From positions 17,120 through 81,119 of the forward strand of contig JBAZZC010000002.1 of NCBI GenBank assembly GCA_041658985.1: a DNA stretch of 64,000 bases, written 5' to 3'. The notes below the pieces were generated by a model. That model did no database searches, was not told the origin of the DNA, and was given only the letters and a program-made list of their open reading frames with translations. Both the position numbers and the translations under genes were made by a program. How positions within the stretch are numbered: position 1 is the stretch's first letter; the number at the start of each line of letters is the position of its first letter. Positions 1 to 64,000 of this stretch are shown here, one piece after another. The DNA comes from Minisyncoccota bacterium. GTDB lineage: Bacteria > Patescibacteriota > Minisyncoccia > Phycocordibacterales > DATDWN01.

Positions 1-1473
1 AGAGAATACGCTCAACAAAGAGGATATGATGTCGTAAAGGTTTTCAGGGATAGTTGCACGGGTGGAGGAGATTTTATGAATAGACCAGCAATGTCAGCCC
101 TTTTAGCCTTTCTGGATAAGGACCCAGTAAATAGTTACTTCGTGGTTTTTGATGATTTGAAAAGATTTGCTCGTGATACTGTATTTCATATCAAGCTAAG
201 ACGAGAGCTTGACGCTAGAGGAGCAACAGTAGGATGTCCGAACTTTACCTTTGAAGAAACACCAGAGGGTCAATTTATTGAAACAATAATTGCTGCTCAA
301 GGAGAGCTAGACAGAAAACAAAACCAAAGACAAGTGATACAGAAAATGAAGGCTAGGTTTGAGAAAGGATATTGGACTGTTGTTGCTCCATTAGGATACA
401 AGATGATGCAGGACCAAGTTCATGGAAAGATACTCAAAAAAGTAGAGCCTCAAGCAAGTATCATCAAAGAAGCTCTCGAAGGATTTGCTTCTGGTAGATT
501 TGAAAATCAGATTGATGTGCAGAATTTTCTACAACTAAATAAATTCAGAGGAGTAAAACCTGTTGCACTTGATTCAGTAAAAAAACTTTTGACTCGGTCA
601 GTCTATGCAGGATATGTTGAGTATGAAAAATGGAATGTGAGTAGACGAGTAGGACACCATGAACCAATTATCAGCTCTGTAATATTCCAAGAAATTCAAG
701 ATAAGCTAAATGGAAAAGTAAAAATCCTAACAAGAAAAGACAACACTAAGGAGTTTCCATTACGAGGATTTGTTCTTTGTCATGGTTGTAATAAAACAAT
801 GACAGCAAGTTGGACCACTGGCAGAAATGCAAAACACCCATATTATCATTGCAAGACAAAGGGTTGTTTTATGAAGGGAAAAAGCGTAAAAAGAAAGGTC
901 CTAGAGGACGAATTTGAGGCTATATTACGCTCTATAAAGCCCAAGGAGAAGACTTTAGCTTTAACAAAGGAAATACTACTAGATGTGTGGAATAAGAGAA
1001 TTGCTAATGTAGATATTATTCATAGAGAGCATGAAAACTCACTAGATGAGATTAGAGGAAAGATAAGAATGTTCTTAGATAGAATTGGAAAAACAGAAAA
1101 CGAAATGACAATCAAGACTTACGAAAAGGAAATGGAGAAGTTAACGCAAGAGGAGCAAACATTAGAGAATCAAATCAAAGTCATGAAAGGTAGTAGACCA
1201 GATTTTGGAACCGCTCTAGATATTACTTTTGATTTTCTGAAAAACCCTTATGTATACTGGAAGAAAGACGATTTAAAAGCAAAACACCTAGTATTGAAAC
1301 TGGTGTTTAGCGACCGATTAACATATGAACGAGGTCTAGGATTTCGAACCGCTAATTTATCCCTACCATTAAGGGTATTTGAGCTAAATCAACTAGACAA
1401 CTCTTCTTATGTGGACCCTAAGAGATTCGAACTCTTGACCTCCTCATTGCAAATGAGGCGCTCTACCAACTAA
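1..1473 (+). CDS. Large serine recombinase, 5'-truncated by the window edge. Resolvase-type catalytic domain, recombinase domain, Cys zinc-ribbon, coiled coil. Its 3' end overlaps tRNA-Ala.
   Basis: The reading frame is open from nt 1 (REYAQQRGYDVVKVFRDSCTGGGDFMNRPAMSALLAFL...). The DDLKRFARD and GATVGCPNFTFEE motifs are typical of the serine recombinase catalytic domain. There is a CHGC...YYHCKTKGC zinc ribbon. Confidence 0.7.
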   Translation, partial: REYAQQRGYDVVKVFRDSCTGGGDFMNRPAMSALLAFLDKDPVNSYFVVFDDLKRFARDTVFHIKLRRELDARGATVGCPNFTFEETPEGQFIETIIAAQGELDRKQNQRQVIQKMKARFEKGYWTVVAPLGYKMMQDQVHGKILKKVEPQASIIKEALEGFASGRFENQIDVQNFLQLNKFRGVKPVALDSVKKLLTRSVYAGYVEYEKWNVSRRVGHHEPIISSVIFQEIQDKLNGKVKILTRKDNTKEFPLRGFVLCHGCNKTMTASWTTGRNAKHPYYHCKTKGCFMKGKSVKRKVLEDEFEAILRSIKPKEKTLALTKEILLDVWNKRIANVDIIHREHENSLDEIRGKIRMFLDRIGKTENEMTIKTYEKEMEKLTQEEQTLENQIKVMKGSRPDFGTALDITFDFLKNPYVYWKKDDLKAKHLVLKLVFSDRLTYERGLGFRTANLSLPLRVFELNQLDNSSYVDPKRFELLTSSLQMRRSTN

Positions 1474-1484
1474 GCTAAGGGCCC
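1412..1484 (-). tRNA. tRNA-Ala (anticodon TGC), 73 nt, with the G3:U70 identity pair. The CCA end is not encoded.
   Basis: Reverse complement: GGGCCCTTAGCTTAGTTGGTAGAGCGCCTCATTTGCAATGAGGAGGTCAAGAGTTCGAATCTCTTAGGGTCCA. It folds as a cloverleaf. Anticodon loop is TT-TGC-AA. T-loop is TTCGAAT. Confidence 0.85.
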
Positions 1485-1718
1485 AATATTATTTAAAAAT
1501 TCTCTACCTTTTCCTGATTTCAAAAATCTTTCCCTTTTTATTGCCTCCACCTTTAAAGCATACGACTCAGTATAGATTAACTTATAAGGACCATTTTGAC
1601 TAGTGAATTTATTGGAACCATTATTGTGTTCAGTCAACCTTTCTACAGCGGTTTTTCCTGTATAGCCAATGTATCCTTTTTTATTTCTTAGACTTCTTAA
1701 TACATACACAACAAACAT
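1470..1718 (-). CDS. GIY-YIG nuclease family small protein; the 3' end of the ORF overlaps the tRNA 5' end by about 12 nt.
   Basis: YVLRS..KGYIGYTGKTAVERLTEHN matches the GIY-YIG motif. Size is about 82 aa. Confidence 0.6.
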   Translation of the reverse strand: MFVVYVLRSLRNKKGYIGYTGKTAVERLTEHNNGSNKFTSQNGPYKLIYTESYALKVEAIKRERFLKSGKGREFLNNIGPLA

Positions 1719-1766
1719 AATTTTTTGAATTCCGCCCCAGCCATAGGCTGGTCAGCCTTCGGCTGA

Positions 1767-1784
1767 AACTAAGCTAAGGGCCCA
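1767..1784. repeat. 18-nt direct repeat (aactaagctaagggccca) duplicating the 5' end of the tRNA-Ala gene (original at 1468-1485); an att-like or target-duplication signature.
   Basis: Exact 18/18 match, read directly. Confidence 0.7.
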
Positions 1785-1831
1785 GTAAATATTAGACTAA
1801 CAAAATTTTAATAACAGCACAAGTTTTATAA

Positions 1832-2422
1832 CTAAGCTACTACCCCGCTATTTTTTATATCATCGTAAAACTTGGCGTTGCTGATTTGTATATATGGTAT
1901 GAGCCAGAAAAAACCAATACCTAAGGTGGGAATACAAAGCAACATCCATCCAATAAATCTTAAACCCAAGCAGAATAATTTCCATTTATTACCCATCATC
2001 ATTTTTTTGCTTCTTTTTATAGCTTCTCTTGCGCCAACAGAGGCGTCATCGACTAGAATGTAAAATGTCATTGAGTATGAAAGGGCAGCTATAATGCCAG
2101 GAATTATCAAAAGCAATGTCCACAGCAACGTAAATAGCATTACAAGCAAGTATGCAGCCAGTGAAACACCAAATCTTTTGAAACCCTCAAAAATTTGTTC
2201 AAACCTAGGATTCTGGTTTCTTGATAACGACAAAGAAAAAATTACCAACCCAAGGGTCATTGGTCCGCTAATAAGTAAAAAAAGAATTGGACCAGCTTTT
2301 GGAATATATTGGATTGCACTACCAATTAAGACGTAAACAAACATAGTTCCTACAGCCAAGCCCCATTTACCAGCCAATGCTTCTCGTGCTTGCCTCATTA
2401 ATAGCGAGTTTTCTATTTTCAT
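1832..2422 (-). CDS. Polytopic membrane protein, DUF975/YciC-like.
   Basis: N-terminus MRQAREALAGKWGLAVG followed by 4-5 hydrophobic helices. Confidence 0.4.
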   Translation of the reverse strand: MKIENSLLMRQAREALAGKWGLAVGTMFVYVLIGSAIQYIPKAGPILFLLISGPMTLGLVIFSLSLSRNQNPRFEQIFEGFKRFGVSLAAYLLVMLFTLLWTLLLIIPGIIAALSYSMTFYILVDDASVGAREAIKRSKKMMMGNKWKLFCLGLRFIGWMLLCIPTLGIGFFWLIPYIQISNAKFYDDIKNSGVVA

Positions 2423-2830
2423 TAATTTAAATTAAATTTTATAACACCAGTATTGTATCATATAAAAACATGTTAAGATATGATTATAAGATAGGACATT
2501 AAAAATTAAATTAGGAACCTCTTTTCTTCTTTTTTGGTCATAGAACTTGGTCAAAAAGGAAGAGGGGGGCGCCTGACATTAGTCAGCCTATTGTGTCTCG
2601 TCAACACAATATACCAGCTTCTCTCAACTTTTATCAGTATGAAGATACTAAGAGTTGTGGGATTTGGGCTGGCTATTGTCATGCTCAAGTTCCTTATGCC
2701 AGAAATTTTCACTGGCATTGAGAACACGCTCCTCGTGTTCTTTCAAACTATCCAGACGATACTTGCAGGAAGCAAGTCGTCCATGACTGCGGGGTGGAGT
2801 CTCCCGATTCTCCCGCAGTAGGGATAGAAA

Positions 2831-2855
2831 CCGGCGCCTTCGGGTGCTGGTTTTT
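2831..2855 (+). terminator. Intrinsic terminator: CCGGCGCC-UUCG-GGUGCUGG followed by UUUUU.
   Basis: 8-bp stem with two G:U pairs, a UUCG tetraloop, then a T5 run. It closes the GC-rich segment 2534-2830. Confidence 0.6.
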
Positions 2856-2877
2856 GAAATATGATAAACTTAATAAC

Positions 2878-3237
2878 ATGGACAAAAATGTGATGAAGGA
2901 TACCTGGGTACCACTTTTGCTGTTTGTATTGTTTTTTGTTATTGAGGTTTTTCTTAAACCTTCAGAATCAACACTTACGACCTTAATTGTTTTTATTACT
3001 TTTGTTATTTTAGTGTTAGAGGTTCATAAGCATGAACCAAAAGTTTTTCTCTTAGGACTTATTATGGGATTGTTTATTGAGGTTGTTTTAGGACTGGTTT
3101 CAAGACAGCAGTTCTGGGATGACGCTTCTCTTATGGGTGTTCCTACTTGGCTACCAATTATCTGGGGAATTGGTTTTGTAATTATTACCCGAGTTGGTAT
3201 GAAGATTGAGGGTGTAAGGTGGCCGAAGGGTCAATAA
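2878..3237 (+). CDS. Small membrane protein, about 120 aa, 3-4 TM helices.
   Basis: ORF with ATG at 2878 (MDKNVMKDTWVPLLLFVLFF...), hydrophobic throughout. Confidence 0.45.
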   Translation: MDKNVMKDTWVPLLLFVLFFVIEVFLKPSESTLTTLIVFITFVILVLEVHKHEPKVFLLGLIMGLFIEVVLGLVSRQQFWDDASLMGVPTWLPIIWGIGFVIITRVGMKIEGVRWPKGQ

Positions 3238-3408
3238 AATGGAAAAAGTCTGGATTTTTAAAACAATTTTTATAATCTCTACTGATTCTGGGTTAAAAAT
3301 AAAAAAGAAAGATAGAAATAAATTTAAAATATTGTTTGGGGTTGGTGGTGAAAACCATTGACATAGTTAGTATTTGTGATATCATTAAGAAAGAAATGGA
3401 GGGAAACC

Positions 3409-3648
3409 ATGGGCCTGACTTTTTCGGGTAATTGGAACAATCACGTTTTGGCGATGGAAGAGTGTTGTGCTGGTCGTGGGAGAATGGAGATCACTCTCTC
3501 CGACGACCAGGAGCGAAAGCTCCAAAACGGCGGACTTGTCTCCCTGAAGGAGCGAGTCTCGCCGAGTCTCGCAGAGTGTCTCTCCGTCCGTCCCCATTGG
3601 CTCTCCGCGCCAGCGGCGCTCGTGGTTGATGCGACGAAGTCGCGCTGA
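3409..3648 (+). CDS. GC-rich small protein, cassette copy 1 (about 80 aa); paralog of 3861..4034.
   Basis: GGAGGG SD 5 nt before the ATG. About 60% GC in a 33% GC context. Followed by its own terminator. The MEITLSDDQERKLQNGGLVSLKERVSPSLAECL segment aligns with MEIDIPTKEYRRLLDGGLDRLKRKCSPNLASRLL of the paralog. Confidence 0.45.
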   Translation: MGLTFSGNWNNHVLAMEECCAGRGRMEITLSDDQERKLQNGGLVSLKERVSPSLAECLSVRPHWLSAPAALVVDATKSR

Positions 3649-3688
3649 CCATAAGCACCTCGCACCTCGCACCTCGTACCTTCCCGAA

Positions 3689-3722
3689 GCCGCACCTCTG
3701 CACAGGTGCGGCTTTATTCTTT
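3689..3722 (+). terminator. Intrinsic terminator: GCCGCACCU-cugcac-AGGUGCGGC followed by UUUAUUCUUU.
   Basis: Perfect 9-bp GC stem plus a T-rich tail. Confidence 0.75.
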
Positions 3723-3860
3723 GAACATAAAAACTTATTGAAATAGATCATAAATGTGTTAAGGTACAAAGCGGAGGGCAAAACATTGCCAAACTAAAAG
3801 TTCTCTGGGGATTGGGACAGACTCATCCCTGTCATGGAGGAGTACGCAAACTCCAACAGG

Positions 3861-4034
3861 ATGATGGAAATTGATATTCCAACTAAGGAATATCGGCGAC
3901 TTCTCGACGGCGGGCTAGATAGGCTGAAGAGAAAGTGCTCGCCGAATCTGGCTTCTCGCCTGCTTTTGCAAGAGGCGTTTGTAGAGGCCAGTCCGTCTCT
4001 CCTAATCTTTCACAAACCACTGCCGACGAGGTAG
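3861..4034 (+). CDS. GC-rich small protein, cassette copy 2 (possibly RHH-like: short strand then helices); the leader ORF is frameshifted relative to copy 1.
   Basis: MMEIDIPTKEYRRLLDGGLDRLKRK... About 55% GC. It has its own terminator with the same stem as copy 1. Confidence 0.4.
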   Translation: MMEIDIPTKEYRRLLDGGLDRLKRKCSPNLASRLLLQEAFVEASPSLLIFHKPLPTR

Positions 4035-4043
4035 TCTTAAGGA

Positions 4044-4075
4044 GCCGCACCCGTGGAGAGGTGCGGCTTTGTTCG
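4044..4075 (+). terminator. Intrinsic terminator: GCCGCACC-cguggaga-GGUGCGGC followed by UUUGUUCG.
   Basis: 8-bp perfect stem; same stem sequence as the terminator at 3689. Confidence 0.7.
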
Positions 4076-4125
4076 TTGAAGATAAAATTAAGGATGTTAT
4101 AATTATTGTATTATTAATTAGCTTC

Positions 4126-4237
4126 ATCCAGGCACTAACTTAGTGAGATGATAACATTTCTGCTAATCATGATTGTACATCGATGAACACGTGTTAACTT
4201 TTTATATAAGTTGTACTCATTAAGTTAGTGCCTGGAT
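4126..4237 (+). repeat. Family A palindromic leader element, divergent copy A1. Terminal inverted repeats atccaggcactaacttagtgag / ctcattaagttagtgcctggat. It ends 9 nt before the ATG at 4247.
   Basis: 21-nt inverted arms with 1 mismatch. Confidence 0.6.
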
Positions 4238-4246
4238 AAATTTATT

Positions 4247-4618
4247 ATGGACATTACACTTTTAGTTGCGAAAATATTAGGTATCTATTTGGTGGTCAGT
4301 GGTTTGTTTCTCATGATAAAAGGGAAAACTATTCCACATCTACTTAGAGATTTTTTTGACCACCCAGCGGTAGTTTATTTGACAGGTATAATTTTAATTT
4401 TCCTGTCTTCTATGTATCTTATTCAATATAATATCTGGGATGGAACATGGCGAGCTCTGGTAACCCTATTTGCCTGGATTGTTATGTTAAAAGGTCTGGC
4501 TTACATTTTTATTCCACAGGCTTTAGGTGAAGCCTCCGTTAAGAAGTTTAAAGGATTGTTTGGTGTTTATGGTTTAATTGCTATAGTGATTGGTGTTTAT
4601 CTGTTTTTTTTAGGCTAA
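4247..4618 (+). CDS. Small integral membrane protein (123 aa, 4 TM).
   Basis: Hydrophobic ORF immediately after the A1 element. Confidence 0.5.
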   Translation: MDITLLVAKILGIYLVVSGLFLMIKGKTIPHLLRDFFDHPAVVYLTGIILIFLSSMYLIQYNIWDGTWRALVTLFAWIVMLKGLAYIFIPQALGEASVKKFKGLFGVYGLIAIVIGVYLFFLG

Positions 4619-4747
4619 ACGAGAAAATGTCAAAATAAAGCCAAAACAGTGTGGGGTTGTGACCTTGCATTGTTTTGTGTCTTAATGGTGTGGATAGTTT
4701 ACGGGTAATTACAAATGTTATATAATACATATATTAATATTAAATTA

Positions 4748-4884
4748 ATCCGCACACTAACATTGGTATTGTGTCTTCCGTTGCTACTGTAAGTTATCAA
4801 AGCAGAGTGATGGAAGATAAGGTAGTATAGATACTAAATCTAAACCAGACACAATTGCAACGATACCAATGTTAGTGTGCGGAT
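4748..4884 (+). repeat. Family A element A2: terminal inverted repeats ATCCGCACACTAACATTGGTAT / ATACCAATGTTAGTGTGCGGAT, with internal paired boxes tgtgtct/agacaca and cgttgc/gcaacg.
   Basis: 22-bp perfect terminal inverted repeats. It ends 10 nt before the ATG at 4895. Confidence 0.7.
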
Positions 4885-4894
4885 AAATAAAAAT

Positions 4895-5080
4895 ATGGAA
4901 ATGAAAGCTTTGTGTATGAGATGTAGAGATGCTAAAAACAAACCTACAATGCAGATTATGAATAGTCCTAAGGTTTCAGAGAAAAAGAATAGATATTCTG
5001 CAAAAGGTCAGTGTGCAAAGTGTGGTGGAAATATGTTTAAATTTTTATCAAAAGCAGATGCAGATAATTTGAAAAAATAG
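4895..5080 (+). CDS. Small zinc-ribbon protein, 61 aa (CxxC...CxxC).
   Basis: MEMKALCMRCRD...CAKCGG. The ORF track began it at the GTG at 4877, which lies inside the A2 arm, so the ATG at 4895 is preferred. Confidence 0.45.
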   Translation: MEMKALCMRCRDAKNKPTMQIMNSPKVSEKKNRYSAKGQCAKCGGNMFKFLSKADADNLKK

Positions 5081-5173
5081 AGACCGCTTTGTTTCTTGTG
5101 AGTAAAAAATGAATATGATAGAATACCTTAGACCTTAATTTTACTTGAAATAAGGAAAATTATTATTAACTTC

Positions 5174-5309
5174 ATCCGCACACTAACATTGGTATTGTGT
5201 CTCCTGTTGCTACTGTGAGTTATCAAACAGAGTAGTAGAAGATAAAAAGGTGTAGATACTAAACCTAAACCAGACACAATTGCAACGATACCAATGTTAG
5301 TGTGCGGAT
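5174..5309 (+). repeat. Family A element A3, near-identical to A2.
   Basis: Same terminal inverted repeats and internal boxes. It ends 15 nt before the ATG at 5325. Confidence 0.7.
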
Positions 5310-5324
5310 AAAAAAGATAAAGAT

Positions 5325-6029
5325 ATGGATAAGAACAAAATTATTTCTATCATAGTTGTAGTGGTTGTTGTTTTGGCTGTTGCTGGGTTTTTTATGTTTC
5401 GTGGAGACAAAATAAACAATCCAACAAGTGGTAATCCAGAAAGTGTGGCTACTGTAAACGGAGTAACCATTTCAAAAACAGTTTATGATGCACAACTTAC
5501 TTCAGCAATTTCTTCATACAAGACTCAAGGAATAGATGTAACAAAAGCAGATGAATTGGCTAAAATAAAGACTCAAGTTTTAAATAACCTCATAGACAAT
5601 GAATTAGTCAGTCAGGGTATTGTAAGCAGTGGAATTAAGGTTGATGACGCTGATATTGAAAAACAAATTCAAGATATCATAAAACAAACAGGAGGGGCAG
5701 ATAAGTTCCAAGTAGAACTTACTAAGGCCAATCTTACAGAGGCGCAACTTAGAGATAATATATCTAAGCAACTTACTCTTCAAAAATACTTAGAAGCTAA
5801 TGTAGATGTGAGCAAGATTACAGTAAGTGACACCGAAATTTCAGAGTTCTATAAACAATACAGTGACGCTCAAAAAACAGCTTCTTCTACCACAAAAGTT
5901 CCAGCACTTAAGGAATTAAGTGACCAAATAAAACAACAAATCACATCAAATAAGCAACAAGCTTTAATTAATGATTTTGTTGCTTCCTTACGAAGTAAAG
6001 CTCAAATAACAACATCTACGGCTTTATAG
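5325..6029 (+). CDS. Membrane-anchored SurA N-terminal-domain-like chaperone/PPIase-domain protein.
   Basis: N-terminal TM helix, then VATVNGVTISKTVYDAQL..., typical of the SurA_N/PpiD-like family. Confidence 0.45.
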   Translation: MDKNKIISIIVVVVVVLAVAGFFMFRGDKINNPTSGNPESVATVNGVTISKTVYDAQLTSAISSYKTQGIDVTKADELAKIKTQVLNNLIDNELVSQGIVSSGIKVDDADIEKQIQDIIKQTGGADKFQVELTKANLTEAQLRDNISKQLTLQKYLEANVDVSKITVSDTEISEFYKQYSDAQKTASSTTKVPALKELSDQIKQQITSNKQQALINDFVASLRSKAQITTSTAL

Positions 6030-6065
6030 TTATTCTTTAAACGATTAACACAAAAACCACCCTCT

Positions 6066-6725
6066 TTATATCAAAAACCTGTTTTTTATAAGTGTCCAGA
6101 TTCCTATAATCGCATCAATTCCGCGAATCTTTTTGCCTTCCTCAAATGTTCTAGAAGTATAGGTGATTGGGATTTCAATTATAAGGGTCTTTGAACGCAA
6201 AAGTTTTGCTGTGATCTCAGCTTCTATTTCAAATCCATTAGATGTTAGTTTGAAAGACTTTAAAATAGGACTAGGAATAACTTTGTAACAAGTATAAATA
6301 TCAAAAAGGTTACTTTTATAGAGAATATTACAAACCCAGGAAAGAATGGTGTTGCCTATTTTATAGAAAAAATATCCTTGTTTTTTGTCACGTTTGCCAT
6401 ATATAGCGACATCATTTTTGGCCTGAAGCGATAATTTATATAATGTTTCTGGGTTATATTCTAAATCTGCGTCTTGTATAGCACAGAATGAACCCTTGGA
6501 TTGTTTTAGCCCCTCTCTTATAGCAAATCCTTTACCGTGGTTTTGTGGAAGTTGTATGTATTTTATATTTAGATATGATTCACAAATTATTCCTGTTGTG
6601 TCGGTAGAACCATCATCTACGACAATTATTTCGTGTTCAGTGTTTTGGAAAGCTCTCTGGGTAGAAGTCAAAACCTGAAATATGGTTTTTTCTTCGTTAT
6701 ATGCTGGGATAATAATTGAAATCAT
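6066..6725 (-). CDS. Family 2 glycosyltransferase (dolichyl/polyprenyl-phosphate sugar synthase-like).
   Basis: MISIIIPAYNEE...IIVVDDGSTD is the GT2 signature. Confidence 0.7.
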   Translation of the reverse strand: MISIIIPAYNEEKTIFQVLTSTQRAFQNTEHEIIVVDDGSTDTTGIICESYLNIKYIQLPQNHGKGFAIREGLKQSKGSFCAIQDADLEYNPETLYKLSLQAKNDVAIYGKRDKKQGYFFYKIGNTILSWVCNILYKSNLFDIYTCYKVIPSPILKSFKLTSNGFEIEAEITAKLLRSKTLIIEIPITYTSRTFEEGKKIRGIDAIIGIWTLIKNRFLI

Positions 6726-6758
6726 TTATATATTGTTAATTACAAACTTTTTGCTTGA

Positions 6759-6845
6759 CATATATTTTCTAGAGCACGCATAAATCGCTGGTGCGATTTT
6801 GCTCTGTCTCGGCTACCCGCCTGCGAAGTCTCTAGAAAATATATG
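6759..6845. repeat. Palindromic intergenic element: 16-17-bp perfect inverted repeats (catatattttctagag / ctctagaaaatatatg) enclosing a GC-rich core with an inner hairpin AAATCGC-tggt-GCGATTTT.
   Basis: Read directly. The inner hairpin motif recurs at 25104-25122. Confidence 0.6.
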
Positions 6846-6869
6846 TCTACGCAGTAATTTTGTAATTGG

Positions 6870-8414
6870 TTATTTTATAGTAAACATGCTTTTTGGTAAT
6901 TCATACTGTTTAATCACTTTAGCATTTTTTTCATTTCTTTTCAGGAAGATAATAGTGTAGTCGTCGACAAAGACCGGTGCCCAAACTGGGTCTTTAACTC
7001 GTGTTATCAAAAATTGTTGGGCCCAAGGGGTCAAGTCGTTTCTATTAAACCAAATCATATTAAAATCCCACTTTTTTAATTCCTCATTCCAAACAAGGTC
7101 ATCATTTTGCATTGGTATGTATTCTTTTTGGAAAAAGTCTGTCGGATATGTTTCTGGTCTATTATCTACAAAAACCTTCTCCTGTGGATACATGTGAAAA
7201 ATAATATATCCGCCAATGTCATAGTTTGAAAAAATTGGCCCAGAGATATTCAAATTTTTTACAAAATCAGCTGAAGCATTAACGTTTGGTTGTAATCCAA
7301 TACCCCAATACGTATTCCAAGGTAAACGATTATTAAAATTAATAAAAATAGACAACAATATTATGAGGGAGAAGACGATTGAAAACACACTATGTAATAA
7401 ACGACAGGATTCATTTTTGGGTTTTTGATAAAGAAGATATCCGTAACAAAGAAGTGTTGGCAAGAGAGTTAGGCTATAAGCGGTTAAATGTCTAATACCA
7501 AAAAAACTAAGAATAGCAAAGACGAAGGTTATACCAAAAAGAGCGATAGGGAATTTTGATTTATCTTTTCGTAAAACAAAAAATGAAGAAACAATGAAAA
7601 CGAGTGTAGCAATTTGCCACCAAAGAAAATTTGGATTACTGACATGCAGGTTTATTAAAAAGGGAATGGATTGATTTTCTACTATTAAATACCCGTAGTT
7701 TTGAAACATAGTAAAAGGATAAAAAACCCCAGTAAACCCATAAGGATTTATACAAAGAACCAAGACCGACAATCCAAAAACTATTGCTAAGTTTTTTATT
7801 TTTTCAGAATCTTTGTGTAGAAACGTTTCAATTAAAAACATCCCGACAAAAAATGGCAGAAAAATAAAATAAATATGTGTATTGACCCAAATTAAAGAAA
7901 TAATTGGTATCCAGTATAACCATTTTTTTTGAATTTGATTTGAGGTGTATAAATACAAAATAGCAATAACAATAGCCATAAAAAAATAACTTAGGCCCTC
8001 TGGTCGTACTTCAGTTCTTTCAGCTATAAGTGGTATTAGGAATAAGATAATAGGGAAAGAGACCCAGATAGACAGTTTATTTTTCCAAAGACCAAAAAAC
8101 AAAAGCACACTTGCTATTATTAATCCTCCGTACATAATAGATAATCCTTTGAAACCAAAACCCAAAAAAACCAGATAAGACAAAAGACCACTACCCCAGT
8201 GGTGGTTTATGAAAGGAAAGTTTGAATAAGTAAAAGAAAAGAAATTGGTATGCAGAAGTGCTTGTCGCGATATTTCAAACGAACCAGCATTTATAAAAAG
8301 TTTGCCGTTAGTGATGTGTCGTCCAATGTCGGCAGTTGTTAAATTTATTTGTTGAAATACAAAGACAGATAACAATAAAACAAGTACAACTGCAATGATA
8401 ATATATGATTTCAT
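6870..8414 (-). CDS. Large polytopic membrane protein, possibly a GT-C-type glycosyltransferase (YfhO/PMT-like).
   Basis: 514 aa, more than 10 TM helices plus a C-terminal soluble domain. The neighbouring GT2 gene could supply a lipid-linked sugar donor. Confidence 0.35.
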   Translation of the reverse strand: MKSYIIIAVVLVLLLSVFVFQQINLTTADIGRHITNGKLFINAGSFEISRQALLHTNFFSFTYSNFPFINHHWGSGLLSYLVFLGFGFKGLSIMYGGLIIASVLLFFGLWKNKLSIWVSFPIILFLIPLIAERTEVRPEGLSYFFMAIVIAILYLYTSNQIQKKWLYWIPIISLIWVNTHIYFIFLPFFVGMFLIETFLHKDSEKIKNLAIVFGLSVLVLCINPYGFTGVFYPFTMFQNYGYLIVENQSIPFLINLHVSNPNFLWWQIATLVFIVSSFFVLRKDKSKFPIALFGITFVFAILSFFGIRHLTAYSLTLLPTLLCYGYLLYQKPKNESCRLLHSVFSIVFSLIILLSIFINFNNRLPWNTYWGIGLQPNVNASADFVKNLNISGPIFSNYDIGGYIIFHMYPQEKVFVDNRPETYPTDFFQKEYIPMQNDDLVWNEELKKWDFNMIWFNRNDLTPWAQQFLITRVKDPVWAPVFVDDYTIIFLKRNEKNAKVIKQYELPKSMFTIK

Positions 8415-8419
8415 TGTGA

Positions 8420-10123
8420 TTAACCGTAGACCTCAATCTTTGGATGTTCGTGTCCGTCGGACAAACGTGCATACAATGATTTTATATGTTCCTCCTTTAT
8501 TTCTTGTCGGTGTTCTGGGTTGTCGTGTATATCCATAACGATTTTTGATGCGTACAGACCACCTAAAAAGTGAGGTAAAATAACGTAATTAACACCATTT
8601 TCATAATGTTCTAGAGCATCTTGTATTTTGTGAGCTACTACTACTACAAGTGTATTCTTGTTTTGTGATTTAACGACATGGTTTATAAGAATATTTGTTT
8701 CGGTGTTTGGTATAGTTGATACGACCAATTCTGTCTGAGAAAAATCTAACGACTCCAAATAATCAAGGTTAATAGCGTCTCCGTAATCAACACTTACTTC
8801 TTGCTGACGAAGTAATTCTATATTTTCTGGGTCATGGTCTACAACTAAAAAAGGTTTGCCCATTCTTTTAAATTCTTTTACGAAATCATACCCAACGCGA
8901 TTACTGCCAAAGAGAATTATTAGGTATTTAATTGTTTCAGTTTTTTCTTCGCGAGTTTTTTTGCGTTCAAATATGGAAAGATATTTGCCAATAACCTTAT
9001 AAATTTTATCCGAGTATAAGATAAGATATGAAGAACCAAATATGGTAATTAGTCCAACTAGGGTTACTAAAGAAAGAACACGATTATCAATGTGTCCATA
9101 ACTCACCCCCATAGCTAATAAAATAAGAGAAAATTCACTGACTTGAGCAACAGTCAGACCAGTTTGCAGACTGGTTCTTTTTTTATACCCCAAGATTCCC
9201 ATAATTATCATCAGGATTAAAGGTTCGCCAACAAGGACCAAGACAGAAAAGATAAGGGCTTGGGGTAAGATTTCTGAAGCAGAAGTTGTAGCCATGTGTG
9301 TGCCGAGCATAATGAAGAAAAGAACGATAAAGAAATCTCGCAGTGGGGCAATTCTCGCGCTTATCTCATGACGAGATGGCAGGTTAGATAAAGCAATGCC
9401 CGCAATTAAAGCGCCAGCTTCAATGGAAAAACCGCTGAACTTAAATATACTAGCAGTACCTAACCCCCAGACAATAGCAAACAAAAATAACAACTCAATA
9501 TTTTTTGAAAGAAATTTGTTAATCTTTGGTAGAAAATAAAAACCGATAATTAAAATGAGAATTATTAGAAGGATACTTCGCCCAAAAATTATACCAATAT
9601 CACCGAGAGAGGAGTTTCCTGTAGAAACAAGTGGAATAATAAAAAGAAGAGTAATGGCAATAAAATCTTGGACTAATAGAAAACCAATGGATATTTTGGC
9701 ATAAAGCGTCTCCATGTCACCTTTATCGGAAATAAGTTTAAGAATCATGATGGTACTACTGAAGGCCAGGGTTATTCCTATATATAGAGAGGCTAGGTCA
9801 GAAAAACCCATAAATGTAGCAATAAAATAGCCGACCACAGAGGTAACAACGACCTGACTAACTCCAGTAACCATAGCCACTGTGCCAAACTCCTTGATTA
9901 TTTTTGGATTAAGATTGATTCCGACAGTAAAAAGCAAGATGGCGATACCTATTTCAGAAAATAAAGTAAAAGTGTCTGGAGATATTGATGAAGCGATAAT
10001 TGGTCCAACAATGAGGCCAGTTAGGATGTGGCCGATGATTAAAGGTTGTCTAAGTAAACTCATTATAATAGACATTCCGAAGGCTACTCCTATGATGATA
10101 CTTAATTCAGCAAATAGAGACAT
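8420..10123 (-). CDS. CPA2-family cation:proton antiporter (Kef/NhaP-like) with a C-terminal TrkA-N (RCK) domain.
   Basis: N-terminal 10-12 TM Na_H exchanger-like region. The C-terminus LILFGSNRVGYDFVKEF...VVDHD is a Rossmann TrkA-N fold. Confidence 0.7.
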   Translation of the reverse strand: MSLFAELSIIIGVAFGMSIIMSLLRQPLIIGHILTGLIVGPIIASSISPDTFTLFSEIGIAILLFTVGINLNPKIIKEFGTVAMVTGVSQVVVTSVVGYFIATFMGFSDLASLYIGITLAFSSTIMILKLISDKGDMETLYAKISIGFLLVQDFIAITLLFIIPLVSTGNSSLGDIGIIFGRSILLIILILIIGFYFLPKINKFLSKNIELLFLFAIVWGLGTASIFKFSGFSIEAGALIAGIALSNLPSRHEISARIAPLRDFFIVLFFIMLGTHMATTSASEILPQALIFSVLVLVGEPLILMIIMGILGYKKRTSLQTGLTVAQVSEFSLILLAMGVSYGHIDNRVLSLVTLVGLITIFGSSYLILYSDKIYKVIGKYLSIFERKKTREEKTETIKYLIILFGSNRVGYDFVKEFKRMGKPFLVVDHDPENIELLRQQEVSVDYGDAINLDYLESLDFSQTELVVSTIPNTETNILINHVVKSQNKNTLVVVVAHKIQDALEHYENGVNYVILPHFLGGLYASKIVMDIHDNPEHRQEIKEEHIKSLYARLSDGHEHPKIEVYG

Positions 10124-10170
10124 GGTTTAGTTGAAAGTTATAAAGTTCATAAAGTTTATAAAGTAAAACA

Positions 10171-10962
10171 CTACAAATATTTTTGAATATTTTTTTTGTG
10201 CTGTTCGTATGTACTAGCACAATGAATATTTCTGTTTTTGTCGTGCAGATAGTAAAGACAACTGGTCTTTTGGGGATTATATGCTGCTTCTATTGCCGCC
10301 AGACCTGGATTGGCAATAGGGCTTGGGGGCATATCATATATATATGTATTGAAGGGGGAATTGATTTTTTTATCTGCTGAGTTTATTTGTGGCCACCACA
10401 TACTCTCATCACCCTTAGCGTATTGGAGAGTGGCATCAATTTGTAATTTCATTCCCTTAAAAATTCTATTCCAAATAATTCCAGAGACAAGTTTCATATC
10501 ACTTTTACCAGCCGCTTCTCGCTGAATAAGAGAGGCTACAATTAGAGCGGTATTTTCATTTATAACCTTTGTTGATTTGGGTTTTTTTATAGATTCAACT
10601 TTTTTTCTAAACTCGTCTGTCATTGTTTTACTGACCACAACTGGGTCGCTGTCTTTGTGTATTAAATAAGTTTTTGGAAAATACTGTCCCTCAAAACTTT
10701 CTCTGGCATAGGCTAAATGGGCATTAAGAAACTCACCCTTTTTTGTTTCGTCCCAGCCAAAGTTTTTTACTAAAACATTAGCTACTTCTTCTTTTCGAAG
10801 ACCCTCCCCAACTCTAACTATTCTCACAGAAGGATTGGCTAGGTCTCCATAAAAAGATAGGGAAGTAAGTAATGACCAGTCTAGGTTGTAGTGAAACATT
10901 GTTCCCAAAAAGAAAATCAAAGACAACGCAAACAATCCAAATGTATGTCTTAGTTTAAACAT
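10171..10962 (-). CDS. mltG: YceG/MltG-like endolytic transglycosylase, paralog 1.
   Basis: NSPFNTYIYDMPPSPIANPGLAAIEAA is the MltG signature. Confidence 0.65.
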   Translation of the reverse strand: MFKLRHTFGLFALSLIFFLGTMFHYNLDWSLLTSLSFYGDLANPSVRIVRVGEGLRKEEVANVLVKNFGWDETKKGEFLNAHLAYARESFEGQYFPKTYLIHKDSDPVVVSKTMTDEFRKKVESIKKPKSTKVINENTALIVASLIQREAAGKSDMKLVSGIIWNRIFKGMKLQIDATLQYAKGDESMWWPQINSADKKINSPFNTYIYDMPPSPIANPGLAAIEAAYNPQKTSCLYYLHDKNRNIHCASTYEQHKKNIQKYL

Positions 10963-11058
10963 AATTGAATAAAGTATATCATATAATATAGTTATTATAA
11001 ATTTTTAATTTATAATTTTCAATTTTACTATCTCACACTTTTTAGGTATTCTTACAGC

Positions 11059-12057
11059 ATGAGTTTATCAATCGGCATTGTTGGTCTACCTAATGTGGGA
11101 AAATCCACGCTCTTTAATGCCCTGACAAAAAAATCAGTTCCGGCAGAGAACTATCCTTTTTGTACTATTGACCCATCGGTCGGCATTGTTCCTGTGCCAG
11201 ATGAAAGATTATGGAAACTATCTGAATTCAGCAAATCAGCCAAAACTATTCCGGCAGTGGTTGAGTTTGTTGACATTGCTGGGCTAGTCAAGGGTGCTTC
11301 AACAGGTGAAGGCCTGGGTAATAAATTTCTTACAAATATCAGAGAAGTAGACGCTATTTTAGAAATGGTTAGAGTCTTTGACGATAAAGATATTATTCAT
11401 GTTCACAATAAAGTAGACCCTTTATTTGATATTGGAGTTATAAATCTAGAACTTATCTTGGCTGACTTACAAACTATCACAAAAAGATTAGTCAGTCTTG
11501 TTAAAGATGTTAAAAGGGGAGATAAAACTGCTGTACTGGAAAATGAGGTACTAGAAAAGGCCCATAAGTGTCTAGAAGGAGAGAAACTGGCATCAAGTAT
11601 GCAGTTGGATGAAACAGAAAAGAAAATTTTATCTACGATGCAACTGCTGACCATGAAGCCAATTTTGTATGCTCTGAACACTTCAGAGGCATCTGTAAAT
11701 AATACAAACATAACAGATAAAATTCCCGGGCCATTTGTAGTAATTGACCCAATTTTTGAAAAAGGATTTGACGATTTAATTAAAAAAAGTTATGAGACGC
11801 TAGATTTGATTACCTATTTTACAACTGGCACTGATGAAACTCGTGCCTGGACAATAAAACGAAACTCAACAGCGCCGGTTGCGGGGATGGCTATACACAC
11901 TGATTTCAAAGATAAATTTATTCGTGCCGAAGTTGTGTTCAATGAAGATTTGCTCAAGGCTGGTTCCTATGTATTGGCTCGTGAAAAGGGATTGGTGAGA
12001 ACAGAAGGAAAGGAATATGTGGTTCGGGATGGAGATGTAATAGAATTTAGGATATAA
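11059..12057 (+). CDS. ychF: Ribosome-binding ATPase YchF (Obg-family GTPase) with a C-terminal TGS domain.
   Basis: GIVGLPNVGKSTLFNALT...ENYPFCTIDPSVG; 332 aa. Confidence 0.85.
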   Translation: MSLSIGIVGLPNVGKSTLFNALTKKSVPAENYPFCTIDPSVGIVPVPDERLWKLSEFSKSAKTIPAVVEFVDIAGLVKGASTGEGLGNKFLTNIREVDAILEMVRVFDDKDIIHVHNKVDPLFDIGVINLELILADLQTITKRLVSLVKDVKRGDKTAVLENEVLEKAHKCLEGEKLASSMQLDETEKKILSTMQLLTMKPILYALNTSEASVNNTNITDKIPGPFVVIDPIFEKGFDDLIKKSYETLDLITYFTTGTDETRAWTIKRNSTAPVAGMAIHTDFKDKFIRAEVVFNEDLLKAGSYVLAREKGLVRTEGKEYVVRDGDVIEFRI

Positions 12058-12108
12058 CTTTCAAATTTACGATAAGTGTGCTAATTTAAATCCAGAAAGG
12101 ACGTGATT

Positions 12109-12264
12109 ATGAGTAACCATCCCGTAGTAGTCACACTGGCTGTTCTTGCGATAGCACAGGCCATACCACTCATCGTGGTGGTTGCCCTGTCGTTTTTCCC
12201 ATGGGCAAAGAAGACACCGTCAGATTTCTTTTGTGATTTGTGGGAACTGATCACGAAAGGATGA
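12109..12264 (+). CDS. Small hydrophobic peptide, 51 aa, unannotated; GC-richer than its surroundings.
   Basis: AAAGGA SD then ATG. MSNHPVVVTLAVLAIAQAIPLIVVVALSFFPWAKKTPSDFFCDLWELITKG. Confidence 0.35.
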   Translation: MSNHPVVVTLAVLAIAQAIPLIVVVALSFFPWAKKTPSDFFCDLWELITKG

Positions 12265-12268
12265 TGAG

Positions 12269-12403
12269 ATGAAGCTGGTCTTCAGCGCCAAGAGAGCGAT
12301 TTGGCTTTTCGTCATTATCATGTTGCTCGGTTGTTGGCTGTCAACAACTGACACAATTGTGGGACAGCTCCTGCGATTGTTTATGTGGCTTGCTCTTCTC
12401 TAG
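12269..12403 (+). CDS. Second small hydrophobic peptide, 44 aa, immediately downstream.
   Basis: AAAGGAtgatgag then ATG. MKLVFSAKRAIWLFVIIMLLGCWLSTTDTIVGQLLRLFMWLALL. Confidence 0.3.
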   Translation: MKLVFSAKRAIWLFVIIMLLGCWLSTTDTIVGQLLRLFMWLALL

Positions 12404-12478
12404 ATGTTCTGTCGTCTGGGCCCTCGCATCGTGCGCGGGTTCTTTCGTTTATGTACAAAAACATGTTATAATTACGGG

Positions 12479-12883
12479 ATGAAAAAAGGATATAAAGACA
12501 ATATTGAAAAATTAACAACAGAGAATATTAGTTTCCGAAAGGTCCTCTATACTGGCGAGGAAAGTCAGCTTGTTTTAATGAACCTAATTCCTGGAGAGGA
12601 AATAGGAAGTGAAGTTCATCCTGACAACGACCAGTTTTTTAGGTTTGAATCTGGCAACGGTGATGTTAGAATAAATGACGTAGATTACTCAGTTACAGAT
12701 GGAGATGCTGTTATTGTGCCAAAAGGGGCAACTCACAATGTAATAAATACAGGCAAAGTGGCTCTGAAGTTTTACACTATATATAGTCCCGCACATCATA
12801 AAGATGGAATTGAAAGAATGACCAAAGAAGAAGCCTTGTCACAGGAAGCAGAATTTGACGGCATAACAACAGAATTAAATTAA
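12479..12883 (+). CDS. Cupin-domain protein.
   Basis: GEEIGSEVHPDNDQFFRFESGNGDVRINDVDYSVTDGDAVIVPKGATHNVINTG is the cupin_2 pattern. ATG at 12479 is preceded by a TGTTATAAT -10-like box; the longer ORF from 12404 is unlikely. Confidence 0.6.
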   Translation: MKKGYKDNIEKLTTENISFRKVLYTGEESQLVLMNLIPGEEIGSEVHPDNDQFFRFESGNGDVRINDVDYSVTDGDAVIVPKGATHNVINTGKVALKFYTIYSPAHHKDGIERMTKEEALSQEAEFDGITTELN

Positions 12884-12985
12884 CACTTGTCCAGTTAGAA
12901 GTAGACGAGGATAAATTAATAAATCTATAATTATTACTTAATTAAAGTTTCAACCAAATAAAAATAAGGTTAGACTTCTAATGGG

Positions 12986-13894
12986 ATGGAATCACAAAAT
13001 AAACCCACAGCAAAAGATTTTTTTCTAAATCTTGGAGCAATTATTGCTCTTGGTGTGTTTGTGGGAAATTTAATAAGCTTATTGTTTACAGTAATAAATA
13101 AAGCCTATCCAATAACTACAGGATATAATTATTATAGTAGTTACTCTATTAGTTTTCCGGTAGCGACTCTAATTATCGTATTTCCTTTATATATACTATT
13201 TATGTGGTTACTGGAGAGAGATTATTCTGTTTATCCTGAACAAAAACGTGGTTTTGTCAGGAGGTGGTTGACCTTCATCACTCTATTCGTGTCTGGAGGA
13301 ACACTGATTGGTGATTTGGTCACAGTTTTATATTACTTTATTGATGGTCAGGAAATGACAGCTGGTTTTATAATGAAGATTTTGTCAATTTTGGTAATTT
13401 CTTTGGCTATTTTCTTCTATTACACCTATGATTTGTTAGGAAAATCAAATAACACTTCCAGAAAAATCTGGGTTGGTGCTTCCGTACTAGTAATTTTATT
13501 GTCTATTGTGTGGGGTTTTTCAGTTTTGGGTTCTCCTAGAACACAAAGACTACTAAAGTATGATGAACAAAAAGTTAATGATTTAGCAAGTATCAGTAAT
13601 AAAATAAACACATATTATTCTCAAAAGGGAGATTTGCCAGTCGTTCTTGCTGATACGGGACTGGATTATTATGTCCCAGAGGTTGATTCCCAATCTCAGA
13701 AACCATATGAATATACTAAAACGGGAAATACAACATATAATATTTGTGCAGAGTTTAACAAGGCATCAACAGAAGGTAATCAGAGATATAAATACCCTAG
13801 TTATCTTAGTACATGGCAACATCCAGCTGGTAGATATTGTTTTAATAAGACAATAAATCCAAATCTATATTCTGAACCTATTCCTGTATACTAG
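12986..13894 (+). CDS. Membrane protein of unknown function (N-terminal 4-TM domain plus C-terminal extracytoplasmic domain).
   Basis: Hydropathy pattern only. Confidence 0.4.
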   Translation: MESQNKPTAKDFFLNLGAIIALGVFVGNLISLLFTVINKAYPITTGYNYYSSYSISFPVATLIIVFPLYILFMWLLERDYSVYPEQKRGFVRRWLTFITLFVSGGTLIGDLVTVLYYFIDGQEMTAGFIMKILSILVISLAIFFYYTYDLLGKSNNTSRKIWVGASVLVILLSIVWGFSVLGSPRTQRLLKYDEQKVNDLASISNKINTYYSQKGDLPVVLADTGLDYYVPEVDSQSQKPYEYTKTGNTTYNICAEFNKASTEGNQRYKYPSYLSTWQHPAGRYCFNKTINPNLYSEPIPVY

Positions 13895-13982
13895 AGAAAA
13901 TTATTTGATAAAAAAACCACGCGGAATTTCTCTGTGTGGTTTTTTTTGCAAATGAGGCATATTTTGGTTAGTATATAGAAAC

Positions 13983-16559
13983 ATGGAGAAAGATAAACAA
14001 AAAGAATACAACCATCTAGAGATTGAGAAAAAATGGCAAAAAGAGTGGGACAAAAAGAAGGTCTACAAAACCAAGAAAATCGCCTCTTCGGCGATCCGCC
14101 GAGGAGGCGGAAAATGTTATGTCTTGGATATGTTCCCATACCCTAGTGGTTTAGGGCTTCATGTTGGACATCCTAAGGGTTACATTGGCTCTGACGTATA
14201 TGCTCGGATGAAAAGGATGCAAGGTTTCAATGTTTTGCATCCAATGGGATACGACGCTTTTGGTTTGCCTGCTGAGCAATATGCCTTAGAACACAAAATT
14301 GCTCCACAAAAAGCCGTAACGGAAAACGTAAAAACATTTGAGAGCCAATTAAATAAAATCGGGCTTTCATACGATTGGGATAGAAGAATAAACACAACAG
14401 ACCCAAGTTATTATCGCTGGACACAATGGATTTTTCTAAAACTTTACAACTCTTGGTACAACAAAGATAAAAACAAAGCTGAACCGATCGGTGAGCTAGT
14501 AAAAATATTTGAGAAATCAGATTTGGAATGGAAGAAAAAAAATTCAAAGGAAAAACAAGATATTTTGATGAAATATCGCCTAGCTTATGAAGGTTACAGT
14601 GAGGTTAACTGGTGTCCAGTTTTAGGTACTGTTCTTGCAAATGATGAAGTTCTAGATAGTCCGAAAGGTCCTATCTCAGAGAGAGGGGGATTCCCCGTAG
14701 TTAAAAAAGAGATGCGACAATGGTTTCTGCGTATTACCGCTTATGCAGACAGGTTGTTGTCAGGTTTGGAGACTCTGAATTGGTCGGAGCACATCAAGGA
14801 AATCCAAAGGAACTGGATTGGAGAAAGTAAAGGTTTGCTTTTTAAAGCAAAAGTGAAAGATTCAAATATTGTCTTGGAAACATTTAACGCACACTTCACA
14901 GCGTGTTACGCAGACACTTTTTTTGTAATTGCCCCGGACCACCCACTATTATCAAAGCTTCTAGAAGGAAGACCAGAGGAAAAAGAGGTTTTAGAGAAGG
15001 CCAAAGAAATTGTAGAAAAAAGAAACAAGTTTCCAGAAGGTGAATATCGGGAAATAGATGGAATTTTTACCGGCAGATATGCGGTTGACCCATTAGGTAA
15101 TGGTGATTTGCCTATTTGGGTGGCCAGCTTTGCTTTGAAAAATTATGGTACTGGTATTGTAAAATGTTCTGCTCATGATGAAAGAGATTTTGCCTTTGCT
15201 AAAAAATTTAATATTAAACTCAAGGTTGTTTTGTTACCCACAGATGAGAATTTAGGTAAAAAAGTTTTTGCTCAAGAAATTTGTTTTTCCGACATGGAGC
15301 GTGGAGTTTTAACTGAGCCACAAGAATTAATGGGTAGACGGGCTGGTGAGGTTAAAAATGAAATAATTAAACATGTTACATCTCGTGGATATGCCAAAGC
15401 TCTTACAATGTACAAGATGCGGGACGCTATTTTTGCCAGACAAAGATATTGGGGTGAACCAATTCCTCTTTTTAAAGATAAGGAAGGTTTAATAGGTGAA
15501 ATTCCTGAAAAAGACCTTCCTCTTAAATTACCAAAAGTTAAATCTTATATGCCGACAGGAACGGGGGAATCGCCTTTGGCCAGTGTGACTTCGTGGGTCA
15601 AAAAGGGGCTAGAAACAAATACCATGCCTGGGTGGGCTGGTTCCTCGTGGTATTTTCTTCGTTACATGGACCCAAAAAACAAGAAAGCTTTTGCTGACAG
15701 AAAAGCTATTAAATACTGGAAGAATGTCGATATGTATGTTGGTGGTCAGGAACATGCTACGGGGCATTTATTGTATTCTCGTTTCTGGAATAAATTTTTA
15801 AAGGATTATGATTTAGTTGTGACAGAGGAGCCGTTTCAGACACTTAGAAACCAGGGAATGATTTTAGGTAGTGATAATCGTAAAATGAGTAAGCGGTGGG
15901 GGAATGTAATAAACCCAGATGATGTTGTCAGAATATATGGGGCAGACACCTTACGCGTTTACGAAATGTTTATGGGGCCTTTTGAAGCGTCACTGCCGTG
16001 GAGTACTGATAATATACTCGGCGCCCGGAGGTTCATTGAGAAGGTTTGGCGCCTCAAGTCGAAAGTTGAAAGTCGAAAGTTTATAAAGTCTTCAGAAAAT
16101 ATTGAAAGAGCACTTCATAAAACAATTAAAAAAGTCACAGAGGATATTGAAAGTTTTGCCTTTAATACTGCTATATCTAGCATGATGATTTTCTTGAATG
16201 AAATGGAAAAACAAGAATTCGTTGCAAAAAAAGATTTTGAATTATTTTTAAAAATACTTTCTCCTTTTGCTCCTCACATAACAGAAGAAGTTTGGAAGTC
16301 TTTCGGACACAAAATATTTTTAGTTTTAGAAAAATGGCCTCAGGTTGATATAAAAAAAATACAGGAATTAGAAATAAAAATTGTTGTGCAAATAAATGGT
16401 AAAATACGAGCAACCATTCAAATCCATTTTGGGGCAAAAGAAGAGGAGGTCATCTCTTTGGTCAGAGGATTGTCGGAAGTGGAAAAATGGCTTCTTAATA
16501 AAGAGGTCAAAAAAACTATTTTTGTCCCAAATAGGCTTATAAATATAGTCACTTTTTAA
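13983..16559 (+). CDS. leuS: Leucyl-tRNA synthetase.
   Basis: MFPYPSGLGLHVGHPKGYIGSDVYARMKRMQGFNVLHPMGYDAFGLPAE, KMSKR, 858 aa. Confidence 0.9.
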   Translation: MEKDKQKEYNHLEIEKKWQKEWDKKKVYKTKKIASSAIRRGGGKCYVLDMFPYPSGLGLHVGHPKGYIGSDVYARMKRMQGFNVLHPMGYDAFGLPAEQYALEHKIAPQKAVTENVKTFESQLNKIGLSYDWDRRINTTDPSYYRWTQWIFLKLYNSWYNKDKNKAEPIGELVKIFEKSDLEWKKKNSKEKQDILMKYRLAYEGYSEVNWCPVLGTVLANDEVLDSPKGPISERGGFPVVKKEMRQWFLRITAYADRLLSGLETLNWSEHIKEIQRNWIGESKGLLFKAKVKDSNIVLETFNAHFTACYADTFFVIAPDHPLLSKLLEGRPEEKEVLEKAKEIVEKRNKFPEGEYREIDGIFTGRYAVDPLGNGDLPIWVASFALKNYGTGIVKCSAHDERDFAFAKKFNIKLKVVLLPTDENLGKKVFAQEICFSDMERGVLTEPQELMGRRAGEVKNEIIKHVTSRGYAKALTMYKMRDAIFARQRYWGEPIPLFKDKEGLIGEIPEKDLPLKLPKVKSYMPTGTGESPLASVTSWVKKGLETNTMPGWAGSSWYFLRYMDPKNKKAFADRKAIKYWKNVDMYVGGQEHATGHLLYSRFWNKFLKDYDLVVTEEPFQTLRNQGMILGSDNRKMSKRWGNVINPDDVVRIYGADTLRVYEMFMGPFEASLPWSTDNILGARRFIEKVWRLKSKVESRKFIKSSENIERALHKTIKKVTEDIESFAFNTAISSMMIFLNEMEKQEFVAKKDFELFLKILSPFAPHITEEVWKSFGHKIFLVLEKWPQVDIKKIQELEIKIVVQINGKIRATIQIHFGAKEEEVISLVRGLSEVEKWLLNKEVKKTIFVPNRLINIVTF
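14081..14109. repeat. 29-nt GC-rich palindrome (CGCCTCTTCGGCG-atc-CGCCGAGGAGGCG) inserted in-frame near the leuS N-terminus (encodes SSAIRRGGG).
   Basis: 13-nt arms with 1 mismatch. Local GC far above the gene average. It interrupts the conserved K.YYVLDMFPYPSG region. Confidence 0.55.
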
Positions 16560-16673
16560 TACATAAGAATCTTTAATAACATAATTCGTCAATGCTTGAC
16601 TTAGATTGACAATAATGATACAAATAGGGTACATTTGTTGTAACTAATTTTAGTAATTATTAGTAGATATTAC

Positions 16674-17711
16674 ATGATAGAAAAAACACCAATCACATTT
16701 AAACCAAAGCAGATAGTAAAAAAACTACTTTCTGTGTTAGGTAATAGGTCACAAGATGTATTAATAAATCGTTTTGGTTTAGGTAGCGATACGAAGCGGA
16801 TGACTCTTGAAGCGATTGGAAAAAAATATAAGATTACTCGTGAACGCGTAAGACAAATTGAAAACTATTCAATTATTAATATTCGCAAATCAAAAGAGTA
16901 CACGAAAGAGAAACTAGTTTTTGATGAATTAAAAAACATAGTCACAAATTTAGGTTCAGTTATCTCTGAAGAACATCTTTTACAACATCTCTCAAAAGAT
17001 AAAAGTATTCAAAATCATTTACATTTTTTACTTGTAATAGGTGAAGATTTTCATAGGGAAAAAGAAGATGACGAGTTTAAACATCGCTGGACAGTTGATA
17101 AAGAATTATCAAAAAAGATTCATTTATCCCTTCGTCAGCTTTATTCAACTCTGTCGGATGACGAAATTTTACTTGAGTCAGATATGATAGAAAAATTTTT
17201 AGACAGTTTGAAAGATGTTTCAGATAAATATAAAAATCAAGAAATAGCAAAAAGATGGTTAGAGCTTTCAAAATTAATTGGTAAAAATCCTCTCGGCGAG
17301 TGGGGAAAGACAAAATCACCAAACATAAATGCCAAAGGCATGCGAGATTATGCTTTTTTGGTTATTCGTCGACACGGTTCTCCTATCCATTTTAGAGAGG
17401 TAGCAAAGCTCATTACCGAATTATTTAAGAAAAAAGCTCATATAGCAACAACACACAACGAATTAATAAAAGACCCTAGATTTGTTTTGGTTGGAAGGGG
17501 TTTATATGCCTTATCCGAGTGGGGATATATGAGTGGGGTAGTAAAGGATGTTATCAAAACAGTTTTAGAGAAAAATGGTCCGATGACAAAGGATGAAATT
17601 ATAAAGAAGGTCTTGAAAGAGAGATATGTTAAGGAGAATACCATCATGGTAAATCTTCAGAATCCGAAATATTTTAAGAAATCTAAAGACGGAAAATATA
17701 ATGTGATTTAG
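16674..17711 (+). CDS. Sigma-70 region-4-like HTH plus C-terminal HARE-HTH domain protein (putative transcription factor).
   Basis: ITRERVRQIE is the region 4.2 signature. The C-terminal ...FREVAKLI...FVLVGRGLYALSEWGY is HARE-HTH-like. Confidence 0.5.
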   Translation: MIEKTPITFKPKQIVKKLLSVLGNRSQDVLINRFGLGSDTKRMTLEAIGKKYKITRERVRQIENYSIINIRKSKEYTKEKLVFDELKNIVTNLGSVISEEHLLQHLSKDKSIQNHLHFLLVIGEDFHREKEDDEFKHRWTVDKELSKKIHLSLRQLYSTLSDDEILLESDMIEKFLDSLKDVSDKYKNQEIAKRWLELSKLIGKNPLGEWGKTKSPNINAKGMRDYAFLVIRRHGSPIHFREVAKLITELFKKKAHIATTHNELIKDPRFVLVGRGLYALSEWGYMSGVVKDVIKTVLEKNGPMTKDEIIKKVLKERYVKENTIMVNLQNPKYFKKSKDGKYNVI

Positions 17712-17763
17712 AAAATCGTCCTCTAAGGGTGGTTTTTTACAGCAGATTAGATATAATTAATTT

Positions 17764-19005
17764 ATGTTTGAATCATTAATTCATTTGTTTCAGAATGACA
17801 GTTTTTTGCTGACATTAAAAATAGTTTATTATTCCTCCTTTATTTTTATTCCATTTTTCTTGGTTTTTATACTTACTGATTTATGGATTCAATATAAAAG
17901 AGCAAAATATTTTGCTAAACAAGAGTACTTGTTACTTGAAATAAAGGTGCCGAGAGATGTTTTTAAATCCCCAAAAGCCATGGAATTTTTTCTTAATGGT
18001 TTGTCTCAACCTTACGGTGAAACTTGGTATACCGTATGGACAAATGGAGCTGCTCGGCCCTGGTTTTCCTTAGAGATTGTTTCTATAAGTGGAGTAATTC
18101 ATTTCTTTATTTGGACAAGAAAATCTTACAAAAATGCAATTGAGGCCAATTTGTATTCTCAATATCCAGGTATAGAGATATTTGTAGTTCCGGATTATGT
18201 ACAATTTATTAAGTTTGACCCAGAAAATGTTGGTCTCTTTACTACTGAGTTTGCCCTGACCAAATCTGATGCATATCCAATAAAAACATATGTTGATTAT
18301 GGTATGGAAAAAGACCCAAAAGAGGAGTTTAAGGTTGACCCATTAACTCCTATGATTGAATTTTTAGGTTCTATCGGACAAGGTCATCAGGTTTGGATTC
18401 AGATTCTAGTTAGGGCACATGTTAGTGAAGATAAAGACAAAACAACTGGTAAAAAAGTGGATTTAAAATGGAAAAAGGCAGCAGAAAAAGAAATAGAAGA
18501 CATTATTAAAAAATCAAAAGGAGAGAAAGATAAAGACGGCAAACCTGTTCCGGGTACAAATAGAATGCCAACTGATGGTGAATCTGAAACAATAAAAGCT
18601 CTAGAGCGTAGTATTTCAAAGTTAGGTTATGATGTCGGTATTCGGGCTATTTATACGGCACCGAAAGATATTTTTGATGGAAGTAAAATAGGCGGAATAA
18701 TTGGAGGAATAACTCATTTTAATTCAGGTAATCTTAACGGATTTAGGCCAAAAATTGCCGGGGGTAGTTATGTGTATCCATGGCAAGACAGGAAAAAAAA
18801 GAAAACTAATTTTGAGAAACAAGATATGTTTGATGCATATAAACGCAGAGCCTATTTTTACAAACCCTATAAGAGAAATCCATTTGTCTTAAATACAGAA
18901 GAACTTGCAACAATTTTTCATTTTCCTGGAAGTGTTTCTAGTACACCAACATTTACCCGTATTGAATCAAGAAAAGGAGAGGCTCCGGCCAATCTGCCAA
19001 TTTAG
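17764..19005 (+). CDS. Hypothetical membrane-anchored protein, 413 aa.
   Basis: ORF with an N-terminal TM helix; no recognised motif. Confidence 0.4.
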   Translation: MFESLIHLFQNDSFLLTLKIVYYSSFIFIPFFLVFILTDLWIQYKRAKYFAKQEYLLLEIKVPRDVFKSPKAMEFFLNGLSQPYGETWYTVWTNGAARPWFSLEIVSISGVIHFFIWTRKSYKNAIEANLYSQYPGIEIFVVPDYVQFIKFDPENVGLFTTEFALTKSDAYPIKTYVDYGMEKDPKEEFKVDPLTPMIEFLGSIGQGHQVWIQILVRAHVSEDKDKTTGKKVDLKWKKAAEKEIEDIIKKSKGEKDKDGKPVPGTNRMPTDGESETIKALERSISKLGYDVGIRAIYTAPKDIFDGSKIGGIIGGITHFNSGNLNGFRPKIAGGSYVYPWQDRKKKKTNFEKQDMFDAYKRRAYFYKPYKRNPFVLNTEELATIFHFPGSVSSTPTFTRIESRKGEAPANLPI

Positions 19006-19019
19006 ATAAACATAAGAAT

Positions 19020-20021
19020 ATGCGAATGACACAGATCTACGAATGGCTACGAATAATAAAAAATTATTTTTTTCCAGAACAGGTAAATAAAAAAAGGGCA
19101 ATAATCGCCTTTTTCATCGCGTTTGTTTTTGCCATGCTTTGTGTTTACATTTACAGACCGCCAACTGATTTTCCTGTGGGTCAAGTTATTACCATAGATT
19201 CTGGGGAGTCACTTCAAAGCATTACTAATATTCTATACAGTAAACACGTTATACGTTTTCCTGTCATTTTTCGTTCTACAGTTATTATATTAGGTGGAGA
19301 AAAGCGGGTTATCGCTGGGGATTATTTGCTTGATGAGCGTGAGGGGCCTGTTGATTTGGCTTACCGCTTGGTTAAAGGTCAATTTCATCTAGAACCCATA
19401 AAAGTTACTATTCCTGAAGGATGGAACGCCTTTCAAATAACCAACTACTTAGAAAAAAATATTTTGAATTTTGATAAGGCTCAATTTTTAACTCTTGCCA
19501 AGAATAATGAGGGTTATCTTTTTCCAGATACGTATTTTATTTCCAAGACAGCAAAACCTAATAATTTGATTGAAATAATGAAAAAAAATTTTGAACAAAA
19601 AATTAATTCTGTCTCTGGTATTGCCACCTCCACTCACAACCTAAAAGAAATTATCATAGTAGCCTCTATTTTAGAAGGAGAAGCTTTACCAAAAGACCGT
19701 AGTGTAGTAGCTGGTATTTTATGGAAAAGATTGGAGATAGGTATGCCTCTTCAAGTTGATTCCACATTTTCATATATAAATGGTAAAAATACATATGAAT
19801 TAACCCTGGATGATTTGAAGATTGATTCTCCTTACAATACCTATAAATACAAAGGTCTTCCCCCTGGACCAATTAGTAATCCTGGTTTAGAAGCTATAAT
19901 CAGTGCCATTATTCCAACAAAGACAAAGTACCTGTATTTTTTAACCGAAAAAGATGGCACTATTCACTATGCCAAAACATTTGAGGAGCATAAGAGAAAT
20001 AAAGAGTTGTATTTAAGGTAA
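19020..20021 (+). CDS. mltG: YceG/MltG-like endolytic transglycosylase, paralog 2.
   Basis: DSPYNTYKYKGLPPGPISNPGLEAI. Confidence 0.7.
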   Translation: MRMTQIYEWLRIIKNYFFPEQVNKKRAIIAFFIAFVFAMLCVYIYRPPTDFPVGQVITIDSGESLQSITNILYSKHVIRFPVIFRSTVIILGGEKRVIAGDYLLDEREGPVDLAYRLVKGQFHLEPIKVTIPEGWNAFQITNYLEKNILNFDKAQFLTLAKNNEGYLFPDTYFISKTAKPNNLIEIMKKNFEQKINSVSGIATSTHNLKEIIIVASILEGEALPKDRSVVAGILWKRLEIGMPLQVDSTFSYINGKNTYELTLDDLKIDSPYNTYKYKGLPPGPISNPGLEAIISAIIPTKTKYLYFLTEKDGTIHYAKTFEEHKRNKELYLR

Positions 20022-20090
20022 TCATAAATCTTTTTTTTCATCACAATCTTTTCAGAGCAACCTTAAGAAATTCCAGCGAATTTCTTAAGG

Positions 20091-20173
20091 CCAGTCCTCA
20101 CCCTCTAGCTGTCAAGAGCCCTCGCTTCGCTCAGGTCTATGACAGCACCATGCTAGAGGGTTGCGGGGTCTCT
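20091..20173 (+). repeat. Conserved ~85-nt stem-loop element, copy 1: outer stem ccctctagc/gctagaggg, inner stem TGTCA/TGACA around AGAGCCCTCGCTTCGCTCAGGTCTA, then ttgcggggtctc. Preceded by a 12-bp hairpin at 20061-20090.
   Basis: Aligns along its full length with the copies at 35396 and 39691; the outer stems covary. Confidence 0.65.
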
Positions 20174-20208
20174 GAAAAAATTATGATTCAACAAGATTTA
20201 TTCTTTGT

Positions 20209-21315
20209 GTGGGTTTGTGGTATAAAAGGGGGATGGAAAAGAGAAAGAGGGTTTTTGTTGGGGTTTCTGGGGGCGTAGACAGCTCTGTGGCTTTGGCTTT
20301 GCTAAAAAGGGACGGATATGACGTAACCGGGGTATTTTTGAGAGTCTGGAGTCCAGATTTTCTACCTTGTGACTGGAAGGAAGAGAGACGAAGTGCTATG
20401 AGAGTTTGTGCCACATTAGGAGTGCCATTTTTAACCTTAGATTGTCAAAAAGAATATAAAAGAGAAGTAGTGGATTATATGATTAGAGAATATAGTAATG
20501 GACGAGTTCCAAACCCGGACGTCTTTTGTAATAAATATGTAAAATTTGGTGTGTTTTTGAAAAAGGCGCTTAAGTTAGGAGCCGATTATGTTGCTACTGG
20601 ACATTACGCAAGGACAGAAGAAAGAACTAAAAGGTTAGAATTAAAAGAGGGAATGGACAAGAATAAAGACCAGAGTTATTTTTTGTACACATTAAATCAA
20701 AAACAATTAAAACACATACTTTTTCCAATCGGGAAAATGATGAAACCAGAAGTCAGAAAGCTTGCCAAAAAATTTGGTTTATCAACAGCTGAGAAAAAAG
20801 ACAGTCAGGGAGTTTGTTTTTTAGGCAAACTAGATATGAAAGATTTTCTTTCTCATTATATAAAACAAAAAAAGGGTAGTGTCTTGAATACTAAGAAAGA
20901 AATTATTGGCCATCATGATGGGGCAATGTTTTTAACTATTGGCCAGAGACATGGTTTTACTATTACAAAAAAAACCACAACGGATCCAAGATATTTTATT
21001 ATTAGTAAAGATTTGAAAAAAAATACAATAACGGTTGCTAACAAAGAGAGTGAGAAAAATACGATTTACTCAACTAGAAAAATATGTCTATCACACATAC
21101 ATTTTATAGGAGATAAAAAACTAAAACTTCCTCTGAAGATGGCGGTTCGTATTCGATATAGACAAGAAAAACAAAAATGTGTTTTAAATAAGGAGAAGAA
21201 TAAATATGTTGTAATATTCAACATACCTCAGAATGCCATAGCTGAAGGTCAGTCTGCTGTGTTTTATGATGGGGATGTTTGTCTTGGTGGGGGCATTATA
21301 GAAAAAACATATTAA
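20209..21315 (+). CDS. mnmA: tRNA-specific 2-thiouridylase MnmA.
   Basis: VFVGVSGGVDSSVALALLK (PP-loop), ...NPDVFCN..; likely start at the ATG at 20233. Confidence 0.85.
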   Translation: MGLWYKRGMEKRKRVFVGVSGGVDSSVALALLKRDGYDVTGVFLRVWSPDFLPCDWKEERRSAMRVCATLGVPFLTLDCQKEYKREVVDYMIREYSNGRVPNPDVFCNKYVKFGVFLKKALKLGADYVATGHYARTEERTKRLELKEGMDKNKDQSYFLYTLNQKQLKHILFPIGKMMKPEVRKLAKKFGLSTAEKKDSQGVCFLGKLDMKDFLSHYIKQKKGSVLNTKKEIIGHHDGAMFLTIGQRHGFTITKKTTTDPRYFIISKDLKKNTITVANKESEKNTIYSTRKICLSHIHFIGDKKLKLPLKMAVRIRYRQEKQKCVLNKEKNKYVVIFNIPQNAIAEGQSAVFYDGDVCLGGGIIEKTY

Positions 21316-21333
21316 ATATGCGATAATCAATAT

Positions 21334-22167
21334 ATGAGCCCTGAACAAATTTATGTCTTAAAAGCCAATGGAGATAGAGAATTATTTGATATAAAAAAAT
21401 TAGAGTATTCTCTAAAAAGAGCCGGTGCCTCAAGTCGTGGAGCAGAACAAACTGTTGCACACGTTACTGAAAATTTAACTCCTGATATAACAACCCATGA
21501 TATATACAGACACGCCTTTGAGTTACTTCACAAAGAAGAGAAGCCTGTTGCTTTCAAATATTCTCTGAAGCGAGCCATAATGGAACTTGGACCATCAGGA
21601 TTTCCGTTTGAGGATTTTGTGGCCGAAATTTTGAGACAAAAAGGGTTTAAGGCTGAAACTGGAAAAATAATAAGAGGATTCTGTGTGGAACACGAGATTG
21701 ATGTCGTTGCTTGGAATACAGAAAAACTTATCATGGTAGAGGCGAAGTTCCATAACGAACTTGGTGTGAAATCTGATTTAAAAATCGCTCTGTATGTGAA
21801 GGCTCGTTTTGATGATTTGAGTAAGATGACCTTTAATTATGACAAGGAAAGAAAACTTGACGAGGGTTGGCTTGTAACAAATACAAAATTTACCTCAACA
21901 GCTATAGAATATGGTTCTTGTCAGGGGGGAATGCGGATGATTGGTTGGAACTATCCTCCAGTTGGAAATTTGCACGATATGATTATTGAATCAAAACTTC
22001 ATCCTCTTACTTGTTTGACAACAATGACCGGACGTGAAAAGAAATTATTTTTGGACAGAGGGATTGTTTTGTGTAAAACTATTTTGGACAACCCAGACCT
22101 ACTGTATTCAATAGGTTTAAATGATGCAAAAAGTAAAAAAGTGATTGATGAGATAAATAGTTTGTAA
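21334..22167 (+). CDS. ATP-cone domain plus Mrr-cat (PD-(D/E)xK) restriction-endonuclease-like protein.
   Basis: The N-terminal YVLKANGDRELFDIKKLEYSLKRAG is an ATP-cone. The central DVVAWNTEKLIMVEAKFH is Mrr_cat-like. Confidence 0.5.
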   Translation: MSPEQIYVLKANGDRELFDIKKLEYSLKRAGASSRGAEQTVAHVTENLTPDITTHDIYRHAFELLHKEEKPVAFKYSLKRAIMELGPSGFPFEDFVAEILRQKGFKAETGKIIRGFCVEHEIDVVAWNTEKLIMVEAKFHNELGVKSDLKIALYVKARFDDLSKMTFNYDKERKLDEGWLVTNTKFTSTAIEYGSCQGGMRMIGWNYPPVGNLHDMIIESKLHPLTCLTTMTGREKKLFLDRGIVLCKTILDNPDLLYSIGLNDAKSKKVIDEINSL

Positions 22168-22229
22168 TATGATCTAGTAGTAGAAAATGAAAACATCAAT
22201 ATTAACAATATATAATATAAAAAATAATT

Positions 22230-22496
22230 ATGAAAATATTTCAAATATTTGTGACTATAATGGGAACTGTGATGTCTTTGGGATATTTTCCTCAAGCATA
22301 TAAAATCTGGAGAAATAAATCTGCAAGAGATATCTCTATTTCGACATATATAATATTTTCTATTGGTACACTCACATGGCTTACATATGGAATATTAATT
22401 CATGACATTACAATTATACTAGGCTTTGTTATTGGAGTAGTAGGTTCATGGTCAATATTATTTCTAACAATTTATTTCAAAAATAAAAAAATTTAA
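22230..22496 (+). CDS. SemiSWEET (PQ-loop) sugar transporter, 88 aa, 3 TM.
   Basis: YFPQAYKIWRNKSARDISISTYIIF; PQ motif with the expected length. Confidence 0.65.
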   Translation: MKIFQIFVTIMGTVMSLGYFPQAYKIWRNKSARDISISTYIIFSIGTLTWLTYGILIHDITIILGFVIGVVGSWSILFLTIYFKNKKI

Positions 22497-22513
22497 GCGT
22501 TGTAATTACTTAC

Positions 22514-23122
22514 ATGTCTCTTTCTACCGAACAAAAATTTGAAAAGATGAAGGAAATTCGCGACGAGCTTTTACATTTTAAAAAATCACCTTTATACACA
22601 TATAGATTAGAAAATAAATATTTTCCTGTGGTGGGAGAGGGAAGTCACAACGCTCGCATTATGTTTATTGGTGAAGCACCGGGAGAAAATGAAGCAAAAA
22701 CAGCTAGACCTTTTTGTGGAAGGTCTGGAAAAGTGCTTGATGAGATGTTAGAGTCAATAAATTTGAATAGAAGTGATGTTTACATAACAAATATAGTAAA
22801 GGACCGTCCACCAGAAAATCGTGACCCAAGTCCAAAAGAAATAAAACTATATGCACCTTTCCTCAATAAACAAATAGAGATAATACAGCCTCGGGTTATC
22901 GCGACTTTGGGTAGATTTTCTATGGTTTATATTTTAGAACTTTTAAAATGTAAAACCCCCATTCTTTCAATTGGGGAAATGCACGGCAAAGAATTTACTG
23001 GTCAGGCTTCTTTTGGCTTGGTAACTGTGGTACCTTTGTATCACCCCGCTGTGGCTTTATATAACGGCAGTAATAAGGGTACGTTACTAGAAGATTTTCA
23101 GATATTAAAGAAATATGTCTAG
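22514..23122 (+). CDS. Uracil-DNA glycosylase, family 4.
   Basis: MFIGEAPGENEAKTARPFCGRSGKVLD...HPA. Confidence 0.8.
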   Translation: MSLSTEQKFEKMKEIRDELLHFKKSPLYTYRLENKYFPVVGEGSHNARIMFIGEAPGENEAKTARPFCGRSGKVLDEMLESINLNRSDVYITNIVKDRPPENRDPSPKEIKLYAPFLNKQIEIIQPRVIATLGRFSMVYILELLKCKTPILSIGEMHGKEFTGQASFGLVTVVPLYHPAVALYNGSNKGTLLEDFQILKKYV

Positions 23123-23293
23123 TAGTAGAAGTCGACACTGTGCTAAAGCACATAAATTGGTGTTAACTTCACTACTAGACTATCCTGTAGTGAAAATGAC
23201 ATCAAGTCCTGTTTTATTTGGTAAAAAGTTTTGTTAAATAAAATTAAAAATTATTATTTATAAATTATTATGTCATTTTCTACTACTGGGATG
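23117..23293 (+). repeat. Composite inter-gene module C1. Hairpin 1 contains the UDG stop codon. Hairpin 2 has arms cctgtagtgaaaATGacat / ATGtcattttctactactgggATG that enclose a 13-codon uORF and the pepF start.
   Basis: Inverted repeats read directly. The module recurs in inverted orientation at 50845-51043 (ftsW->murG). Confidence 0.6.
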
Positions 23294-25072
23294 TCTAAAT
23301 ATAATAATATAAGTGCGAAGCTAACGACAGAATGGAATTTAAAACAGCTGTATAAATCACCAGAAGACCCACAAATTGAAAGGGATTTAATTGTGGCTGA
23401 AAAAGCATATCTGGCCTTTGCTAAAAAGTACAAAACCAATAGCAAATACATGACTTCGGAGGCTAGTTTACTTAGTGCTCTTAGAGGTTATGAAAAAATA
23501 TTAGATATTCCAATTTCAAAGACTTATACGTATTTACATTTAGCCCAAGACCTGGATTCAAAAAACGAAAAAGTCAGGGCAAAAATAAACCTCATCTCAC
23601 AAAGACTGCAAAAAATAGAAAATAATATTTTATTTTTTGAAATTAACCTATCCAAGATTGCACTGAAACACCAGAAACTTTTTCTAAGTAGCAAAAAATT
23701 ACCCAAATACAACTACTTATTAAAGAAAACATTCGAAACTGGAAAGTATGTCTTAACTGAGCTGGAAGAAAAAATCCTATCCTTAAAATCACTTCCTTCA
23801 CATAAACTTTGGACAGATGCCTTTGATAAGGTAGAAAATAAGCAGACTGTAAGGCACAAGGGCAAAGACATTCCTGTATCAGAAGCTGTTTCTATTATTA
23901 GAAATCTAAAGACCCAAACAGAGAGAAAGAAGTTACATGACGCTGTTATGGATAGATATTATGAGATAAGCGAAATGGCAGAAAGTGAACTCAATGCCAT
24001 AGTTACAGATAAAAAAATTAACGACGAATTACGTGGATACAGTAAGGCTTATGACTCCACAATTATGAGGTATGAGAACGATAAAAAAAGTGTTCTAAAT
24101 TTGATAAAGACTATCACAGATAATTTCAACATTGCTCATCGTTTTTATAAAGTTAAAGCTAAAATGCTAAAACTTAAAAGTCTCAATTATTCAGACAGGG
24201 CGGTTGGAGTAGGAAAGACGAAAAGAAAAATATTATTTGATGAATCGTGCGATGTTTTACAAAAGCTTTTTATTTCTATTGACCCAAGGTTTGGTGATAT
24301 TCTAAAAAGCTATCTTACAAATGGTCAGATTGATGCTTATCCTAAGGTTGGTAAAAGAGGTGGGGCATATTGTTCCTCGCATCATAAAGTTCCAACTTTT
24401 GTTTTACTGAACCATACCAACACGTTTGAGTCTCTATCTACTTTTGCTCACGAAATGGGCCATGCAATACATAGTGAATTTTCTAGATCTCAGCCAGTCA
24501 TATATGAAAATTATTCAATTGCAACCGCAGAAGTAGCGAGTACACTTTTTGAATCTTTTTTCTTTTATGACCAGTTTGAAAAATTTTCAAAAGAAGAAAA
24601 AATAGTAGCTCTTCATAACAAAATTCAAGATGATGTTGCAACTATTTTCAGACAAATTGCTTGTTTTAATTTTGAACTAGAAATGCATGAGACGATAAGG
24701 GAGAAAGGTAATATGACCAGGGAAGAACTTGCTGTGTGTATGAATAAACACATGAAAAGTTATCTGGGCAACAAGTTTAAATTAAACGAGATGGACGGGT
24801 ATAACTTTGTCGGATGGTCACACATTAGGTATTTTTTCTACGTTTATTCCTACGGTTTTGGTCAACTTGCAAGTAAGGCTTTATATATGAAATACAAAGA
24901 AGATAAAAAATATATAGAAAAGATAAAACAATTTCTCTCGCTTGGTGGCTCTATGAGTCCAGAGGATATTTTTAAATCAATTGGTGTTGATGTTATTAAG
25001 CCTGATTTTTTCAAGAAGGGGATAGAGAGTATAGAGGAGGATATAAAAATGTTGGAAAAGTTGGTTAAATAA
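23270..25072 (+). CDS. pepF: Oligoendopeptidase F (M3B).
   Basis: HExxH as FAHEMGHAIH; 600 aa. The start may be the ATG at 23291. Confidence 0.85.
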   Translation: MSFSTTGMSKYNNISAKLTTEWNLKQLYKSPEDPQIERDLIVAEKAYLAFAKKYKTNSKYMTSEASLLSALRGYEKILDIPISKTYTYLHLAQDLDSKNEKVRAKINLISQRLQKIENNILFFEINLSKIALKHQKLFLSSKKLPKYNYLLKKTFETGKYVLTELEEKILSLKSLPSHKLWTDAFDKVENKQTVRHKGKDIPVSEAVSIIRNLKTQTERKKLHDAVMDRYYEISEMAESELNAIVTDKKINDELRGYSKAYDSTIMRYENDKKSVLNLIKTITDNFNIAHRFYKVKAKMLKLKSLNYSDRAVGVGKTKRKILFDESCDVLQKLFISIDPRFGDILKSYLTNGQIDAYPKVGKRGGAYCSSHHKVPTFVLLNHTNTFESLSTFAHEMGHAIHSEFSRSQPVIYENYSIATAEVASTLFESFFFYDQFEKFSKEEKIVALHNKIQDDVATIFRQIACFNFELEMHETIREKGNMTREELAVCMNKHMKSYLGNKFKLNEMDGYNFVGWSHIRYFFYVYSYGFGQLASKALYMKYKEDKKYIEKIKQFLSLGGSMSPEDIFKSIGVDVIKPDFFKKGIESIEEDIKMLEKLVK

Positions 25073-25327
25073 AGTACTCTCATCATTATTTTTTCAAGAC
25101 GCGTATAAATCGCTGTTGCGATTTTACTATTCTCACTAATCAAGAAAACAATCTTCCTCAGTACTGGCCCTTTCGCAAACTCCTCGTTGAGTACAACTTC
25201 GTCAAACAGTGCTTCGGGCTGGCGTACTTCGTCGTTGTTTTCTAATTAGTTGCGAAATGTCTTGAAAAAACAATGATTCGAGTAAACTAATAACAAGATT
25301 TTATTTACTGATATTTTATGTAATAAT

Positions 25328-27181
25328 ATGGACATTATGAACGCTAATGAAATTAGGCAGAAATTTCTACAATTTTTTAAAGATAGGGGACACGCGGTTA
25401 TACCGTCAGCTTCCTTAGTACCAGAAAATGATTCAACGACTCTTTTTACTGGTTCTGGCATGCAACCTATGGTTCCATACTTACTTGGTGAAAAGCATCC
25501 ATCAGGAAATCGGATTGTTGATTCCCAAAAATCTTTTAGAACCGTTGATATAGAGGAAGTTGGTGATAATCGTCACACTACATTTTTTGAGATGCTTGGC
25601 AACTGGTCTCTTGGTGATTATTATAAAAAAGAGCAAATAAGCTGGATGTTTCAATTTTTAACGGAAGAGCTGAAGCTTGACCCTAATAGGTTATATATCA
25701 CAGTTTTTATTGGTGATGAAAAAAACAATATACCAAAGGATATAGAATCTGCTGAGTTGTGGAGACAATTGTTTTCTGTAAAAAATATTGATGCCAAAGA
25801 GATAGAAATAGGTAGCGAGCAGAATGGTTATAAAATTGGTATGCAAAATGGCCGGATTTTTTATTATGACGCAAAGAAAAACTGGTGGAGTAGGTCTGGT
25901 GTACCAGAAAACATGCCTGGGGGAGAGCCTGGAGGACCAGATTCCGAAATGTTTTATGATTTTGGGACCCCTCATGACCAAAAATTTGGTGAAAACTGTC
26001 ATCCCAATTGTGATTGCGGAAGGTTTATAGAAATTGGGAATAATGTGTTTATGGAATATAAGAAAAACTCTGATGGTACATTTTCAAAACTTCCACAACA
26101 AAACGTTGATTTTGGTGGTGGGCTTGAAAGATTGGCTATGGCGGTAAATAATCAACCAGACATTTTTGGGGCTAATCATAGAACCATTTTAAACTTTATT
26201 GAAACTGCTTCTGAAAAGACATATGGAACAAGTTATGAAGAAATTAAAGCCTTTAGAATAATTGCTGACCACATGAAAGCCTCTACTTTTCTTATCGCCG
26301 ATGGAATATTTCCTTCTAATACAGACCGGGGATATTTTGTTCGTCGTCTGATACGACGTAGTGTGCGTTATGCAGATTCGCTCGGGATAAAAGAAAGTGT
26401 TTTGTCTGGGATAGTTGGGGTGATAGCAGAGGAATACAAAGAGTCATATTCTGAAGTATTAAAAAATAAGGACAAAATTGAAAACATCATAAAGGATGAA
26501 GAAAAAAAATTTAGAGAAACTTTGACTAAAGGTCTCAAGGAGTTTAAAAAAGGGGTTAGTCCTTTTATTCTGTTTACAACGTATGGTTTTCCACTTGAAA
26601 TGACAATGGAATTAGCTGCTGAGCAAGGAATAAAAATTGATGAGAAGGGTTTTAATGAGGAGTTCAAAAAACACCAAGAGCTCTCTCACACTGCTTCAGC
26701 TGGGATGTTTAAGGGTGGGCTTGCAGATGGAGGAGAGGAGACAAAAAAATTACACACAGCCACACACTTATTACGGCAGGCACTTGAGGATGTCTTGAAA
26801 GAAAAGATTGAACAAAAAGGTAGTAATATAACAGCCGAAAGATTAAGATTTGATTTTACATTTAGTAGAAAATTGACCGAAGATGAAAAAACTGAAGTTG
26901 AAGGTACTGTAAACAGTAAGATAAGAGAAAATCTGAAGGTAAACAAAATAATCTTAACCAAAGAAGAAGCAGAAAAAACTGGAGCAGTCCATGCCTTTGG
27001 GGACAAATATGGTGACGAGGTTAGTGTGTATTATGTGGGAGACTCATTGGAAAGTGCCTACTCCAAAGAATTTTGTGGTGGTCCGCACGTAGAAAAAACC
27101 GGAGAATTAGGACATTTCAAAATTATTAAAGAGGAAGCAGTTTCGGCAGGTGTACGACGAATAAAAGCGATACTCAAGTAA
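25328..27181 (+). CDS. alaS: Alanyl-tRNA synthetase, short form (catalytic plus editing domains; no C-Ala domain).
   Basis: FTGSGMQPMVPYLLG, GNWSLGDYYK; editing-domain HTATHLL and CGGPHV motifs; only 617 aa. Confidence 0.85.
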   Translation: MDIMNANEIRQKFLQFFKDRGHAVIPSASLVPENDSTTLFTGSGMQPMVPYLLGEKHPSGNRIVDSQKSFRTVDIEEVGDNRHTTFFEMLGNWSLGDYYKKEQISWMFQFLTEELKLDPNRLYITVFIGDEKNNIPKDIESAELWRQLFSVKNIDAKEIEIGSEQNGYKIGMQNGRIFYYDAKKNWWSRSGVPENMPGGEPGGPDSEMFYDFGTPHDQKFGENCHPNCDCGRFIEIGNNVFMEYKKNSDGTFSKLPQQNVDFGGGLERLAMAVNNQPDIFGANHRTILNFIETASEKTYGTSYEEIKAFRIIADHMKASTFLIADGIFPSNTDRGYFVRRLIRRSVRYADSLGIKESVLSGIVGVIAEEYKESYSEVLKNKDKIENIIKDEEKKFRETLTKGLKEFKKGVSPFILFTTYGFPLEMTMELAAEQGIKIDEKGFNEEFKKHQELSHTASAGMFKGGLADGGEETKKLHTATHLLRQALEDVLKEKIEQKGSNITAERLRFDFTFSRKLTEDEKTEVEGTVNSKIRENLKVNKIILTKEEAEKTGAVHAFGDKYGDEVSVYYVGDSLESAYSKEFCGGPHVEKTGELGHFKIIKEEAVSAGVRRIKAILK

Positions 27182-27185
27182 ATAT

Positions 27186-28514
27186 ATGATTTCCGACTAT
27201 ATATTTTTAATATCACTTAGTATTATAGTTTTACTTGGTTTGTTTATTTTCTTCACCAGATACTTTAATTTATCTCTAAAGAACAAAATAAATTATTTTA
27301 GTGTTTTATATCATTCTATCAAGGATAAAAAGGATGTGTCCCTTTTGATTGATATTGATAATGGAAGTATAAACATTGCCATTGTTTCTTTTGTCAAAAA
27401 TCAGGTACCCGAATTTCTGTATAGTGTAAACACTTCATTTGTAAAAGGAAAATTAGATACTTCAGAATTATCCAACAAAATAAATCTATTATTAGATTCA
27501 TTATTAAAAGTTGCGATAAAAGAAGGCTCAAATAATAGTCGTTGGAAAAACAAAAATAAAAAATTTTCTCGTGTAGTAATTTCTCTTTCTTCACCCTGGC
27601 TTACATTAAAACAAAAAAATATTCATCTGTCTAAAGATATACCTTTTATTATTACGAAAAAATTTATAGACAATATTACCTCAAACGAAGAAAAATTATT
27701 CAAAAAAGAATTGTTAAAAGATTTTTCTGTAAAAGAATATGGCCAATTTGAGATTATTGAAAAGAGTATTATTCACGCCAAAATTAACGGCTACACTATT
27801 GATGATGTTATTAATAAAAAGACCAAAAATCTAGACGCTTATCTATATATGTCAGCTATTTCCCAGAAAATTGAAGAAAACATATCAGATATTGTACTAA
27901 AACATACACATATTTCGAAAGAGAATATTTTAATACATAGTTTTCCTTTAGTTCTGTTTTCAACAGTCAGGGATAATTTTATGGGAAATTCGGATTTTAT
28001 TATCATAAATATCAATTCTGAAGTCACTGACATTATTTTGGTTAATGACCATATTATTAAATCGACAACGTCTTTTCCTTTTGGTAAGAACACTATTATT
28101 CGTCAAATTGCGAAATCTTTTAAAGTCTCTATGGAGATAGCCCAGTCTGAACTTAATATGTATTTATCAAAAAAGATAGATAACAATATTTATGTATCAA
28201 TACAATCCTTAATGGAAGACTTAGAAAAAGAATGGTCAATTTATTTTGAGGATGCTTTACTCACTCTTTCCCCCAACATGATTCTTCCCAAAAAGATTTT
28301 TATGACGACGGATGCCGAAGTTTCTTCTATTTTTATGGATTTTCTAAAACCGTCAAGGTCTGATGCTACATTCGGTTTCAGAAAGAGCATTGAAGTTGTT
28401 CATGTAGATGAAACAACTCTTTCTAGTTCCTATCAAAATAATTTTAAGATACCGATTAGTGAGTCAACGATTATTTTGGCCATTTTTCATAATAAATTGA
28501 TTCAGAATCAATAA
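27186..28514 (+). CDS. Membrane-anchored protein with an actin-like ATPase fold (PilM/FtsA-like).
   Basis: N-terminal TM helix. LLIDIDNGSINIAIVSF and IININSEVTDIILVND resemble the two phosphate-binding segments of PilM/FtsA. Confidence 0.35.
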   Translation: MISDYIFLISLSIIVLLGLFIFFTRYFNLSLKNKINYFSVLYHSIKDKKDVSLLIDIDNGSINIAIVSFVKNQVPEFLYSVNTSFVKGKLDTSELSNKINLLLDSLLKVAIKEGSNNSRWKNKNKKFSRVVISLSSPWLTLKQKNIHLSKDIPFIITKKFIDNITSNEEKLFKKELLKDFSVKEYGQFEIIEKSIIHAKINGYTIDDVINKKTKNLDAYLYMSAISQKIEENISDIVLKHTHISKENILIHSFPLVLFSTVRDNFMGNSDFIIININSEVTDIILVNDHIIKSTTSFPFGKNTIIRQIAKSFKVSMEIAQSELNMYLSKKIDNNIYVSIQSLMEDLEKEWSIYFEDALLTLSPNMILPKKIFMTTDAEVSSIFMDFLKPSRSDATFGFRKSIEVVHVDETTLSSSYQNNFKIPISESTIILAIFHNKLIQNQ

Positions 28515-28535
28515 GGCACTTTGTGAACACATTTT

Positions 28536-28669
28536 ATCCGCACACTAACTTTAGTATTATCTCTCCGGTTGCTTCTATGGTTGGTTAGATAAAGTAACAG
28601 TAAAAAATAAGTGTGAATAGTAAATCTGTGTTTGACATAATGCAACGATATTAAAGTTAGTGTGCGGAT
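28536..28669 (+). repeat. Family A element A4 (variant arms ATCCGCACACTAACTTTAGTAT / ATATTAAAGTTAGTGTGCGGAT).
   Basis: Terminal inverted repeats with compensating changes on both arms relative to A2/A3. Confidence 0.65.
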
Positions 28670-28711
28670 GAATTTGCATAAACAAACTCATTTACGTTAC
28701 AATAAGGAGGA

Positions 28712-28820
28712 AATGAATCCCGTACGAAGTTTATGTATTATCGTTGTAATGGGATGAATGTTTAATTATTAACTAATTTAAGTATAAGGTGTACATAACA
28801 CATTTACTTCGTACGGGATG
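28712..28820 (+). promoter_or_regulatory. Family B leader, copy B1: AAGGAGG SD, a 14-codon uORF (MNPVRSLCIIVVMG, 28713-28757), and a long hairpin whose 3' arm (acttcgtacgggAUGa) contains the start codon of the gene at 28818.
   Basis: 14-bp perfect complementarity between uORF codons 2-6 (AAUCCCGUACGAAGU) and the region including the downstream AUG. Confidence 0.55.
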
Positions 28821-30197
28821 AAAAAAAAGATTGTTCAAGATGTTATTCCTCCTAAAAAAACTATTCGCAATGTAGAATTGTTGTATAGAGCAAAACGTTC
28901 CGAGAAAATACCCAAAGAGGTAGTAAAACAAAATATTCCAGTTATACCAGAAGTTTCCGAATCAAATTCAACATCAAACACCGAAACCTTTTCCGAAACT
29001 GAAAATTTTTCTTATAAATATGAGTACGATGAACCGGTAAGACATTCAAAAAAAATCTTGTATGTTTCTGTTGTCTTGTTTGTCCTGGCCTTATCTTTTG
29101 GTATATCAGCATTATTTAAAAGTGCAGAAATACGCATTATACCCAGGAGTGAGATTAGCTCTATAGATGAGAATTTTAAAGCCCTAAAAAATCTTTCGAC
29201 AAACGGCTTAGGTTTTCAGACCGTGACAACCACAAAAGATATTGAAAAGACAGTATCGGCAACAGACGAAGAACAAGTTGAAAAGAAGGCCATTGGCAAA
29301 ATTGTTGTTTATAATAATTATAGTGTTCAACCACAGGCACTAGTAAAGACAACAAGATTTGAAACCCCAGATGGGCTTGTCTTTCGGACAGTAGAGGACA
29401 TAACTGTCCCGGGGATACAAATCAAGAGTGATAAGGCTGTTGCTGGAAGCATAGAGGTTGGAGTAGAAGCAGATAAGCCCGGACCAAAATATAATATTGG
29501 GTTGAAAGATTTTTCTATTGCCGGTTTCAAGGGTACTCCAAAATATACAAAGATTTATGGTAGGTCAAGAACAGAAATGTCTGGCGGTTTTGTGGGAACA
29601 CAAAAGACCGTAAGTAAGGAAACTATAAATAAAATTGATGAAGAAATAAAGGAACTTCTAAAAACTTCTCTTTCAAAAGATATTATTTCGCAGATACCAG
29701 AAAATTTTGTGTTATACCAAAACAGTACTTCCTTTAAATTTGAACCAATTACTCAAATCAATGTCACCACAGAGGAGAGTGGTACTACAAACACAATAAT
29801 TTTAAAGAAAAAAGGTTCTATAAGTGCCATTATCTTTGATAAAGGTTCTCTTTCTAGGGCAATAGTTAGTAAGATTTTACCTGATGTGGCAAGTGATATA
29901 ATTAAAATAACCAATCTTGAGAGTTTAAATTTTACTTTTCAATCAGAAACTCAATTTAATCCAAATACTGATACTTTTCTTAATTTTAACCTAAAAGGAG
30001 AAGCTAATTTCCAATGGGTTTTTGACGAAAATAAACTCAAATTTGAGCTCTTAGGAATGTCAAAAAATAATGCAATAACTATAATCAGTAAATACGACAC
30101 AATAAAAGAAGCAAAAATTGAAACCCATCCTTTCTGGAATAAGACCATTCCAAAAGATTCTAATAAAGTTACACTTATAAACACTCTGGCAAAATAA
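28818..30197 (+). CDS. Hypothetical secreted/membrane-anchored protein, 459 aa.
   Basis: ORF with a TM helix near residues 80-100; no recognised motif. Confidence 0.4.
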   Translation: MKKKIVQDVIPPKKTIRNVELLYRAKRSEKIPKEVVKQNIPVIPEVSESNSTSNTETFSETENFSYKYEYDEPVRHSKKILYVSVVLFVLALSFGISALFKSAEIRIIPRSEISSIDENFKALKNLSTNGLGFQTVTTTKDIEKTVSATDEEQVEKKAIGKIVVYNNYSVQPQALVKTTRFETPDGLVFRTVEDITVPGIQIKSDKAVAGSIEVGVEADKPGPKYNIGLKDFSIAGFKGTPKYTKIYGRSRTEMSGGFVGTQKTVSKETINKIDEEIKELLKTSLSKDIISQIPENFVLYQNSTSFKFEPITQINVTTEESGTTNTIILKKKGSISAIIFDKGSLSRAIVSKILPDVASDIIKITNLESLNFTFQSETQFNPNTDTFLNFNLKGEANFQWVFDENKLKFELLGMSKNNAITIISKYDTIKEAKIETHPFWNKTIPKDSNKVTLINTLAK

Positions 30198-30209
30198 ATT
30201 AAAAATTTT

Positions 30210-30758
30210 ATGGCATATGTCTCCAGGGCGGGTGATAAGCTAGAACACATTCTAGTTTTGACTGGTTTTAATTTGGCGGTCTGTGCTGACTTTGGTTCAA
30301 GCACTGGCGGGTTTGTTGATTGTTTGCTGGAACATGGAGCCAAAAAAGTTTATGCGGTGGAAACCGGTTATGGTCTTTTGGACTGGAAATTGCGTACAAA
30401 TAAAAATGTAGTGGTTATGGAAAAAAAGAATGCTATGCACATTGTTCTTCCCGAAAAAGTGGACCTTATCACTATTGATACAAGTTGGACGAAATTGGCT
30501 AAAATTATCCCGAACGCCTTAGCTAACCTAGGAGAGAGTGGTCATATAATTGCTTTGATTAAACCACATTATGAGGCTGAAAAATATATGTTGTACCACG
30601 GAAAACTCAAGGAAGAATTTGTTTCAAACATCTTGGGTGATGTAATGGAGAAATTAAAGCAGTTTCAGTTAGAGGTCCTTTTTGAGACGGAATCGCCTAT
30701 TTTGGGAGAAAAGGGAAAAAATAGAGAATTCTTGGTTCTTATGAGAAGGCGGGGTTGA
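30210..30758 (+). CDS. tlyA: TlyA-family rRNA 2'-O-methyltransferase (FtsJ-like, no S4 domain).
   Basis: RAGDKLEHIL...ADFGSSTGGFVDCLLEHGAKKVYAVETGYGLLDWKLR. Confidence 0.75.
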   Translation: MAYVSRAGDKLEHILVLTGFNLAVCADFGSSTGGFVDCLLEHGAKKVYAVETGYGLLDWKLRTNKNVVVMEKKNAMHIVLPEKVDLITIDTSWTKLAKIIPNALANLGESGHIIALIKPHYEAEKYMLYHGKLKEEFVSNILGDVMEKLKQFQLEVLFETESPILGEKGKNREFLVLMRRRG

Positions 30759-30799
30759 CGAAATAGCCAATGTTCTGCTACTATGTAGCTCGTTGATTA

Positions 30800-30937
30800 A
30801 TCCGAACACCAACTTTAGTATTGTGTCTTCCGTTGCTTCTTTTTATAAGTAATTAGCGGATTCAGTCAAGGTATAGATTTGGTTAGTAAATCTATATTTT
30901 GGACACAGTGCAACGATACTAAAGTTGGTGTTCGGAT
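30800..30937 (+). repeat. Family A element A5 (variant arms ATCCGAACACCAACTTTAGTAT / ATACTAAAGTTGGTGTTCGGAT); ends 9 nt before the infA ATG.
   Basis: Terminal inverted repeats with double compensatory changes. Confidence 0.65.
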
Positions 30938-30946
30938 AAAATTGTA

Positions 30947-31168
30947 ATGCAAGACAAAAATAAAAAAGATACTAGTACATCTGGGGTGGTTGTTGAATCC
31001 TTACCTAACGCTTTTTTTAAGGTAAGGAGGGATGATACTGGAGAAGAGTTATTGACCTATCTTTCCGGTAAAATGAGGCTTCACAGGATTAGGGTCTTGA
31101 TAGGAGACAAGGTAATAGTTGAGATAGATCCTTATGGAGGTAAGGGGAGGATAGTCAAAAGAGTTTAA
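30947..31168 (+). CDS. infA: Translation initiation factor IF-1.
   Basis: GVVVESLPNAFFKVRRDDTGEELLTYLSGKMRLHRIRVLIGDKVIVEIDPYGGKGRIVKR. Confidence 0.9.
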   Translation: MQDKNKKDTSTSGVVVESLPNAFFKVRRDDTGEELLTYLSGKMRLHRIRVLIGDKVIVEIDPYGGKGRIVKRV

Positions 31169-31171
31169 CAA

Positions 31172-31279
31172 AATGAATCCCGTACGAAGTTTATGTATAT
31201 AGTCGTAAAGGGATAGGGGTTTAATTATTAGTTAATTCAAGTATAGAGTGTAGAAACACATTTACTTCGTAACGGGATG
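31172..31279 (+). promoter_or_regulatory. Family B leader, copy B2: a 9-codon uORF (MNPVRSLCI, 31173-31202) begins 5 nt after the infA stop. The hairpin 3' arm (acttcgtaacgggAUGa) contains the rpmJ start codon.
   Basis: Same architecture and near-identical sequence to B1. Confidence 0.55.
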
Positions 31280-31393
31280 AAAGTAAAATCATCAGTAAAA
31301 AAGATTTGTTCCCAGTGTAAAGTAGTCCGCAGAAAGGGCTATGTGTATGTAATATGTAAGGCTAACGCTCGACACAAACAGCGTCAAGGATAG
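31277..31393 (+). CDS. rpmJ: Ribosomal protein L36 (not in the supplied ORF track).
   Basis: [38 protein letters not shown], 38 aa. Confidence 0.85.
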
Positions 31394-31467
31394 ACAAACT
31401 AGGGACTAGTTTCTAGGTTTTAGAAAAAACCTAAAGACTAGAACCTAACAACTAATCACTAATTTAT

Positions 31468-31845
31468 ATGAGAATATTAGGAATAACATTACCAGAAGAA
31501 AAACGTATAGAGATTGGTTTGACTGTTCTTTTTGGCGTTGGTCGTTCTCGGGCACACACCATACTTGATTTAGCCAAAGTAAATTATGGTTTAAAACCAA
31601 AAGAAATTACTGTTGAGCAAGAAAATGCTATTAGAAAAATTGTTGAAAGCTTAAAAATAGAGGGTGATTTAAGACGAGAAGTTGCGGGTAATATTAAAAG
31701 ATTAAAGGATATTAAATCCTATAGAGGTAGTCGTCATTCAAAAAATTTACCAACCAGAGGCCAGCGTACCAAAACAAACGCTCGAACAAAAAGAGGAGCA
31801 AAGAAGACTATGGGTACTGGAAGAAAAATAGCTGAGAAAAAATAA
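31468..31845 (+). CDS. rpsM: Ribosomal protein S13.
   Basis: MRILGITLPEEKRIEIGLTVLFGVGRSRA... Confidence 0.9.
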   Translation: MRILGITLPEEKRIEIGLTVLFGVGRSRAHTILDLAKVNYGLKPKEITVEQENAIRKIVESLKIEGDLRREVAGNIKRLKDIKSYRGSRHSKNLPTRGQRTKTNARTKRGAKKTMGTGRKIAEKK

Positions 31846-31846
31846 C

Positions 31847-32278
31847 ATGGGTAAAAAACGCATAGTAAAAACAGAGGAAAGCAGTGAATCCGAGAAAAAA
31901 ACAGGGGTTGTTTCTACTGTTTCTAAAAGAAAGGTAGAATTAGGTTCTTTATATGTAGAATCAACCTACAATAATACAAAATTAGTTTTAACTGATGCCA
32001 AGGGAAATGTTCTAGGTACTTCTTCAAGTGGTTCAATTGGATTTAAAGGGGCTAAAAAAGGAACCCCTTTTGCCGCAGCGAAAGTAGGGGAGATTGTAGG
32101 AAGTAAGGCTTCTGCTATGGGAATGAAGGAGGTTAATGTTATTGTTAAGGGTGTAGGGTCTGGTCGCGAATCTGGTATAAGAGGTTTTATTTCAAAAGGT
32201 ATAAATATTTTATCAATCAAAGATGTGACCCCAGTACCACATAACGGGCCAAAACCAAAAAAACCACGCAGGGTATAG
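31847..32278 (+). CDS. rpsK: Ribosomal protein S11.
   Basis: ...TPFAAAKVGEIVGSKA...VKGVGSGRESGIRGF... Confidence 0.9.
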   Translation: MGKKRIVKTEESSESEKKTGVVSTVSKRKVELGSLYVESTYNNTKLVLTDAKGNVLGTSSSGSIGFKGAKKGTPFAAAKVGEIVGSKASAMGMKEVNVIVKGVGSGRESGIRGFISKGINILSIKDVTPVPHNGPKPKKPRRV

Positions 32279-32393
32279 GTGTTAGGTGCTAGTTGCTAGG
32301 TTATAGCTTCTAGGATAATACGAAAAATCAAAAAACATAAAAAATTAATAAAAATACTAATTACTAAAACCTAAAAACTAGTCACTAATTCAT

Positions 32394-33002
32394 ATGATAA
32401 TCGGACCAAAATATAAAATAGCAAGACGTTTAGGCGCACCAATTTTTGAGAAAACTCAAACTCAAAAATATACACTTCGCTTGGAACGTAAAGCTAAGAA
32501 ACGAGGATTTTCTAAAGCAAAATCGGAATATGGTTTTCAGATGAACGAAAAACAAAAAGCAAGGTTCACTTATGGTCTTTCAGAAAGACAATTTTCAAAC
32601 TATGTTAAAGAGGCTCTTCTAAAAAAGACTAGTAATGTTTCGCAAACAATTTTTGAATTTCTTGAGTTGAGATTGGATAATGTTCTTTATCGATTAGGTT
32701 TTTCTCCCACTCGTTCTGGTAGTCGCCAAATGGCTTCTCATGGTCACATTTTAGTTAATGGTAGAAGGGTTAATACACCTTCCAAACGTTTGATTATGGG
32801 AGATAAAATAGAAATAGCCAACCGGTCTCTTAATAAAAATATATTTGAGAATTTAGACCAAAAGACCAAAGAAACTGCGATTCCATCGTGGATAAAATTT
32901 GACCCAATAAAGAAAATAGCCGAAATTCAAGGAAAACCCTTAATGCTGAAAACCGAAAGTATGTTTGATTTAAATGCCGTAATAGAGTTTTATAGTCGTT
33001 AG
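32394..33002 (+). CDS. rpsD: Ribosomal protein S4.
   Basis: IGPKYKIARRLG...RLDNVLYRLGFSPTRSGSRQMASHGHILVNGRRVN. Confidence 0.9.
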   Translation: MIIGPKYKIARRLGAPIFEKTQTQKYTLRLERKAKKRGFSKAKSEYGFQMNEKQKARFTYGLSERQFSNYVKEALLKKTSNVSQTIFEFLELRLDNVLYRLGFSPTRSGSRQMASHGHILVNGRRVNTPSKRLIMGDKIEIANRSLNKNIFENLDQKTKETAIPSWIKFDPIKKIAEIQGKPLMLKTESMFDLNAVIEFYSR

Positions 33003-33089
33003 CAAATTTGATTTTTTTGAGAATATAGTGTATATTATTGTTCACATTTATTTCAATTTTATAAATTTTTAATTTTAAAACTTATTTTT

Positions 33090-34046
33090 ATGTCTGATTA
33101 TACAATCATATTACCTTCAAAACCTAGAATTATATCGGAAGTTAGGTTCGTCGGCTCATATGAAATTGATGGATTATATCCAGGCTATGGCCATACCCTA
33201 GGAAATTCTTTGAGACGCATAATTTTATCGTCTTTACCTGGTTTTGCTATAACGGCAGTTAAAATTGCCGGAGTCTCACATGAATTTTCAGTTGTTCCAA
33301 ACATGAAAGAAGATGTTATAACCATGCTTTTAAACTTGAAAATGATTCGTTTTTCTGCTTCTACCGATGAATCACAAACACTGATATTGAAAGTTAAAGG
33401 GACAAAGGTTGTAACTGCCGGTGATATTAAATTGCCTGGTGGAGTGGAGATTTCAAATCCAGAACAAATTATTGCCACACTGACAAATAAAAATGCCGAA
33501 CTTGATGTTGAGATTCTGATTGAAAAAGGATTGGGTTTTGTGTCCAAGGAAGTATTACAAAAAAATAGAGTAGATATTGGTCAGATAACCTTGGATGCTA
33601 TTTTTACACCAATAAAACGGGTAAGTTATGAGGTTGAGAATATGCGCATTGGAGACAGAACTGATTTTAATCGTCTGAAAATTTATATTGAAACGGATGG
33701 CACCCTAACACCAAAAGAGGCTCTTGAAAAATCAATTGAGACAATGATAAATCAATTAAAGGCCATAATTGGTTTTAAAGAAGAAGAGATAATAATTCCA
33801 ACGAGTCCACAGAAAACCAACAATAACGAAAAAACAGATGTTGATGATGATGTTTTAAAGACAAGAATTGAGACACTTAATCTTTCAGCAAGAACATTAA
33901 ATGCACTTTCAAACGCAAATATTAGAACGGTTGGTGGTCTTGCTCGAAAGAAAGAAAAAGATATTCTAGAGATTGAGGGGTTGGGGCAAAAAGCATTAAC
34001 AGAAATAAAAGAAGTTTTAGAGACGTTTGGTATTACGTTAAAGTAG
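33090..34046 (+). CDS. rpoA: DNA-directed RNA polymerase alpha subunit.
   Basis: GYGHTLGNSLRRIILSSLPGFAI...; the C-terminal domain has the helix-hairpin-helix. Confidence 0.9.
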   Translation: MSDYTIILPSKPRIISEVRFVGSYEIDGLYPGYGHTLGNSLRRIILSSLPGFAITAVKIAGVSHEFSVVPNMKEDVITMLLNLKMIRFSASTDESQTLILKVKGTKVVTAGDIKLPGGVEISNPEQIIATLTNKNAELDVEILIEKGLGFVSKEVLQKNRVDIGQITLDAIFTPIKRVSYEVENMRIGDRTDFNRLKIYIETDGTLTPKEALEKSIETMINQLKAIIGFKEEEIIIPTSPQKTNNNEKTDVDDDVLKTRIETLNLSARTLNALSNANIRTVGGLARKKEKDILEIEGLGQKALTEIKEVLETFGITLK

Positions 34047-34064
34047 ATAATCAGAGTTACTGTC

Positions 34065-34412
34065 ATGAATCATCATAAAAAAGCCAGAAAATTTGGACGA
34101 GTAAAAAAAGTAAGAGATGCCCTACTCAAATCTCTAGCTCTTTCCCTTGTTCTGAAGGGTAAAATCAAAACAACAGATGCAAAAGCCAGAGAACTTCGTC
34201 CGTTTGTGGAGAAGTTGGTGACATCAGGCAGGTCTAACAATGTGGCAACACGCAGGTCTCTAGTTGCAAAAATTGGCAGTATTGGGGCAAAGAAAATAAT
34301 TAGTGAATTGTCTCCAAAATATGCAAAAGTATCTGGAGGATACACAAGAATAACAAAGTTACCAGCAAGAGTAAGCGATGGTAGTCTAATGGCTGTAATC
34401 GAATTCGTATAA
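34065..34412 (+). CDS. rplQ: Ribosomal protein L17.
   Basis: HHKKARKFGRVKKVRDALLKSLALSLV... Confidence 0.85.
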   Translation: MNHHKKARKFGRVKKVRDALLKSLALSLVLKGKIKTTDAKARELRPFVEKLVTSGRSNNVATRRSLVAKIGSIGAKKIISELSPKYAKVSGGYTRITKLPARVSDGSLMAVIEFV

Positions 34413-34448
34413 CTTTATGGACTTTACAGACTTTTAACTTTAAGACTT

Positions 34449-34796
34449 ATGACAAAATACACACTAGATGCAGAAAACAAAAAAGTAGGAAGAATCGCCA
34501 CAAAAGCGGCAGAATATTTGATGGGTAAAAATTTACCTGATTTCAAACGCAACACAATTCCTTCTGTTCAGGTTGAAATAGTTAATACTTCAAAGGCTAT
34601 TATTGGCGAGAAAAAAATGAGTCAAAAAACGTATAGTAAATATTCGGGATATCCAGGAGGATTAAAACAACCAAACATGAAAGAAGTTATCTCAAAAAAA
34701 GGATATAGTGAAGTGTTTATAGAAGCGATATCAGGAATGCTTCCTAAAAATAAGTTGAGAGCACCGATGCTTAAAAATTTGATAGTAAAAGAATAA
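34449..34796 (+). CDS. rplM: Ribosomal protein L13.
   Basis: LDAENKKVGRIATKAAEYLMGKN... Confidence 0.85.
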   Translation: MTKYTLDAENKKVGRIATKAAEYLMGKNLPDFKRNTIPSVQVEIVNTSKAIIGEKKMSQKTYSKYSGYPGGLKQPNMKEVISKKGYSEVFIEAISGMLPKNKLRAPMLKNLIVKE

Positions 34797-34801
34797 ATAA
34801 A

Positions 34802-35200
34802 ATGGAAAAAAATTTAGAAAAATATATAGAGGCAGTAGGAAGGAGAAAAACTTCTGTTTCTCGTGTTCGTATTACACCAGCTTCCAAAATAACATTTTTA
34901 GTTAATGATAAAGAATTAGAAAAATATTTTTCAACAAAAGAGATGCAGGCTATTGTTAAACAGCCACTTGTAGATGTAAAGGAAAAATTTAAAATTACTG
35001 CAAAAATAAAGGGTGGGGGAATACATTCACAAGCGGAAAGTTTGAGACATGGAATTGCTCGGGCTCTTGTAAAAAATGACTTAGAACTTAGAAAAGGACT
35101 AAAAAAAGCTGGATTTTTAAAGCGAGACCCTCGTTCAAAAGAAAGACGAAAATTCGGATTGAAGAAAGCAAGAAAAGCCCCTCAATGGTCTAAGCGTTAA
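34802..35200 (+). CDS. rpsI: Ribosomal protein S9.
   Basis: ...GGGIHSQAESLRHGIARAL....RDPRSKERRKFGLKKARKAPQWSKR. Confidence 0.9.
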   Translation: MEKNLEKYIEAVGRRKTSVSRVRITPASKITFLVNDKELEKYFSTKEMQAIVKQPLVDVKEKFKITAKIKGGGIHSQAESLRHGIARALVKNDLELRKGLKKAGFLKRDPRSKERRKFGLKKARKAPQWSKR

Positions 35201-35395
35201 TATTAGATATACTCAATATATTGAACTTTTGTGTATACGCGTTAGCTTTTCGCAGTCCCGTACTGAGCTTTGCTCTAGTACTGGGACAAGCAAGGCTCCT
35301 CAGTGGTCAAAACGTTAGTTTTCTTTTTCACAAAATCTCTTTCTCGTCATATCTTTTGAGAGACCGCTCATCCGCCCCTGCCGGCGGATTTGCTT

Positions 35396-35476
35396 AATCC
35401 TCGGCCATGACTTGTCAAGAGCCTTCGCTTCACTCAGGTCTATGACAAGACCATGCTCATGGCCTGCGGAGTCTCC
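35396..35476 (+). repeat. Conserved ~85-nt stem-loop element, copy 2 (outer stem ggccatga/tcatggcc; inner stem CTTGTCA/TGACAAG).
   Basis: Aligns with the copies at 20091 and 39691. Confidence 0.65.
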
Positions 35477-35506
35477 CAAAAGATACGACTTCGACGAGAT
35501 TTTGTT

Positions 35507-35528
35507 TTGCTACGATATATCGTAGCAA
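35507..35528. repeat. 22-bp perfect palindrome TTGCTACGATAT|ATCGTAGCAA.
   Basis: Read directly. Confidence 0.7.
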
Positions 35529-35587
35529 ATTAAGAAGTCTGTAGTTAAGCATGTAATTACTTATATCATATGTCATAACCGATATAT

Positions 35588-35615
35588 AATTTGGTACAAT
35601 ATATTGTACCAAATT
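35588..35615. repeat. 28-bp perfect palindrome AATTTGGTACAATA|TATTGTACCAAATT; a second copy lies at 36116-36143.
   Basis: Read directly; central ATAT. Confidence 0.75.
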
Positions 35616-35642
35616 AACAATAAGGTTAAGATAATTTAGAAT

Positions 35643-35673
35643 AGGAAAACCGCCAGTCGTGCTGGGCTGGCGG
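35643..35673 (-). terminator. Minus-strand intrinsic terminator CCGCCAG-cccagcacga-CUGGCGG followed by UUUUCC, serving the small ORF 35704..35955.
   Basis: 7-bp GC stem plus a T-run on the minus strand; near-identical copy at 36172-36204. Confidence 0.6.
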
Positions 35674-35703
35674 AATTCCGCACAGCGCCACGATGGCGGT
35701 GTG

Positions 35704-35955
35704 TTACTGTTCAAAAACAATTGAACCGTTGCCCCATTCCATTCTTGACCAGCCTGCGGCCAAGTAACGAGAGGTTAGCTTACGCTCCATCTCTGCACCT
35801 GGCCTCTTACGCTGGAATGTTAGGGCGATTGTTCTGTCGTGAGCGAAATCATTTCGGGCTACCCTAAGAGCCTCGTCAATGATACGTTCCCAACCCAGCT
35901 CCTCTAAGAGTTGGCTTGGTAGAGTGGAAAATAGTCGACTTGGGCCTACTGCCAT
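35704..35955 (-). CDS. GC-rich small protein, cassette II copy 1 (83 aa; C-terminal ...YLAAGWSRMEWGNGSIVFEQ).
   Basis: SD AGGAAAGAAGGTG then ATG; about 55% GC; own terminator; paralog at 36235..36474. Confidence 0.45.
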   Translation of the reverse strand: MAVGPSRLFSTLPSQLLEELGWERIIDEALRVARNDFAHDRTIALTFQRKRPGAEMERKLTSRYLAAGWSRMEWGNGSIVFEQ

Positions 35956-36115
35956 TACACACCTTCTTTCCTCATATAAAATATCATTTTCAAATCCATT
36001 GTCAACTAATTTTGAGTATTTAAAATTTCATATTAAACCATATTTCAATCTATGTTATAGCATAGATTATACAATCTACCACATTATAAGTAGTGAATTT
36101 AATTTAGTTGGATAT

Positions 36116-36143
36116 AATTTGGTACAGTATATTGTACCAAATT
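36116..36143. repeat. Second copy of the 28-bp palindrome (AATTTGGTACAGTATATTGTACCAAATT, 1 mismatch).
   Basis: Read directly. Confidence 0.75.
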
Positions 36144-36171
36144 GAAATCATATATAAATAATTTTGGCATA

Positions 36172-36204
36172 GGAAAAACCGCCAGTCGTGCTGGGCTGGC
36201 GGAA
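36172..36204 (-). terminator. Minus-strand intrinsic terminator, duplicate of the one at 35643-35673.
   Basis: Same CCGCCAG...CUGGCGG stem plus T-run. Confidence 0.6.
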
Positions 36205-36234
36205 TTCCGCACAGCGCCACGATGGCGGTTGTTG

Positions 36235-36474
36235 TCACTTGCTGAAGATGAGAGTTCCGTGATGACGGGTGACATTTGACCAACCCGTCGCTCTGTAACG
36301 GCGAATCAGTTCAGTGGTCACTCTTTGAGACGTGATCTGTCCCACGTGAACCTCGTACTGCTTGTTGTTCAAACCAAAACTGAGCATAAGTGCCCTGTCG
36401 ATCTCAGCCTCGATTTGATTGACTTCGAGCGTTTCCTCGGACGTCAATTCAAGATCCTTCGGTCCCAGTGCCAT
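36235..36474 (-). CDS. GC-rich small protein, cassette II copy 2 (79 aa; C-terminal ...RRYRATGWSNVTRHHGTLIFSK).
   Basis: TTGTTATAAT -10 box and AAGAAGGAGGTG SD before the ATG. Shares its C-terminal GW...(I/L)(V/I)F motif with the 35704 paralog. Confidence 0.45.
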   Translation of the reverse strand: MALGPKDLELTSEETLEVNQIEAEIDRALMLSFGLNNKQYEVHVGQITSQRVTTELIRRYRATGWSNVTRHHGTLIFSK

Positions 36475-36660
36475 GTGGCACCTCCTTCTTGTTGAATTAT
36501 AACATAGTTAGATTGTCTCGTCAAATAGTTTTGAAACTTCAAAAATTTATGTTAAAATAGCGTTATTATTTGAGTTTTGTTTGAAAATTTAGTAATTGGT
36601 TATTGTTTAGAAATTAGGTCAATTAGAAATTAGAAATTTGACTCTAAAATAAAGTAAAAC

Positions 36661-37257
36661 ATGGATACTAATGATGATAATGACAAAAAAATAGACCCCG
36701 AAGTAGAAATAGATACCGACCCTGGGGATGATGTGGTGTTTGAGGATAACACAGAAGTCACAGGGGCAGATTACAAGGCCAAAACAGACAAACTTCGTGC
36801 AAAAATAAAGGAATTAGAGAAGAAGAACGCAGAACTTTTGGATGGTTGGCAGAGAGATAAGGCAGATTTCATTAACGCCAGAAAAAGAGATGAGGAGCAG
36901 AAAATGGAGTTTTTGAAGTTCTCAAAAGCAGATATTATTGCTGAACTTCTTGCAGTTTTGGATTCATTTGAATCAGCTTTCAAAAATAAAGAGGCCTGGG
37001 AAAAAGCAGATAAAAACTGGAGAATGGGGGTTGAATACATTCACACACAGCTTATGAATATAATGACCCAAAACGGTTTAGCTGTTATAAATCCGATTGG
37101 AGAAAGGTACGACCACAACAGAGATGAGGCAGTAGAAACGGTAAAAGTTGACGACGAAAAAGATAATGATAAAATATTGGATGTGGTGCGAGTCGGATAT
37201 GAATTACACGGGAAAGAAATACGTGCACCAAAAGTTCGTGTTGGGCATTATTCGTAG
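36661..37257 (+). CDS. grpE: Nucleotide exchange factor GrpE.
   Basis: Coiled-coil N-terminus then ADFINARKR...AELLAVLDSFE...VGY.L.G.EIRAPKV. Confidence 0.85.
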   Translation: MDTNDDNDKKIDPEVEIDTDPGDDVVFEDNTEVTGADYKAKTDKLRAKIKELEKKNAELLDGWQRDKADFINARKRDEEQKMEFLKFSKADIIAELLAVLDSFESAFKNKEAWEKADKNWRMGVEYIHTQLMNIMTQNGLAVINPIGERYDHNRDEAVETVKVDDEKDNDKILDVVRVGYELHGKEIRAPKVRVGHYS

Positions 37258-37300
37258 CCATTCGTAGATTCGCATAATTTGTATATTTGTATCATATAAA

Positions 37301-37600
37301 ATGAACCAACTAACTAAGCCAATAGGTGAATATGTTGAAAGAATAGTCCGAGATAAGAACGGACAGCTGGTTCGTGCTACATTTTGCGTGTATGAGTGCG
37401 ACGGCCACATAAAAGCTCGCCTCATAAATGCTGAAATAATAAATGAATATTTACAAAAAACCGAGATACTAAAACTTGGCGGTTTAACCGCCAAATGGGT
37501 AAGGAACTATGTTGAATATGTTGGAGCAACAATTTCTCCATACTTTAGTTTAAATACATTATACTTCTCTGGCTCTAAGCCACGTGCACCTACAATTTAA
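37301..37600 (+). CDS. Hypothetical 99-aa protein inserted between grpE and dnaK, flanked by ATTCGTA heptamer repeats.
   Basis: ORF only; no recognised motif. Confidence 0.35.
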   Translation: MNQLTKPIGEYVERIVRDKNGQLVRATFCVYECDGHIKARLINAEIINEYLQKTEILKLGGLTAKWVRNYVEYVGATISPYFSLNTLYFSGSKPRAPTI

Positions 37601-37736
37601 GATACGAATGTAAAATTCAGGGTAATTGGCGAATGTCAACGAAAAATAATTAGTACAAATTCGTATACATTCGTAACTACCCCGATTTATTTTTCGTATC
37701 TTTTATATCTCATTATTTATTAATCTTATTAAATTT

Positions 37737-39635
37737 ATGTCTAAAACAATTGGAATAGACCTAGGAACAACGAACTCCGCCGTCGCCATTATGGAGGCGG
37801 GGAATCCCAAAATATTAGAAAATGCCGAAGGTGCTAGAACAACGCCATCTATTATTGCCATATCAAAAACTGGTGAAAGATTGGTTGGGCTTTTGGCAAA
37901 AAGACAGGCCGTAACAAACCCAAAGAACACAATCTTTGGAATCAAGAGATTTATTGGTCACACCTTTGACGACGAGGGTGTTCAGAAAGATAAGGCTGTT
38001 GTGCCCTTTGAGGTTCTTAAATCGGGAACAGGTGGAGTGAAAGTAAAAATGGCAGATAAAGAATACACGCCAGAGGAAATATCAGCCATGATTCTTTCAA
38101 AGATAAAAGCTGATGTTGAAGCAAAAATCGGCGAGAAGGTTTCTGATGCAATTATTACAGTGCCCGCATACTTTAACGATTCACAAAGACAAGCCACAAA
38201 AGACGCGGGAGCTATTGCTGGTTTGAATGTTTTGAGAATTATAAACGAACCTACGGCCGCAGCATTGGCTTATGGTTTTGACAAAGGCAAAAAAGAAGAA
38301 AAAATAGTTGTCTTTGATTTTGGTGGGGGAACATTTGATGTTTCCGTGCTTGAGGTGGGAGATGCTGTTGTAGAAGTGAAATCAACAGATGGAGATTCTC
38401 ACATGGGAGGTAAAGATATTGACCAAAAAATAATTAACTTTTTGGCTGATGAATTCAAAAAAGAGTCTGGTATTGATTTGAGAACAGATACTCTTGCACT
38501 TCAGAGACTTGATGAGGCAGCAGAAAAAGCGAAGATTGAACTTTCTACTGCAATGGAATCGGAAATAAATATTCCATTTATCACATCAGATAGCTCTGGT
38601 CCAAAACACTTACTTATTAAATTAAGTAGAGCAAAACTTGAGGAGCTAACTACCGAATTCATAGACAGGGCAATGTCTATTACAAAAAGAGCCATGGAGG
38701 CTTCTGGATTTGCAATATCTGACATTCATGAAGTTATCCTTGTCGGTGGTCAAACTCGTATGCCAAAAATGGCTGACAAAGTTAAGGAGTACTTTGGTAA
38801 GGAACCTAATAAGTCAATTAACCCAGACGAAGTTGTGGCTCTCGGAGCGGCTATACAGGGGGGTATTATGTCAGGGGACGTGAAAGATGTCCTACTTCTT
38901 GATGTTATACCGCTCTCGCTTGGTATAGAGACAATGGGAGGTGTTAGTACGAAGCTTGTGGAAAGAAATACAACCATTCCAGCCTCTAGGTCACAGGTTT
39001 TTTCAACCGCAGCCGATAATCAAACATCTGTGGAGATTCATATTGTCCAAGGTGAAAGAGCCATGGCAAATGATAACAAGTCTCTGGGGCGGTTCATTCT
39101 AGACGGGATTCCACCAGCACCACGAGGCATGCCACAAATTGAGGTTTTGTTTGATGTGGACGCAAATGGTATCTTGTCAGTTAAGGCAAAAGACAAAGCT
39201 ACAAGCAAGGAGCAATCAATTCGCATTGAAGCTCGTTCAGGTCTCTCAAAAGAAGATATTGAAAAAATGCAAAAGGATGCCGAGGCTCATGCGTCTGACG
39301 ACTTGAAGAAAAAAGATTTGGTTGAAGCGAAAAATATAGGTGAGCAACTTATTTACACAGCCGAGAAATCACTTCGTGATGCTGGTGACAAAGTTCCTAC
39401 AGAGTTACGAGCCTCAATTGAAAATAAAATTACAGATTTAAAGAAAGCAAATGGAGGTGAGGATATGGAGCAAATCAAAAAAACTACAACCGAGCTTTCT
39501 ACAGAGCTTTCTAAAGTAGGGGAGATAATAAACAAAGCAGCTCAAGAAGCAAATAAAACAGCTGAGGCGGGAGCTACGACAGCAGGGGAGGAGAAAGTTA
39601 GGGATGCGGATTTTGAGGAGAAGAAGGCGGAATAG
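37737..39635 (+). CDS. dnaK: Chaperone DnaK (Hsp70).
   Basis: [13 protein letters not shown]..., [10 protein letters not shown], 632 aa. Confidence 0.95.
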
Positions 39636-39690
39636 TTTTTAAATAATAACTCCTCAAAAACACTCGGCTTCTTCCTGCGGAAGCCTCGTT

Positions 39691-39775
39691 CAGTCCTCGA
39701 CCCCTCGTTGTCAAGAGCCTTCACTTCGTTCAGGTCTATGACAACACCAAGCTCGGGGTCTGCGGATGTTTCTCG
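39691..39775 (+). repeat. Conserved ~85-nt stem-loop element, copy 3 (outer stem gacccc/ggggtc; inner stem GTTGTCA/TGACAAC).
   Basis: Aligns with the copies at 20091 and 35396. Confidence 0.65.
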
Positions 39776-39825
39776 GGGGTATTATTCTAAAAACTATTTT
39801 AGAGAGTGAGAAATGATAAATACGC

Positions 39826-39870
39826 AAAAACCCACCAACGAAAGTAGACTAGTGCGTCCGATCCCAGATG
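39826..39870 (-). terminator. Minus-strand terminator (degenerate copy of the CCCACCAAC...GUUGGUGGG UUUUUGCG hairpin).
   Basis: One of three near-identical about 45-nt sequences (39826, 40113, 40462), each after a small minus-strand ORF. Confidence 0.5.
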
Positions 39871-39877
39871 ATGGGTG

Positions 39878-40048
39878 TTACAGATGTTTCTTTTGGAAGA
39901 GTGTCCAAGCCTCAACAAACTCCTGTTCAGTCAGGTGACTGTTCACCATTCTGAAGTTCGCCTTTATGCTTCGATTGATCTCTGACCAAATAAAGCGACA
40001 GACGATGGTTACTCCCATGAAAAATAGTCCGAGCATGAACCATTCCAC
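39878..40048 (-). CDS. Small single-TM protein, about 56 aa; cassette III copy a.
   Basis: AGGAGG SD about 6 nt before a GTG start; hydrophobic N-terminus; own terminator. Confidence 0.35.
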   Translation of the reverse strand: MEWFMLGLFFMGVTIVCRFIWSEINRSIKANFRMVNSHLTEQEFVEAWTLFQKKHL

Positions 40049-40112
40049 GATATTACCTCCTCTTAGGATAATAAAATATATTGATAATATAGCCAAGTGC
40101 AATAATTAAAAA

Positions 40113-40165
40113 AACGCAAAAACCCACCAACGAAAGTGGACTAGTGCGTCCAGTGCTGGTGGGGC
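40113..40165 (-). terminator. Minus-strand intrinsic terminator CCCCACCAGC...GUUGGUGGG followed by UUUUUGCG.
   Basis: 9-bp stem (1 G:U) plus T5. Confidence 0.65.
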
Positions 40166-40169
40166 AGTT

Positions 40170-40409
40170 TCAGGACTTGGGAAGATTGCGGATGTTGCAG
40201 GTTGTATATCCCATCACAATCTCAGCCTTGTACAGGTCATCTCGCTTTTTGAGTTGCCAGATCTTTGCTCCCAAATGGATCCACCCAAGATCGAATAGAT
40301 GTTTCTCAGCGCTGACGATACTCCTGAGACGCCCGCAATCACGAAGGTGAACGAAAATGAGACCATTGTACCTGCTTACTCGAATTGTCCAAAACCAATT
40401 ATGTGGCAT
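40170..40409 (-). CDS. GC-rich small protein, 79 aa; cassette III copy b (contains the FWTIRVS motif).
   Basis: ACCAGGAGGACAGTTCC then ATG; paralog of 40517..40792. Confidence 0.45.
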   Translation of the reverse strand: MPHNWFWTIRVSRYNGLIFVHLRDCGRLRSIVSAEKHLFDLGWIHLGAKIWQLKKRDDLYKAEIVMGYTTCNIRNLPKS

Positions 40410-40461
40410 GGAACTGTCCTCCTGGTACTGATAATACATTAGAAATAATGAATGTCAATTA

Positions 40462-40510
40462 CGCAAAAACCCACCAACGAAAGTGGACATTTGCGTCCGT
40501 GTTGGTGGGG
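40462..40510 (-). terminator. Minus-strand intrinsic terminator CCCCACCAAC-loop-GUUGGUGGG followed by UUUUUGCG.
   Basis: Perfect 9-10-bp stem plus T5. Confidence 0.7.
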
Positions 40511-40516
40511 TATGAT

Positions 40517-40792
40517 TCAAGCCACTTGCTTTGGGAGTTCAGAGATGTCGAGTTGATGTCGAACCTCGATAAGGATAGCACTATACACGATGCTACCGAT
40601 TTCGAGTCGCCACGGCCTCAGGACTGGTTTATTAGTGTACACACCATCAGCTTTCTGCCAGCCGTTGGTCTTTAGAAGATTTGTGGCTGAATCAAGATGG
40701 TTTTCGTCAAACAACCCGAAATCTCCATGTCGATAACGCAGACTACCCGTTATCATCGACACACGAATTGTGTAAAACTTCGTGGCTTTCAT
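40517..40792 (-). CDS. GC-rich small protein, 91 aa; cassette III copy c (contains the FYTIRVS motif).
   Basis: GGAGG SD 7 nt before the ATG. Aligns with the 40170 paralog at F.TIRVS....G....H..D.G and a GW motif. Confidence 0.45.
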   Translation of the reverse strand: MKATKFYTIRVSMITGSLRYRHGDFGLFDENHLDSATNLLKTNGWQKADGVYTNKPVLRPWRLEIGSIVYSAILIEVRHQLDISELPKQVA

Positions 40793-41008
40793 AGAATGGC
40801 CTCCAACTGGAAATCATATCAGATAATTGTTGAATGTCAAGTATACTTATCATAAAAAAATCATATAATAAGCACTACAATAGAACTTTCAGATTTAAGC
40901 CAAGATCAAGGCGGGATGAGAAAATGTGAGGAGCCTTACTTGTCGTAAGGTGACGAGAATTTTTGAAATTCCAACGCAGATATTGGCCAAATGTGGAAGT
41001 TATAACAT

Positions 41009-42095
41009 TATGGCAAAAGATTACTACCAAACATTAGGCATTGATAAAAAAGCCTCAAAAGACGAAATCAAAAAGGCCTTTAGGACTTTGGCGCACAAGT
41101 ATCATCCTGACAAAAAGACTGGAGATGATGCTAAATTCAAGGAAATCAACGAAGCCTACTCCATACTGTCAGATGATGGTAAAAGAGCTCAATATGACCA
41201 GTTTGGGAGCAATTTTGGTCAATCTGGAGCTGGGTATGGTGGACAGCAAGGAGCTGGTTTTGGTGACTTTGACTTCTCACAGTTTACCCAAGGCGGACCA
41301 GCCTCAGGCTGGGAGTTTGATTTTGGTGATTTATTTGGTAATGCCTTTGGAGGTACTCGTCGTAAGCAAGCCAAAAGGGGGCGAGATATTTCAATAGACA
41401 TTGAACTCTCATTTGAGGAATCGGTTTTTGGCGTGGAAAGAACAGTATTGTTAAATAAAGTTTCAAAATGTGATGTCTGCGAAGGAACTGGGGCAGAAAA
41501 GGGCAGTGAGATGATTAAATGTTCAACTTGTAATGGCAAGGGCCAGATAAGAGAAGTAAAGAGAACCTTCTTTGGACAGTTTGAAACAATGAGCACATGC
41601 GAAACTTGTCTGGGAGCAGGAAAAATTCCAAAAGCAAAATGTTCAGTTTGTCGTGGGCAGGGAATATTGAAAAAAGAAAGTGAAATCAAAGTAAAAATCC
41701 CAGCTGGAATTGACAGTGGGGAAATGATGCGCCTAACAGGCGCAGGTGAAGCTGTTTCTGGTGGCCAAACAGGGGACTTGTATATCAAAATTTATGTTAA
41801 AAAACATCCAACATTCAGAAAAGACGGACACAATCTCTTAATGGACCTAAATATTAAACTCACTGATGCACTTCTCGGCGGTGAGGAGACAATAAATACA
41901 TTAGACGGGGCTTTAAAAGTAAAAATACCGGAGGGAGTAACTCACGGAGAAACTTTACGAATAAAATCTAGAGGGGTTCCATATGACAGAGGTTATCGTG
42001 GAGATATTTTAATAAAACTCCATATCTCCATACCAAAAAAACTTTCCAAAGAAACAAGGCGTGTGATTGAATCTCTCAAAAAAGAAGGAATATAG
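41009..42095 (+). CDS. dnaJ: Chaperone DnaJ.
   Basis: MAKDYYQTLGIDKKASKDEIKKAFRTLAHKYHPD is the J domain. A G/F-rich region follows, then four CxxCxG zinc-finger repeats. Confidence 0.9.
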
Positions 42096-42144
42096 GCAGA
42101 GTTTTTAATTTTCAATTTTTAAACTGGGTGTTATAATATAAGAT

Positions 42145-43245
42145 ATGAAATCAAAAATATTTTTAGTTTTCACTCTAATTTTATTTCTAGTTGTTTTTAC
42201 GACAAATCTCAACGCTTCTACCACCATTAGTACAAATATAAATACAGGAGGTTCGCTGACAGTTAGTAGCACAGGTATTTTTGCTGGGAATGTTGGTATT
42301 GGCACAACCACTCCTGCAACTTCGCTTAGTATAGTCGCTACCCCATCAACGACTAGTTATGTAGATGGTATAGCCACAACTATTTATCCTGCTAATCTTT
42401 TAAGTATTACCGATACCACTGTTTCTGCTGTAAGGAATGCCGGTAGTCTTATTGATTATATCGCCAATCCTCCATCTAATCCTGGTGCTAAAAGATATTA
42501 TGGTCAGGAAGTTACATTATCAACACCCTCAAGCAATGAACAGAGTATGACGTCAGCTTCTTTGACAGGTATCTTTTTAAATGCTTATCATCAAGGTTCT
42601 GGGAGTATATCAAACGTAACTAGTCTTAATGGAACCGCAACTGTTTCTGGAAGTGGGAATGTGGTGGCTGTAAATGGACTTTCTGGAACCGCAACTGTTT
42701 CTGGAAGTGGGAATGTGACTTCTTCTGCAAATGGTCTTACTGGAACCGTAACTTTTACTGGAAACGGTACAAAAGTAACCGCAAGAGGAGTATTTGCTAC
42801 GTTAGTTAATACTGGCTCTGGCACAATAACAAATCTTATCGGAAATGATTTAACGGTAGTTAGTACTGGAGGAACGATAACTAACCTTTATGGTTTTAGG
42901 TTTGATCCTTTATCTAGCTCCTCAGGCACAATTAATAATACTTATGGTTTTTATGTGGGTGATATAACTTCAGGCACCCAAGCTAATACCCCATATTCCT
43001 TTTACGCCTCTGACGCTGGGGCATATAATTACTTTGCCGGCAATACTGGTATCGGGACAACTACCCCACAGACTAAACTTCATGTTTCCTCTGGTGCAAG
43101 TGCCACGACCACAGTAACTGTAGGAGAACTTGGACTGACTACTAGTAAGGCATGTGTTAATATGAATAGAGACGATGGAAATCCAGCAAGTTTCTTTATA
43201 AATGCTGCTGGAACCATAGTTGTTGAACTTAATTATTGTAGATAA
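42145..43245 (+). CDS. Secreted surface protein, family member 1 (signal/anchor, GNVGIGTTTP-type repeats, variable Gly/Ser/Thr-rich core, conserved C-terminal module ending NYCR).
   Basis: N- and C-terminal regions are near-identical at DNA level to 43993..45147. Confidence 0.6.
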   Translation: MKSKIFLVFTLILFLVVFTTNLNASTTISTNINTGGSLTVSSTGIFAGNVGIGTTTPATSLSIVATPSTTSYVDGIATTIYPANLLSITDTTVSAVRNAGSLIDYIANPPSNPGAKRYYGQEVTLSTPSSNEQSMTSASLTGIFLNAYHQGSGSISNVTSLNGTATVSGSGNVVAVNGLSGTATVSGSGNVTSSANGLTGTVTFTGNGTKVTARGVFATLVNTGSGTITNLIGNDLTVVSTGGTITNLYGFRFDPLSSSSGTINNTYGFYVGDITSGTQANTPYSFYASDAGAYNYFAGNTGIGTTTPQTKLHVSSGASATTTVTVGELGLTTSKACVNMNRDDGNPASFFINAAGTIVVELNYCR

Positions 43246-43271
43246 GTATTTATTTTAATCATTATATAGAT

Positions 43272-43976
43272 ATGAATAAAAATTTTTTCTTACTTAGTGT
43301 ATCATTTCTGTTTATCACTATTTTTATTTCCACAAGTCTTTATGCTTCAACCACCATCAGTACAGATATAAATACAGATGGAAATATCAGTATCGGGACA
43401 ACTACTCCATGGGCAATGTTTAGTGTGAATCCGAACGGAATTGGTAATGGTCCAGAGTTTGCAATCGGGTCATCAAGTGCAACGCACTTGGTAGTAACTA
43501 ATTCAGGCAACGTCGGCATCGGAGTGACGAGTCCATTGTCTAAGTTAAGTGTTGGTGGAGCAGGATTAGCCGGTGCAGCTATCTATGGCGGCGGTAACAC
43601 CTACGGTGTGGATGGTGTTGGTACAGCGTATGGTGGTCTCTTTACTGGTACTGCAGGTATTGGTGTATATGGCAGTGGTACTACATATGGTGTTTATGGT
43701 AATGGTGCTGGTTCTGGTGTCGGTGGATATTTTAGCTCTTTTTCTGGCTATGCCTTAATAACAAACAGTGGCAACGTCGGAGTTGGAACAACTACCCCCC
43801 AGACTAAACTTCATGTTTCCTCTGGTGCAAGTGCCACAACTACAGTAACTGTAGGAGAACTTGGACTGACTACTAGTAAGGCATGTGTTAATATGAATGC
43901 ATCAGATGGTTCGGCCGTCAGTTTTTATTTTAATGCAGCACATGCAATGGTAATTGAGTCAAATTACTGTCGTTAA
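43272..43976 (+). CDS. Secreted surface protein, family member 2 (short; shares the signal and C-terminal module).
   Basis: C-terminal ...GNVGVGTTTPQTKLHVSSGASATTTVTVGELGLTTSKACVNMN...NYCR. Confidence 0.55.
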   Translation: MNKNFFLLSVSFLFITIFISTSLYASTTISTDINTDGNISIGTTTPWAMFSVNPNGIGNGPEFAIGSSSATHLVVTNSGNVGIGVTSPLSKLSVGGAGLAGAAIYGGGNTYGVDGVGTAYGGLFTGTAGIGVYGSGTTYGVYGNGAGSGVGGYFSSFSGYALITNSGNVGVGTTTPQTKLHVSSGASATTTVTVGELGLTTSKACVNMNASDGSAVSFYFNAAHAMVIESNYCR

Positions 43977-43992
43977 TTTTATATTAATAAAC

Positions 43993-45147
43993 ATGAATAC
44001 CAAGAGAATTTATTTTATAGTTTTAGGTGTGTTTTTGTTTGTTACTATTTTTATTTTCACAAGTCTTTATGCTTCTACCACCATTAGTACAAATATAAAT
44101 ACAGGAGGTTCGCTGACAGTTAGTAGCACAGGTATTTTTGCTGGGAATGTTGGTATTGGCACGACTACCCCTGCAACTTCACTCAGTATAGTCGCTACCC
44201 CATCAACCACTAGTTATGTAGATGGAATAGCCTCAACTTATTACCCCACAAATCTTTTAAGTATTACTGATACCGCTGTTTCTGCTGTAAATAATACTGG
44301 TATCCTTATTGACTATATAGTTAATCCTTCATCTAATCCTGGCAGTAAAACTTATAGAGGCCAGGTAATTACACTATCAACACCTTCAAGCAATGAACAG
44401 AGTGTGGCGTCTGCTTCTTTGAGAGGTATCCAATCAAATGTTAAACATCAAGGTTCTGGAAATTTATCAAGTTTAATAGGCATAACACTTAATGCAGATT
44501 TCACTGGTTCAGGCACTATTGCGAACCAATATGGTACTAGTGGAAGTATAACCGTTACTGGGAGTGGAAATGTGACAAATCTATATGGCAATGCTTTTTC
44601 AGAAACCGTTACTGGGAGTGGAAATATAAGCAATCTTAAAGGAGAATCAATCACAATAACTCATACTGGTAATGGGAATGTAACAACTCTATCAGGAACT
44701 CTTACCATAATAACTCATACTGGCTCTGGCACAATAACATCATTTGATGGAAGTAGATTAACTCTAGTTAATACTGTCGGGACAATAAACACTGCTTATG
44801 GTTTTAGATTTGAAAGTTTGACTGGTGCAGGCACAGTTGGTAACACTTATGCATTTTATGTAGGTGATATAACTGCCGGCACGCAAACCAATACCCCATA
44901 TTCCTTTTACGCCTCTGACGCTGGGGCATATAATTACTTTGCCGGCAATACTGGTATCGGGACAACTACCCCCCAGACTAAACTTCATGTTTCCTCTGGT
45001 GCAAGTGCCACAACTACAGTAACTGTAGGAGAACTTGGACTGACTACTAGTAAGGCATGTGTTAATATGAATCAAGCAGATGGCAGTGCCGGAAGTTTTT
45101 ATCTGGCAGGAGGTACTGTAAAAGTTGAAGATAATTATTGTAGATAA
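43993..45147 (+). CDS. Secreted surface protein, family member 3.
   Basis: Same termini as member 1 with a different middle segment. Confidence 0.6.
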   Translation: MNTKRIYFIVLGVFLFVTIFIFTSLYASTTISTNINTGGSLTVSSTGIFAGNVGIGTTTPATSLSIVATPSTTSYVDGIASTYYPTNLLSITDTAVSAVNNTGILIDYIVNPSSNPGSKTYRGQVITLSTPSSNEQSVASASLRGIQSNVKHQGSGNLSSLIGITLNADFTGSGTIANQYGTSGSITVTGSGNVTNLYGNAFSETVTGSGNISNLKGESITITHTGNGNVTTLSGTLTIITHTGSGTITSFDGSRLTLVNTVGTINTAYGFRFESLTGAGTVGNTYAFYVGDITAGTQTNTPYSFYASDAGAYNYFAGNTGIGTTTPQTKLHVSSGASATTTVTVGELGLTTSKACVNMNQADGSAGSFYLAGGTVKVEDNYCR

Positions 45148-45171
45148 TCGTCTTATTATTTAATCATTTAG

Positions 45172-45654
45172 ATGTCAGTAATCTTAACAAAAATTACAAG
45201 TGCACTTTCCGGTGATTTAGTCTTTCTCGTCGTTGTTTTTGCCGTCTTATTTATTTGCGCGATGTATTTTGGTAAAAATCAGATGGTTTCTATCGTTCTA
45301 TCATTCTATCCAGCAACACTTCTATACAATAGTTTCCCATTCATTAATAAATTTATTGTACTAACTGGAGAAAAGCTGGTGATTCTAAACAAAGTCGGAA
45401 TATTTCTTATTTTCTTTGTCATAGCAAACTTCGCCATAAGAAAATACATCTCTTCATATAACGAATCATCCAGTATTCTTAAAAACGGGGGATTGGCTTT
45501 TGCCGTTCTTGTTCTTCTCCTTTTATTTTCTTATAGTACTGTGAGTTTAGATATATTTCATAACTTTTCTGGCTCAATAGATGTGCTTTTTGTAAGTGCC
45601 GATAGGGTATTTTGGTGGAATCTGGCTCCTTTGGCCATTTTGATATTTATCTAA
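45172..45654 (+). CDS. Integral membrane protein, 160 aa.
   Basis: Hydropathy only. Confidence 0.4.
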   Translation: MSVILTKITSALSGDLVFLVVVFAVLFICAMYFGKNQMVSIVLSFYPATLLYNSFPFINKFIVLTGEKLVILNKVGIFLIFFVIANFAIRKYISSYNESSSILKNGGLAFAVLVLLLLFSYSTVSLDIFHNFSGSIDVLFVSADRVFWWNLAPLAILIFI

Positions 45655-45773
45655 CCCTACCATTCAAGCACGTTGATTTTTGGCAGTTTTGATGTCTACT
45701 AAAAATTAAGATTATGTGGCTTTATGGAGCCAATATTTAGGCCTTTTCATATCTCATTTTTTGTGTTATTTTG

Positions 45774-45803
45774 TTGACAGGGGGTAGGTAAGTGTGATAT
45801 ACT
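45774..45803 (+). promoter_or_regulatory. Near-consensus sigma70-type promoter: TTGACA, 18-nt spacer, TATACT.
   Basis: Read directly. About 120 nt upstream of the gene at 45927, with a small hairpin plus T-run right after the predicted TSS. Confidence 0.45.
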
Positions 45804-45926
45804 ATACATGACTCAGTAGAACTGAGTTTTTCCGTTCTAAACAGGGATGAAATGAACTAACTTCTTTCATTCCTCCAGAATTACTATTTAATTAAATAAT
45901 TTATTTTAAATTTCACAGCAGTAGGT

Positions 45927-46367
45927 TTGTTTATGGTTTTATCGTCTGTCACAGGCGTTACCAGTCCAGTTACGGTCACAGAGGCTCCAAAAGTGGAAAC
46001 TAGTGCCGTAAAGGAGATATCAAGAAAGGAAGTTGAAAACATAATGAGTACCGAACAATACATTAAACAGTATTTCTCGGATATTCCAATTATGATTCAA
46101 ATTGCCAAGTGTGAATCGAGGTTTAGACAACTCGATTCAGATGGAGATATTCATAGAGGAGTAAATAAAGCTGATGTGGGTGTAATGCAGATAAACGAGC
46201 GTTACCACCTAGACCAGTCAGTAAAGAAAGACTACAATATCTACACCATTGAGGGTAATACCGCTTATGCCCGTGACTTATATGAAAGACAGGGCACACA
46301 GCCTTGGGCGTCATCAAAGGCATGTTGGGGTAAGTATGAGAATAAGGACCTAGCAATAAACAAATAA
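45927..46367 (+). CDS. Secreted transglycosylase-like (Rpf/SLT-like lysozyme fold) protein.
   Basis: IAKCESRFRQLD...GVMQINERYH resembles the catalytic Glu region and the G.MQ motif of lytic transglycosylase-like domains. Confidence 0.4.
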   Translation: MFMVLSSVTGVTSPVTVTEAPKVETSAVKEISRKEVENIMSTEQYIKQYFSDIPIMIQIAKCESRFRQLDSDGDIHRGVNKADVGVMQINERYHLDQSVKKDYNIYTIEGNTAYARDLYERQGTQPWASSKACWGKYENKDLAINK

Positions 46368-46392
46368 TTGTAAAAACAAATTTTACACACGG

Positions 46393-46417
46393 ACCCCTGG
46401 AAACAGGGGTTTTGTGT
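46393..46417 (+). terminator. Intrinsic terminator ACCCCUG-gaaa-CAGGGGU followed by UUUGUGUUG.
   Basis: 7-bp stem plus T-run. Confidence 0.65.
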
Positions 46418-46497
46418 TGTCTAAAAATTTTTAATAGTTTTTATTTTATTGTCTATTTGTAGAGGGGAGTAGTATAAGAGCACGTCGCACAATATAT

Positions 46498-46668
46498 CTT
46501 TAGTGTGTCCTCCTTGAGGGCACACTAAAGATGAATACATTTTACAAACACGGCGCAAAGCTTGTGTCGTAAAATGTATTCTCCCCCATCTACCATTAAA
46601 AAGATTCAACCTGACGCATTATAGGAGGTCGATTCTCGCCTCTTCGGCGAGTCCGTCGTTGAGACGGA
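46498..46668. other. Cluster of four consecutive strong hairpins (10-bp, 13-bp, 5-bp, 6-bp stems) in a convergent intergenic region; candidate structured ncRNA or stacked terminators.
   Basis: CTTTAGTGTG...CACACTAAAG; GAATACATTTTAC...GTAAAATGTATTC; TCGCC-tcttc-GGCGA; TCCGTC-gttga-GACGGA. Confidence 0.3.
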
Positions 46669-46765
46669 TTTAGTATCCAAAAAAATAATTTTACTAGGGG
46701 ATTGGTTATAATCAAAAAACATCCTAAAAATAGGATAACTCCCCTACTCGCACATCATTGTCTTA

Positions 46766-46987
46766 TTAGAAGGTTGGAGCTTTATTAACTATCAAATTTC
46801 TTATTACATCATCCAGCCAATTGTAAAGAATTTTGAAAAATGTTATTGCTGGTTGAATTATTTCTTGGGCCTTAGGTGACCTTAGCCATTCCAATAGGTC
46901 AAAATGCAAAAAATATTTTAAAGCTATTACCGCAATTATTAATAAAATTATTCTTCCTATAAAACCTTTATTGTTAGTTAAATTCAT
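46766..46987 (-). CDS. Small membrane protein, 73 aa.
   Basis: Single TM helix. Confidence 0.4.
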   Translation of the reverse strand: MNLTNNKGFIGRIILLIIAVIALKYFLHFDLLEWLRSPKAQEIIQPAITFFKILYNWLDDVIRNLIVNKAPTF

Positions 46988-47004
46988 ATGGCTATATTAT
47001 AAAG

Positions 47005-48294
47005 TTATTTTGGAAAATATGCCAGAGGGTCCAAATAGGCTTTAATGTCGGCTAGGGGTATTATGGCTTGTTTGCATCCCCTACTATTTACATATTTTTC
47101 TATACGTACACCTTGGGTAGCATAAACACCTACATGTAGGTGTGGTCCTGTAGAATATCCTGTATTACCACTATATCCTATTAAATCACCAGTTTGTAAC
47201 TGTTGCCCAGTAGAGATACTAATTACAGACAGATGCCCATATACAGTAGATAATCCATTATTGTGTTTTATCATAACCCACTTACCAAAGGAATAACATC
47301 CGGAGTACAAATCTGTATTGCCGGTGCCAGCTACCACCCCATCCAAGACGTTTTTTACTCTTGTGCCGACACTAGCTCTAAAATCTATACCATTGTGTGT
47401 CCCCGATGCATATAACTTCTCTGCCCCAACTGTTTTACCGAATTTTTGTGTAATAAACACATTATCTAATGGCCAAGATAATAAACCTGTCTTAGCAACT
47501 GGATATCGCGTCTTATCAATAGCGATATTTAATTGAGATTCATATTCGTAAACCTCTTGTTCAAACTGAGCTTTTTGCTCTTCTTTTGTTTTGACTAATT
47601 GTTTAAAGGCCTCTTCTTTGTTTTTTGTCTGAACCAACAAATTTTCCTTCTCTTTTGTGGTATATATCACCGCCTGTTTTTTTCCATTCAAATCTTGTTT
47701 TAGGTTAATTAAATTATTTTTTTGTCCCTTCAGGGCTGATTGTTTTATTTCCATTTCTGCTTTTAAAACAGACAATTCCTTTGATTTATTTATTATCACA
47801 TCTTGTGTTTCTTTTATATTATCTATTTCATTCCAGATATCACCAATGTTTTTATTTGATAGAATTATTTGGACAATATTTATATCTTCCAAGATACGTG
47901 TCTCTTGTATGGCATTGATTATAGCTTCTTTGTTTACATCAATATTAGTCTTTGTCTTTTCTATCTCGTCACCCAGTTGTTCTATCGTTAAGACCGTCTT
48001 GTTTATCTTATTTTCGGTTAAGTTAATATCTGCTCCTATTTTCTTTTTGGTTAAATCTAATGTTTTTAGAGTATTTTTTAGAGTTGTAGCCTCTTTATTT
48101 GCACTATTAACCTCTTCATTGTATTGTTTTATCTCTTCTTCTAAATGTTTTATCAAAATATTACGTTCCTCAATTTTTATCAGAATATCGTCCTTATTTT
48201 CTATACTAGTTTGGGCTATCACCATAGAAAACGGACTAATACTTAAAAAAAGAGATAATAGAAAAAATAATATATAGATATTTTGTTTAAACAT
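47005..48294 (-). CDS. M23 peptidoglycan DD-metalloendopeptidase with an N-terminal coiled coil (EnvC-like).
   Basis: GTHNGIDFRA...GHLHVGVY is the M23 zinc-site pattern; long heptad-rich N-terminal region. Confidence 0.8.
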   Translation of the reverse strand: MFKQNIYILFFLLSLFLSISPFSMVIAQTSIENKDDILIKIEERNILIKHLEEEIKQYNEEVNSANKEATTLKNTLKTLDLTKKKIGADINLTENKINKTVLTIEQLGDEIEKTKTNIDVNKEAIINAIQETRILEDINIVQIILSNKNIGDIWNEIDNIKETQDVIINKSKELSVLKAEMEIKQSALKGQKNNLINLKQDLNGKKQAVIYTTKEKENLLVQTKNKEEAFKQLVKTKEEQKAQFEQEVYEYESQLNIAIDKTRYPVAKTGLLSWPLDNVFITQKFGKTVGAEKLYASGTHNGIDFRASVGTRVKNVLDGVVAGTGNTDLYSGCYSFGKWVMIKHNNGLSTVYGHLSVISISTGQQLQTGDLIGYSGNTGYSTGPHLHVGVYATQGVRIEKYVNSRGCKQAIIPLADIKAYLDPLAYFPK

Positions 48295-48307
48295 ACATTT
48301 TATTTCC

Positions 48308-49666
48308 TTAGGATAGCTTTTTTATTGCTTGATTAATTCGAGAAACTGTTTCATCTCTTCCCATTATATAAATAAGAGTAAATGGGTCTGGGCTTTTGTC
48401 TCTACCGGACATTGCTACTCGAAGTGGCCACAGGACTTCCCCACGACCATTTTGTGTGGCATAATCAAATAAGAGGTTTTTTATTTCTTCTGAACCCAAA
48501 AAAGATTCTTCTGGTGTGTTTTCCAGAACATTTAACACAAATTGTAGGTGTTTTTTGGTTTCTTCTGGTGTTTGGTTTCCTTTCCAAAACAACAAATCTT
48601 TTTCGTATTGTGGGGGACTCCAATAATAATCTAACTCCCCTCCCCTAACCATCTCGTCTATATCTCCCCATTTTGATATGTGGTCAAAAATTATTGGGCA
48701 CAATTTTTGTAGAAATTTTTCATCACCGTTGATTGAGTTATTTTTTAAACGGCTTAAAATTTCTTGGTTTCGTTCACTTTCCGGCATTAATTTCATGTGT
48801 TCTTTATTAAGCCAGTCCAACTTTTCTGGATTAAAAACCCCACCTCCTTTTTGTATCTTTGAGATATCAAATTTTTCTATGAGTTCAGACAAACTAAAAA
48901 CTTCTTGCTCTCCACCAGGATTCCAACCATTTAAGGCCATGAAATTTAGCAGGGCGTCTGGCAAATAACCGAGCCTTTTATATTCAATGGCTGGAAGAAC
49001 CGACTCATCTCGTTTAGATAGTTTGGCCCTTTCTTTGTTTAGGATAAGCGGTAGATGGGCATATATAGGTCTTGGAGCACCTATAGCCTCTTGAATCAAA
49101 ATTTGACGTGCTGTATTTGGTGTATGTTCTTGGCCTCTAATCACATGTGTTATTCCCATTTCAAAATCATCTATGACAGCTGTTAGATGGTACAAAGGTT
49201 CATTGATATCTCGAGCAATAATAAAATCTCCAAGGTCGGTTGTATCTACTGTTATATCTCCTAGAACTAAATCATTAAATGTAATTTTTTTGTTTGGATT
49301 TTTAAAACGAATAACTTCTTCTCTCTGACCCTCTTCCGTTGGTGTTTCCTTAGAGATGTAGGCAAAACCACCCTCGATCATTTTTTGTATGTATTTTTGA
49401 TGAATTTCCAACCTGTCAGATTGTCTAAAAAACAAATCATGTTTTAAGCCAAGCCATTCAAAGAGTTCAAGAAATTCATCCTCATATTCTCTTCTTGACC
49501 TTTCTTTGTCTGTGTCCTCACTTCGTAATATATAAGTTCCGTTATTTTGTCTCGCAAACAAAAAATTATATAAAGCAGAACGAATTCCACCAACATGAAA
49601 ATGGCCAGTTGGAGATGGCGCAAATCTAGTTATTACTTTATTTGTATTATTCATCATTTGTATCAC
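48308..49666 (-). CDS. gltX: Glutamyl-tRNA synthetase.
   Basis: TRFAPSPTGHFHVGGIRSALYNFLFA...KLSKR. Confidence 0.85.
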   Translation of the reverse strand: MIQMMNNTNKVITRFAPSPTGHFHVGGIRSALYNFLFARQNNGTYILRSEDTDKERSRREYEDEFLELFEWLGLKHDLFFRQSDRLEIHQKYIQKMIEGGFAYISKETPTEEGQREEVIRFKNPNKKITFNDLVLGDITVDTTDLGDFIIARDINEPLYHLTAVIDDFEMGITHVIRGQEHTPNTARQILIQEAIGAPRPIYAHLPLILNKERAKLSKRDESVLPAIEYKRLGYLPDALLNFMALNGWNPGGEQEVFSLSELIEKFDISKIQKGGGVFNPEKLDWLNKEHMKLMPESERNQEILSRLKNNSINGDEKFLQKLCPIIFDHISKWGDIDEMVRGGELDYYWSPPQYEKDLLFWKGNQTPEETKKHLQFVLNVLENTPEESFLGSEEIKNLLFDYATQNGRGEVLWPLRVAMSGRDKSPDPFTLIYIMGRDETVSRINQAIKKLS

Positions 49667-49704
49667 TTTATGGACTTTATAAACTTTACAGACTTTTAAC
49701 TATT

Positions 49705-50844
49705 TTACTTCTCATGTTCTAGAGCTATCGCCAAAATCTCTTGTGCTATTAATTTTGCTGAGTCTCTACGTGCAAATTCTTGTGCACATTTTTCCATTTT
49801 TTCTTTTTCTCCTGGTGTCTCAAGAATTCTATCAATTTCTGAAACCAACAAACTTCCCGCTAAATTTTTTTCTTCTATTACAATCGCTGCTCCAGACCTG
49901 GCATATGAATACGCGTTTGTTCTTTGGTCGTGTGATGTTGGCTCCGGAATTGGAATAATTATGGAAGGTTTTCCCCAAGAGGCAATCTCAAAAATAGTTG
50001 ACCCCGCTCTAGAAACTATAAGATTTGCTACACCGGCGGCAGCTCTCAAATTTAATGTGTTTAAATAATCAAATGGTTTATAGCGATTTTTCAGTGGGTT
50101 ACCCTGTAAAACGACATCTCGTGTTTCTTCAATGATTTTTATGTTTTTTCTACCAGTCTGGTGCACGATTTGATACTTCTTTATTAATTCTGGCAATGCA
50201 TCCATTAAGACTTCATTAATAAAAACTGAACCTGTTGAACCCCCTATGACAAAAATGGTTGGGATACCTTCTGTCAGCTCTAATATTTTAAAAGCCCCGA
50301 CAGTTAATGGTTCTTGCACTTCTTTCCTTATTGGGTTTCCCGTATAGGCTACTTTTTCTTTTTTAAAAAATTTTATAGCTTCAGGATATGAAATGGCGAT
50401 GCGACGGGCAAATTTACCAGCCCAGGCGTTTACTTTGCCCGGGGTACTATCTGATTCATGTATAATCACGGGTATTCGTAATATTCTTGCTGCAAAAAGA
50501 GCGGGAAAACTAGCATAACCCCCCTTACCAAAGACGACATCTGGATATATTACAAAAACTCTCCAGAGCGCACCGAGAGAACCAAAAAATATTTTAAATA
50601 AATCAATAAAGTTTAGAAATATGTTAAGTGGAGAAAGATTCCTTCGTATTTTACCAGAATTTACCGCCTCAAAACTTATATTATTTTGAAATAATAAATT
50701 CTCATTATAGGGCTCAGTAGACATATAATAAATCTGAGGCTGAAGAAGATGGTTTTCTTTTACCATTTGGTTAATTTCTTCCACAATAGCAATAATGGGA
50801 TAAAAATGACCCCCAGTACCGCCTCCAGTAAATAATAGTTTCAT
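49705..50844 (-). CDS. murG: MurG (undecaprenyldiphospho-muramoylpentapeptide beta-N-acetylglucosaminyltransferase).
   Basis: MKLLFTGGGTGGHFYP; GT28 fold; sits in the mraY-ftsW-murG order. Confidence 0.8.
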   Translation of the reverse strand: MKLLFTGGGTGGHFYPIIAIVEEINQMVKENHLLQPQIYYMSTEPYNENLLFQNNISFEAVNSGKIRRNLSPLNIFLNFIDLFKIFFGSLGALWRVFVIYPDVVFGKGGYASFPALFAARILRIPVIIHESDSTPGKVNAWAGKFARRIAISYPEAIKFFKKEKVAYTGNPIRKEVQEPLTVGAFKILELTEGIPTIFVIGGSTGSVFINEVLMDALPELIKKYQIVHQTGRKNIKIIEETRDVVLQGNPLKNRYKPFDYLNTLNLRAAAGVANLIVSRAGSTIFEIASWGKPSIIIPIPEPTSHDQRTNAYSYARSGAAIVIEEKNLAGSLLVSEIDRILETPGEKEKMEKCAQEFARRDSAKLIAQEILAIALEHEK

Positions 50845-51043
50845 CCCAGTAGTAGAAAATGACATCGCTCTGCGAGCTGACAATCTTTTTCTATATTATA
50901 TCCACTAAATTTCGACTTATTCATCGTATGTTTTATTTATTTGGTTATTAATGTCATTTACACTACTGGGTTAATCCCGTAGTGAAGTTGGTATCTAGAC
51001 CTACATGCACTTTAGTGCAATGCCGACTTCTACTATCGGGATT
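50845..51043 (-). repeat. Composite inter-gene module C2 (inverted orientation relative to C1). One hairpin (aatcccgatagtagaagt...acttcactacgggatt) overlaps the ftsW stop. A second hairpin (cccagtagtgtaaATGacat...ATGtcattttctactactgggATG) encloses a 6-codon uORF and the murG start.
   Basis: Inverted repeats read directly; homologous to the module at 23117-23293. Confidence 0.6.
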
Positions 51044-52163
51044 TTTGGTTTTTAGATATATTCAATACTATCCCAACCTCCAAAAGAGTCATAAACAAGG
51101 CTGTTCCACCGTGGCTTATGAATGGAAGAGTAATTCCAGATAATGGCAATACCCCGACCATTGCTCCTATATTTACGAAGGCTTGAGACATTATCATTAT
51201 AACAATTCCCACCACCACAAGTCTACCAAAAAGATCTGGGGTTTTAGAGGCTATTTTCAATCCTCGGAAAGCAAAAAACATGAAAAGCAAAATTATACCA
51301 ATACCACCCACAAAACCAAACTCCTCACAAGCTACGGCAAAAATTGAGTCCCCAATAGGTTCTGGTAAAACATTAAATTTTTGTATACTTTGACCAAATC
51401 CTCTACCGAATATTCCTCCTGAACCTATAGCAATAAGTGATTGTTGAATTTGATATCCACTACCGAGAGCATTTGAAGATGGGTTAATAAAAGTTTCAAT
51501 TCTACTCATAATATATGGTGTTGATAAAGCTACTCCTATAAAAACAAGCATTCCAATAACTCCTGACGCTAAAACATATCTCCACCGACCATTTCCAGTT
51601 AAGAAAATAGCTAGACCAGTCACGGCTGTTATGACAAAAGTGTCGGTGTCTGGTTGTTTTAATAAAATTACTCCAACTAAAACAATCATTATTAAAAATG
51701 GTAAAAATCCATATCTAAAGGTTTGATTTTTATCTTTGACCCGTGCTATCCATGCAGAAAGGAAGATTATAAAGCCTATTTTGAGAAACTCTGATGGTTG
51801 AAAAGTCAAAAATCCGAGATTTATCCAACGACTTGCCCCGCCGTGTTTTATTCCTAAACCAGGCATAAAGACCAAAAGAGTTATAATGATGGAAAACAGA
51901 AAAATAAAAAGAGAATATTTTCTATATATTTTATAATCTATCTGGGAAACAATAGCGCATGCTAAAACACCCAAAAATAAACCAAAAAATGTCTGATTAA
52001 AAGCAACATTTGCGTACTTTGCTGTTTGTGTAGATAAAAGACCAAAAGAGGCAGAAGTAAAAATCAAATAACCAACTCCTACAAGTATGATAATAGAAAC
52101 CAAAAACAGTGTATCAACTTTTATTTTTCTCATTTTAAGTGCACCAGATTTAAAACTCATCAA
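51033..52163 (-). CDS. ftsW: SEDS-family peptidoglycan polymerase FtsW/RodA.
   Basis: 10 TM helices; conserved GASRWINLGFLTFQPSEFLKI. Confidence 0.8.
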   Translation of the reverse strand: MMSFKSGALKMRKIKVDTLFLVSIIILVGVGYLIFTSASFGLLSTQTAKYANVAFNQTFFGLFLGVLACAIVSQIDYKIYRKYSLFIFLFSIIITLLVFMPGLGIKHGGASRWINLGFLTFQPSEFLKIGFIIFLSAWIARVKDKNQTFRYGFLPFLIMIVLVGVILLKQPDTDTFVITAVTGLAIFLTGNGRWRYVLASGVIGMLVFIGVALSTPYIMSRIETFINPSSNALGSGYQIQQSLIAIGSGGIFGRGFGQSIQKFNVLPEPIGDSIFAVACEEFGFVGGIGIILLFMFFAFRGLKIASKTPDLFGRLVVVGIVIMIMSQAFVNIGAMVGVLPLSGITLPFISHGGTALFMTLLEVGIVLNISKNQKSR

Positions 52164-53254
52164 CTGATTAGTGCCAATATTACTCCACTAATAGCAAAAA
52201 CCACACTAATTACCCAGTACCTCATAACAATTTTTTCTCGAGACCAGCCAATCACTTCAAAATGATGATGAAGCGGAGCCACTTTAAAAACTCGATGTTT
52301 GTTGAAATATTTGTAAGAAATCATTTGAATAATAACCGAAAGTGAAGTGGCCACAAGCGGTATGGCGATGATAGGTAAAACCAAAACGGAATTTGTCAAA
52401 AAAGCAATTACAGAAAGAGTTACTGTAAGTCCAAGCATTCCAGTTTCTCCCATATAAAATCGTGCCGGAGGTATATTAAACCAAAGAAAAGCAAGTATTC
52501 CTCCAGCAATAACTCCGCAAAATGCAGCGATATCAATTTGATTGTTTGCAAAAGCTATAATGGAATAAGCAGTAAAAACAGTAGTCATTATTCCGCCAGA
52601 CAAACCGTCCATTCCATCAATAACACTTGTTGAAAAAACAGCAAGCATCACCATTATAAAAAATGGTATAAACAAAAGACCTAATTCCAATTCTCCACTA
52701 AAAGGAATATGAACAGTAGAAATTTCTAATTTATCATAAAACCAAAGACTTATAACTAGACCAATCAGAATCACACAAATGATTTTTATATTTCCATAAA
52801 GAGAGGGGTCTTTGGTGTACCCTTCCTTACCAAATATTTGCAATAAATCATCTAAAAGACCAATAAGAGAAGCAAGAACCAAAACAGCGAGTGGTATTAA
52901 AGTTTGACTACGACTAAAAAAATTAAGTTTTTCGGTTATATCTCCAGGAAAAATAATTGATAATAAATATATTATTAATACAGTCAATAATACTGAAACC
53001 CAAATAATAATTCCTCCTATTCTTGGAGTAGATAATTCTTCTTTAGTGTTGTGTACTTTTGCAAAATCGTCGGTCGTTATATCAGACTCCGTACGTGGAG
53101 ACTTTCTCCACATTTTATATTTATAAAATAAATTTGTAAAAAACGGTGTAATCAAAATAGCTAAAAAGAAGGTTAAAATTGATGGGACCACAACTTTTAT
53201 TACATTCATGATTATCATTTGGAATTTATAGATTTTACAAACACATTGTACCAC
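52160..53254 (-). CDS. mraY: Phospho-N-acetylmuramoyl-pentapeptide transferase MraY.
   Basis: GT4/MraY family polytopic protein (DDxxD-like IDGMDGLSGG) upstream of ftsW-murG. Confidence 0.7.
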   Translation of the reverse strand: MVQCVCKIYKFQMIIMNVIKVVVPSILTFFLAILITPFFTNLFYKYKMWRKSPRTESDITTDDFAKVHNTKEELSTPRIGGIIIWVSVLLTVLIIYLLSIIFPGDITEKLNFFSRSQTLIPLAVLVLASLIGLLDDLLQIFGKEGYTKDPSLYGNIKIICVILIGLVISLWFYDKLEISTVHIPFSGELELGLLFIPFFIMVMLAVFSTSVIDGMDGLSGGIMTTVFTAYSIIAFANNQIDIAAFCGVIAGGILAFLWFNIPPARFYMGETGMLGLTVTLSVIAFLTNSVLVLPIIAIPLVATSLSVIIQMISYKYFNKHRVFKVAPLHHHFEVIGWSREKIVMRYWVISVVFAISGVILALIS

Positions 53255-55077
53255 AAAGAGAGCATCAATAATAAGTAGATTTTTCTTGAATTATCAGCGG
53301 ATTTTAATAGGTGGTCATCTATTAATTTTTTTATAAATTCAACATTCATGTGGCTTTTTATGTAGTCGTTATTTATGATTGTCTCATAGACATCAGTCCT
53401 ACTTTCATTAAACCAACTCTTAATAGGAATTGGAAAACCGAGCTTTTTTCTGTTTCTGGTGGTTTCTGGCACTATTTTTTGAAAAGCCTCTCGAAGCAGG
53501 TATTTAGTTATGCCCCCACGCCATTTAAAACTGTCTGGAAGGGTTTTAGCCAGGTTTGCCACCTCTAAGTCAAGAAAAGGTACCCGAAGCTCTAAAGAAT
53601 TAGCCATAGTCATTTTATCAGCTTTTGCTAGTATATCCCCTACTAACCAGGTATTTATATCTATATATTGCATCTTGGTTGAGTCACTTAAACTAGAGAC
53701 TTTTTTATACAAAGAATCTAAAGAAATTTCTTTCATTTTGTTTCCAACCCAAAGCTTTTCTAAATCCTTATTCTTGAAGACGGAGGCGTTGCCTATGTAC
53801 CAGTTCTCCAGCTTATAATATACTCTACGAATATAATTTTTACCCCAAAATTCAAAAGGTATTTTCAATATTACACCGAGGCCCTGCCTCGGTAACCATG
53901 AGATTTTTTGGGAAGCAAAAGGTGCGAGGTAAATATTGTATCCACCAAAAAGCTCATCCGCTCCTTCGCCCGACAATACTACTGTAACGTGTTTTCTAGC
54001 TTCGCGGGCAATAAAATATAATCCAATAGCCGAAGGGTCAGCAACCGGCTCATCAAAATGGTAAACCGCTTTAGGTAAAATGTTGAAATATTCATCCTCA
54101 TTAATTTTTATTTCAACATGGTTTGTACCAAGATAATCAGATGTTTCACTTGCTTCCTTTCCTTCAGTTAGGGTATCAAAACCAACTGTAAAAGTTCTTA
54201 TCTTCTTATCCCCTCTAATTTCCTGCATTAAAGTTGTAATAATTGAACTATCTATTCCTCCAGAAAGAAAGGTTCCAACAGGAACATCGGCTATCATATG
54301 ATGTGCTACGGAATCCTTAATGGTTTCATAAATTATTTTAGCTGTTTTATGTTCATCAAGACGGTTGTCTTGATGAAATTCAAAAGACCAATACTTTTCT
54401 ATGTGTGTTTCGTTGGTGATAAGGTCAATTAACAGGTAGTGGGCTGGAGGAAGTTTGTAGACATTCTTAAAAAATGTTTCGTTTAGAGGATTGTATTGAA
54501 ACGAAAGATAGTTTATAACAGCGTTGTCATTAATGTCTATTTTAAATGAGGGGAGAGCCAAAAAGCTTTTTATCTCCGATGAAAAAGCAATAACCCTACC
54601 ATCATCATTAACTAGATAGTATATTGGTTTTATACCAAAAAAATCTCTGGCAATAAATAGTTTTTTTGTTTCGGTATTATATATGGAAAAAGCGAACATA
54701 CCCCGCAATTTTGTAAGCATTTTTTCTCCATAAAATTCATACATATGCAGGATAACTTCAGTGTCTGATTCGGTCTTAAAAACACAACCATTTTTAATTA
54801 ATTCCCCTCTCAGTTCTTTGTAGTTGTATATTTCACCATTAAGAATAATTAATAGTTTTCCATCGGCCGAGGAGATTGGTTGCCTTCCTGTGGATAAGTC
54901 TATGATGGACAATCTTCTCATACCCAACCCCACATATTTATCAATATAAAAACCATCATCATCTGGACCACGATGAACTATCTTTGCCACCATATCTAAA
55001 ATTGGCTTTTCTTTTTCGGTTGTTTTTGGGTCAAAAAACCCAGCTATTCCACACATAGGAACAGTATACCCCGACAC
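53215..55077 (-). CDS. asnB: Asparagine synthetase B (glutamine-hydrolysing).
   Basis: MCGIAGFFD (N-terminal nucleophile Cys), SGGIDSS PP-loop; likely start at the ATG at 55056. Confidence 0.85.
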   Translation of the reverse strand: MSGYTVPMCGIAGFFDPKTTEKEKPILDMVAKIVHRGPDDDGFYIDKYVGLGMRRLSIIDLSTGRQPISSADGKLLIILNGEIYNYKELRGELIKNGCVFKTESDTEVILHMYEFYGEKMLTKLRGMFAFSIYNTETKKLFIARDFFGIKPIYYLVNDDGRVIAFSSEIKSFLALPSFKIDINDNAVINYLSFQYNPLNETFFKNVYKLPPAHYLLIDLITNETHIEKYWSFEFHQDNRLDEHKTAKIIYETIKDSVAHHMIADVPVGTFLSGGIDSSIITTLMQEIRGDKKIRTFTVGFDTLTEGKEASETSDYLGTNHVEIKINEDEYFNILPKAVYHFDEPVADPSAIGLYFIAREARKHVTVVLSGEGADELFGGYNIYLAPFASQKISWLPRQGLGVILKIPFEFWGKNYIRRVYYKLENWYIGNASVFKNKDLEKLWVGNKMKEISLDSLYKKVSSLSDSTKMQYIDINTWLVGDILAKADKMTMANSLELRVPFLDLEVANLAKTLPDSFKWRGGITKYLLREAFQKIVPETTRNRKKLGFPIPIKSWFNESRTDVYETIINNDYIKSHMNVEFIKKLIDDHLLKSADNSRKIYLLLMLSLWYNVFVKSINSK

Positions 55078-55196
55078 TAAGTTAATTCAAAATATTCAGA
55101 GATTTGGTTGATATTTTGATATTTCTACACAATAAACACCCGAGATATCTTAGTGTGGGGGTATATCTGAATACCTAAGACTTGTCTAAAAAAGCC

Positions 55197-56309
55197 CTAT
55201 CTTACAGATTTATATCCTCCTTTCACACCGTTTGGAGAAAGAACAATTTGCCAAAGTTCTATGTCTCTAGCCCTGAAAGCTCCGGCACAAGATAATAAAT
55301 AAAATTTCCACATTTTGTAAAATCTTTCCCCATATTTTTTTGATAATTTATCCCAATGATTATTAAAATTTAAGAACCAGGCACAAAGTGTTTTATCATA
55401 GTCCGCGCCAAAATTATGCCAATCTTCTACGACAAAAACATTTTCAACGGCTCTACTTATTTCTAAAAAAGAAGGGATTTTACCATTTGGAAAAATATAT
55501 TTTTCAATCCACGGATTTACTCCAAGGGTTGTAACGTCCTTTCCAATCGTGTGTAGAAGAAATAAACCACCGTCGTTAAGACACTTTTTTGCAATATTCA
55601 TATATACTGAATAATTTTTTACACCAACGTGTTCAAACATACCAAGAGAAACTATATGGTCAAATTTTTCATTTAAATCCCGGTAATCTTGAAGGCGAAT
55701 TTCTATTGGTAAACCAACACAACTTTCTTTAACAAGTGTAAGTTGTTCTTTTGATACAGTAATACCAACAACACTTACTCTATATTTTTCTGTGGCAAAC
55801 TTCATAAAACTTCCCCAACCACAACCTATATCAAGTATTCTTTGTCCTTCATGAAGATTTAATTTTTTACAAACTAAATCTAATTTATGTTCCTGAGCCT
55901 CGTCAAGATTACTGGCGTTTTTCCAATACGCACAAGTATAAACCATGCGCTTATCCAGCATAGCTTCAAATAAATCGTTGCCCAAGTCATAATGTTTTTT
56001 CCCAACCTCAAAAGCTTTTCTGTGTGTTCCAGGGTTTGTTAATAGTGCAGTTAAATATTGCAGTATATTTGGTAAATTAAAAGAGATTTTGTTTTGTGAC
56101 TTTGCTCTGATAATTCGAGACACACATTCATCAAGTTGTTCGCAATCCCACCACCCATCCATATATGATTCACCAAGGGCCAAAGCTCCTCCAACAAGTA
56201 TCCTAGAATAAAATCTATCATCATAAACTTTTATGTCAAAAGATCTTTCGCCATTTATTTTAATATCAGCAGGTTTTAATATATTTTCTATTATTTCTTT
56301 TGAGATCAT
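55197..56309 (-). CDS. cfa: Cyclopropane-fatty-acyl-phospholipid synthase family SAM-dependent methyltransferase.
   Basis: VLDIGCGWGSFMKFATEKY...; 370 aa, CFA-synthase-like. Confidence 0.65.
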   Translation of the reverse strand: MISKEIIENILKPADIKINGERSFDIKVYDDRFYSRILVGGALALGESYMDGWWDCEQLDECVSRIIRAKSQNKISFNLPNILQYLTALLTNPGTHRKAFEVGKKHYDLGNDLFEAMLDKRMVYTCAYWKNASNLDEAQEHKLDLVCKKLNLHEGQRILDIGCGWGSFMKFATEKYRVSVVGITVSKEQLTLVKESCVGLPIEIRLQDYRDLNEKFDHIVSLGMFEHVGVKNYSVYMNIAKKCLNDGGLFLLHTIGKDVTTLGVNPWIEKYIFPNGKIPSFLEISRAVENVFVVEDWHNFGADYDKTLCAWFLNFNNHWDKLSKKYGERFYKMWKFYLLSCAGAFRARDIELWQIVLSPNGVKGGYKSVR

Positions 56310-56314
56310 CTCGT

Positions 56315-57256
56315 TTATTTTTCTATATAATTTAGACTGGCTTTTACTAGTTTTGCAACATCTTTGAATCGTCCATCTACACTGGAACCCAAGACAACCA
56401 CAATAACCGGCCTACCAATGGACGAATCAAAGGCTATAGCCAAATTTCCTCCAGCCATGTTTGTAAAACCAGTTTTTGAGGCTAAAAGTCCAGGTATTTG
56501 GTCAACGTCAATGTTAGTGTTTTTTGCTAGATGTGTTTTATCTAGGGAGGAAATATTTAAAGTTTGATATCTTGTCGCCTCTAAAATTTCAGGGTGATTT
56601 TCTAAGATATACCCCAATAATTTACTGACATCAATAGCAGAGCCATAACCCCCAGATGTAACTCCATCATCCAGACCGCTTTCATTTGTAAAATATGTTT
56701 GTTTTAAGCCCAATTCATTTGCTTTTTCATTCATTTTTAATACAAAATCTTTCCTGCCAAGATTATAATCGTCTGTTTTTAGGTTGGTTGCGCCTATAAC
56801 AGAAGCCACTGACCTTGCGCCGTCATTTGAAGAAACCATTAAAGAAAAGTCTAAAAGGTCTTTTAGTTTCCATGACTCATCAGCCAATAACCCTGTATCC
56901 CCTTCTTCTTTTAGAAATTCTTTTTTGATGGTAACTTGAGAATTGTTTGGTACTAGTTCTGTAGCGGTGAGGGCCATCATCAATTTAGTAACTGAAGCAA
57001 GAGGAAGTTGGGTAAACTCGTTTTTTTTGAAAATAACTTCATTTTTTACAACGTCAAAAACATAAGCAGATTTTGCTTCTAATTCTATTCCGTCAAAAAC
57101 TCTTGAACTTATCTTTTCATTATAAACAATCGTTTCTTTTTTTATTGGTTTGTTTAGTACAGCATAAATCATAAAAACCATACTAACAATCAATATAACT
57201 AAGACGCCGTCTAATACTAATAATTTTTTTGATATTGTTTGTGTTTCTTCTGGCAT
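56315..57256 (-). CDS. Serine-type D-Ala-D-Ala carboxypeptidase (S11, PBP5/DacA-like).
   Basis: SxxK as ASVTKLM, SxN as SSND, KTG as KTGFT. Confidence 0.75.
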   Translation of the reverse strand: MPEETQTISKKLLVLDGVLVILIVSMVFMIYAVLNKPIKKETIVYNEKISSRVFDGIELEAKSAYVFDVVKNEVIFKKNEFTQLPLASVTKLMMALTATELVPNNSQVTIKKEFLKEEGDTGLLADESWKLKDLLDFSLMVSSNDGARSVASVIGATNLKTDDYNLGRKDFVLKMNEKANELGLKQTYFTNESGLDDGVTSGGYGSAIDVSKLLGYILENHPEILEATRYQTLNISSLDKTHLAKNTNIDVDQIPGLLASKTGFTNMAGGNLAIAFDSSIGRPVIVVVLGSSVDGRFKDVAKLVKASLNYIEK

Positions 57257-57260
57257 ATTT

Positions 57261-57818
57261 TTAGTTTAATTCTTCTAACTCTACTTCTTCTTTTTCTTCC
57301 ACAACCTCTAATTGTTTTCTCGTTTCCTCATATTCTGGTAGATCTGAGACCTGACCCAAGCCCAAAAACCTTAAAGCATCACTGGTTACAGTATAACTCA
57401 TAATTCTTGTATCTGTCTCATTATTTTTTCTTTCTATTAAACCTCGGAGTAATAAGGTTCTTAGGGCATATTGTGAGTTAACTCCCCTAATGTATTCAAC
57501 CTCCTTTTTACTAATTGGCCCCTTGTAAGCAATAATTGATAACGTCTCAATTCCAGCTCTTCCCAAGTCTCCCTCTCTTTCCTCTTTGACCATTTTTTCT
57601 ATTATTGCTGAATATTCAGGGGCAGTTACCAAAGTGACCTCATCACTATGCATAACCAGCCTGACCCCCCTATTATCTAGATTTCGTTTTAATTCATTTA
57701 ACGTCTGTTTTGTTTCTTCAGTAGAAATCTCTAAAATCTTGGCCAAAAAATCTATCCTAACTGGTTCAGCAATATAAAAAAGTATGGCTTCTATTTTTTG
57801 AATTAAATTATTTTGCAT
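57261..57818 (-). CDS. scpB: Segregation and condensation protein B.
   Basis: ILFYIAEPVRIDFLAKIL...GRAGIETLSIIAYKGPISKKEVEYIRGV. Confidence 0.8.
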   Translation of the reverse strand: MQNNLIQKIEAILFYIAEPVRIDFLAKILEISTEETKQTLNELKRNLDNRGVRLVMHSDEVTLVTAPEYSAIIEKMVKEEREGDLGRAGIETLSIIAYKGPISKKEVEYIRGVNSQYALRTLLLRGLIERKNNETDTRIMSYTVTSDALRFLGLGQVSDLPEYEETRKQLEVVEEKEEVELEELN

Positions 57819-57819
57819 T

Positions 57820-58620
57820 TTAGTATTTTGGTGTGGCCACTAAATCAGTTTCCATATGAATATCCTGAAAATTCTTGTCTTGACGTACTTGTATAATACC
57901 TTGCTTTACCAATTCTAACATAGCTAAAAAACTTATAATGACATGTATTTTTTTCTCGCGATTAATACCCGCCTGCCCGCCATAGTTTGAGCCTTGCGAT
58001 GACTGGCGGGAAAAGTCTTTAAAACTCATTTTCATGTTTTCCGTGATTCTCTTGGCAAGGTTGTCCATCATTTCTTCTAGAGAAATAACTTTTTGTACAA
58101 TAGTTTTTGGTACGAATTCTTTTTTGGGTATCTGCTGGATAATTAGTTTGATTGTTTCGGTTATTTTGTCGATTGTGGTGTTTTTGTCTGGAGCAAAAAC
58201 CACCACCTTTTCTTTTGACGGCAATCGCAAATATTCAACATGGATGTTAAATCGTTCCCTCAAATGACGGCTTAAAGCTTTGTATTTTTGATATTCTCGA
58301 AGCCTAGCCTCTAAATCTTCAATATTGTGTTCCTCTTCTTCCGAAAGCGTAAGCGTTGGCAACAAAGATTTGGATTTAATTAAAACCAAAGTAGAGGCAA
58401 TGAGAATAAAATGGGCCGAATCAGCAATCGGAAAGTCCTCCAAGCTCTTTATATAGGCAATATAGTCGTCTGCTACTTGGGCTAGAGAAATATCGTTTAT
58501 AAAAAGCTTTCTCTTTTCTATAAGGGAAAGTAGGGTGTCTAACGGTCCTTCAAAAATATGAGTTTTGACTTGATATTCAGAATCCATGACAATGCTAGAG
58601 GTTAGAAGCCCTGTCACCAA
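57820..58620 (-). CDS. scpA: Segregation and condensation protein A.
   Basis: FEGPLDTLLSLIEKRKLFINDISLAQVADDY. Confidence 0.8.
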   Translation of the reverse strand: MVTGLLTSSIVMDSEYQVKTHIFEGPLDTLLSLIEKRKLFINDISLAQVADDYIAYIKSLEDFPIADSAHFILIASTLVLIKSKSLLPTLTLSEEEEHNIEDLEARLREYQKYKALSRHLRERFNIHVEYLRLPSKEKVVVFAPDKNTTIDKITETIKLIIQQIPKKEFVPKTIVQKVISLEEMMDNLAKRITENMKMSFKDFSRQSSQGSNYGGQAGINREKKIHVIISFLAMLELVKQGIIQVRQDKNFQDIHMETDLVATPKY

Positions 58621-59767
58621 ATTTTAAGCTATATTTCTTGTTTTTGTATTTTTTGGCGATTATGTAGTTCATAAACCAGGTCAGACAAAACAGGATTACA
58701 AAATATATAGCCCCAGATTTACTGATTTGGGGGAGTTTATTTGCTGATAGATATCCTAAAACTCCGGAAATAACCCCAATACTTGTTATAGTTTGCAATG
58801 ATTTTAGGTTGTTGCTTGTGGCCTGATTCTTAATTTCAACTAAATTTCCTATAGCCGATGACAGATAATCCCCTGTCATTTTCCAGATTTCTTTTATATA
58901 AGAAAGAGTGTCGGTCAGTGTCTCAAATTTATATTCAAATAAAGAAATTAGGTCTTTTTCAATTTCCAAATTTTTTGCAATAGAAGACCTTGTGTTTATG
59001 TACGAGCCCATCTGATTAATTCTATTGCTAATCAGATTAATGGTTTTCTGGTACCCATCAAGCTTTCCTCTAATGCTATCCACTTCCCTACCCCTTATTA
59101 CCTTGGCTTCCTTTATGTCGGAGATTTCTTCCCAAATTGTTCTGTGAATCGAAAGATATTTTTCAAGTTGGTCTTTAAATTCTCTAAAGAAAATCTGCAT
59201 GGCGATAATTTCATAAATCGGTCGGTGTAGTTCTGAATCAGTCTCAATAAAAATAAAACGAGGAGTTTTTGACACCGTTATGCTGTCACTCGACATTTTT
59301 GTGTAAACCTTGCCAAAACTTGATTCGTCAATAATAAATTTTTTATCTGTGCTATCAAAAATACTGATTACAACTGGGTGCACTGTTTTTATGTTGGCCA
59401 AAATTTTTGGAGTTGGAGCTCCTAGTGAAAAAATGTATGATATCGCTGGGGTGAATTTTTTCTCCAAGTATTCTTCAAGTAATTTTTGTGCTTCTAAGAT
59501 ATCATCTGTATCTTTCTCTAAAATATATAAACCATCCTCATAATAAAAAATTTTAATTTCTGATGATGTTGTGGCTTTTATATATTCCAAATAACCTGAC
59601 TCTCTAGAGATATTAGTCAAATCTAGTTCAGCTTGAAACCTTTTTAGTTCTTTTTTATCTAAATTTAAGTGAGATTCTCCTTCTGCAAATAAATTATAAA
59701 TTTCACTCAAATGGAGTGTTGTTCTCTGATACCAACCCCCATAAGTTACCTTGTATTTATTAGACAT
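58595..59767 (-). CDS. Hypothetical protein with a C-terminal TM anchor, 390 aa.
   Basis: ORF; three hydrophobic helices at the C-terminus. Confidence 0.4.
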   Translation of the reverse strand: MSNKYKVTYGGWYQRTTLHLSEIYNLFAEGESHLNLDKKELKRFQAELDLTNISRESGYLEYIKATTSSEIKIFYYEDGLYILEKDTDDILEAQKLLEEYLEKKFTPAISYIFSLGAPTPKILANIKTVHPVVISIFDSTDKKFIIDESSFGKVYTKMSSDSITVSKTPRFIFIETDSELHRPIYEIIAMQIFFREFKDQLEKYLSIHRTIWEEISDIKEAKVIRGREVDSIRGKLDGYQKTINLISNRINQMGSYINTRSSIAKNLEIEKDLISLFEYKFETLTDTLSYIKEIWKMTGDYLSSAIGNLVEIKNQATSNNLKSLQTITSIGVISGVLGYLSANKLPQISKSGAIYFVILFCLTWFMNYIIAKKYKNKKYSLKFGDRASNL

Positions 59768-59841
59768 ATATGGGTAATTCTATAAGCTTTTTACCTTTTT
59801 TGCAATGTGTTATAATTGGATTAATAAACTAATTAAAAAAT

Positions 59842-60117
59842 ATGGAATTTTATCACTCAACTTTTAGCAATAAAGATACTACACATCCACAGTTTGAGGT
59901 TAGAAATAATAAAGTTTATGCTACTGTCCACAATAAAGATGCTGGTGGAAACAGGTCAATGCCTTGGTATGAAATAAAAGGAAACAACATTCATCCCACA
60001 GCATTTAACCCGCAAGGTCACGATACAAGACCAATGTACGAAATTAGAGGAAACGAAGTTCACACCACATTACACAATCCAAATCACAGCCAAATGCCAG
60101 TTTTTAGTATAAAATAA
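59842..60117 (+). CDS. Small protein built from 3.5 tandem ~22-aa repeats (P.[FY]E[IV][RK].N.[VI][HY].T.[HF]NP).
   Basis: PQFEVRNNKVYATVHN / PWYEIKGNNIHPTAFNP / PMYEIRGNEVHTTLHNP / PVFSIK. Confidence 0.4.
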   Translation: MEFYHSTFSNKDTTHPQFEVRNNKVYATVHNKDAGGNRSMPWYEIKGNNIHPTAFNPQGHDTRPMYEIRGNEVHTTLHNPNHSQMPVFSIK

Positions 60118-60134
60118 GCCTTGAAAATTTTGAA

Positions 60135-61121
60135 TTATCTGCAAGTATTGCTCTCCACAACCATCGTTGTTCCTACAAAATAAAATGAAATATCTGTTCC
60201 GACAGTGTTTTTTGTGTTGAAACATGCGTAGCTTGTTGCTGAACCTAATTCCCCGACGTTTATTGTAGTTGTGGCACTTGCACCAGAAGTTACGTGAAGT
60301 TTACTTTGTGGGGTTGTGGTGCCAATACCGACGTTGCCACCGTCAAGGATACTAAAAATTGTTGAACCATTATCCTGTGCTAAAAAAATTGGTGAGGTCT
60401 GAGAACCGTTATTGGCAATTAATGCTGCGGAAGTAAATGTCGGGGTGGTGTTTTGCAAGCCAAAATATCCGCCAACTTGGATTGGAGATGTAACGGCGGT
60501 ATTAAGAGCAACCCCCATCACAGCAACATTTGTGGCAGAGTCTTTGGCTACTATAGACTTACTACCCACCCCTATATTTAAAATACCACCGACGGCTTCT
60601 GTAAATACTCCCAAATTAAGACCCGTCCCAGTTCCTACGGCTGCACTATAAAGTCCCAGATTACCAAAAGGAGTACCAGTAGATACACTAATGCGTAAAT
60701 TGTTAGTAGTATTACTTACACTGTTTAAGCTTACAGTTCCTATTGTGTTACTTGAAGTAACAGAAGCTGCATTGATGCTTGTATAAAGTCCCCATTGGCC
60801 ACTTGTAGCAGAAGTATTGGGAGTTATGTTAAATCTAACAGCAGAAGTATTAGTTGTCTGGGTGGGAAAAGTTCCAGTAACATTCAGCCAATTCTCAGTT
60901 CCGTCTGTAGCAAGAGAACCGCCAGTAAGTAAAAGTTGATTACCGTCACCTTGAATTTCCAATTTTGCCCCAGGCGTTGCTGTCCCGATACCGACATTAC
61001 CATCCGTTATTATATTTGTACTGATAGTGGTAGAAGCGTAAAGACTTGTTGAAACAAAAATAATTACAGATAAAAACAACGAATAAAACAAAGTTTTATT
61101 GTTACTAAGGTTTGTAATCAT
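60135..61121 (-). CDS. Secreted surface protein, family member 4 (minus strand).
   Basis: STSLYASTTISTNI..., GNVGIGTTTPQSKLHVTSGASATTTINVGELG...CR, same family as 42145-45147. Confidence 0.55.
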   Translation of the reverse strand: MITNLSNNKTLFYSLFLSVIIFVSTSLYASTTISTNIITDGNVGIGTATPGAKLEIQGDGNQLLLTGGSLATDGTENWLNVTGTFPTQTTNTSAVRFNITPNTSATSGQWGLYTSINAASVTSSNTIGTVSLNSVSNTTNNLRISVSTGTPFGNLGLYSAAVGTGTGLNLGVFTEAVGGILNIGVGSKSIVAKDSATNVAVMGVALNTAVTSPIQVGGYFGLQNTTPTFTSAALIANNGSQTSPIFLAQDNGSTIFSILDGGNVGIGTTTPQSKLHVTSGASATTTINVGELGSATSYACFNTKNTVGTDISFYFVGTTMVVESNTCR

Positions 61122-61162
61122 GGCTATAATACTAATACATAAGACTACCTACCACAAGTGTT

Positions 61163-62500
61163 TTAGGGGTTCAATCTCTTAACATCTCGAGGTAGGTATG
61201 TGGCCTCTCTAACGTTTGGTAAATCAAGAATTTTCATAACAAATCTTCCTGGACCAATACCTGCGCCACCATGAGGAGGACAACCATATCTGAAAAAGTT
61301 GATATAATCTTTCAACGGCTCAAGAGACATACCTTTTTCCTCGGCTTGTTTTATCAAAACATCTACCCTGTGTTCGCGTTGAGCGAGTGTTGTAACTTCT
61401 ATTCCTCGGTATAGGAGGTCTGCACGTCTAGAAAAATCACTTCCAGCCTCTAGTCGCATGTGGTAAAAAGCGCTTTTTGATTTGTGGTATTCGGTAATGA
61501 AAACAAAATCATGGTCTTTTTCTTTTTTGACGTGCTCACAGATTGCTCTCTCTTCCTCTGGGGACAAATCATATGGTTCGCCACTTTCAACTCCCAAGTC
61601 AGCTAAAATTTTCTTTGCTTCCAAAATTGTAATTCTTGGAAAAGGTCTCTGTGGGACAGTAATATCTGTCTCTGGAAATTTTTCTAAAACAGCCTTAAAT
61701 CCTTCCACTATCATACCCTCTTCTGCATCCATGACATCATTGTGGGACTCAATATATGAAATCTCAAAATCCCAACCGGTAAATTCTGTTAAGTGTCTCG
61801 TAGTAAACGACAATTCCGCTCGAAAAACAGGGGCAACCATAAAAACCTTCTCAAACCCCGCTGCTTGAGCCATTTGCTTGTAAAATTGTGGTGATTGAGC
61901 TAGATAAGCTTTTCTATCAAAATAATTAACAGTGAATACGTCTGCACCTGTTTCCGAAGCGGTAGACATAAATGCAGGTGGGTAGAGCTGAACAAAATTA
62001 TTTTCACTCCAATATTTTCTAAAACCTTTTTCTAATTCTGTCCAAACTTGAAATATTCTTGTTTTCTCTGGCTTTCGCAAATCCAACCATCTATAATCTA
62101 ATCTAATCGGAGCATCAGTTTCTTCATCTCCACCTTTCATCACAACTGGAATTGGAAGTTCTGGGTCTGCAACAGACAAGACTTCAATGTTTTGTACAGA
62201 TATTTCATTTCCACCCATGGCTTGTTTTGCTTCCTTGACTGTACCAGTGATTTTCACCACGGACTCATGAGAAAGATTTTTTGCCGTTTCAAAAGTAGGA
62301 GAACTTGCCTCAATTACAGTTTGAATTACCCCAGTTATGTCACGAAGCAAAAGAAAAACTATTTTGCTTTGAACACGCAATGTGTGGACAAAACCATTTA
62401 CCATAATTTCCTCTCCCACATGCTGACCTATGTCTTTGTTATAAGTTCTGTTTATCATGTGTTTTACTTTATAGACTTTATAAACTTTAAGGACTCTCAA
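61163..62500 (-). CDS. aspS: Aspartyl-tRNA synthetase, archaeal type (AspRS2, probably non-discriminating).
   Basis: AYLAQSPQFYKQ..APVFRAE...TRHLTEF and the C-terminal GCPPHGGAGIGPGRFVMKILDLPNVREATYLPRDVKRLNP match archaeal-type AspRS, not AsnRS or bacterial AspRS. Confidence 0.7.
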   Translation of the reverse strand: MRVLKVYKVYKVKHMINRTYNKDIGQHVGEEIMVNGFVHTLRVQSKIVFLLLRDITGVIQTVIEASSPTFETAKNLSHESVVKITGTVKEAKQAMGGNEISVQNIEVLSVADPELPIPVVMKGGDEETDAPIRLDYRWLDLRKPEKTRIFQVWTELEKGFRKYWSENNFVQLYPPAFMSTASETGADVFTVNYFDRKAYLAQSPQFYKQMAQAAGFEKVFMVAPVFRAELSFTTRHLTEFTGWDFEISYIESHNDVMDAEEGMIVEGFKAVLEKFPETDITVPQRPFPRITILEAKKILADLGVESGEPYDLSPEEERAICEHVKKEKDHDFVFITEYHKSKSAFYHMRLEAGSDFSRRADLLYRGIEVTTLAQREHRVDVLIKQAEEKGMSLEPLKDYINFFRYGCPPHGGAGIGPGRFVMKILDLPNVREATYLPRDVKRLNP

Positions 62501-62502
62501 CT

Positions 62503-63483
62503 CTAGTATAATTTAACTCCTATTGCTTCCCTAACCTGTTCCATCTTGTGTTCTGCTTTTAATTTTGCTCTTTTGCCTCCTTCTTTCAAAACATCCAAGA
62601 CAAAATCTGTATCATGGGCTAATTGCTCTCTTTTGTCTCGTAGGGGTGCAATGAAAGTATTTATATTTTTAATAAGCAATTCTTTGGATTCTTTATGACT
62701 TATTCCACCCTTCTCATACTTTTGTCGTAAATCAAACAGCTCATCTGGTTTAGAAAATAATCTGTGCAACTTAAACACGTTGTCCTCTTCTGGATTTCTT
62801 GGCTCACTAACCGGTTTAGAATCTGTGATAATAGACATCACTGCTTTTGTGATTTCTTCCAGTGAAGCAAAAAGTGGAATAGTATTGCCATAACTTTTAC
62901 TCATTTTTCTTCCGTCAGTTCCGGGAATAACAGCTACAGTATCTAGAATTTTTGACTCAGGAAGTTTAAAAATCTCTTGTTTGAAAACAAAATTAAATTT
63001 TTGGGCAGTATCTCTAGCGTATTCAACATGCTGTTTCTGGTCTTGTCCAACGGGCACGACTTCTGTATCGTAAAGCAAAATATCTGCAGCCATAAGCATT
63101 GGGTAATTAAACTTGCCAACGCTTATTTCTTTATTGTTTGCTTCGGCATCTTTAAAAGCATGAGCACGCATGAGAAATGGCATGGTGGTTATGGTATCAA
63201 AAATCCAACATAACTCAGTGTGTTCCGAGACGTCTGATTGCTTAAAAATGATTGATTTTTGTGGGTCTAGCCCTAGAGCAAGATAGTCGGTTGCTAGATT
63301 CAAGATATTTTGTGACATTTCTTCCTTATTTTGAACGGAATTCAAAGCATGATAGTCAACTATCATATAAATAGCGTTGTGACTGTCCTGCATGTCCACA
63401 AACTGCCTAATGGCTCCAAAATAGTTACCGATGTGTAGGCTGCCACTTGGTTGTATTCCAGAAAGTAAAGTTTTTTTAGTCAT
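62503..63483 (-). CDS. trpS: Tryptophanyl-tRNA synthetase.
   Basis: LLSGIQPSGSLHIGNYFGAI (HIGH), KMSKS; likely start at the ATG at 63483. Confidence 0.85.
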   Translation of the reverse strand: MTKKTLLSGIQPSGSLHIGNYFGAIRQFVDMQDSHNAIYMIVDYHALNSVQNKEEMSQNILNLATDYLALGLDPQKSIIFKQSDVSEHTELCWIFDTITTMPFLMRAHAFKDAEANNKEISVGKFNYPMLMAADILLYDTEVVPVGQDQKQHVEYARDTAQKFNFVFKQEIFKLPESKILDTVAVIPGTDGRKMSKSYGNTIPLFASLEEITKAVMSIITDSKPVSEPRNPEEDNVFKLHRLFSKPDELFDLRQKYEKGGISHKESKELLIKNINTFIAPLRDKREQLAHDTDFVLDVLKEGGKRAKLKAEHKMEQVREAIGVKLY

Positions 63484-63510
63484 ATGAATATTGTACACAA
63501 TTTTTTTAAC

Positions 63511-63546
63511 AAAAGAAAACCCCGCCTCGTCCGAAGACTTGGCGGG
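63511..63546 (-). terminator. Minus-strand intrinsic terminator CCCGCC-aagtcttcggacga-GGCGGG followed by GUUUUCUUUU.
   Basis: 6-bp GC stem plus T-run, between the ABC transporter gene and trpS. Confidence 0.55.
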
Positions 63547-63562
63547 ATTTGAAAGAACGACG

Positions 63563-64000
63563 TCACACAACAATCCCCTGGTCATCTGCGAGCATCCGAA
63601 ACGTTTTCGAGATGCCATAGAGCTCTTCGAACGACGAGGCTACAGCTTCTACTTGTGAGTCGCTGTTTGTCAGTTCATCGCTGGATTTGAGAACGACAAA
63701 CTTGTCGCAGAGGTGCCTTACAGTTGAAAGTCTGTGGGCAATGACCACTGCTGTGACATCACCCGACAGAAGTTTCTGTAGCCCAGCCTGAACCAGTTTT
63801 TCTGTGGTTGAGTCTAAGCTTGAAGTGGCTTCATCGATGAGCATCATTCGAGGGCGCTTGATGGCGGCCGCTCCAATAATGAGCCTTTGGGCTTGCCCAC
63901 CCGAGAGCTTGATCCCGTTTGTACCGACTTCGGTGTAAATGCCTTTTGTCAGACGTTTTCCGAAGTCAATCTGGAGGTCGCGCATGAGGCTCCAGACTTC
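63563..64000 (-). CDS. ABC transporter ATP-binding domain (exporter type); only the C-terminal part lies in the window; about 52% GC.
   Basis: LSGGQAQRLIIGAAAIKRPRMMLIDEATSSLDSTTE has the ABC signature and Walker B motifs. Confidence 0.75.
   Translation of the reverse strand, partial: EVWSLMRDLQIDFGKRLTKGIYTEVGTNGIKLSGGQAQRLIIGAAAIKRPRMMLIDEATSSLDSTTEKLVQAGLQKLLSGDVTAVVIAHRLSTVRHLCDKFVVLKSSDELTNSDSQVEAVASSFEELYGISKTFRMLADDQGIVV

Follow-up and report, generated by a model that had tools for sequence, protein, structure and literature searches.

Two unrelated elements at one tRNA-Ala gene of a Minisyncoccota bacterium: a serine-recombinase element at the 3' end and a probable homing-type GIY-YIG cassette at the 5' end

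Described systems and the tRNA-Ala locus

To our knowledge, tRNA genes are classic landing sites of integrative elements, which always enter them through recombinases at the 3' half. Genomic islands and prophages integrated at the 3' ends of tRNA and tmRNA genes by tyrosine integrases were reportedly described by Williams in 2002, and collaborative homing, in which a free-standing endonuclease is paired with a group I intron, is said to have been described by Zeng, Bonocora and Shub in 2009. SegB, a free-standing GIY-YIG homing endonuclease of T-even phages, is encoded in the tRNA gene cluster of T4 (PMC2330249). Fungal mitochondrial mORFs carry a replacement gene terminus, as in atp6 of Allomyces macrogynus and atp6, atp9, cox2 and nad3 of Glomus (PMC3630166).

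The stretch of DNA analysed here (the window, 64,000 nt) comes from an ultra-small Minisyncoccota bacterium (Patescibacteria) and corresponds to positions 17,120-81,119 of the forward strand of contig JBAZZC010000002.1 in assembly GCA_041658985.1. It carries an intact tRNA-Ala(TGC) gene on the minus strand, detected by ARAGORN at 1411-1484 and by Rfam (RF00005, 73 bits) at 1412-1484, the latter being the interval given for it by an earlier sequence-only reading of the locus. That reading saw an integration signature at the tRNA gene and offered two explanations as alternatives: an integrative element lying left of the window, or a homing-type insertion of a GIY-YIG nuclease gene that duplicated the tRNA 5' end. 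The signature is supported by a 19-nt repeat on the 3' side and an 18-nt duplicate on the 5' side, and both explanations hold; what fell was the rivalry between them, as they describe two separate elements. With moderate confidence, we regard this tRNA-Ala gene as colonised at both ends by two unrelated selfish elements, the 5' cassette being of the homing type. Judged from sequence, the 6-kb element on the 3' side is itself established, the recombination step excepted, and so is the architecture of the cassette on the 5' side, for which we infer a mechanism below.

The layout met at the 5' end is that of the mORFs, since an endonuclease ORF abuts the tRNA and the duplicated tRNA end lies on the far side of the ORF. 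A fresh copy of one gene end is supplied, in mORFs and on our reading also here, by an ORF that adjoins an essential gene; the host gene therefore stays functional, and its displaced native end persists alongside as a dead duplicate. mORFs spread by cutting ORF-less alleles, and the same is proposed here for the cassette. Unlike mORFs, the cassette has a bacterial tRNA as its host gene and replaces no more than 8-29 nt, at the 5' end; its nuclease is reduced to an SLX1-like domain of 80 aa, and duplicate and functional copy are nearly always identical. The junction is also marked by a conserved double hairpin, for which no counterpart is reported in mORFs. The likeness to Seg-type genes consists in a GIY-YIG gene adjoining tRNA genes, Seg being inherited with flanking markers after the rival allele is cut. 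However, Seg proteins are members of the I-TevI lineage and are equipped with a DNA-binding domain, neither of which applies to the cassette protein, and neither a target-end duplication nor a hairpin is described for them. A published description of the present arrangement was not found in a literature search of incomplete coverage, and an earlier description is possible.

The 6-kb element and its large serine recombinase

The 3' part of a large serine recombinase gene, 490 codons of a 519-aa protein, occupies positions 1-1473 of the plus strand. As the sequence-only reading had it, the ORF enters from outside the window and ends within the tRNA, its final 63 nt (21 codons) being antisense to tRNA-Ala. 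The full length was read in locus L001 (window coordinate = 11719 minus L001 coordinate), and the sequence left of the window was taken from identical public contigs. The Resolvase (PF00239), Recombinase (PF07508) and Zn_ribbon_recom (PF13408) domains were all detected above their cut-offs, and the protein matched the PHROG 95 integrase with an E-value of 2e-67. It matched the NCBIfam models of CcrB, CcrC and XisF weakly, with 77, 48 and 55 bits where the curated cut-offs are 900, 900 and 375, and was rejected as an equivalog of any of the three.

The 3' end of the tRNA contains a 19-nt att core (1411-1429; CGAATCTCTTAGGGTCCAC on the tRNA strand), an exact direct repeat whose second copy is located 6,050 bp away, outside the window, at L001 16340-16358. 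The repeat bounds a recombinase-bearing element of 6,050 bp, which lies mostly left of the window with the recombinase as its edge gene and has an interior GC content of 0.27-0.35 versus 0.36-0.47 in the flanks. Both the predicted partial tRNA copy and foreign cargo were thus found on the left. According to the proposed scheme, the element's own large serine recombinase would have inserted it into the tRNA at the T-arm/acceptor part. The tRNA gene stays whole because the element brings a 19-nt copy of the tRNA 3' end. As the recombinase gene contains the attachment site in its 3' end, the integrated ORF reads on antisense into the tRNA. This overlap also means that integration would change the C-terminal tail of the recombinase. 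As in islands of tyrosine integrases, the tRNA 3' end serves as attB, the gene is restored by the element's own copy and the integrase gene lies beside the att site, but the enzyme is a large serine recombinase. The three-domain architecture, the edge position and the short att identity are also those of large serine recombinases from phages and SCC elements (CcrB, CcrC, XisF, phiC31-type), from which the enzyme differs in targeting tRNA and tmRNA genes instead of protein-coding genes.

The sequence-only reading considered integration of serine recombinases into tRNA genes to be rare, a view that needs qualifying for this lineage, which does so regularly. More than 20 homologues (48-90% identity) have C-terminal ends that correspond to antisense-tRNA peptides (G[FLI]EP motifs), many of them being exactly 519 aa long. 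Direct checks revealed a 63-nt overlap with tRNA-Ala(TGC) for the recombinases of L128 and L129, an overlap with tRNA-Ala(GGC) for that of L090 and an overlap with the 3' end of the tmRNA gene for that of L130. A long att repeat was not found in L128 and L129. A profile search with the recombinase yielded six useful loci, while as a single query it had no close relative in viral contigs. No exact match was obtained for the predicted empty attB in metagenome contigs or for the predicted attP in viral contigs.

The GIY-YIG cassette at the tRNA 5' end

On the minus strand, an 82-aa ORF (1470-1718) encodes a single-domain putative GIY-YIG nuclease. The assignment made by the sequence-only reading was confirmed by a match to PF01541 (E 2e-13, 50.6 bits versus a cut-off of 22.6), with no second Pfam domain detected. 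In an alignment of 39 sequences Y5, Y16, G18, H31, E51 and E63 were invariant, and R27 was present in most of them on reading the alignment blocks. The AlphaFold model (pLDDT 90.6) showed elements in the order E-E-H-H-E-H-H, and a Foldseek search with it returned UPF0213 (1zg2) and SLX1 (TM 0.62-0.68) and, more distantly, I-TevI (E 0.5). A profile search matched UPF0213 (E 1e-10) and SLX1 (E 2e-4) but not I-TevI. Judged by its domain, catalytic residues and predicted fold, the protein belongs to the GIY-YIG nuclease superfamily. It has 86 close homologues in its family and 5,465 homologous clusters at E <= 1e-10, with at least 543 loci among GTDB representatives, and the dN/dS of the ORF was 0.07-0.21. 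The protein had no match among 50,697 phage records and no model in NCBIfam.

The last 15 nt of the ORF, stop codon included, are positions 1-15 of tRNA-Ala. The 18-mer AACTAAGCTAAGGGCCCA occurs exactly twice in the window, even with three mismatches allowed: at 1468-1485 (copy A), in the functional tRNA-Ala, and at 1767-1784 (copy B), where it forms a displaced tRNA-Ala 5' fragment. The repeat had been described as the first 18 nt of the tRNA; it is indeed exact, but each copy extends from position -1 to position 17, i.e. tRNA positions 1-17 plus one upstream base. The copies are separated by 281 nt, 299 nt from start to start, which corrects the earlier value of 288 bp. With an expected count of 0.04 and two matches in none of 100 shuffles, the repeat lies far beyond chance. 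A third fragment resembling a tRNA 5' end (GCGGGGTAGTAGCTTAGTT on the minus strand) was identified in a repeat search at 1830-1848; it has TAGCTTAGTT in common with tRNA-Ala and a different acceptor arm. This fragment supplies the last codons and the stop codon of the DUF975 gene, and the DUF975 gene of a relative has a different end.

Between the upstream 18-mer copy and the start of the ORF lie the two GC hairpins already noticed beside the repeat. They form a 30-nt double hairpin (1737-1766), TCAGCC-GAA-GGCTGA followed by CCAGCC-TAT-GGCTGG, each with a 6-bp stem and a 3-nt loop, which interrupts the displaced fragment directly behind tRNA position 17. An 18-nt leader on the minus strand (1719-1736), in which only the first GG continues the tRNA sequence, connects the double hairpin with the ATG. 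The double hairpin is present in a single copy in the 64-kb window, and 88 of the 92 double hairpins found in 443 kb of sequence lay beside a cassette. The variable stem positions comprised 34 A-T and 37 C-G pairs with no mismatches, which is perfect covariation. The hairpin lies at the junction of 5'-type as well as 3'-type units, 5-10 nt from the fragment end, and within the displaced fragment its offset from the end is 5-9 nt. No Rfam family matched the hairpins or the cassette leader, and simple scans detected neither a promoter nor a terminator for the cassette. Like REP/BIME-RAYT systems and MITE-like palindromes, the cassette combines short GC-rich hairpin pairs with a small nuclease gene; unlike these, it has hairpins that are not dispersed and lie solely inside tRNA fragments, and an HUH transposase is absent. 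The single copy per 64 kb and the cassette association (88/92) ruled out a dispersed REP-like repeat. Repair scars of the P-nucleotide type were also ruled out, the hairpin sequence being constant and unrelated to the flanks.

The same arrangement of ORF, tRNA and 5' duplicate was encountered at many different tRNA genes, in line with the homing-type insertion that had been suggested for this locus. In a survey of 80 related genome loci with 83 ORFs, a tRNA on the same strand started within -24 to +34 nt of the ORF stop codon for 53 of the ORFs, and the partner tRNAs were of at least 10 kinds. Reading of the post-stop sequence indicated that nearly all the other ORFs continue into a tRNA that is a remnant, is split by an intron or is cut off by the end of the contig. 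For 28 of the 53 ORFs, the stop codon lies at tRNA positions 8-11. In 40 of 56 loci, compared with 0/53 and 0/49 control regions, at least the first 12 nt of the tRNA were repeated at a distance of 50-120 nt upstream of the ORF, and in 33 of 44 loci the remnant was identical to its own tRNA as far as the hairpin. In L021, L024 and L041 it diverges from its own tRNA and is similar to the tRNA that a different genome of that cassette lineage carries. The tRNA type differed in 14 of 35 pairings of nearest-neighbour homologues. Tandem cassettes (L006 and L022), ORF-less hairpin units and mirror-image hairpin-bearing 3' fragments downstream of intact tRNAs also occur. In at least 11 related loci the tRNA-Asn that follows the ORF is split by an insert in the anticodon loop, recognised by Rfam as a group I intron in two of the four scanned, which is the arrangement of collaborative homing. 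The cassette itself was ruled out as a group I intron or a split tRNA, the downstream tRNA being complete. The family, which sits at the front end of tRNA genes, is large and apparently undescribed.

Comparison of L062 with L064 revealed that their common block is only 331 nt long and 99.4% identical (hairpin, ORF and tRNA positions 1-35), with 2.9 kb upstream being unrelated; the ORF proteins are identical and the L062 remnant has an extra hairpin that is absent in L064. Syntenic L018 and L027 differ by a clean indel of 113 nt, comprising remnant, hairpin and degenerate leader. The related genome L085 has the same tRNA-Ala 5' sequence without either element. This loose empty-site comparison comes from the nearest relatives of the adjoining DUF975 gene (73% identity), which lack synteny around the tRNA. 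No exact match to the predicted cassette-free tRNA-Ala site was found in metagenome contigs, and exact-match searches gave no excised form of either element. In these comparisons the cassette is patchy, with near-identical copies in otherwise unrelated DNA.

Proposed mechanism, rival explanations and significance

In the proposed mechanism, a cassette of about 300 bp, made up of the double hairpin, the short leader, the 82-aa SLX1-like GIY-YIG gene and replacement first 17 nt of the tRNA, would have been inserted in the D-loop after tRNA position 17. The new 5' end would complete a functional tRNA and give the nuclease gene its stop codon, whereas the old 5' end would be displaced upstream as the 18-nt remnant. 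The nuclease would break cassette-free copies of the same tRNA gene, and repair would copy the cassette in, with left and right homology arms provided by the remnant and the tRNA, respectively. Synteny of the flanks would then not be needed for the cassette to enter the corresponding tRNA gene of any genome. The left junction is marked by the double hairpin, which may be recognised by the putative structure-specific nuclease; alternatively, it may break up the repeat, preventing loss of the cassette by recombination.

Several features speak against homing in this form. The intact tRNA next to the ORF retains the presumed target sequence and would itself have to escape cutting, and the 82-aa protein is devoid of a DNA-binding domain like those on which the specificity of known GIY-YIG homing enzymes depends. 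The model predicts neither the double hairpin and its offset inside the displaced fragment nor the mirror-image 3' fragments. A gene that benefits the host would likewise fit the strong purifying selection and the very broad distribution. A broader reading, to which we give slightly less than even weight, is that the SLX1-like gene, double hairpin and tRNA fragments represent an unrecognised class of bacterial mobile elements. These would invade the 5' side of tRNA genes (the 3' side in the ORF-less mirror form), bring their own tRNA-derived arms and replacement end, and depend on a hairpin junction and a structure-specific nuclease in place of a DNA-binding domain that reads sequence; they are apparently widespread in Patescibacteria and other uncultured phyla.

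The explanation under which the double hairpin is an active transposon-like end seems unlikely. The nuclease would cut the hairpin as a cruciform, and the hairpin, ORF and tRNA fragment would move together into tRNA genes as a small circle or by cut-and-paste, with ORF-less units, which do exist, mobilised in trans, in place of classical homing into broken targets. The nearest solved relative is a structure-specific nuclease cutting branched DNA, the exact junction of 5'-type and 3'-type units alike is where the hairpin is found, and the extra hairpin distinguishes the L062 remnant from that of L064 despite the identical proteins. The observed structure would also equal the product of integrating a circle with a hairpin-interrupted tRNA fragment. 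Solo hairpins in complete pseudo-tRNAs can, however, arise by short-repeat recombination and so are no proof of autonomous hairpin movement. Moreover, DNA hydrolysis is the reaction of GIY-YIG enzymes, which are not known to perform strand transfer, and no circular or free form was found.

Still less probable is a host gene co-transcribed with tRNAs, for instance an RNA- or DNA-processing nuclease of tRNA metabolism, whose tRNA-like hairpin leader would be a regulatory or stabilising RNA element and not an insertion scar. The low dN/dS, the 5,465 clusters and the fixed position of the ORF at the tRNA 5' end, with its stop codon within the tRNA, agree with such a gene, and the hairpin covariation suits RNA structure as well as DNA structure. 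An older survey (PMC1564403) reported a tRNA methyltransferase of the TrmH type with a fused bacterial Slx1-like domain and proposed a function involving RNA. Against this stand the change of tRNA type in 14 of 35 nearest neighbours, leaders that each copy whatever tRNA adjoins, tandem copies, ORF-less units and indels between close relatives, the near-identical block of L062 and L064 in unrelated contexts and the absence of the gene from the same tRNA gene in a relative. The adjacency of both features on one tRNA gene could suggest that the 18-nt duplicate is a by-product of the recombinase element, as part of its att site, or arose by chance beside an unrelated GIY-YIG neighbour. This reading, highly improbable in our estimate, is refuted at the sequence level by the 18-mer statistics, by the separate 19-nt repeat and by the counts of upstream recurrence. 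The recombinase element has its own repeat at the opposite tRNA end, which rules out the 18-mer as its att site, and the layout of ORF and 5' duplicate recurs in dozens of loci, with no adjoining recombinase gene in those read in detail.

The recombinase lineage adds serine integrases with predictable tRNA and tmRNA targets, which are of interest as genome-engineering tools, and the cassette, if interpreted correctly, could offer a compact, structure-guided nuclease. If the homing-type reading is true, a nuclease cassette that rebuilds the 5' end of a tRNA would constitute a second, mechanistically different route of tRNA-gene parasitism, and its unit of about 300 bp would be among the smallest autonomous mobile units known. 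It would also account for the mis-called N-terminal extensions in thousands of database proteins and for the clustering of small "GIY-YIG family" genes and contig breaks at tRNA genes of uncultured bacteria.

The tRNA-Ala locus and the element on its 3' side

The sole tRNA found in the window by ARAGORN and Rfam was a tRNA-Ala(TGC) on the minus strand (1411-1484). As the sequence-only reading had noticed, a large serine recombinase ORF with Resolvase, Recombinase and Zn_ribbon_recom domains, running on the plus strand from the left window edge to a stop at 1473, ended within this gene, its final 63 nt being antisense to the tRNA. At the 5' side of the tRNA an 82-aa ORF (1470-1718, minus strand) encoded a GIY-YIG domain (E 2e-13), and its final five codons and TAG stop were tRNA positions 1-15. 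An 18-mer occurred at two sites only, 1468-1485 and 1767-1784, both exact although up to three mismatches were permitted (expected count 0.04). The duplication described earlier is thus exact, but it covers tRNA positions -1 to 17 and not the first 18 nt. The two hairpins reported beside it were confirmed as adjacent structures (1737-1766), each with a 6-bp stem and a 3-nt loop, between the upstream 18-mer copy and the GIY-YIG ORF start. A third 5'-tRNA-like fragment with a different acceptor arm (1830-1848) supplied the last five codons and stop of a DUF975 gene, for which a relative has another ending.

The identical GIY-YIG protein was encoded on three public contigs of Candidatus Paceibacterota (Patescibacteria). 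Two of them, L001 and L002, reached left beyond the window and differed from it by one base over 11.7 kb (window position = 11719 minus L001 position). The full-length recombinase in L001 had 519 aa and matched the phage serine-integrase family PHROG 95 (E 2e-67). The final 19 nt of the tRNA (CGAATCTCTTAGGGTCCAC) had an exact second copy 6,050 bp off, with the recombinase, a trypsin-like protease and about nine small ORFs without informative matches between the repeats, and ddl and tgt past the far one. The GC content was 0.27-0.35 inside the repeats versus 0.36-0.47 outside. The integrative element suspected to the left of the window is therefore present with its second att copy and cargo, but the att repeat is the tRNA 3' end and not the 18-mer. 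The element is integrated, small and ordinary in kind, and falls short of a complete phage. The att core falls within the recombinase ORF, and translation of the reconstructed excised junction suggests that the protein would end in ...VDPKRFGHEFLIC if excised and in ...VDPKRFELLTSSLQMRRSTN if integrated. Off-window, past the far att repeat, about 0.5 kb of L001 (16370-16900, GC 0.46-0.47) carried two small membrane-protein ORFs absent from the source annotation and may be another foreign insert adjoining the element.

Recombinases of this lineage target tRNA genes habitually. A length of exactly 519 aa was common to many homologues at 67-78% identity, and in homologues at 48 to 90% identity the C-terminal peptides were the antisense translation of a tRNA T-arm and acceptor (for example ...VDPTGLEPATPSLQMRCSTR, ...VEMARIELACKR and ...VEVGRIELPSES). 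The L128/L129 recombinase (76% identity) showed the same 63-nt antisense overlap with tRNA-Ala(TGC) as in the window, that of the viral contig L090 (38%) overlapped tRNA-Ala(GGC), and that of L130 (51%) the 3' end of the tmRNA gene beside smpB. Three more viral contigs had tRNA 3' fragments or antisense T-arm-like sequence beneath the recombinase ORF end. In L128, two large serine recombinase genes (2379-3911 and 9001-10560) were located on the same strand, 6.6 kb apart and both upstream of a single tRNA-Ala; a search of this contig for a long att repeat found none, and the pair may represent tandem or composite elements.

Elsewhere in the window, two GC-rich segments of this AT-rich genome (3376-3720 and 3790-4075, plus strand) had ORFs open in all frames, and a terminator-like hairpin, nearly the same in both (GCCGCACC...GGTGCGGCTTT; about 3689-3716 and 4045-4072), closed each of them. 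The pair resembles structured non-coding RNAs related to one another; Rfam gave no family match even at E <= 1.

The GIY-YIG gene and its tRNA partners

The GIY-YIG protein had 86 close homologues of about 80 aa, mainly from Patescibacteria, and a profile search gave 5,465 clusters at E <= 1e-10. Relatives were encoded at 543 or more loci of GTDB species representatives; the 80 best were fetched, giving 83 ORFs for analysis. For 53 of the 83 a same-strand tRNA started -24 to +34 nt from the ORF stop, and in 28 of these 53 the stop codon lay at tRNA positions 8-11, in the conserved U8-A9-G10. When the sequence past the stop was read by eye, almost all other ORFs continued into one of three contexts: an intact tRNA preceded by a tRNA remnant (a displaced 5' fragment), a tRNA-Asn whose anticodon loop holds an insert, or a tRNA cut off by the contig end. 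Partner tRNAs were of at least ten kinds, Asn being the commonest and the others Ala, Val, Ile, Phe, Thr, Met, Pro, Arg and Lys; genes of this family do occur at other tRNA loci.

The first 12 nt or more of the adjoining tRNA were repeated 50-120 nt upstream of the ORF at 40 of 56 loci, versus 0/53 and 0/49 in two control regions, and the longest run shared with the tRNA averaged 14.7 nt versus 6.1 and 6.3. At 33 of 44 loci the remnant was identical, up to the hairpin, to the tRNA of its own locus. Such counts bear out the arrangement in the second of the earlier readings, a homing-type GIY-YIG insertion duplicating the tRNA 5' end; homing itself is a reading of that arrangement.

Inserts of about 190-300 nt in the anticodon loop of tRNA-Asn(GTT) genes, which ARAGORN misses and which directly follow the nuclease ORF (at about 3230-3560 in most), were seen in L028, L035, L044, L046, L051, L053, L059, L062, L078, L080 and L082. 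Among four loci scanned with Rfam Intron_gpI, a group I intron was detected in L046 (83 bits) and L044 (60 bits), and nothing above threshold in L035 and L082. Where the tRNA-Asn 3' of the free-standing nuclease gene has a group I intron, the locus resembles collaborative homing. In L063 the intron position of tRNA-Asn was occupied by a further ORF (about 3330-3700), perhaps an endonuclease gene belonging to the intron itself. L045 contained a second, divergent GIY-YIG ORF (MFYCYILKS..., about 3250-3510) between a tRNA-Ala fragment (positions 1-35, ending in the anticodon loop) and a complete tRNA-Ala, with the double hairpin absent; other GIY-YIG subfamilies may thus share the 5'-replacement layout with a different break point.

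Contigs, among them the Logan contig L003 (3,409 nt) and those of many fetched loci, often stop inside or just past the tRNA after the GIY-YIG ORF; the repeats of these cassettes, and the cassettes themselves, are probably a cause of breaks in short-read assemblies. Many gene calls of the family (P0012, P0333, P0369, P0327 and P0328, for example) had N-terminal extensions, which are the translated double hairpin (QPEADQPLAG) or a whole tRNA (e.g. ...VAKWSKA...RRFES...) and likely mis-called starts. Such peptides are a handy census marker for the cassettes.

The double hairpin unit and cassette turnover

A 30-nt unit splits the remnant. It is built of two hairpins with the pattern N-C-[C/A]-G-C-C, loop, G-G-C-[G/T]-G-N', twice over. 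Loop 1 is purine-rich (AAA, AGA, GAA) and loop 2 pyrimidine-rich (TCC, TCT, TTT), which makes the unit nearly two-fold symmetric. A search of 443 kb in which nothing but the invariant GCC...GGC cores was fixed, and which therefore did not assume pairing, revealed 92 copies, 88 of them no more than 150 nt upstream or 600 nt downstream of a cassette ORF. The variable stem positions formed 34 A-T and 37 C-G pairs with no mismatches, against 35.6 Watson-Crick pairs expected with independent stem sides, and the second stem behaved alike. Such perfect pairing indicates that the hairpins are selected as structures, in DNA or RNA.

The unit was present within 150 nt upstream of 64 of the 83 ORFs, and once in the 64-kb window. 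It was placed after tRNA position 17 at 12 loci, window included, after 28-29 at eight, after 12-13 at nine and after 8 at six; at 29 of 37 loci it lay 5-9 nt inside the displaced-fragment end. The cassette architecture is tRNA 1..N, double hairpin, N+1..M, leader, ORF and tRNA 1..76. Mirror-image units were found 3' of intact tRNAs, in the order intact tRNA, spacer, 5-10 nt of tRNA, hairpin unit and rest of the tRNA (L038 3368, L056 3367, L067 3347, L008 3332, L041 3358, L007 3358, L024 3323, L074 3353 and L043 3378). Their spacer was short, the tRNA remainder reached the 3' end, and in two the hairpin was in the T-loop.

The architecture recurs at many tRNAs and turns over, and several comparisons are evidence for movement of the cassette. 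In L062 and L064, from different species representatives, only a 331-nt block was common (99.4% identity), comprising 8 nt of remnant, hairpin unit, leader, ORF and tRNA 1-35; 2.9 kb upstream was unrelated, and one tRNA had an anticodon-loop insert resembling a group I intron by eye while the other had none. The syntenic L018 and L027 (91-97% identity) differed by a clean 113-nt unit between ORF and tRNA (tRNA-Pro -1 to 17, hairpin unit, positions 18-22 and about 60 nt degraded-leader-like). Whole units were in tandem in L006 and L022, ORF-less units were repeated in L065 and L033, and in L007, L068 and L076 an intact tRNA had next to it a tRNA copy with a solo hairpin unit, complete to the extent that the contig covers it. 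A related genome had the same tRNA-Ala 5' sequence after a promoter-like region, lacking both cassette and recombinase; the GIY-YIG gene is not conserved at this tRNA in all relatives. Among nearest-neighbour ORFs the tRNA type was alike in 21 and different in 14, and alike in the closest pairs examined (about 77-91% identity). The ORF is under strong purifying selection (dN/dS 0.07-0.21, 12 pairs), with invariant catalytic residues. Synonymous divergence among cassettes was often near saturation while remnants were still identical to their tRNAs, which implies that the remnants are young, homogenised or selected.

Possible mechanism of cassette spread

SLX1 is a branched-DNA nuclease. The predicted structure of the 82-aa protein (pLDDT 90.6) was a GIY-YIG fold plus one C-terminal helix, with no DNA-binding domain, and by sequence profile and fold the nearest solved proteins were bacterial UPF0213 (1zg2, 1ywl) and SLX1, with I-TevI and UvrC further off. 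Stand-alone bacterial Slx1-like proteins were regarded in an older survey as the domain's minimal form (PMC1564403). Among described architectures, the fungal mitochondrial mORF with a replacement gene terminus comes closest (PMC3630166); among bacterial viruses, the Seg endonucleases are the nearest analogues (PMC2330249).

The recombinase element and the cassette are very probably two independent insertions. Homing is the likeliest mechanism of cassette spread, at about even odds. A copy of the tRNA gene that lacks the cassette would be broken by the nuclease and acquire the cassette during repair, with the remnant as a built-in left homology arm and the tRNA as the right. Such arms would allow spread between genomes lacking common flanks, as in L062 and L064, and remnants would be built from the recipient's own sequence. 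Out-of-register repair after self-cutting would give tandem arrays, and recombination between the long repeats precise cassette loss. If the short (N+1..M) repeats recombined instead, the tRNA left over would be complete yet dead and would contain a solo hairpin unit, a pattern that the copies in L007, L068 and L076 fit.

Homing so conceived gives no reason for the hairpin unit's existence, for its position 5-9 nt inside the fragment end or for the mirror-image units 3' of intact tRNAs, nor does it account for the escape of the intact ORF-adjoining tRNA from cutting. These gaps keep alive the explanation that the hairpin is an active end recognised by a structure-specific nuclease. They likewise leave room for a weaker alternative to homing, in which the GIY-YIG gene serves the host.

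No published description of the cassette, the hairpin unit or the tRNA-targeting recombinase lineage was found within an incomplete coverage of the literature. The cassette is rated as a modified form of an already known layout, the endonuclease ORF with a replacement gene end, and because of its hairpin junction there is a fair chance that it represents a distinct class.

Follow-up and report, generated by a model that had tools for sequence, protein, structure and literature searches.

What kind of genetic element places small, GC-rich genes side by side, each closed by a terminator nearly identical to that of its tandem neighbour, in an AT-rich patescibacterial genome and in part next to essential genes? 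The question is raised by three places in the 64,000-nucleotide stretch of a Minisyncoccota contig analysed here (hereafter, the window): locus A at 3.4–4.1 kb on the plus strand, and loci B and C at 35.6–36.5 kb and 39.8–40.8 kb on the minus strand, which together hold seven small ORFs of 56–91 aa. All three loci are present where a preliminary description of this DNA had placed them. One more such locus, absent from that description, lies at 12109..12403 on the plus strand (locus D), where two hydrophobic small ORFs of 51 and 44 aa (D1 and D2, the eighth and ninth of the set) are found between ychF and a cupin gene. We consider it probable, albeit with considerable reservation, that these loci consist of moron-like autonomous mini-gene expression units, which are gained and lost at recombination hotspots with core genes on either side.

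Anatomy and composition of the units

Promoters and terminators were predicted by consensus scans and folding, and on these grounds each unit appears to comprise a single ORF, a promoter dedicated to it and a factor-independent terminator. The best sigma70-like matches of each region sit exactly 5' of A1, B1, C1 and C2 (11/12), B2 (10/12) and C3 (9/12). A Shine–Dalgarno (SD) sequence of the GGAGG type is located 6–9 nt 5' of every start, the one preceding B2 being weaker (GAAGGTG), so that the strong GGAGG site initially ascribed to every ORF holds with this one exception.

At locus A (plus strand), the promoter-like site of A1 (3358..3385; TTGACA-16-TATCAT, TG-extended), the top score within 3200–5400, precedes the 79-aa A1 ORF (3409..3648; SD GGAGGG at 3398–3403), which is followed by A-type terminator 1 (3686..3724), a GC-rich 12-bp stem with a T-run (−21.5 kcal/mol, z −6.95). 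Next to it lies A2 (3798..4034), a degenerate A1 paralogue with an SD at 3773–3778, a TTG at 3786 and an in-frame TAA at 3795–3797, and then A-type terminator 2 (4041..4078; −20.1 kcal/mol). The frame of A2 is open from the ATG at 3834 (3834–4034, 66 aa), but homology to A1 extends 5' of this ATG and across the in-frame TAA; A2 is a disrupted copy. Several frames are open at locus A, on both strands. In its neighbourhood, a large serine recombinase gene (76–1473) and a tRNA-Ala gene are found 2 kb away, and no phage genes were seen.

Locus B (minus strand) begins with the promoter-like site of B1 (36496..36524; TTGACG-17-TATAAT), the 79-aa B1 ORF (36235..36474) and the first copy of the B-type terminator (36171..36229), in which a bulged 13-bp outer stem encloses an inner hairpin and precedes a U-run (−34 kcal/mol). 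Downstream of this terminator there is a 28-bp palindrome of 11-6-11 layout (36116..36143), followed by the promoter-like site of B2 (35978..36005), the 83-aa B2 ORF (35704..35955), the second terminator copy (35642..35700) and two further 28-bp palindromes (35588–35615 and 35504–35531). The array ends with copy b of a structured repeat, D4 (35331..35504), adjoining the rpsI stop codon.

Locus C, on the same strand, contains three units: the promoter-like site of C1 (40813..40840; TTGACA-16-TATGAT), the 91-aa C1 ORF (40517..40792) and C-type terminator copy 1 (40457..40508), which is abutted by the promoter-like site of C2 (40431..40458); the 79-aa C2 ORF (40170..40409) and terminator copy 2 (40110..40162); and the promoter-like site of C3 (40068..40096), the 56-aa C3 ORF (39878..40048), which starts with GTG and encodes one TM helix, and terminator copy 3 (39818..39862). 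In two relatives, L003 and L285, the first cassette shares the conserved block that lies upstream at the C3 promoter-like site. Copy c of the D4 repeat (39628..39800) ends this array and adjoins the dnaK stop codon.

The composition of the units departs from that of their neighbours (GC 43–58% versus 35.9 ± 3.5%). Recomputation yielded 58% for A1, 50% for A2, B1 and B2, 46% for C1 and C2, and 43% for C3; D1 and D2 are likewise GC-rich (47–48%). The ORFs are therefore GC-rich as first described, but do not reach 55–60% throughout, and the window stands at 35.7% instead of 33%. The excess resides mainly in GC3, which amounts to 0.45–0.65 compared to 0.29 ± 0.06 in 54 long ORFs (z 2.8–6.1). Other contigs of the same organism are 99.97–100% identical, with zero differences inside the cassettes.

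Coding status and protein families

Similarity between A1 and A2 (E 2e-12 at the protein level) is confined to the proposed frame, with E 1e-12 as opposed to at least 1e-3 in the remaining frames, and a frame-specific protein comparison of B1 with its orthologue in L003 gave E 6e-15. Since the similarity is frame-specific at the protein level while the DNA is 42–51% identical, both family A and family B encode proteins. B1 and B2 are also paralogous (E 5e-5), both being matched by one family profile. Paralogy within the loci, as originally proposed, thus holds for A1/A2 and B1/B2; by contrast, C1 and C2 are weakly similar (29% identity, tblastx E 0.002) and C3 bears no relationship to either. 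The loci had also been said to lie outside standard annotation. This holds only in part: A1 and A2 were called by the JGI and Logan pipelines, and C1 and C2 by Logan, but all four are absent from the ENA contig annotation, where C3 is uncalled as well; B1 and B2 are annotated by NCBI as hypothetical proteins.

The A, B, C1 and C2 proteins, which make up the majority of the cassette proteins, are soluble and alpha/beta. AF2 models of C1, a beta-hairpin/helix/beta-hairpin fold, and of B1 reach pLDDT values of 80.9 and 82.6, respectively. C3, D1, D2 and several cassette ORFs of relatives encode single- or double-TM peptides of 34–85 aa. Searches of Pfam, PHROG, NCBIfam and PADLOC with the nine small proteins and the B-family alignment returned nothing significant, and none of the small ORFs matches a core gene; an ordinary core-gene identity, which would have spoken against the original reading, was not found. 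Family A is an orphan: neither the word-seeded protein search, which returned self matches only, nor a pattern scan of IMG/VR produced relatives of A1 outside its own genome.

B1 belongs to an unnamed family of ~80-aa proteins. Used alone as query in a word-seeded protein search, B1 matched only itself, whereas a full HMMER profile search recovered 10 additional ~80-aa proteins with the invariant residues M1, A2, P5, E22, D26, R59, Y60 and W65. A sequence profile search of the PDB with the B family gave no match, and IMG/VR protein-pattern scans for A, B and C yielded no confirmed relative. Outside this genome, the B family is encoded mostly on phage or prophage contigs of unrelated hosts, with GC contents ranging from 31 to 51%. 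For instance, in contig P0020, the B-family gene adjoins a portal gene, with the capsid gene beyond a 495-aa gene; in P0012, it lies within a prophage/ICE-like region with portal/Mu_F, primase, Replic_Relax and TrwB genes, alone on the opposite strand and with 39% GC inside a 61% GC locus; and in P0027, it is found in huge-phage-like contigs along with T4 Rnl2, CCA-adding enzyme and GmrSD genes. Further B-family contigs are phage- or plasmid-like, as judged by gene content. This context fits a lateral origin of the B family, the only family for which lateral transfer is shown directly.

Terminators, palindromes and structured repeats

The observation that each ORF has its own terminator, nearly identical to that of its tandem neighbour, was reproduced: the two B-type copies are identical at 55/55 positions, the three C-type copies have a 24-mer in common with at most 1 mismatch, and the A-type pair shares AGCCGCACC..GGTGCGGCTTT. 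Dinucleotide shuffles gave zero matches to the terminator repeats. Their computed folding energies lie between −18 and −34 kcal/mol, with z from −3.1 to −7.6. In the B type, assessed by folding each copy, the inner hairpin is variable in sequence and its pairing is kept (GCGG/CCGC, GGGG/CCCC, ACGG/CCGU and GACGG/CCGUC). In the C type, the 3' arm, GUUGGUGGG, is invariant, whereas three changes affect the 5' arm: the single change of C2 and one of the two in C3 are transitions that give G-U pairs, and the other C3 change produces a U-U mismatch. The loops, the ACUUUC internal loop and the UUUUUGCGUA tail are conserved beyond the needs of a plain terminator.

The same terminators recur behind unrelated genes. 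The B type is located 3' of at least four unrelated ORF families in eight genomes and the C type 3' of six different ORFs in three genomes. Across 2.6 Mb of loci, B-type elements occur at site B only, plus one at site C in L210, and are limited to the clade with a GrpE identity of about 78% or more. A scan of viral contigs for the C-type terminator gave 0 matches; the 15-mer of the B-type terminator used in the same kind of scan is too short to be informative, matching by chance, in GC-rich phages only. The 28-bp palindromes are perfect, occur beside cassettes only, after B-type units, and their arms co-vary between species. D4 and other GC-rich intergenic elements of the genome are clearly structured and non-coding; D4 and the E-type element represent two structured intergenic repeat families absent from Rfam, which, at the gathering threshold, matched only tRNA-Ala in the whole window and, in E-value scans of 3300–5400 and 35150–41000, gave noise only.

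Occupancy of the intervals in related genomes

Loci B and C, to which the comparison of occupancy pertains, are antisense to their flanks, B between rpsI and grpE and C between dnaK and dnaJ, and the rpsI-grpE-dnaK-dnaJ synteny is kept in about 170 loci. In close relatives, the spacers at the two sites range from 50–116 bp up to 0.9–1.5 kb. Compared to 1.3–1.5 kb in the window, the sites are empty (50–116 bp) in L005 (site C), L006, L008 and L212, and they hold other ORFs in L003, L004, L005 (site B), L007, L009, L210, L213, L214 and L285, amounting to at least eight ORF families across the two intervals in about 15 close relatives. Variable occupancy in related genomes, proposed at the outset as a check, was accordingly seen at both loci. 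Some occupants are shared, including a Zn-ribbon ORF in L003, L210 and probably L213, and a 2-TM ORF in L004 and L005, and copies that have probably decayed are represented by A2, a remnant in L211 and an early stop in L285. In L210, about 150 nt are nearly identical between sites B and C, indicative of intragenomic exchange.

Synonymous sites are saturated between genomes sharing the B- and C-type terminators: fourfold sites of grpE, dnaK, rpsI and dnaJ are only 42–52% identical between the window and L003. Between the same two genomes, the terminators are 93–100% identical, compared to 42–51% for the ORFs. The terminators and, in part, the promoters constitute a conserved frame, and the intervening ORFs differ or evolve very fast. 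B1 and its counterpart in L003 are positional orthologues with a common promoter block and terminator (61% identity over 401 nt); given this orthologue, the array must be old, and vertically inherited, in at least some of its parts. Both orthologues remain GC-rich at 51% nucleotide identity, and such a persistent GC3 excess is not explained by simple recent import. The original view of laterally acquired cassettes is supported with respect to modularity, deviant GC content, duplication, varying occupancy at loci B and C and the mainly phage-borne nature of family B, but recent acquisition as the source of the GC excess found no support.

The boundaries of the arrays show a distribution of their own. 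The E-type end element occurs in the closest relative, L003, and in the distant L009 and L010, and D4 in the window, L004, L005, L007 and L210; the element of L011 is E-type by eye, yet matches the D4 model with 45 bits, and its assignment is uncertain. At 35287–35317 lies a remnant of the 3' end of rpsI, which is 93.5% identical to the real rpsI 3' end of L003, compared to 84% for the resident end. This remnant and the patchy distribution of D4 and E-type elements may hint at homologous recombination in the flanking core genes.

Comparison with known systems

The units share several properties with phage morons, as defined from the ‘more DNA’ elements of the HK97/HK022 type (PMC3594210): a predicted transcription unit that is self-contained, from a private promoter to a factor-independent terminator, insertion (at loci B and C) between genes that are adjacent in related genomes, a GC content unlike that of the neighbours, and a cargo of small accessory ORFs, with family B itself being phage-borne. 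Unlike phage morons, however, loci B and C reside outside a prophage, on a CPR chromosome and flanked by rpsI, grpE, dnaK and dnaJ, and the units form tandem arrays with one strongly conserved terminator type per locus and are maintained across species-level divergence. Fast turnover confined to few intervals that lack an integrase or transposase parallels the core-gene HGT hotspots, for which double homologous recombination in the flanks, favouring transformable bacteria, has been proposed (Oliveira, Touchon & Rocha 2017, PMC5635113). By contrast, the intervals described here are tiny (0.05–1.5 kb), contain single mini-genes instead of islands and keep a conserved promoter/terminator frame. 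A literature search found no description of core-gene-flanked hotspots of this kind in CPR bacteria.

With chromosomal integrons, the loci have in common tandem, co-oriented small and mostly ORFan genes, contents that vary between relatives and a conserved imperfect-palindrome element after each gene, homogeneous within an array. However, IntI, attI and a Pc promoter were not found here, and the hairpins precede T-runs, act like RNA terminators and belong to three unrelated types. Acinetobacter plasmids carry pdif (Xer) modules, in which 28-bp sites of 11-6-11 layout bound small self-contained gene modules. The palindromes of locus B have the same length and layout and also lie beside small gene units, but they are perfect, follow B-type units only, and the inverted XerC/D-XerD/C pairing of pdif modules was not seen. 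Finally, C3, D1 and D2, being hydrophobic, 44–56 aa long, tandem and intergenic, are reminiscent of type I toxin–antitoxin loci, although no antisense RNA gene was identified, and the A, B, C1 and C2 products are soluble alpha/beta proteins.

Alternative explanations

That the ORFs are spurious, their frames being left open by the scarcity of stop codons in GC-rich structured non-coding RNAs or repeats, could be suspected from the multiple open frames on both strands of locus A, the structured, non-coding nature of D4-like elements and the fact that A1/A2 and C1–C3 are uncalled in the ENA contig; it is nevertheless hardly credible in view of the frame-specific amino acid similarity at 42–51% DNA identity, a conserved protein family with invariant residues, a correctly spaced SD before every start, the confident AF2 folds of C1 and B1 and the lack of Rfam matches. 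It is very unlikely that the units are toxin–antitoxin or anti-phage defence mini-systems, with C3, D1 and D2 as type I toxins, for example, or with type II pairs: superinfection exclusion is frequent among morons (PMC3594210) and the single- or double-TM peptides of the window and several relatives would suit such a role, but PADLOC, Pfam, NCBIfam and PHROG gave zero matches, the units are monocistronic rather than paired toxin and antitoxin genes, and no antisense RNA partner was identified. The toxin–antitoxin-like modules suggested in the preliminary description accordingly found no support, and type II systems in particular were rejected, there being neither bicistronic pairs nor a Pfam or PADLOC match. 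Were the units instead old resident genes of the clade, evolving very fast and differentially lost from an ancestral multi-gene array, lateral movement would not be needed, and selection on composition and terminators would make the cassette appearance a by-product. The positional orthology of B1 with its shared promoter block and terminator, the recurrence of the Zn-ribbon and 2-TM ORFs, the clade-restricted and positionally constant B-type terminator and a GC3 excess that survives saturation are in line with this view. We still judge it unlikely, given the B-family members in phages and prophages of unrelated hosts across a GC range from 31 to 51%, the patchy distribution of D4 and E-type elements relative to GrpE identity, the empty sites in close relatives, and the rpsI relic that resembles the L003 gene end more than the resident one.

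A further possibility, which we regard as distinctly unlikely, is a site-specific cassette platform akin to integrons or dif modules, whereby a recombinase would excise and insert ORF-plus-site units at the conserved hairpins or 28-bp palindromes. Exchange of this kind would account for a common 3' element downstream of ORFs that are unrelated from one genome to another, a situation found in three to eight genomes. The arrays are tandem and co-oriented, and their cargo consists mostly of small ORFans, as does that of chromosomal integrons. Moreover, the C-type stem ends in ..CCAAC/GTTGG.., partially resembling the R''/R' cores of attC, the palindromes are Xer-site-like, co-vary in their arms between species and occur only beside cassettes, site C of L210 holds a B-type module as well, and the large serine recombinase is encoded 2 kb from locus A. 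However, the gene calls for the 64-kb window include no tyrosine recombinase or IntI-like gene, the three loci have three hairpin types, of which B and A are devoid of AAC/GTT cores, and each unit has its own predicted promoter, whereas integron cassettes are usually promoterless. In addition, the substitutions in the C-type stem are largely those predicted by selection on an RNA hairpin, B-type elements are restricted, within 2.6 Mb of loci, to site B apart from L210, the C-type terminator is unmatched in viral contigs, and no similar palindrome is found at the switch in GC skew and gene orientation, the expected position of dif. An integron array was thus rejected (no match of the Phage_integrase type in Pfam among the called genes; own promoters with 9–11/12), as was attC identity, given that the C type displays only AAC/GTT (5/7 positions) and the B and A types none; the dif-site idea was examined and is unsupported. 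It is equally doubtful that the hairpins and/or palindromes serve as recombination sites for a cassette-exchange system of Patescibacteria that needs no integrase or has so far escaped recognition; if so, this would be a miniature gene-capture platform, with promoter–ORF–terminator units swapped at slots beside chaperone and ribosomal operons and with D4 and E-type elements, both multicopy and structured, as array boundaries or mobilisable ends. A diversity-generating retroelement was also rejected, as there is no reverse transcriptase among the called genes and the paralogues differ over their whole length.

Proposed turnover of moron-like units and its implications

Under the reading that we prefer, moron-like units turning over at core-gene-flanked hotspots, the chromosome of this Zambryskibacteria-like member of the Patescibacteria would offer permissive intergenic hotspots at rpsI|grpE and dnaK|dnaJ. 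The repeated promoter/terminator modules may allow arrays to expand, through tandem duplication or unequal crossing-over, and to contract, through recombination between the same repeats, with copies also decaying; new alleles could pass among relatives when incoming DNA recombines homologously with the conserved genes on either side. In many HGT hotspots without mobile elements, the neighbouring core genes show recombination (PMC5635113). The com genes are conserved throughout CPR, and Saccharibacteria are naturally transformable with flanking homology (PMC10633639). Selection presumably maintains the terminators as RNA hairpins, given that transcription of the units heads, in antisense orientation, towards essential genes. 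The cassette proteins are most likely phage-derived accessory proteins, such as modulators of superinfection or host interaction.

Patescibacteria have very small genomes with very few recognisable mobile elements, and how they gain and test genes is poorly understood. Fixed slots beside essential operons, which are empty or refilled in sister genomes, would make gene flux in this group concrete and open to testing. The findings further bring to light an uncharacterised family of ~80-aa small proteins, found mostly on phage contigs and marked by invariant residues, and three strong predicted terminator modules which, together with the compact promoters, are possible parts for CPR genetics. The persistent GC3 excess of the units may, in turn, offer a natural setting in which to test for GC-biased gene conversion against an AT-rich genomic background.

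GC-rich small ORFs with individual predicted expression signals

Seven small ORFs are present at the three loci given in the preliminary description: A1 (3409–3648, plus strand, 58% GC) and A2 (3834–4034, plus, 50%) at locus A; B1 (36474–36235) and B2 (35955–35704), both on the minus strand with 50% GC, at locus B; and C1 (40792–40517, 46%), C2 (40409–40170, 46%) and C3 (40048–39878, 43%), all on the minus strand, at locus C, with C3 encoding a one-transmembrane (TM) peptide. The GC content of 55%–60% attributed to them holds for A1 only, and that of the window is 35.7% rather than 33%. The deviation resides mainly in third codon positions (GC3 of 0.45–0.65 versus 0.29±0.06 for 54 long ORFs). 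A GGAGG-type Shine–Dalgarno (SD) sequence precedes each ORF, as proposed, being weaker for B2, and the best matches in a consensus scan, predicted sigma70-like sites, lie exactly 5′ of the units (11/12 for A1, B1, C1 and C2, 10/12 for B2 and 9/12 for C3). A fourth locus, D (12109–12403, plus), located between ychF and a cupin gene, contains two small GC-rich ORFs for hydrophobic peptides (51 and 44 aa), followed by a GC-rich hairpin. The sole long ORF in the window matching the cassettes in compositional deviance is the 3′ part of an ABC_tran gene (63563–63985, minus; 51% GC, GC3 0.55; 626 aa in the full contig).

Variable cargo at conserved sites

The window is 99.97%–100% identical to a 236-kb metagenomic contig, the proteins of which are labelled ‘Candidatus Paceibacterota’ at NCBI; at the species level, Ca. 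Zambryskibacteria RIFOXYD1_FULL_40_13 (L003; GrpE 93%) is closest. Locus B occupies the rpsI–grpE spacer (site B) and locus C the dnaK–dnaJ spacer (site C), both on the strand opposite to the flanking genes. Locus A is surrounded by small membrane-protein genes. A large ORF for a serine recombinase (76–1473, plus) lies 2 kb away, overlaps tRNA-Ala (1411–1484, minus) and is followed by an 82-aa GIY-YIG gene (1470–1718, minus); the region 76–1718 may represent the border of an integrated element.

Among about 170 loci around grpE, the rpsI-grpE-dnaK-dnaJ order is conserved and the spacers at sites B and C are not. Spacers of 50–116 bp are found in L006, L008, L212 and L005 (site C), and minus-strand units comprising a predicted promoter, SD, GC-rich small ORF and terminator in the window, L003, L004, L005 (site B), L007, L009, L210, L213, L214 and L285. 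Eight genomes have the B-type terminator (ACCGCCAWCGTGGC...GGCGGTTTT) at one common site, where it is preceded by at least four unrelated ORF families, namely, the B family (window and L003), a Zn-ribbon family (L003, L210 and probably L213), a 2-TM family (L004 and L005) and a DnaJ-zinc-finger-like ORF (L214); in L211, it is preceded by an ORF remnant. Elsewhere in 2.6 Mb of loci, this element was not found, except for one copy at site C of L210. Similarly, across the window, L003 and L285, six different ORFs are followed by the C-type terminator. The dnaJ-proximal edge of the dnaK–dnaJ spacer carries ACTTGAC, a −35-like block on the minus strand, in the window (~40813–40845), L005, L006, L008–L010 and others. 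It is kept even in empty spacers, in L005 and L006 being aimed directly into the 3′ end of dnaK. The cassettes may exploit it, either as an antisense promoter of ancestral origin or as a component of dnaJ regulation.

Conservation of the terminators

The near-identity of neighbouring terminators was borne out: the B copies are identical at 55/55 positions, the three C copies have a common 24-mer with at most one mismatch, and the A copies share AGCCGCACC..GGTGCGGCTTT. In dinucleotide shuffles, the A-, B- and C-type patterns never arise. Every ORF is followed by a long hairpin and a T-run, with folding energies of −18 to −34 kcal/mol and z-scores of −3.1 to −7.6. Between the window and L003, identity at 4-fold degenerate sites of grpE, dnaK, rpsI and dnaJ is 42%–52%, that is, these sites are essentially saturated, and the ORFs between the terminators retain 42%–51% DNA identity. 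The terminators are nevertheless 92.8%–96.8% (B-type, across 62–69 nt) and 93%–100% (C-type) identical, so that either strong constraint or recent exchange has to be invoked. The substitution pattern appears to favour constraint as a minus-strand RNA hairpin. The inner hairpin of the B-type varies in sequence with pairing kept (GCGG/CCGC, GGGG/CCCC, ACGG/CCGU and GACGG/CCGUC). The C-type has an invariant 3′ arm, GUUGGUGGG; of three changes in its 5′ arm, two are transitions yielding G-U pairs and one, in C3, produces a U-U mismatch. Invariance extends to the loops, to ACUUUC (an internal loop) and to the UUUUUGCGUA tail, which is more than a plain terminator would require.

Origin of the cargo

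B-family homologues are encoded by Paceibacterota, one alphaproteobacterial MAG and contigs labelled DPANN archaea, mostly in phage-like contexts. In one, the gene adjoins a portal gene, with the capsid gene further on, past a 495-aa gene. In a prophage/ICE-like region (portal/Mu_F, primase, Replic_Relax, methyltransferase, TrwB), it stands alone on the opposite strand, with 39% GC versus 61% for the locus and its own terminator. Other copies reside in huge-phage-like contigs (T4 Rnl2, CCA-adding enzyme, GmrSD, intein) and in further contigs that are phage- or plasmid-like by gene content; one more context is uninformative. The phage copies are usually operonic, with GC matching that of the phage; the B-type terminator is therefore an attribute of the bacterial slot rather than of the gene. 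No relatives of family A were detected by a word-seeded protein search or an IMG/VR pattern scan, and none of family C in IMG/VR.

Structured repeats and neighbouring features

Both cassette arrays (B and C) end with D4, a multicopy element of ~175 nt absent from Rfam, which matched no part of the cassette loci. The window carries three copies (20025–20201, 35331–35504 and 39628–39800, all minus), and others occur in L004, L005 (two), L006, L007, L009, L011, L210 (three), L213 and L285, always antisense to, and immediately beyond the 3′ end of, a gene on the plus strand (mltG, rpsI, grpE or dnaK). In D4, a long stem encloses three inner helices, and CAUCCGCA and GAGGAC are conserved in single-stranded stretches; compensatory changes affect 26 of 48 pairs (8 copies). 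The element could be a small RNA or a repeat of the MITE/REP-like kind. In L003 (5900–6060 and 10100–10240), L009 and L010 (site B), the position that D4 takes in the window is filled by a different structured repeat, the E-type (TTAGAAAACAACGACGA...GATTGTTTTCTTGA closing stem); the element at site B of L011 is E-type by eye, yet also matches the D4 model.

Four copies of a ~155-nt long-hairpin element (4733–4890, 5159–5315, 28521–28673 and 30785–30941; ends ATCCGCACACTAACATTGGTAT / ATACCAATGTTAGTGTGCGGAT) drew only chance miRNA-like matches from Rfam; it is a candidate 5′-UTR leader, because each of the first two copies is flanked by a promoter-like site on one side and a start codon on the other, the genes being a DUF5679-like 59-aa ORF and a SurA_N gene. 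A 113-nt direct repeat is shared by two intergenic regions (28711–28823 and 31171–31282; 86% identity, first 28 nt identical). Three tandem paralogous genes (42145–45150; 366, 234 and 397 aa) with blocks 78%–93% identical, short internal repeats and no Pfam matches look like a rapidly rearranging surface-protein-like family. The probable replication terminus is at ~46400–47000, where the cumulative GC skew peaks and gene orientation switches from plus to minus; two strong hairpins (46496–46532 and 46533–46581) and a GC-richer stretch without Rfam match lie in its 640-bp gap.

Alternative explanations

GC-rich DNA is open in many frames, locus A in six, and the frames were therefore tested directly. 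The similarity between A1 and A2 is confined to the proposed frame (tblastx E of 1e-12, other frames ≥1e-3; 44% DNA identity), B1 matches the same-place ORF of L003 (E of 6e-15), and a B1+B2 profile recovered ten more ~80-aa proteins in a full HMMER search. The B-family alignment (13 sequences; MALxPxDLxLT...E..ID..L...RRYxAAGW) has invariant M1, A2, P5, E22, D26, R59, Y60 and W65, and the AlphaFold models of B1 (pLDDT 82.6; alpha-beta-alpha-beta-beta) and C1 (pLDDT 80.9; beta-hairpin, helix, beta-hairpin) are both graded confident. That the ORFs are spurious is thus hardly credible. The paralogy suggested for each locus holds for A1/A2 and for B1/B2, which form one family; C1/C2 are weakly similar (29% identity) and C3 is unrelated. 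A2 looks like a decaying copy, because it has an in-frame TAA four codons past the SD-proximal TTG and lacks a good promoter. The cassette proteins have no matches in Pfam, PHROGs, NCBIfam or PADLOC, and toxin–antitoxin or defence roles are very unlikely.

The most interesting alternative, a site-specific system akin to integrons or dif modules, is suggested by one type of 3′ element behind unrelated ORFs and by perfect 28-bp palindromes (11-6-11; consensus AATTTNNTACR-ATATAT-YGTANNAAATT), which occur solely beside cassette terminators (window 35504–35531, 35588–35615 and 36116–36143; L005 791–818; L214 4996–5023; variants in L210), have arms co-varying between species and could be hairpins, operators or Xer-like sites. 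However, no IntI-type gene is present among the called genes of the 64 kb, the hairpins are of three unrelated types, each unit has its own predicted promoter, the substitution pattern is RNA-type and a similar site is absent from the probable replication terminus, where no dif-like site was recognised, making such a system quite improbable. As to vertical inheritance, L003 has an orthologue of B1 at the same position, with the promoter block and terminator in common, and both ORFs are GC-rich at 51% DNA identity; hence, the GC3 excess is maintained, not merely imported, and a simple ‘recent HGT’ account does not fit. GC-biased gene conversion at a recombination hotspot, mRNA selection or repeated re-import are candidate causes. 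A purely vertical origin is, all the same, unlikely. In L210, ~150 nt are nearly identical between sites B and C, which shows intragenomic exchange. The last 31 nt of rpsI recur as a duplicated relic (35287–35317; also in L211 and L214), which still encodes APQWSKR* 87 nt past the real stop. This relic aligns with the L003 rpsI 3′ end at 93.5%, the figure for the resident end against that of L003 being 84%, and is the presumable footprint of an old insertion or recombination at this gene end. Combined with the patchiness of end elements (D4 or E-type) relative to GrpE identity and signs of decay (A2, the L211 remnant and an early stop in L285), these features hint at, but do not prove, exchange between lineages.

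Discussion

Four features define phage morons: a promoter and a terminator of their own, a position between genes that are adjacent elsewhere, deviant GC and residence in a prophage (PMC3594210). The cassettes match the first three, the promoters and terminators being predicted, but lie outside any prophage. The intervals at sites B and C also behave like the mobile-element-free HGT hotspots of Oliveira et al., for which the proposed route of turnover is double homologous recombination in the core genes on either side, above all where the bacterium is transformable (PMC5635113). Across CPR, the com genes are conserved, and Saccharibacteria have been shown to take up and integrate DNA by transformation when it carries flanking homology (PMC10633639). 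The repeated promoter/terminator modules would serve as substrates for tandem duplication (B1/B2, A1/A2 and the C array) and also for deletion, and arrays under such birth-and-death dynamics would fit the decay, the L210 exchange, the rpsI relic and the patchy end elements.

Collectively, the cassettes are best filed as known kinds, morons and HGT hotspots, in a new form, and not as a categorically new system. The finding goes beyond a catalogue of hypothetical genes: in a CPR genome, hotspots flanked by core genes contain conserved slots for expression, in which the mini-gene cargo varies and includes one phage-associated family, and structured repeats absent from Rfam border them.

Follow-up and report, generated by a model that had tools for sequence, protein, structure and literature searches.

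A family of palindromic sequences, family A, stands directly ahead of the start codons of several unrelated genes in the window (the whole 64-kb stretch of DNA that was analysed). Are these sequences leader RNAs through which the host controls its genes, or copies of an element that spreads on its own account? A preliminary description favoured a cis-regulatory 5' leader and kept a MITE with strong site preference as the alternative. Our analysis finds the dedicated leader unsupported and the MITE the better fit, with no target-site duplication detected. We conclude that Paceibacteria-type CPR bacteria probably harbour a family of small, palindromic selfish elements, of which family A is the ORF-less (MITE-like) form. 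Dispersed repeats are unexpected in CPR/Patescibacteria because the genomes are small and tightly packed, and family A shows where a selfish element finds refuge under these conditions: at rRNA helix tips and in the handful of bases that separate the -10 box from the start codon.

Family A copies in the window and their leaders

The window contains four near-canonical copies of family A and one divergent copy (A1), all on the + strand and ahead of start codons, as the preliminary description had it. Its coordinates and gaps (9, 10, 15, 43 and 9 nt) are confirmed, the gap being 9-15 nt for A1, A2, A3 and A5 and 43 nt for A4, where it is to a short ORF. A sixth copy (A6) lies on the - strand. 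The copies are as follows, L and L' being the arms and X, X', Y and Y' the inner boxes.

A1, 4126..4237, + strand: divergent member of 112 nt, arms ATCCAGGCACTAACTTAGTGAG / CTCATTAAGTTAGTGCCTGGAT, X/Y boxes absent, 9 nt before the ATG at 4247
A2, 4748..4884, + strand: canonical ORF-less element of 137 nt, with the ATG at 4895 10 nt on; the gene encodes a Zn-ribbon DUF5679 peptide
Parts of A2, + strand: L arm 4748-4769; X 4770-4776; Y 4779-4784; X' 4847-4853; Y' 4857-4862; L' arm 4863-4884
A3, 5174..5309, + strand: canonical element of 136 nt, with the ATG at 5325 15 nt on; the gene encodes a SurA_N-like protein
A4, 28536..28669, + strand: element of 134 nt directly following the stop of ORF 27186-28514; after it come a family B palindrome and ORF 28818-30197, in this order
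A5, 30800..30937, + strand: element of 138 nt with compensated arm changes (ATCCGAACACCAAC.../...GTTGGTGTTCGGAT); infA ATG at 30947 after a 9-nt gap
A6, 55068..55162, - strand: sixth copy, 95 nt, an ACCC...GGGT-type variant (ACCCCCACACTAAG.../...CTTAGTGTCGGGGT), 11 nt before the - strand glmS ATG at 55056

The arm query ATCCGCACACTAACATTGGTAT, allowing at most 3 mismatches, matched 6 arms in the window versus 0 in 100 shuffles, and an inverted-repeat scan recovered A5 and the divergent A1. The copies had been described as sharing 22-bp terminal inverted repeats and inner boxes. A2 and A3 are 91% identical, but the identity of A1 to the other copies is only 55-62%, and the family profile misses it. 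Since the profile scores A2-A5 at 72-84 bits on the + strand versus 42-50 bits on the - strand, these four copies share one orientation. The end of A6 and its flank read GGTATACT, with a -10-like box 6 nt ahead of the glmS ATG. The glmS gene of the window was considered as an empty site and rejected, as it carries A6, an older ACCC-type copy; the glmS loci L056 and L017 have a second, tandem copy. A search of the whole window against Rfam at the gathering score, and of 4100-5340 at E-values up to 10, returned only tRNA and sub-threshold microRNA/snoRNA hairpins.

Promoter-like sites, recognised by consensus match only, lie 15-49 nt upstream of A1, A2, A3 and A5, which agrees with the earlier placing of the copies in 5' leaders:

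4076..4103, + strand: TTGAAG-16-TATAAT, TG-extended, 22 nt upstream of A1
4698..4726, + strand: TTTACG-17-TATAAT, 21 nt upstream of A2
5096..5124, + strand: TTGTGA-17-TAGAAT, TG-extended, 49 nt upstream of A3
30755..30784, + strand: TTGACG-18-TACTAT, TG-extended, 15 nt upstream of A5

From this arrangement the whole element would be transcribed in the window as most of the 5' UTR of five unrelated genes, or six with A6. The host does not use Shine-Dalgarno (SD) sites, and the earlier suspicion of weak or no SD was right: the SD core is present in 5 of 57 host genes, which is the random rate, and -10 boxes 4-10 nt ahead of the ATG are about threefold enriched. The anti-SD motif is missing from part of the Parcubacteria (PMC9297842).

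Paired arms and crossing boxes

Copies A1-A5 fold as long hairpins, at -41 to -64 kcal/mol with z-scores of -5.7 to -11. Over the collected loci, which were gathered by arm pattern so that arm conservation carries an ascertainment bias, the L:L' arms are 97% paired and both bases are changed in 10 of 22 pairs. This formal pair count is confined to the arms because MAFFT lost the X/Y registers across subfamilies. Mirrored arm changes had been reported for both A4 and A5; they hold for A5, with ATCCGAACACCAAC... on both sides, while A4 keeps ATCCGCACACTAAC with one G.T.

The inner boxes TGTGTCT/AGACACA (X/X') and CGTTGC/GCAACG (Y/Y') are present in the crossing order first described. X:X' and Y:Y' were tested by their own register-aware permutation and both covary (0 of 2000 permutations each), and the nested conformers that contain one or the other are near iso-energetic (-46.5 versus -45.9 kcal/mol). 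The crossing boxes behave as two alternative extensions of the terminal stem. Forming both pairings at once, as an H-type pseudoknot, appears sterically doubtful to us with linkers of 2-3 nt and an adjoining 22-bp stem. Both crossing pairings are retained even where the orientation of a subfamily is fixed, and this argues for selection on structure, something not called for by a purely parasitic model. A sense-strand G-U signature of RNA-level selection was looked for in the arms and gave no signal, the arm mismatches being 13 G.U versus 12 A.C.

Placement across genomes and signs of mobility

Among GTDB species genomes the arm pattern matched 12 stretches, from Paceibacterota, Zambryskibacteria and Patescibacteria; metagenomes contributed 65 stretches, and no match was found in the viral contigs scanned with it. 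These stretches gave 76 distinct elements in two size classes, 54-76 and 129-147 nt. An example of confused binning is a stretch that appears unchanged under a Paceibacterota MAG and again under an 'archaeon' MAG. We found no description of such elements in the literature on CPR palindromic repeats, Parcubacteria MITEs and bacterial GIY-YIG elements with inverted repeats; our coverage of this literature is incomplete and novelty is unproven.

The placement of the elements is narrow. Forty-nine of the 76 end at most 30 nt, and mostly 2-15 nt, from the start of an ATG-started ORF of at least 70 aa. In gene-oriented flanks, T stands at -3 in 44 of these 49 and AAA at +1 to +3 in 40. A -10-like hexamer ends exactly 2 nt ahead of the element in 19 of 46 cases and is TG-extended in 10 of the 19. 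The subfamily GTTAC has an internal promoter (TGnTATAAT box), so that its transcript would be without the left half (L, X, Y); this subfamily probably acts as a portable promoter. The downstream genes are functionally unrelated, as had been noted, and include infA, glmS, the SurA-like protein, the Zn-ribbon peptide, xseA, rRNA and many others. Some copies lie in rRNA spacers, flanking 16S, 23S and 5S. At L046 729-866 a copy replaces the tip of a 23S 3'-domain helix, with 140 nt in place of 2 at about position 2845 of the RF02541 model; insertion at a 23S helix tip is known from this one copy.

Filled and empty orthologous sites were found for ORF-less copies in five pairs (L035/L034, L011/L067, L053/L021, L004/L072 and L030/L021). 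In L053/L021 and L004/L072 the flanks have equal lengths in the filled and the empty site, which indicates that no target was duplicated. Target-site duplications of 2-3 bp were looked for and none was found: one flank reads T-W-N and the opposite one AAA, with no direct repeats. An AT 'duplication' was ruled out by the ACCC...GGGT variants. Tandem copies are present at L035, L060, L042 and L083, as are solo arms, half elements and truncated copies, and truncated halves persist upstream of the same gene. We found no recent, clean insertion among the filled/empty pairs, which are 75-92% identical in protein and have diverged junctions. Orthologous sites also keep elements despite flanking proteins that are 65-71% identical (glmS L017/L056, L048/L049 and L016/L071). 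The same element stands ahead of unrelated genes in many genomes.

A -10 box that travels with the ORF-less element is contradicted by the flanks common to filled and empty sites (L053/L021, L035/L034). At L092, an ORF-carrying copy, the -10 box may have travelled with the element.

How would a dedicated cis-regulatory leader, whose alternative or pseudoknotted inner pairings control translation initiation in an SD-less genome, account for these data? It would explain elements 2-15 nt ahead of the ATG in such a host, the highly paired arms, covarying and near iso-energetic inner pairings as in a switch, an orientation fixed in the window and within subfamilies, and retention at orthologous genes. 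The preliminary description had expected a leader to covary in a larger alignment, to stay outside genes and to keep one orientation. Covariation was found for L:L', X:X' and Y:Y', and none of the 76 elements lies inside an ORF of at least 150 codons, but the orientation of the interior relative to the gene is 19 versus 14 among the 33 assignable elements, fixed within subfamilies and differing between them. Riboswitch-type leaders are expected to covary, to accompany related genes, to keep a fixed orientation and to be transcribed whole with the gene; family A covaries, its genes are unrelated, its orientation is fixed only in the window and within subfamilies, and GTTAC transcripts would lose the left half. 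The same element stands before and inside rRNA and around a nuclease gene at 7 loci (next section), orthologues without it show no visible replacement, and the tandem and truncated forms are hard to reconcile with a control device. The internal promoter, whose transcript would lack L, X and Y, the interior reversed relative to the gene in 14 of 33, the arms without a bias of G-U over A-C on the sense strand and the lack of an Rfam match point the same way. We consider a dedicated leader improbable; any effect on downstream expression would be a by-product of the selfish element and not a dedicated control circuit.

Alternatively, the host could have domesticated family A as a module for RNA processing or stability. 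Its hairpin of 22-30 bp would then be removed by RNase III or protect the 5' end, and ordinary recombination, not an enzyme of its own, would have spread it. In CPR rRNA, short insertions that lack an ORF are regarded as intervening sequences of the RNase III kind (PMC11270868). The copy at L046, a long hairpin replacing an apical loop, is like the RNase III-cut intervening sequences of 23S rRNA, and other copies lie in rRNA spacers, where processing stems are located. These likenesses have limits, as family A copies are mostly found in mRNA leaders, the 23S insertion belongs to the 3' domain and lies away from the classical sites, and excision here is putative. A perfect stem of about 22 bp in every size class speaks for such a module, and a -10 box 2 nt upstream would put the RNA 5' end inside the left arm and give a 5'-terminal hairpin. 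Stabiliser hairpins of the ompA and aprE type are single-gene features in which a stable 5' hairpin is followed by a short single-stranded start region; family A resembles them in form by analogy, but it is a dispersed repeat and its stabilising effect is putative. The mini version, however, has stems of merely 9-14 bp, cleavage is a prediction, and the ORF-carrying copies, tandem arrays and presence/absence point to a self-propagating element. As the origin of family A this reading is rather unlikely, but it is compatible with the selfish element as a secondary effect. In its RNA form the element would place a hairpin of 22-30 bp at the 5' end or close to it, a putative and likely RNase III substrate or 5' stabiliser.

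Family A is short, non-coding and multi-copy with terminal repeats (76 copies of 54-147 nt), as MITEs are, and shows insertion polymorphism, here among diverged genomes; the target-site duplication of MITEs is not found. Similar properties are known from the Correia elements of Neisseria (CREE/nemis), which are non-coding, 100-155 bp long with terminal inverted repeats of about 26 bp, present in many copies beside genes and co-transcribed with them; RNase III is able to bind or cleave the hairpins of their transcripts, and the elements can create promoters (PMC2649163). Family A is like them in its 22-bp arms, in its size range, in standing in leaders and in having promoter boxes, either internal or at one end. 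Unlike Correia elements, which duplicate a TA target, it has arms of the type ATCCGCACACTAAC... and no TA direct repeat in its flanks, and it further differs by two covarying crossing boxes, a form carrying a GIY-YIG ORF and a -10 distance defined to the single nucleotide. The Correia terminal sequence itself is not known to resemble the family A arms.

Hairpin repeats of the REP/REPIN kind, moved through single-stranded DNA by a RAYT (Y1 HUH) transposase, would also leave no target duplication, and the polar flanks and subfamily-specific orientation are as expected of strand-specific single-strand transposition. However, the arm sequence is by inspection not self-complementary, so the arms are not REP palindromes, the elements lie 5' of genes and not 3', and no RAYT gene was seen, without a systematic search for one. 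We regard this route as highly improbable.

A GIY-YIG nuclease gene between the same arms

A longer form of the element, 302 bp in length, carries the gene of an 88-aa stand-alone GIY-YIG nuclease between the 22-bp arms of family A. The outer 14 nt of the arms are identical in the two forms (ATCCGCACACTAAC); the gene has its ATG 4 nt past the left arm and its stop codon within the right arm. All 7 homologues tested (at least 65% identity) are enclosed by family A arms, at the different loci L064, L080, L083, L089, L090, L092 and L094, with T-W-N|...|AAA-ATG flanks as in the ORF-less copies, compensated arm changes and many synonymous differences. The protein matches Pfam GIY-YIG (PF01541) at 4e-15 with 56 bits versus a cutoff of 22.6, a match of the ORF-carrying form and not of the window copies. 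Its closest solved proteins are UPF0213, and the group I intron endonuclease model gives it 22.5 bits versus a cutoff of 56. It is a catalytic domain alone, without an appended DNA-binding domain, and its gene is found at many non-allelic loci. The other GIY-YIG genes of these genomes have no flanking arms, and no GIY-YIG copy with family A arms was seen in the 64-kb window.

At L092/L093 the ORF-carrying element sits between DUF3298 and xseA. Syntenic empty sites for the L092 element are found at L096 (xseA 92% identical) and L099/L100 (82%), where DUF3298 and xseA overlap as ATGA; L092 and the empty site also differ over about 10 nt on the left of the element and 19 nt on its right. One 173-kb contig holds both forms, L083 together with L015, L025, L055 and L078. 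Short ORF-less copies and a longer, enzyme-encoding copy with the same ends on the same contigs recall the pairs of MITE and autonomous IS. Unlike in such pairs, the enzyme is an 88-aa GIY-YIG domain and not a DDE, DEDD, HUH, serine or tyrosine transposase, no target duplication is seen, and homology between the interiors of the two forms is not demonstrable (mean z-scores of 0.3-1.8, not convincing). Deriving the ORF-less interiors from the nuclease gene by deletion was attempted and is unsupported by these scores. Because no homology beyond the arms is demonstrable, the nuclease gene could be a secondary guest in the hairpin loop.

Could family A then be a classical MITE of a DDE-transposase IS (e.g. 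IS630/Tc1-like or IS5-like) whose autonomous partner is elsewhere, with the GIY-YIG gene an unrelated homing-endonuclease invader of some copies? Terminal inverted repeats, small size, many copies and size variants would be expected of it, and the lack of demonstrable interior homology and the armless GIY-YIG genes agree with an invader. Its chance is nevertheless slim, since there is no target-site duplication, and no longer element with family A arms around a transposase is present in 0.56 Mb of loci. The ORF-carrying form also has a constant length of 302 bp at its 7 loci, its ORF fitting precisely from arm to arm, and it colonised a virgin operon junction without a prior hairpin element.

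The GIY-YIG homing genes, both free-standing and intron-borne (I-TevI, Seg proteins), offer a different comparison. They share with the ORF-carrying form the catalytic domain, the habit of a small selfish gene between host genes, the use of host expression signals, insertion polymorphism and the lack of target duplication. Homing enzymes have a DNA-binding domain and allelic sites, whereas the family A protein is a catalytic domain alone at non-allelic loci, and its gene, unlike homing genes, lies between 22-bp inverted repeats and coexists with a large number of ORF-less hairpins.

The selfish element that we favour has one niche for both forms, the short gap ahead of a start codon that follows a promoter -10 box, a short 5' UTR or an operon junction; more rarely it occupies rRNA spacers and helix tips. 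We infer that it is copied to new sites by a route that is structure-specific or of the break-and-copy kind and leaves no target duplication that can be detected, and the GIY-YIG nuclease may act on the hairpin or cruciform arms and serve the ORF-less copies in trans. Insertions would survive only if the A-rich start region stays unpaired and the element is transcribed together with the gene, which should be easy because the host is SD-less with many near-leaderless genes. The link to the nuclease is an association with its gene, read from sequence, and the nuclease activity, the excision and integration, and the mobilising role are putative. We raise only tentatively that the 88-aa nuclease mobilises a previously unrecognised class of prokaryotic mobile element (302 bp, 22-bp hairpin arms, abundant ORF-less derivatives), which is copied without detectable target duplication into promoter-to-start-codon junctions. 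If it does, the look-alike junctions (TATAAT-N2 | AAA-N-ATG) could supply microhomology for break-induced copying, because they are all alike in a near-leaderless, SD-less genome. The element would capture a host promoter for its own expression, and through the X/Y crossing boxes both DNA strands would present a structure-specific nuclease with an equivalent bulged hairpin. A causal link would add a nuclease family not known to drive dispersed prokaryotic transposition, in a system of 302 bp and an 88-aa enzyme that can be tested.

Family A also provides a natural experiment on SD-free initiation, with dozens of genes tolerating a 22-30 bp hairpin that ends 2-15 nt before the AUG. For annotation, there is a risk of taking its repeats for structured regulatory RNAs, and its arms break or confuse metagenome assemblies and bins.

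Window copies and gene starts of the host

We searched the window for the 22-bp terminal arm ATCCGCACACTAACATTGGTAT with no more than 3 mismatches and obtained six matches forming three facing pairs, against none in 100 shuffles. An inverted-repeat scan added A5 and the divergent A1, and a generic arm search gave a sixth member, A6.

Copies of family A in the window
4126-4237 (+), A1, 9 nt before a start codon
4748-4884 (+), A2, 10 nt before a start codon
5174-5309 (+), A3, 15 nt before a start codon
28536-28669 (+), A4, 43 nt before a short ORF
30800-30937 (+), A5, 9 nt before a start codon
55068-55162 (-), A6, 11 nt before the glmS start (-)

The gaps of A1-A5 are as the preliminary description had reported them. 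Each of these five copies folds into a long hairpin (-41 to -64 kcal/mol, z -5.7 to -11), the opposite strand folding somewhat more weakly. A2 and A3 are 91% identical, and the identity of A2-A5 among one another is 73-75%. A1 is only 55-62% identical to the other copies, does not have the X and Y boxes and is missed by the family profile. The profile scores A2-A5 at 72-84 bits on the + strand and 42-50 bits on the - strand, so their orientation is uniform.

The Shine-Dalgarno (SD) core was found at -20 to -5 in 5 of the 57 window genes, which equals the random rate of 9%, while a -10-like box ends 4-10 nt before the ATG in 10 of the 57, compared to 5.8% at random positions. SD pairing is therefore unused in this genome and many genes are near-leaderless, which bears out the weak or missing SD supposed earlier and indicates that initiation across the window gene starts is largely SD-independent and often near-leaderless. 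The count agrees with a report that some Parcubacteria have lost the anti-SD motif (PMC9297842). TGnTATAAT lies 6-7 nt before the ATG of many window genes, e.g. at 17764, 21334, 42145 and 55056 (-). Promoter-like sites occur 15-49 nt upstream of A1, A2, A3 and A5, and the element thus makes up most of each of these 5' UTRs.

The cumulative GC skew peaks at ~44000-47000. Genes are on the + strand up to ~46.4 kb and on the - strand beyond ~47 kb, and the region looks like a replication terminus-like switch. A1-A5 are on the + strand in the + half and A6 is on the - strand in the - half.

Spread of family A and its insertion sites

The arm pattern matches 12 stretches in GTDB species genomes (Paceibacterota, Zambryskibacteria, Patescibacteria) and 65 metagenome stretches, but nothing in the viral contigs scanned with it; such stretches, and those found by protein searches, carry L numbers here. 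One element-bearing record (L008) sits in a bin labelled Saccharibacteria, and an identical element-bearing stretch occurs under a Paceibacterota MAG (L009) and an 'archaeon' MAG (L014). Either repeats or contigs were mis-binned in these cases or family A crosses lineages. Pairing of the arms gave 76 distinct elements in a long (129-147 nt) and a short (54-76 nt) size class, besides a ~31-nt mini-palindrome and several solo arms.

Family A is confined to transcribed non-coding gaps. None of the 76 elements is spanned by an ORF of at least 150 codons, so copies inside genes, which would have spoken against a leader, were not found at this ORF length. An ORF of at least 70 aa starts within 30 nt of one end in 49 of the 76, mostly at 2-15 nt, and several further elements precede shorter ORFs. 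The flanks in gene orientation are strongly polar, with T at -3 in 44/49 and AAA at +1 to +3 in 40/49, and in 19/46 the end of a -10-like hexamer lies exactly 2 nt before the element (10 with the TG extension). Copies also occur around rRNA genes, where they are found upstream of 16S, immediately in front of 23S and in the 23S-5S spacer. One copy (L046 729-866) has taken the place of the apical loop in a hairpin of the 23S 3' domain, so that 140 nt stand there instead of 2. Short ORF-less rRNA insertions are known in CPR bacteria (PMC11270868), and this copy is of the same kind.

The stretch L046 550-1442 (the same region as L079) is one rRNA operon tail with several element forms, including a ~31-nt mini-palindrome ending at 983, made from outer arm bases only, and a 69-nt short form at 1078-1146 before 5S. 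The motif GGAAAGTTCGTTGACA is conserved 3-5 nt before the element at three loci. In two cases the locus is upstream of 16S rRNA, and the motif may be the -35 region of an rRNA promoter:
L009 ~3425-3444, GGAAAGTTCGTTGACA motif
L031 ~13354-13373, GGAAAGTTCGTTGACA motif
L070 ~790-810 (-), GGAAAGTTCGTTGACA motif

In five pairs of orthologous genes, one gene has the element and the other lacks it (L035/L034, L011/L067, L053/L021, L004/L072 and L030/L021). The flanks are equal in length in two of them: L053/L021 reads GATAA, element, AAAACATG versus GATAAATAACATG, and the flanks between the -10 box and the ATG come to 36 nt in both L004 and L072. This indicates that there is no target duplication, the mark expected of a MITE, which had been the alternative reading. 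Tandem copies only AA apart occur in L035 and L060, and four elements lie within 1.8 kb in L083. The element is kept at some orthologous sites across 65-71% protein identity, and in two cases different subfamilies occupy the same orthologous site (L004_7784 vs L023; L035_5288 vs L073_5042). This suggests that elements are retained for a long time, that such sites are hot spots, or that one element replaces another by way of the shared arms.

Hairpin structure and orientation

The hairpin structure is maintained by compensation. In 55 trimmed sequences the arms are 97.1% paired and both partners have changed in 10 of the 22 arm pairs; none of 500 shuffles attained the covariation score. Conservation of the arm sequence is biased by ascertainment, since the positions that vary are in part those left degenerate in the search pattern; the compensation is free of this bias.

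X adjoins the left arm and pairs with X', while Y' sits between X' and the right arm and pairs with Y. These crossing boxes, noticed earlier in the window, are found across the family with compensated changes: X:X' types include TGTGTCT:AGACACA, GTCTC:GAGAC, GTGTTTT:AAAACAC, TGTGCAT:ATGCACA, TGTTCTG:CAGAACA and TATCC:GGATA, and Y:Y' types include GTTGC:GCAAC, GTTAC:GTAAC, GTTCTGA:TCAGAAC and GCTTTTT:AAAAAGC. The own-sequence helix over 46 representative types averages 6.3 bp for X and 6.2 bp for Y, compared to 4.35 and 5.17 bp with permuted partners, and the observed values were reached by none of 2000 permutations. Of the two readings offered for this order, a full pseudoknot of both helices seems sterically doubtful, given linkers of 2-3 nt and a 22-bp stem that borders directly on both boxes. 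The forced pairings have near-equal mean energies (-46.5 and -45.9 kcal/mol, with a minimum free energy of -49.6), which argues for the other reading, that the two box pairings act as alternatives, either of which extends the terminal stem. An equivalent bulged hairpin can, by symmetry, form on each DNA strand. The arm mismatches have no sense-strand bias (13 G.U vs 12 A.C) and so do not support the idea that selection acts specifically on the sense RNA.

Relative to the gene, the interior is oriented as in the window in 19 elements and reversed in 14, with 16 others giving no call. The fixed orientation proposed at first is therefore true of A2-A5 but not of the family. Within subfamilies orientation is mostly one-way, uniform in GTTAC and GTGTTTT and mixed in GTCTC. 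GTTAC elements always have the window orientation and an internal TGnTATAAT box at ~nt 55-63 pointing to the gene, so that the predicted transcript would have no L, X or Y; half elements beginning at this box persist upstream of one orthologous gene. GTGTTTT elements are always reversed, with TGnTATAATTA abutting the element and AA-ATG after it.

The nuclease-carrying form and mobility

Family A also has an ORF-carrying form, in which the same arms enclose an 88-aa GIY-YIG nuclease gene, as in L064. A search with this protein gave 327 homologues at E <=1e-10, named GIY-YIG nuclease family protein and from Paceibacterota. The layout is the same at all seven tested loci with a protein at least 65% identical (L064, L080, L083, L089, L090, L092, L094). 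On the left, T-W-N is followed by ATCCGCACACTAAC..CATTT, 4 nt and the ATG of the ORF; on the right, ...AAATGAGAGTTAGTGTGCGGAT and AAA are separated by 0-5 nt from the ATG of a different host gene. In L089 the contig ends inside the right arm, which cuts off the right flank. All six complete copies are exactly 302 bp. The nuclease stop codon lies inside the right arm, and the loci have compensated arm changes and many synonymous differences. The protein consists of the catalytic domain alone (Pfam GIY-YIG, 4e-15). With the group I intron endonuclease model it scores far below the cutoff, and its nearest solved proteins are UPF0213. One 173-kb contig has both ORF-carrying and ORF-less copies; their interiors beyond the arms gave no demonstrable homology.

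A 61% homologue (L086 1501-1820) has no family A arms around it. The arm-like GTTAGTGGGGGAG precedes this gene and a different hairpin with ACCC...GGGT ends plus AAA (ACCCTCCCACCA...TGGTGGGAGGGTaaa) follows it. The locus may represent a sister family of elements.

The DUF3298-xseA junction has a copy of the ORF-carrying form in L092/L093 but none in the syntenic L096, L099 and L100. There the two genes overlap (ATGA), so the ORF-carrying form entered a site free of the hairpin element. The L092 junction is not clean, with further differences over about 10 nt to its left and 19 nt to its right.

The GIY-YIG nuclease, we infer, mobilises the elements and may act on their hairpin or cruciform arms. 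Duplication-free copying may use look-alike promoter and start flanks as microhomology, and insertions would survive selection only in the gap from the -10 box to the ATG. The sharp -2 spacing would follow if the T-W-N^AAA motif has to fit into the 6-7-nt gap in a near-leaderless gene, with the final T of the -10 box serving as the T at -3. The RNA hairpin would be tolerated because the A-rich start region stays free, and may be clipped by RNase III or protect the 5' end. Dedicated translation control, the function first proposed for the element, is not needed for the data and conflicts with the rRNA sites, the mixed orientation, the empty sites and the nuclease-carrying form. Pure parasitism still leaves unexplained why the double X/Y pairing is kept.

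Family A works like MITE/IS pairs but shows no target duplication, and its candidate enzyme, of the GIY-YIG family, sets it apart from them. GIY-YIG proteins are familiar as homing endonucleases but, to our knowledge, are not known in dispersed prokaryotic transposons. Rfam has no family matching the element, and no description of it was found in the part of the literature searched. The closest system in working is the Correia elements of Neisseria (PMC2649163), and a new class of mobile element is less likely.

The window has other repeats as well. A second palindromic family, B (arms ATCCCGTACGAAGTTTATGTAT...), occurs at 28717-28819 and from ~31176 after the infA stop, with the same termini as family A, ATCC...GGAT. 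One copy has the left flank AAGGAGGAAATGA at 28700, and its end GGGAT plus G forms the ATG of ORF 28818-30197, so the insertion is exactly at the start codon. Long inverted repeats of other families (e.g. TACTCTCATCATTATTTTTTCAAGAC / GTCTTGAAAAAACAATGATTCGAGTA) are:
20033-20194, upstream of the gene at 20233
25075-25284, upstream of the gene at 25328 (alaS)
35330-35505, long inverted repeat

Several leader-resident palindrome families thus seem to be present in the genome. An 82-aa GIY-YIG ORF at 1470-1718 (-), 41% identical to the arm-enclosed nuclease and adjoining a large serine recombinase gene (76-1473), lies directly 5' of tRNA-Ala (1411-1484, -). A second copy of the 17 nt that begin the tRNA (GGGCCCTTAGCTTAGTT) occurs upstream of the ORF at ~1765-1781, and the ORF stop is inside the tRNA copy, which looks like insertion of the nuclease gene into a tRNA gene with partial duplication.
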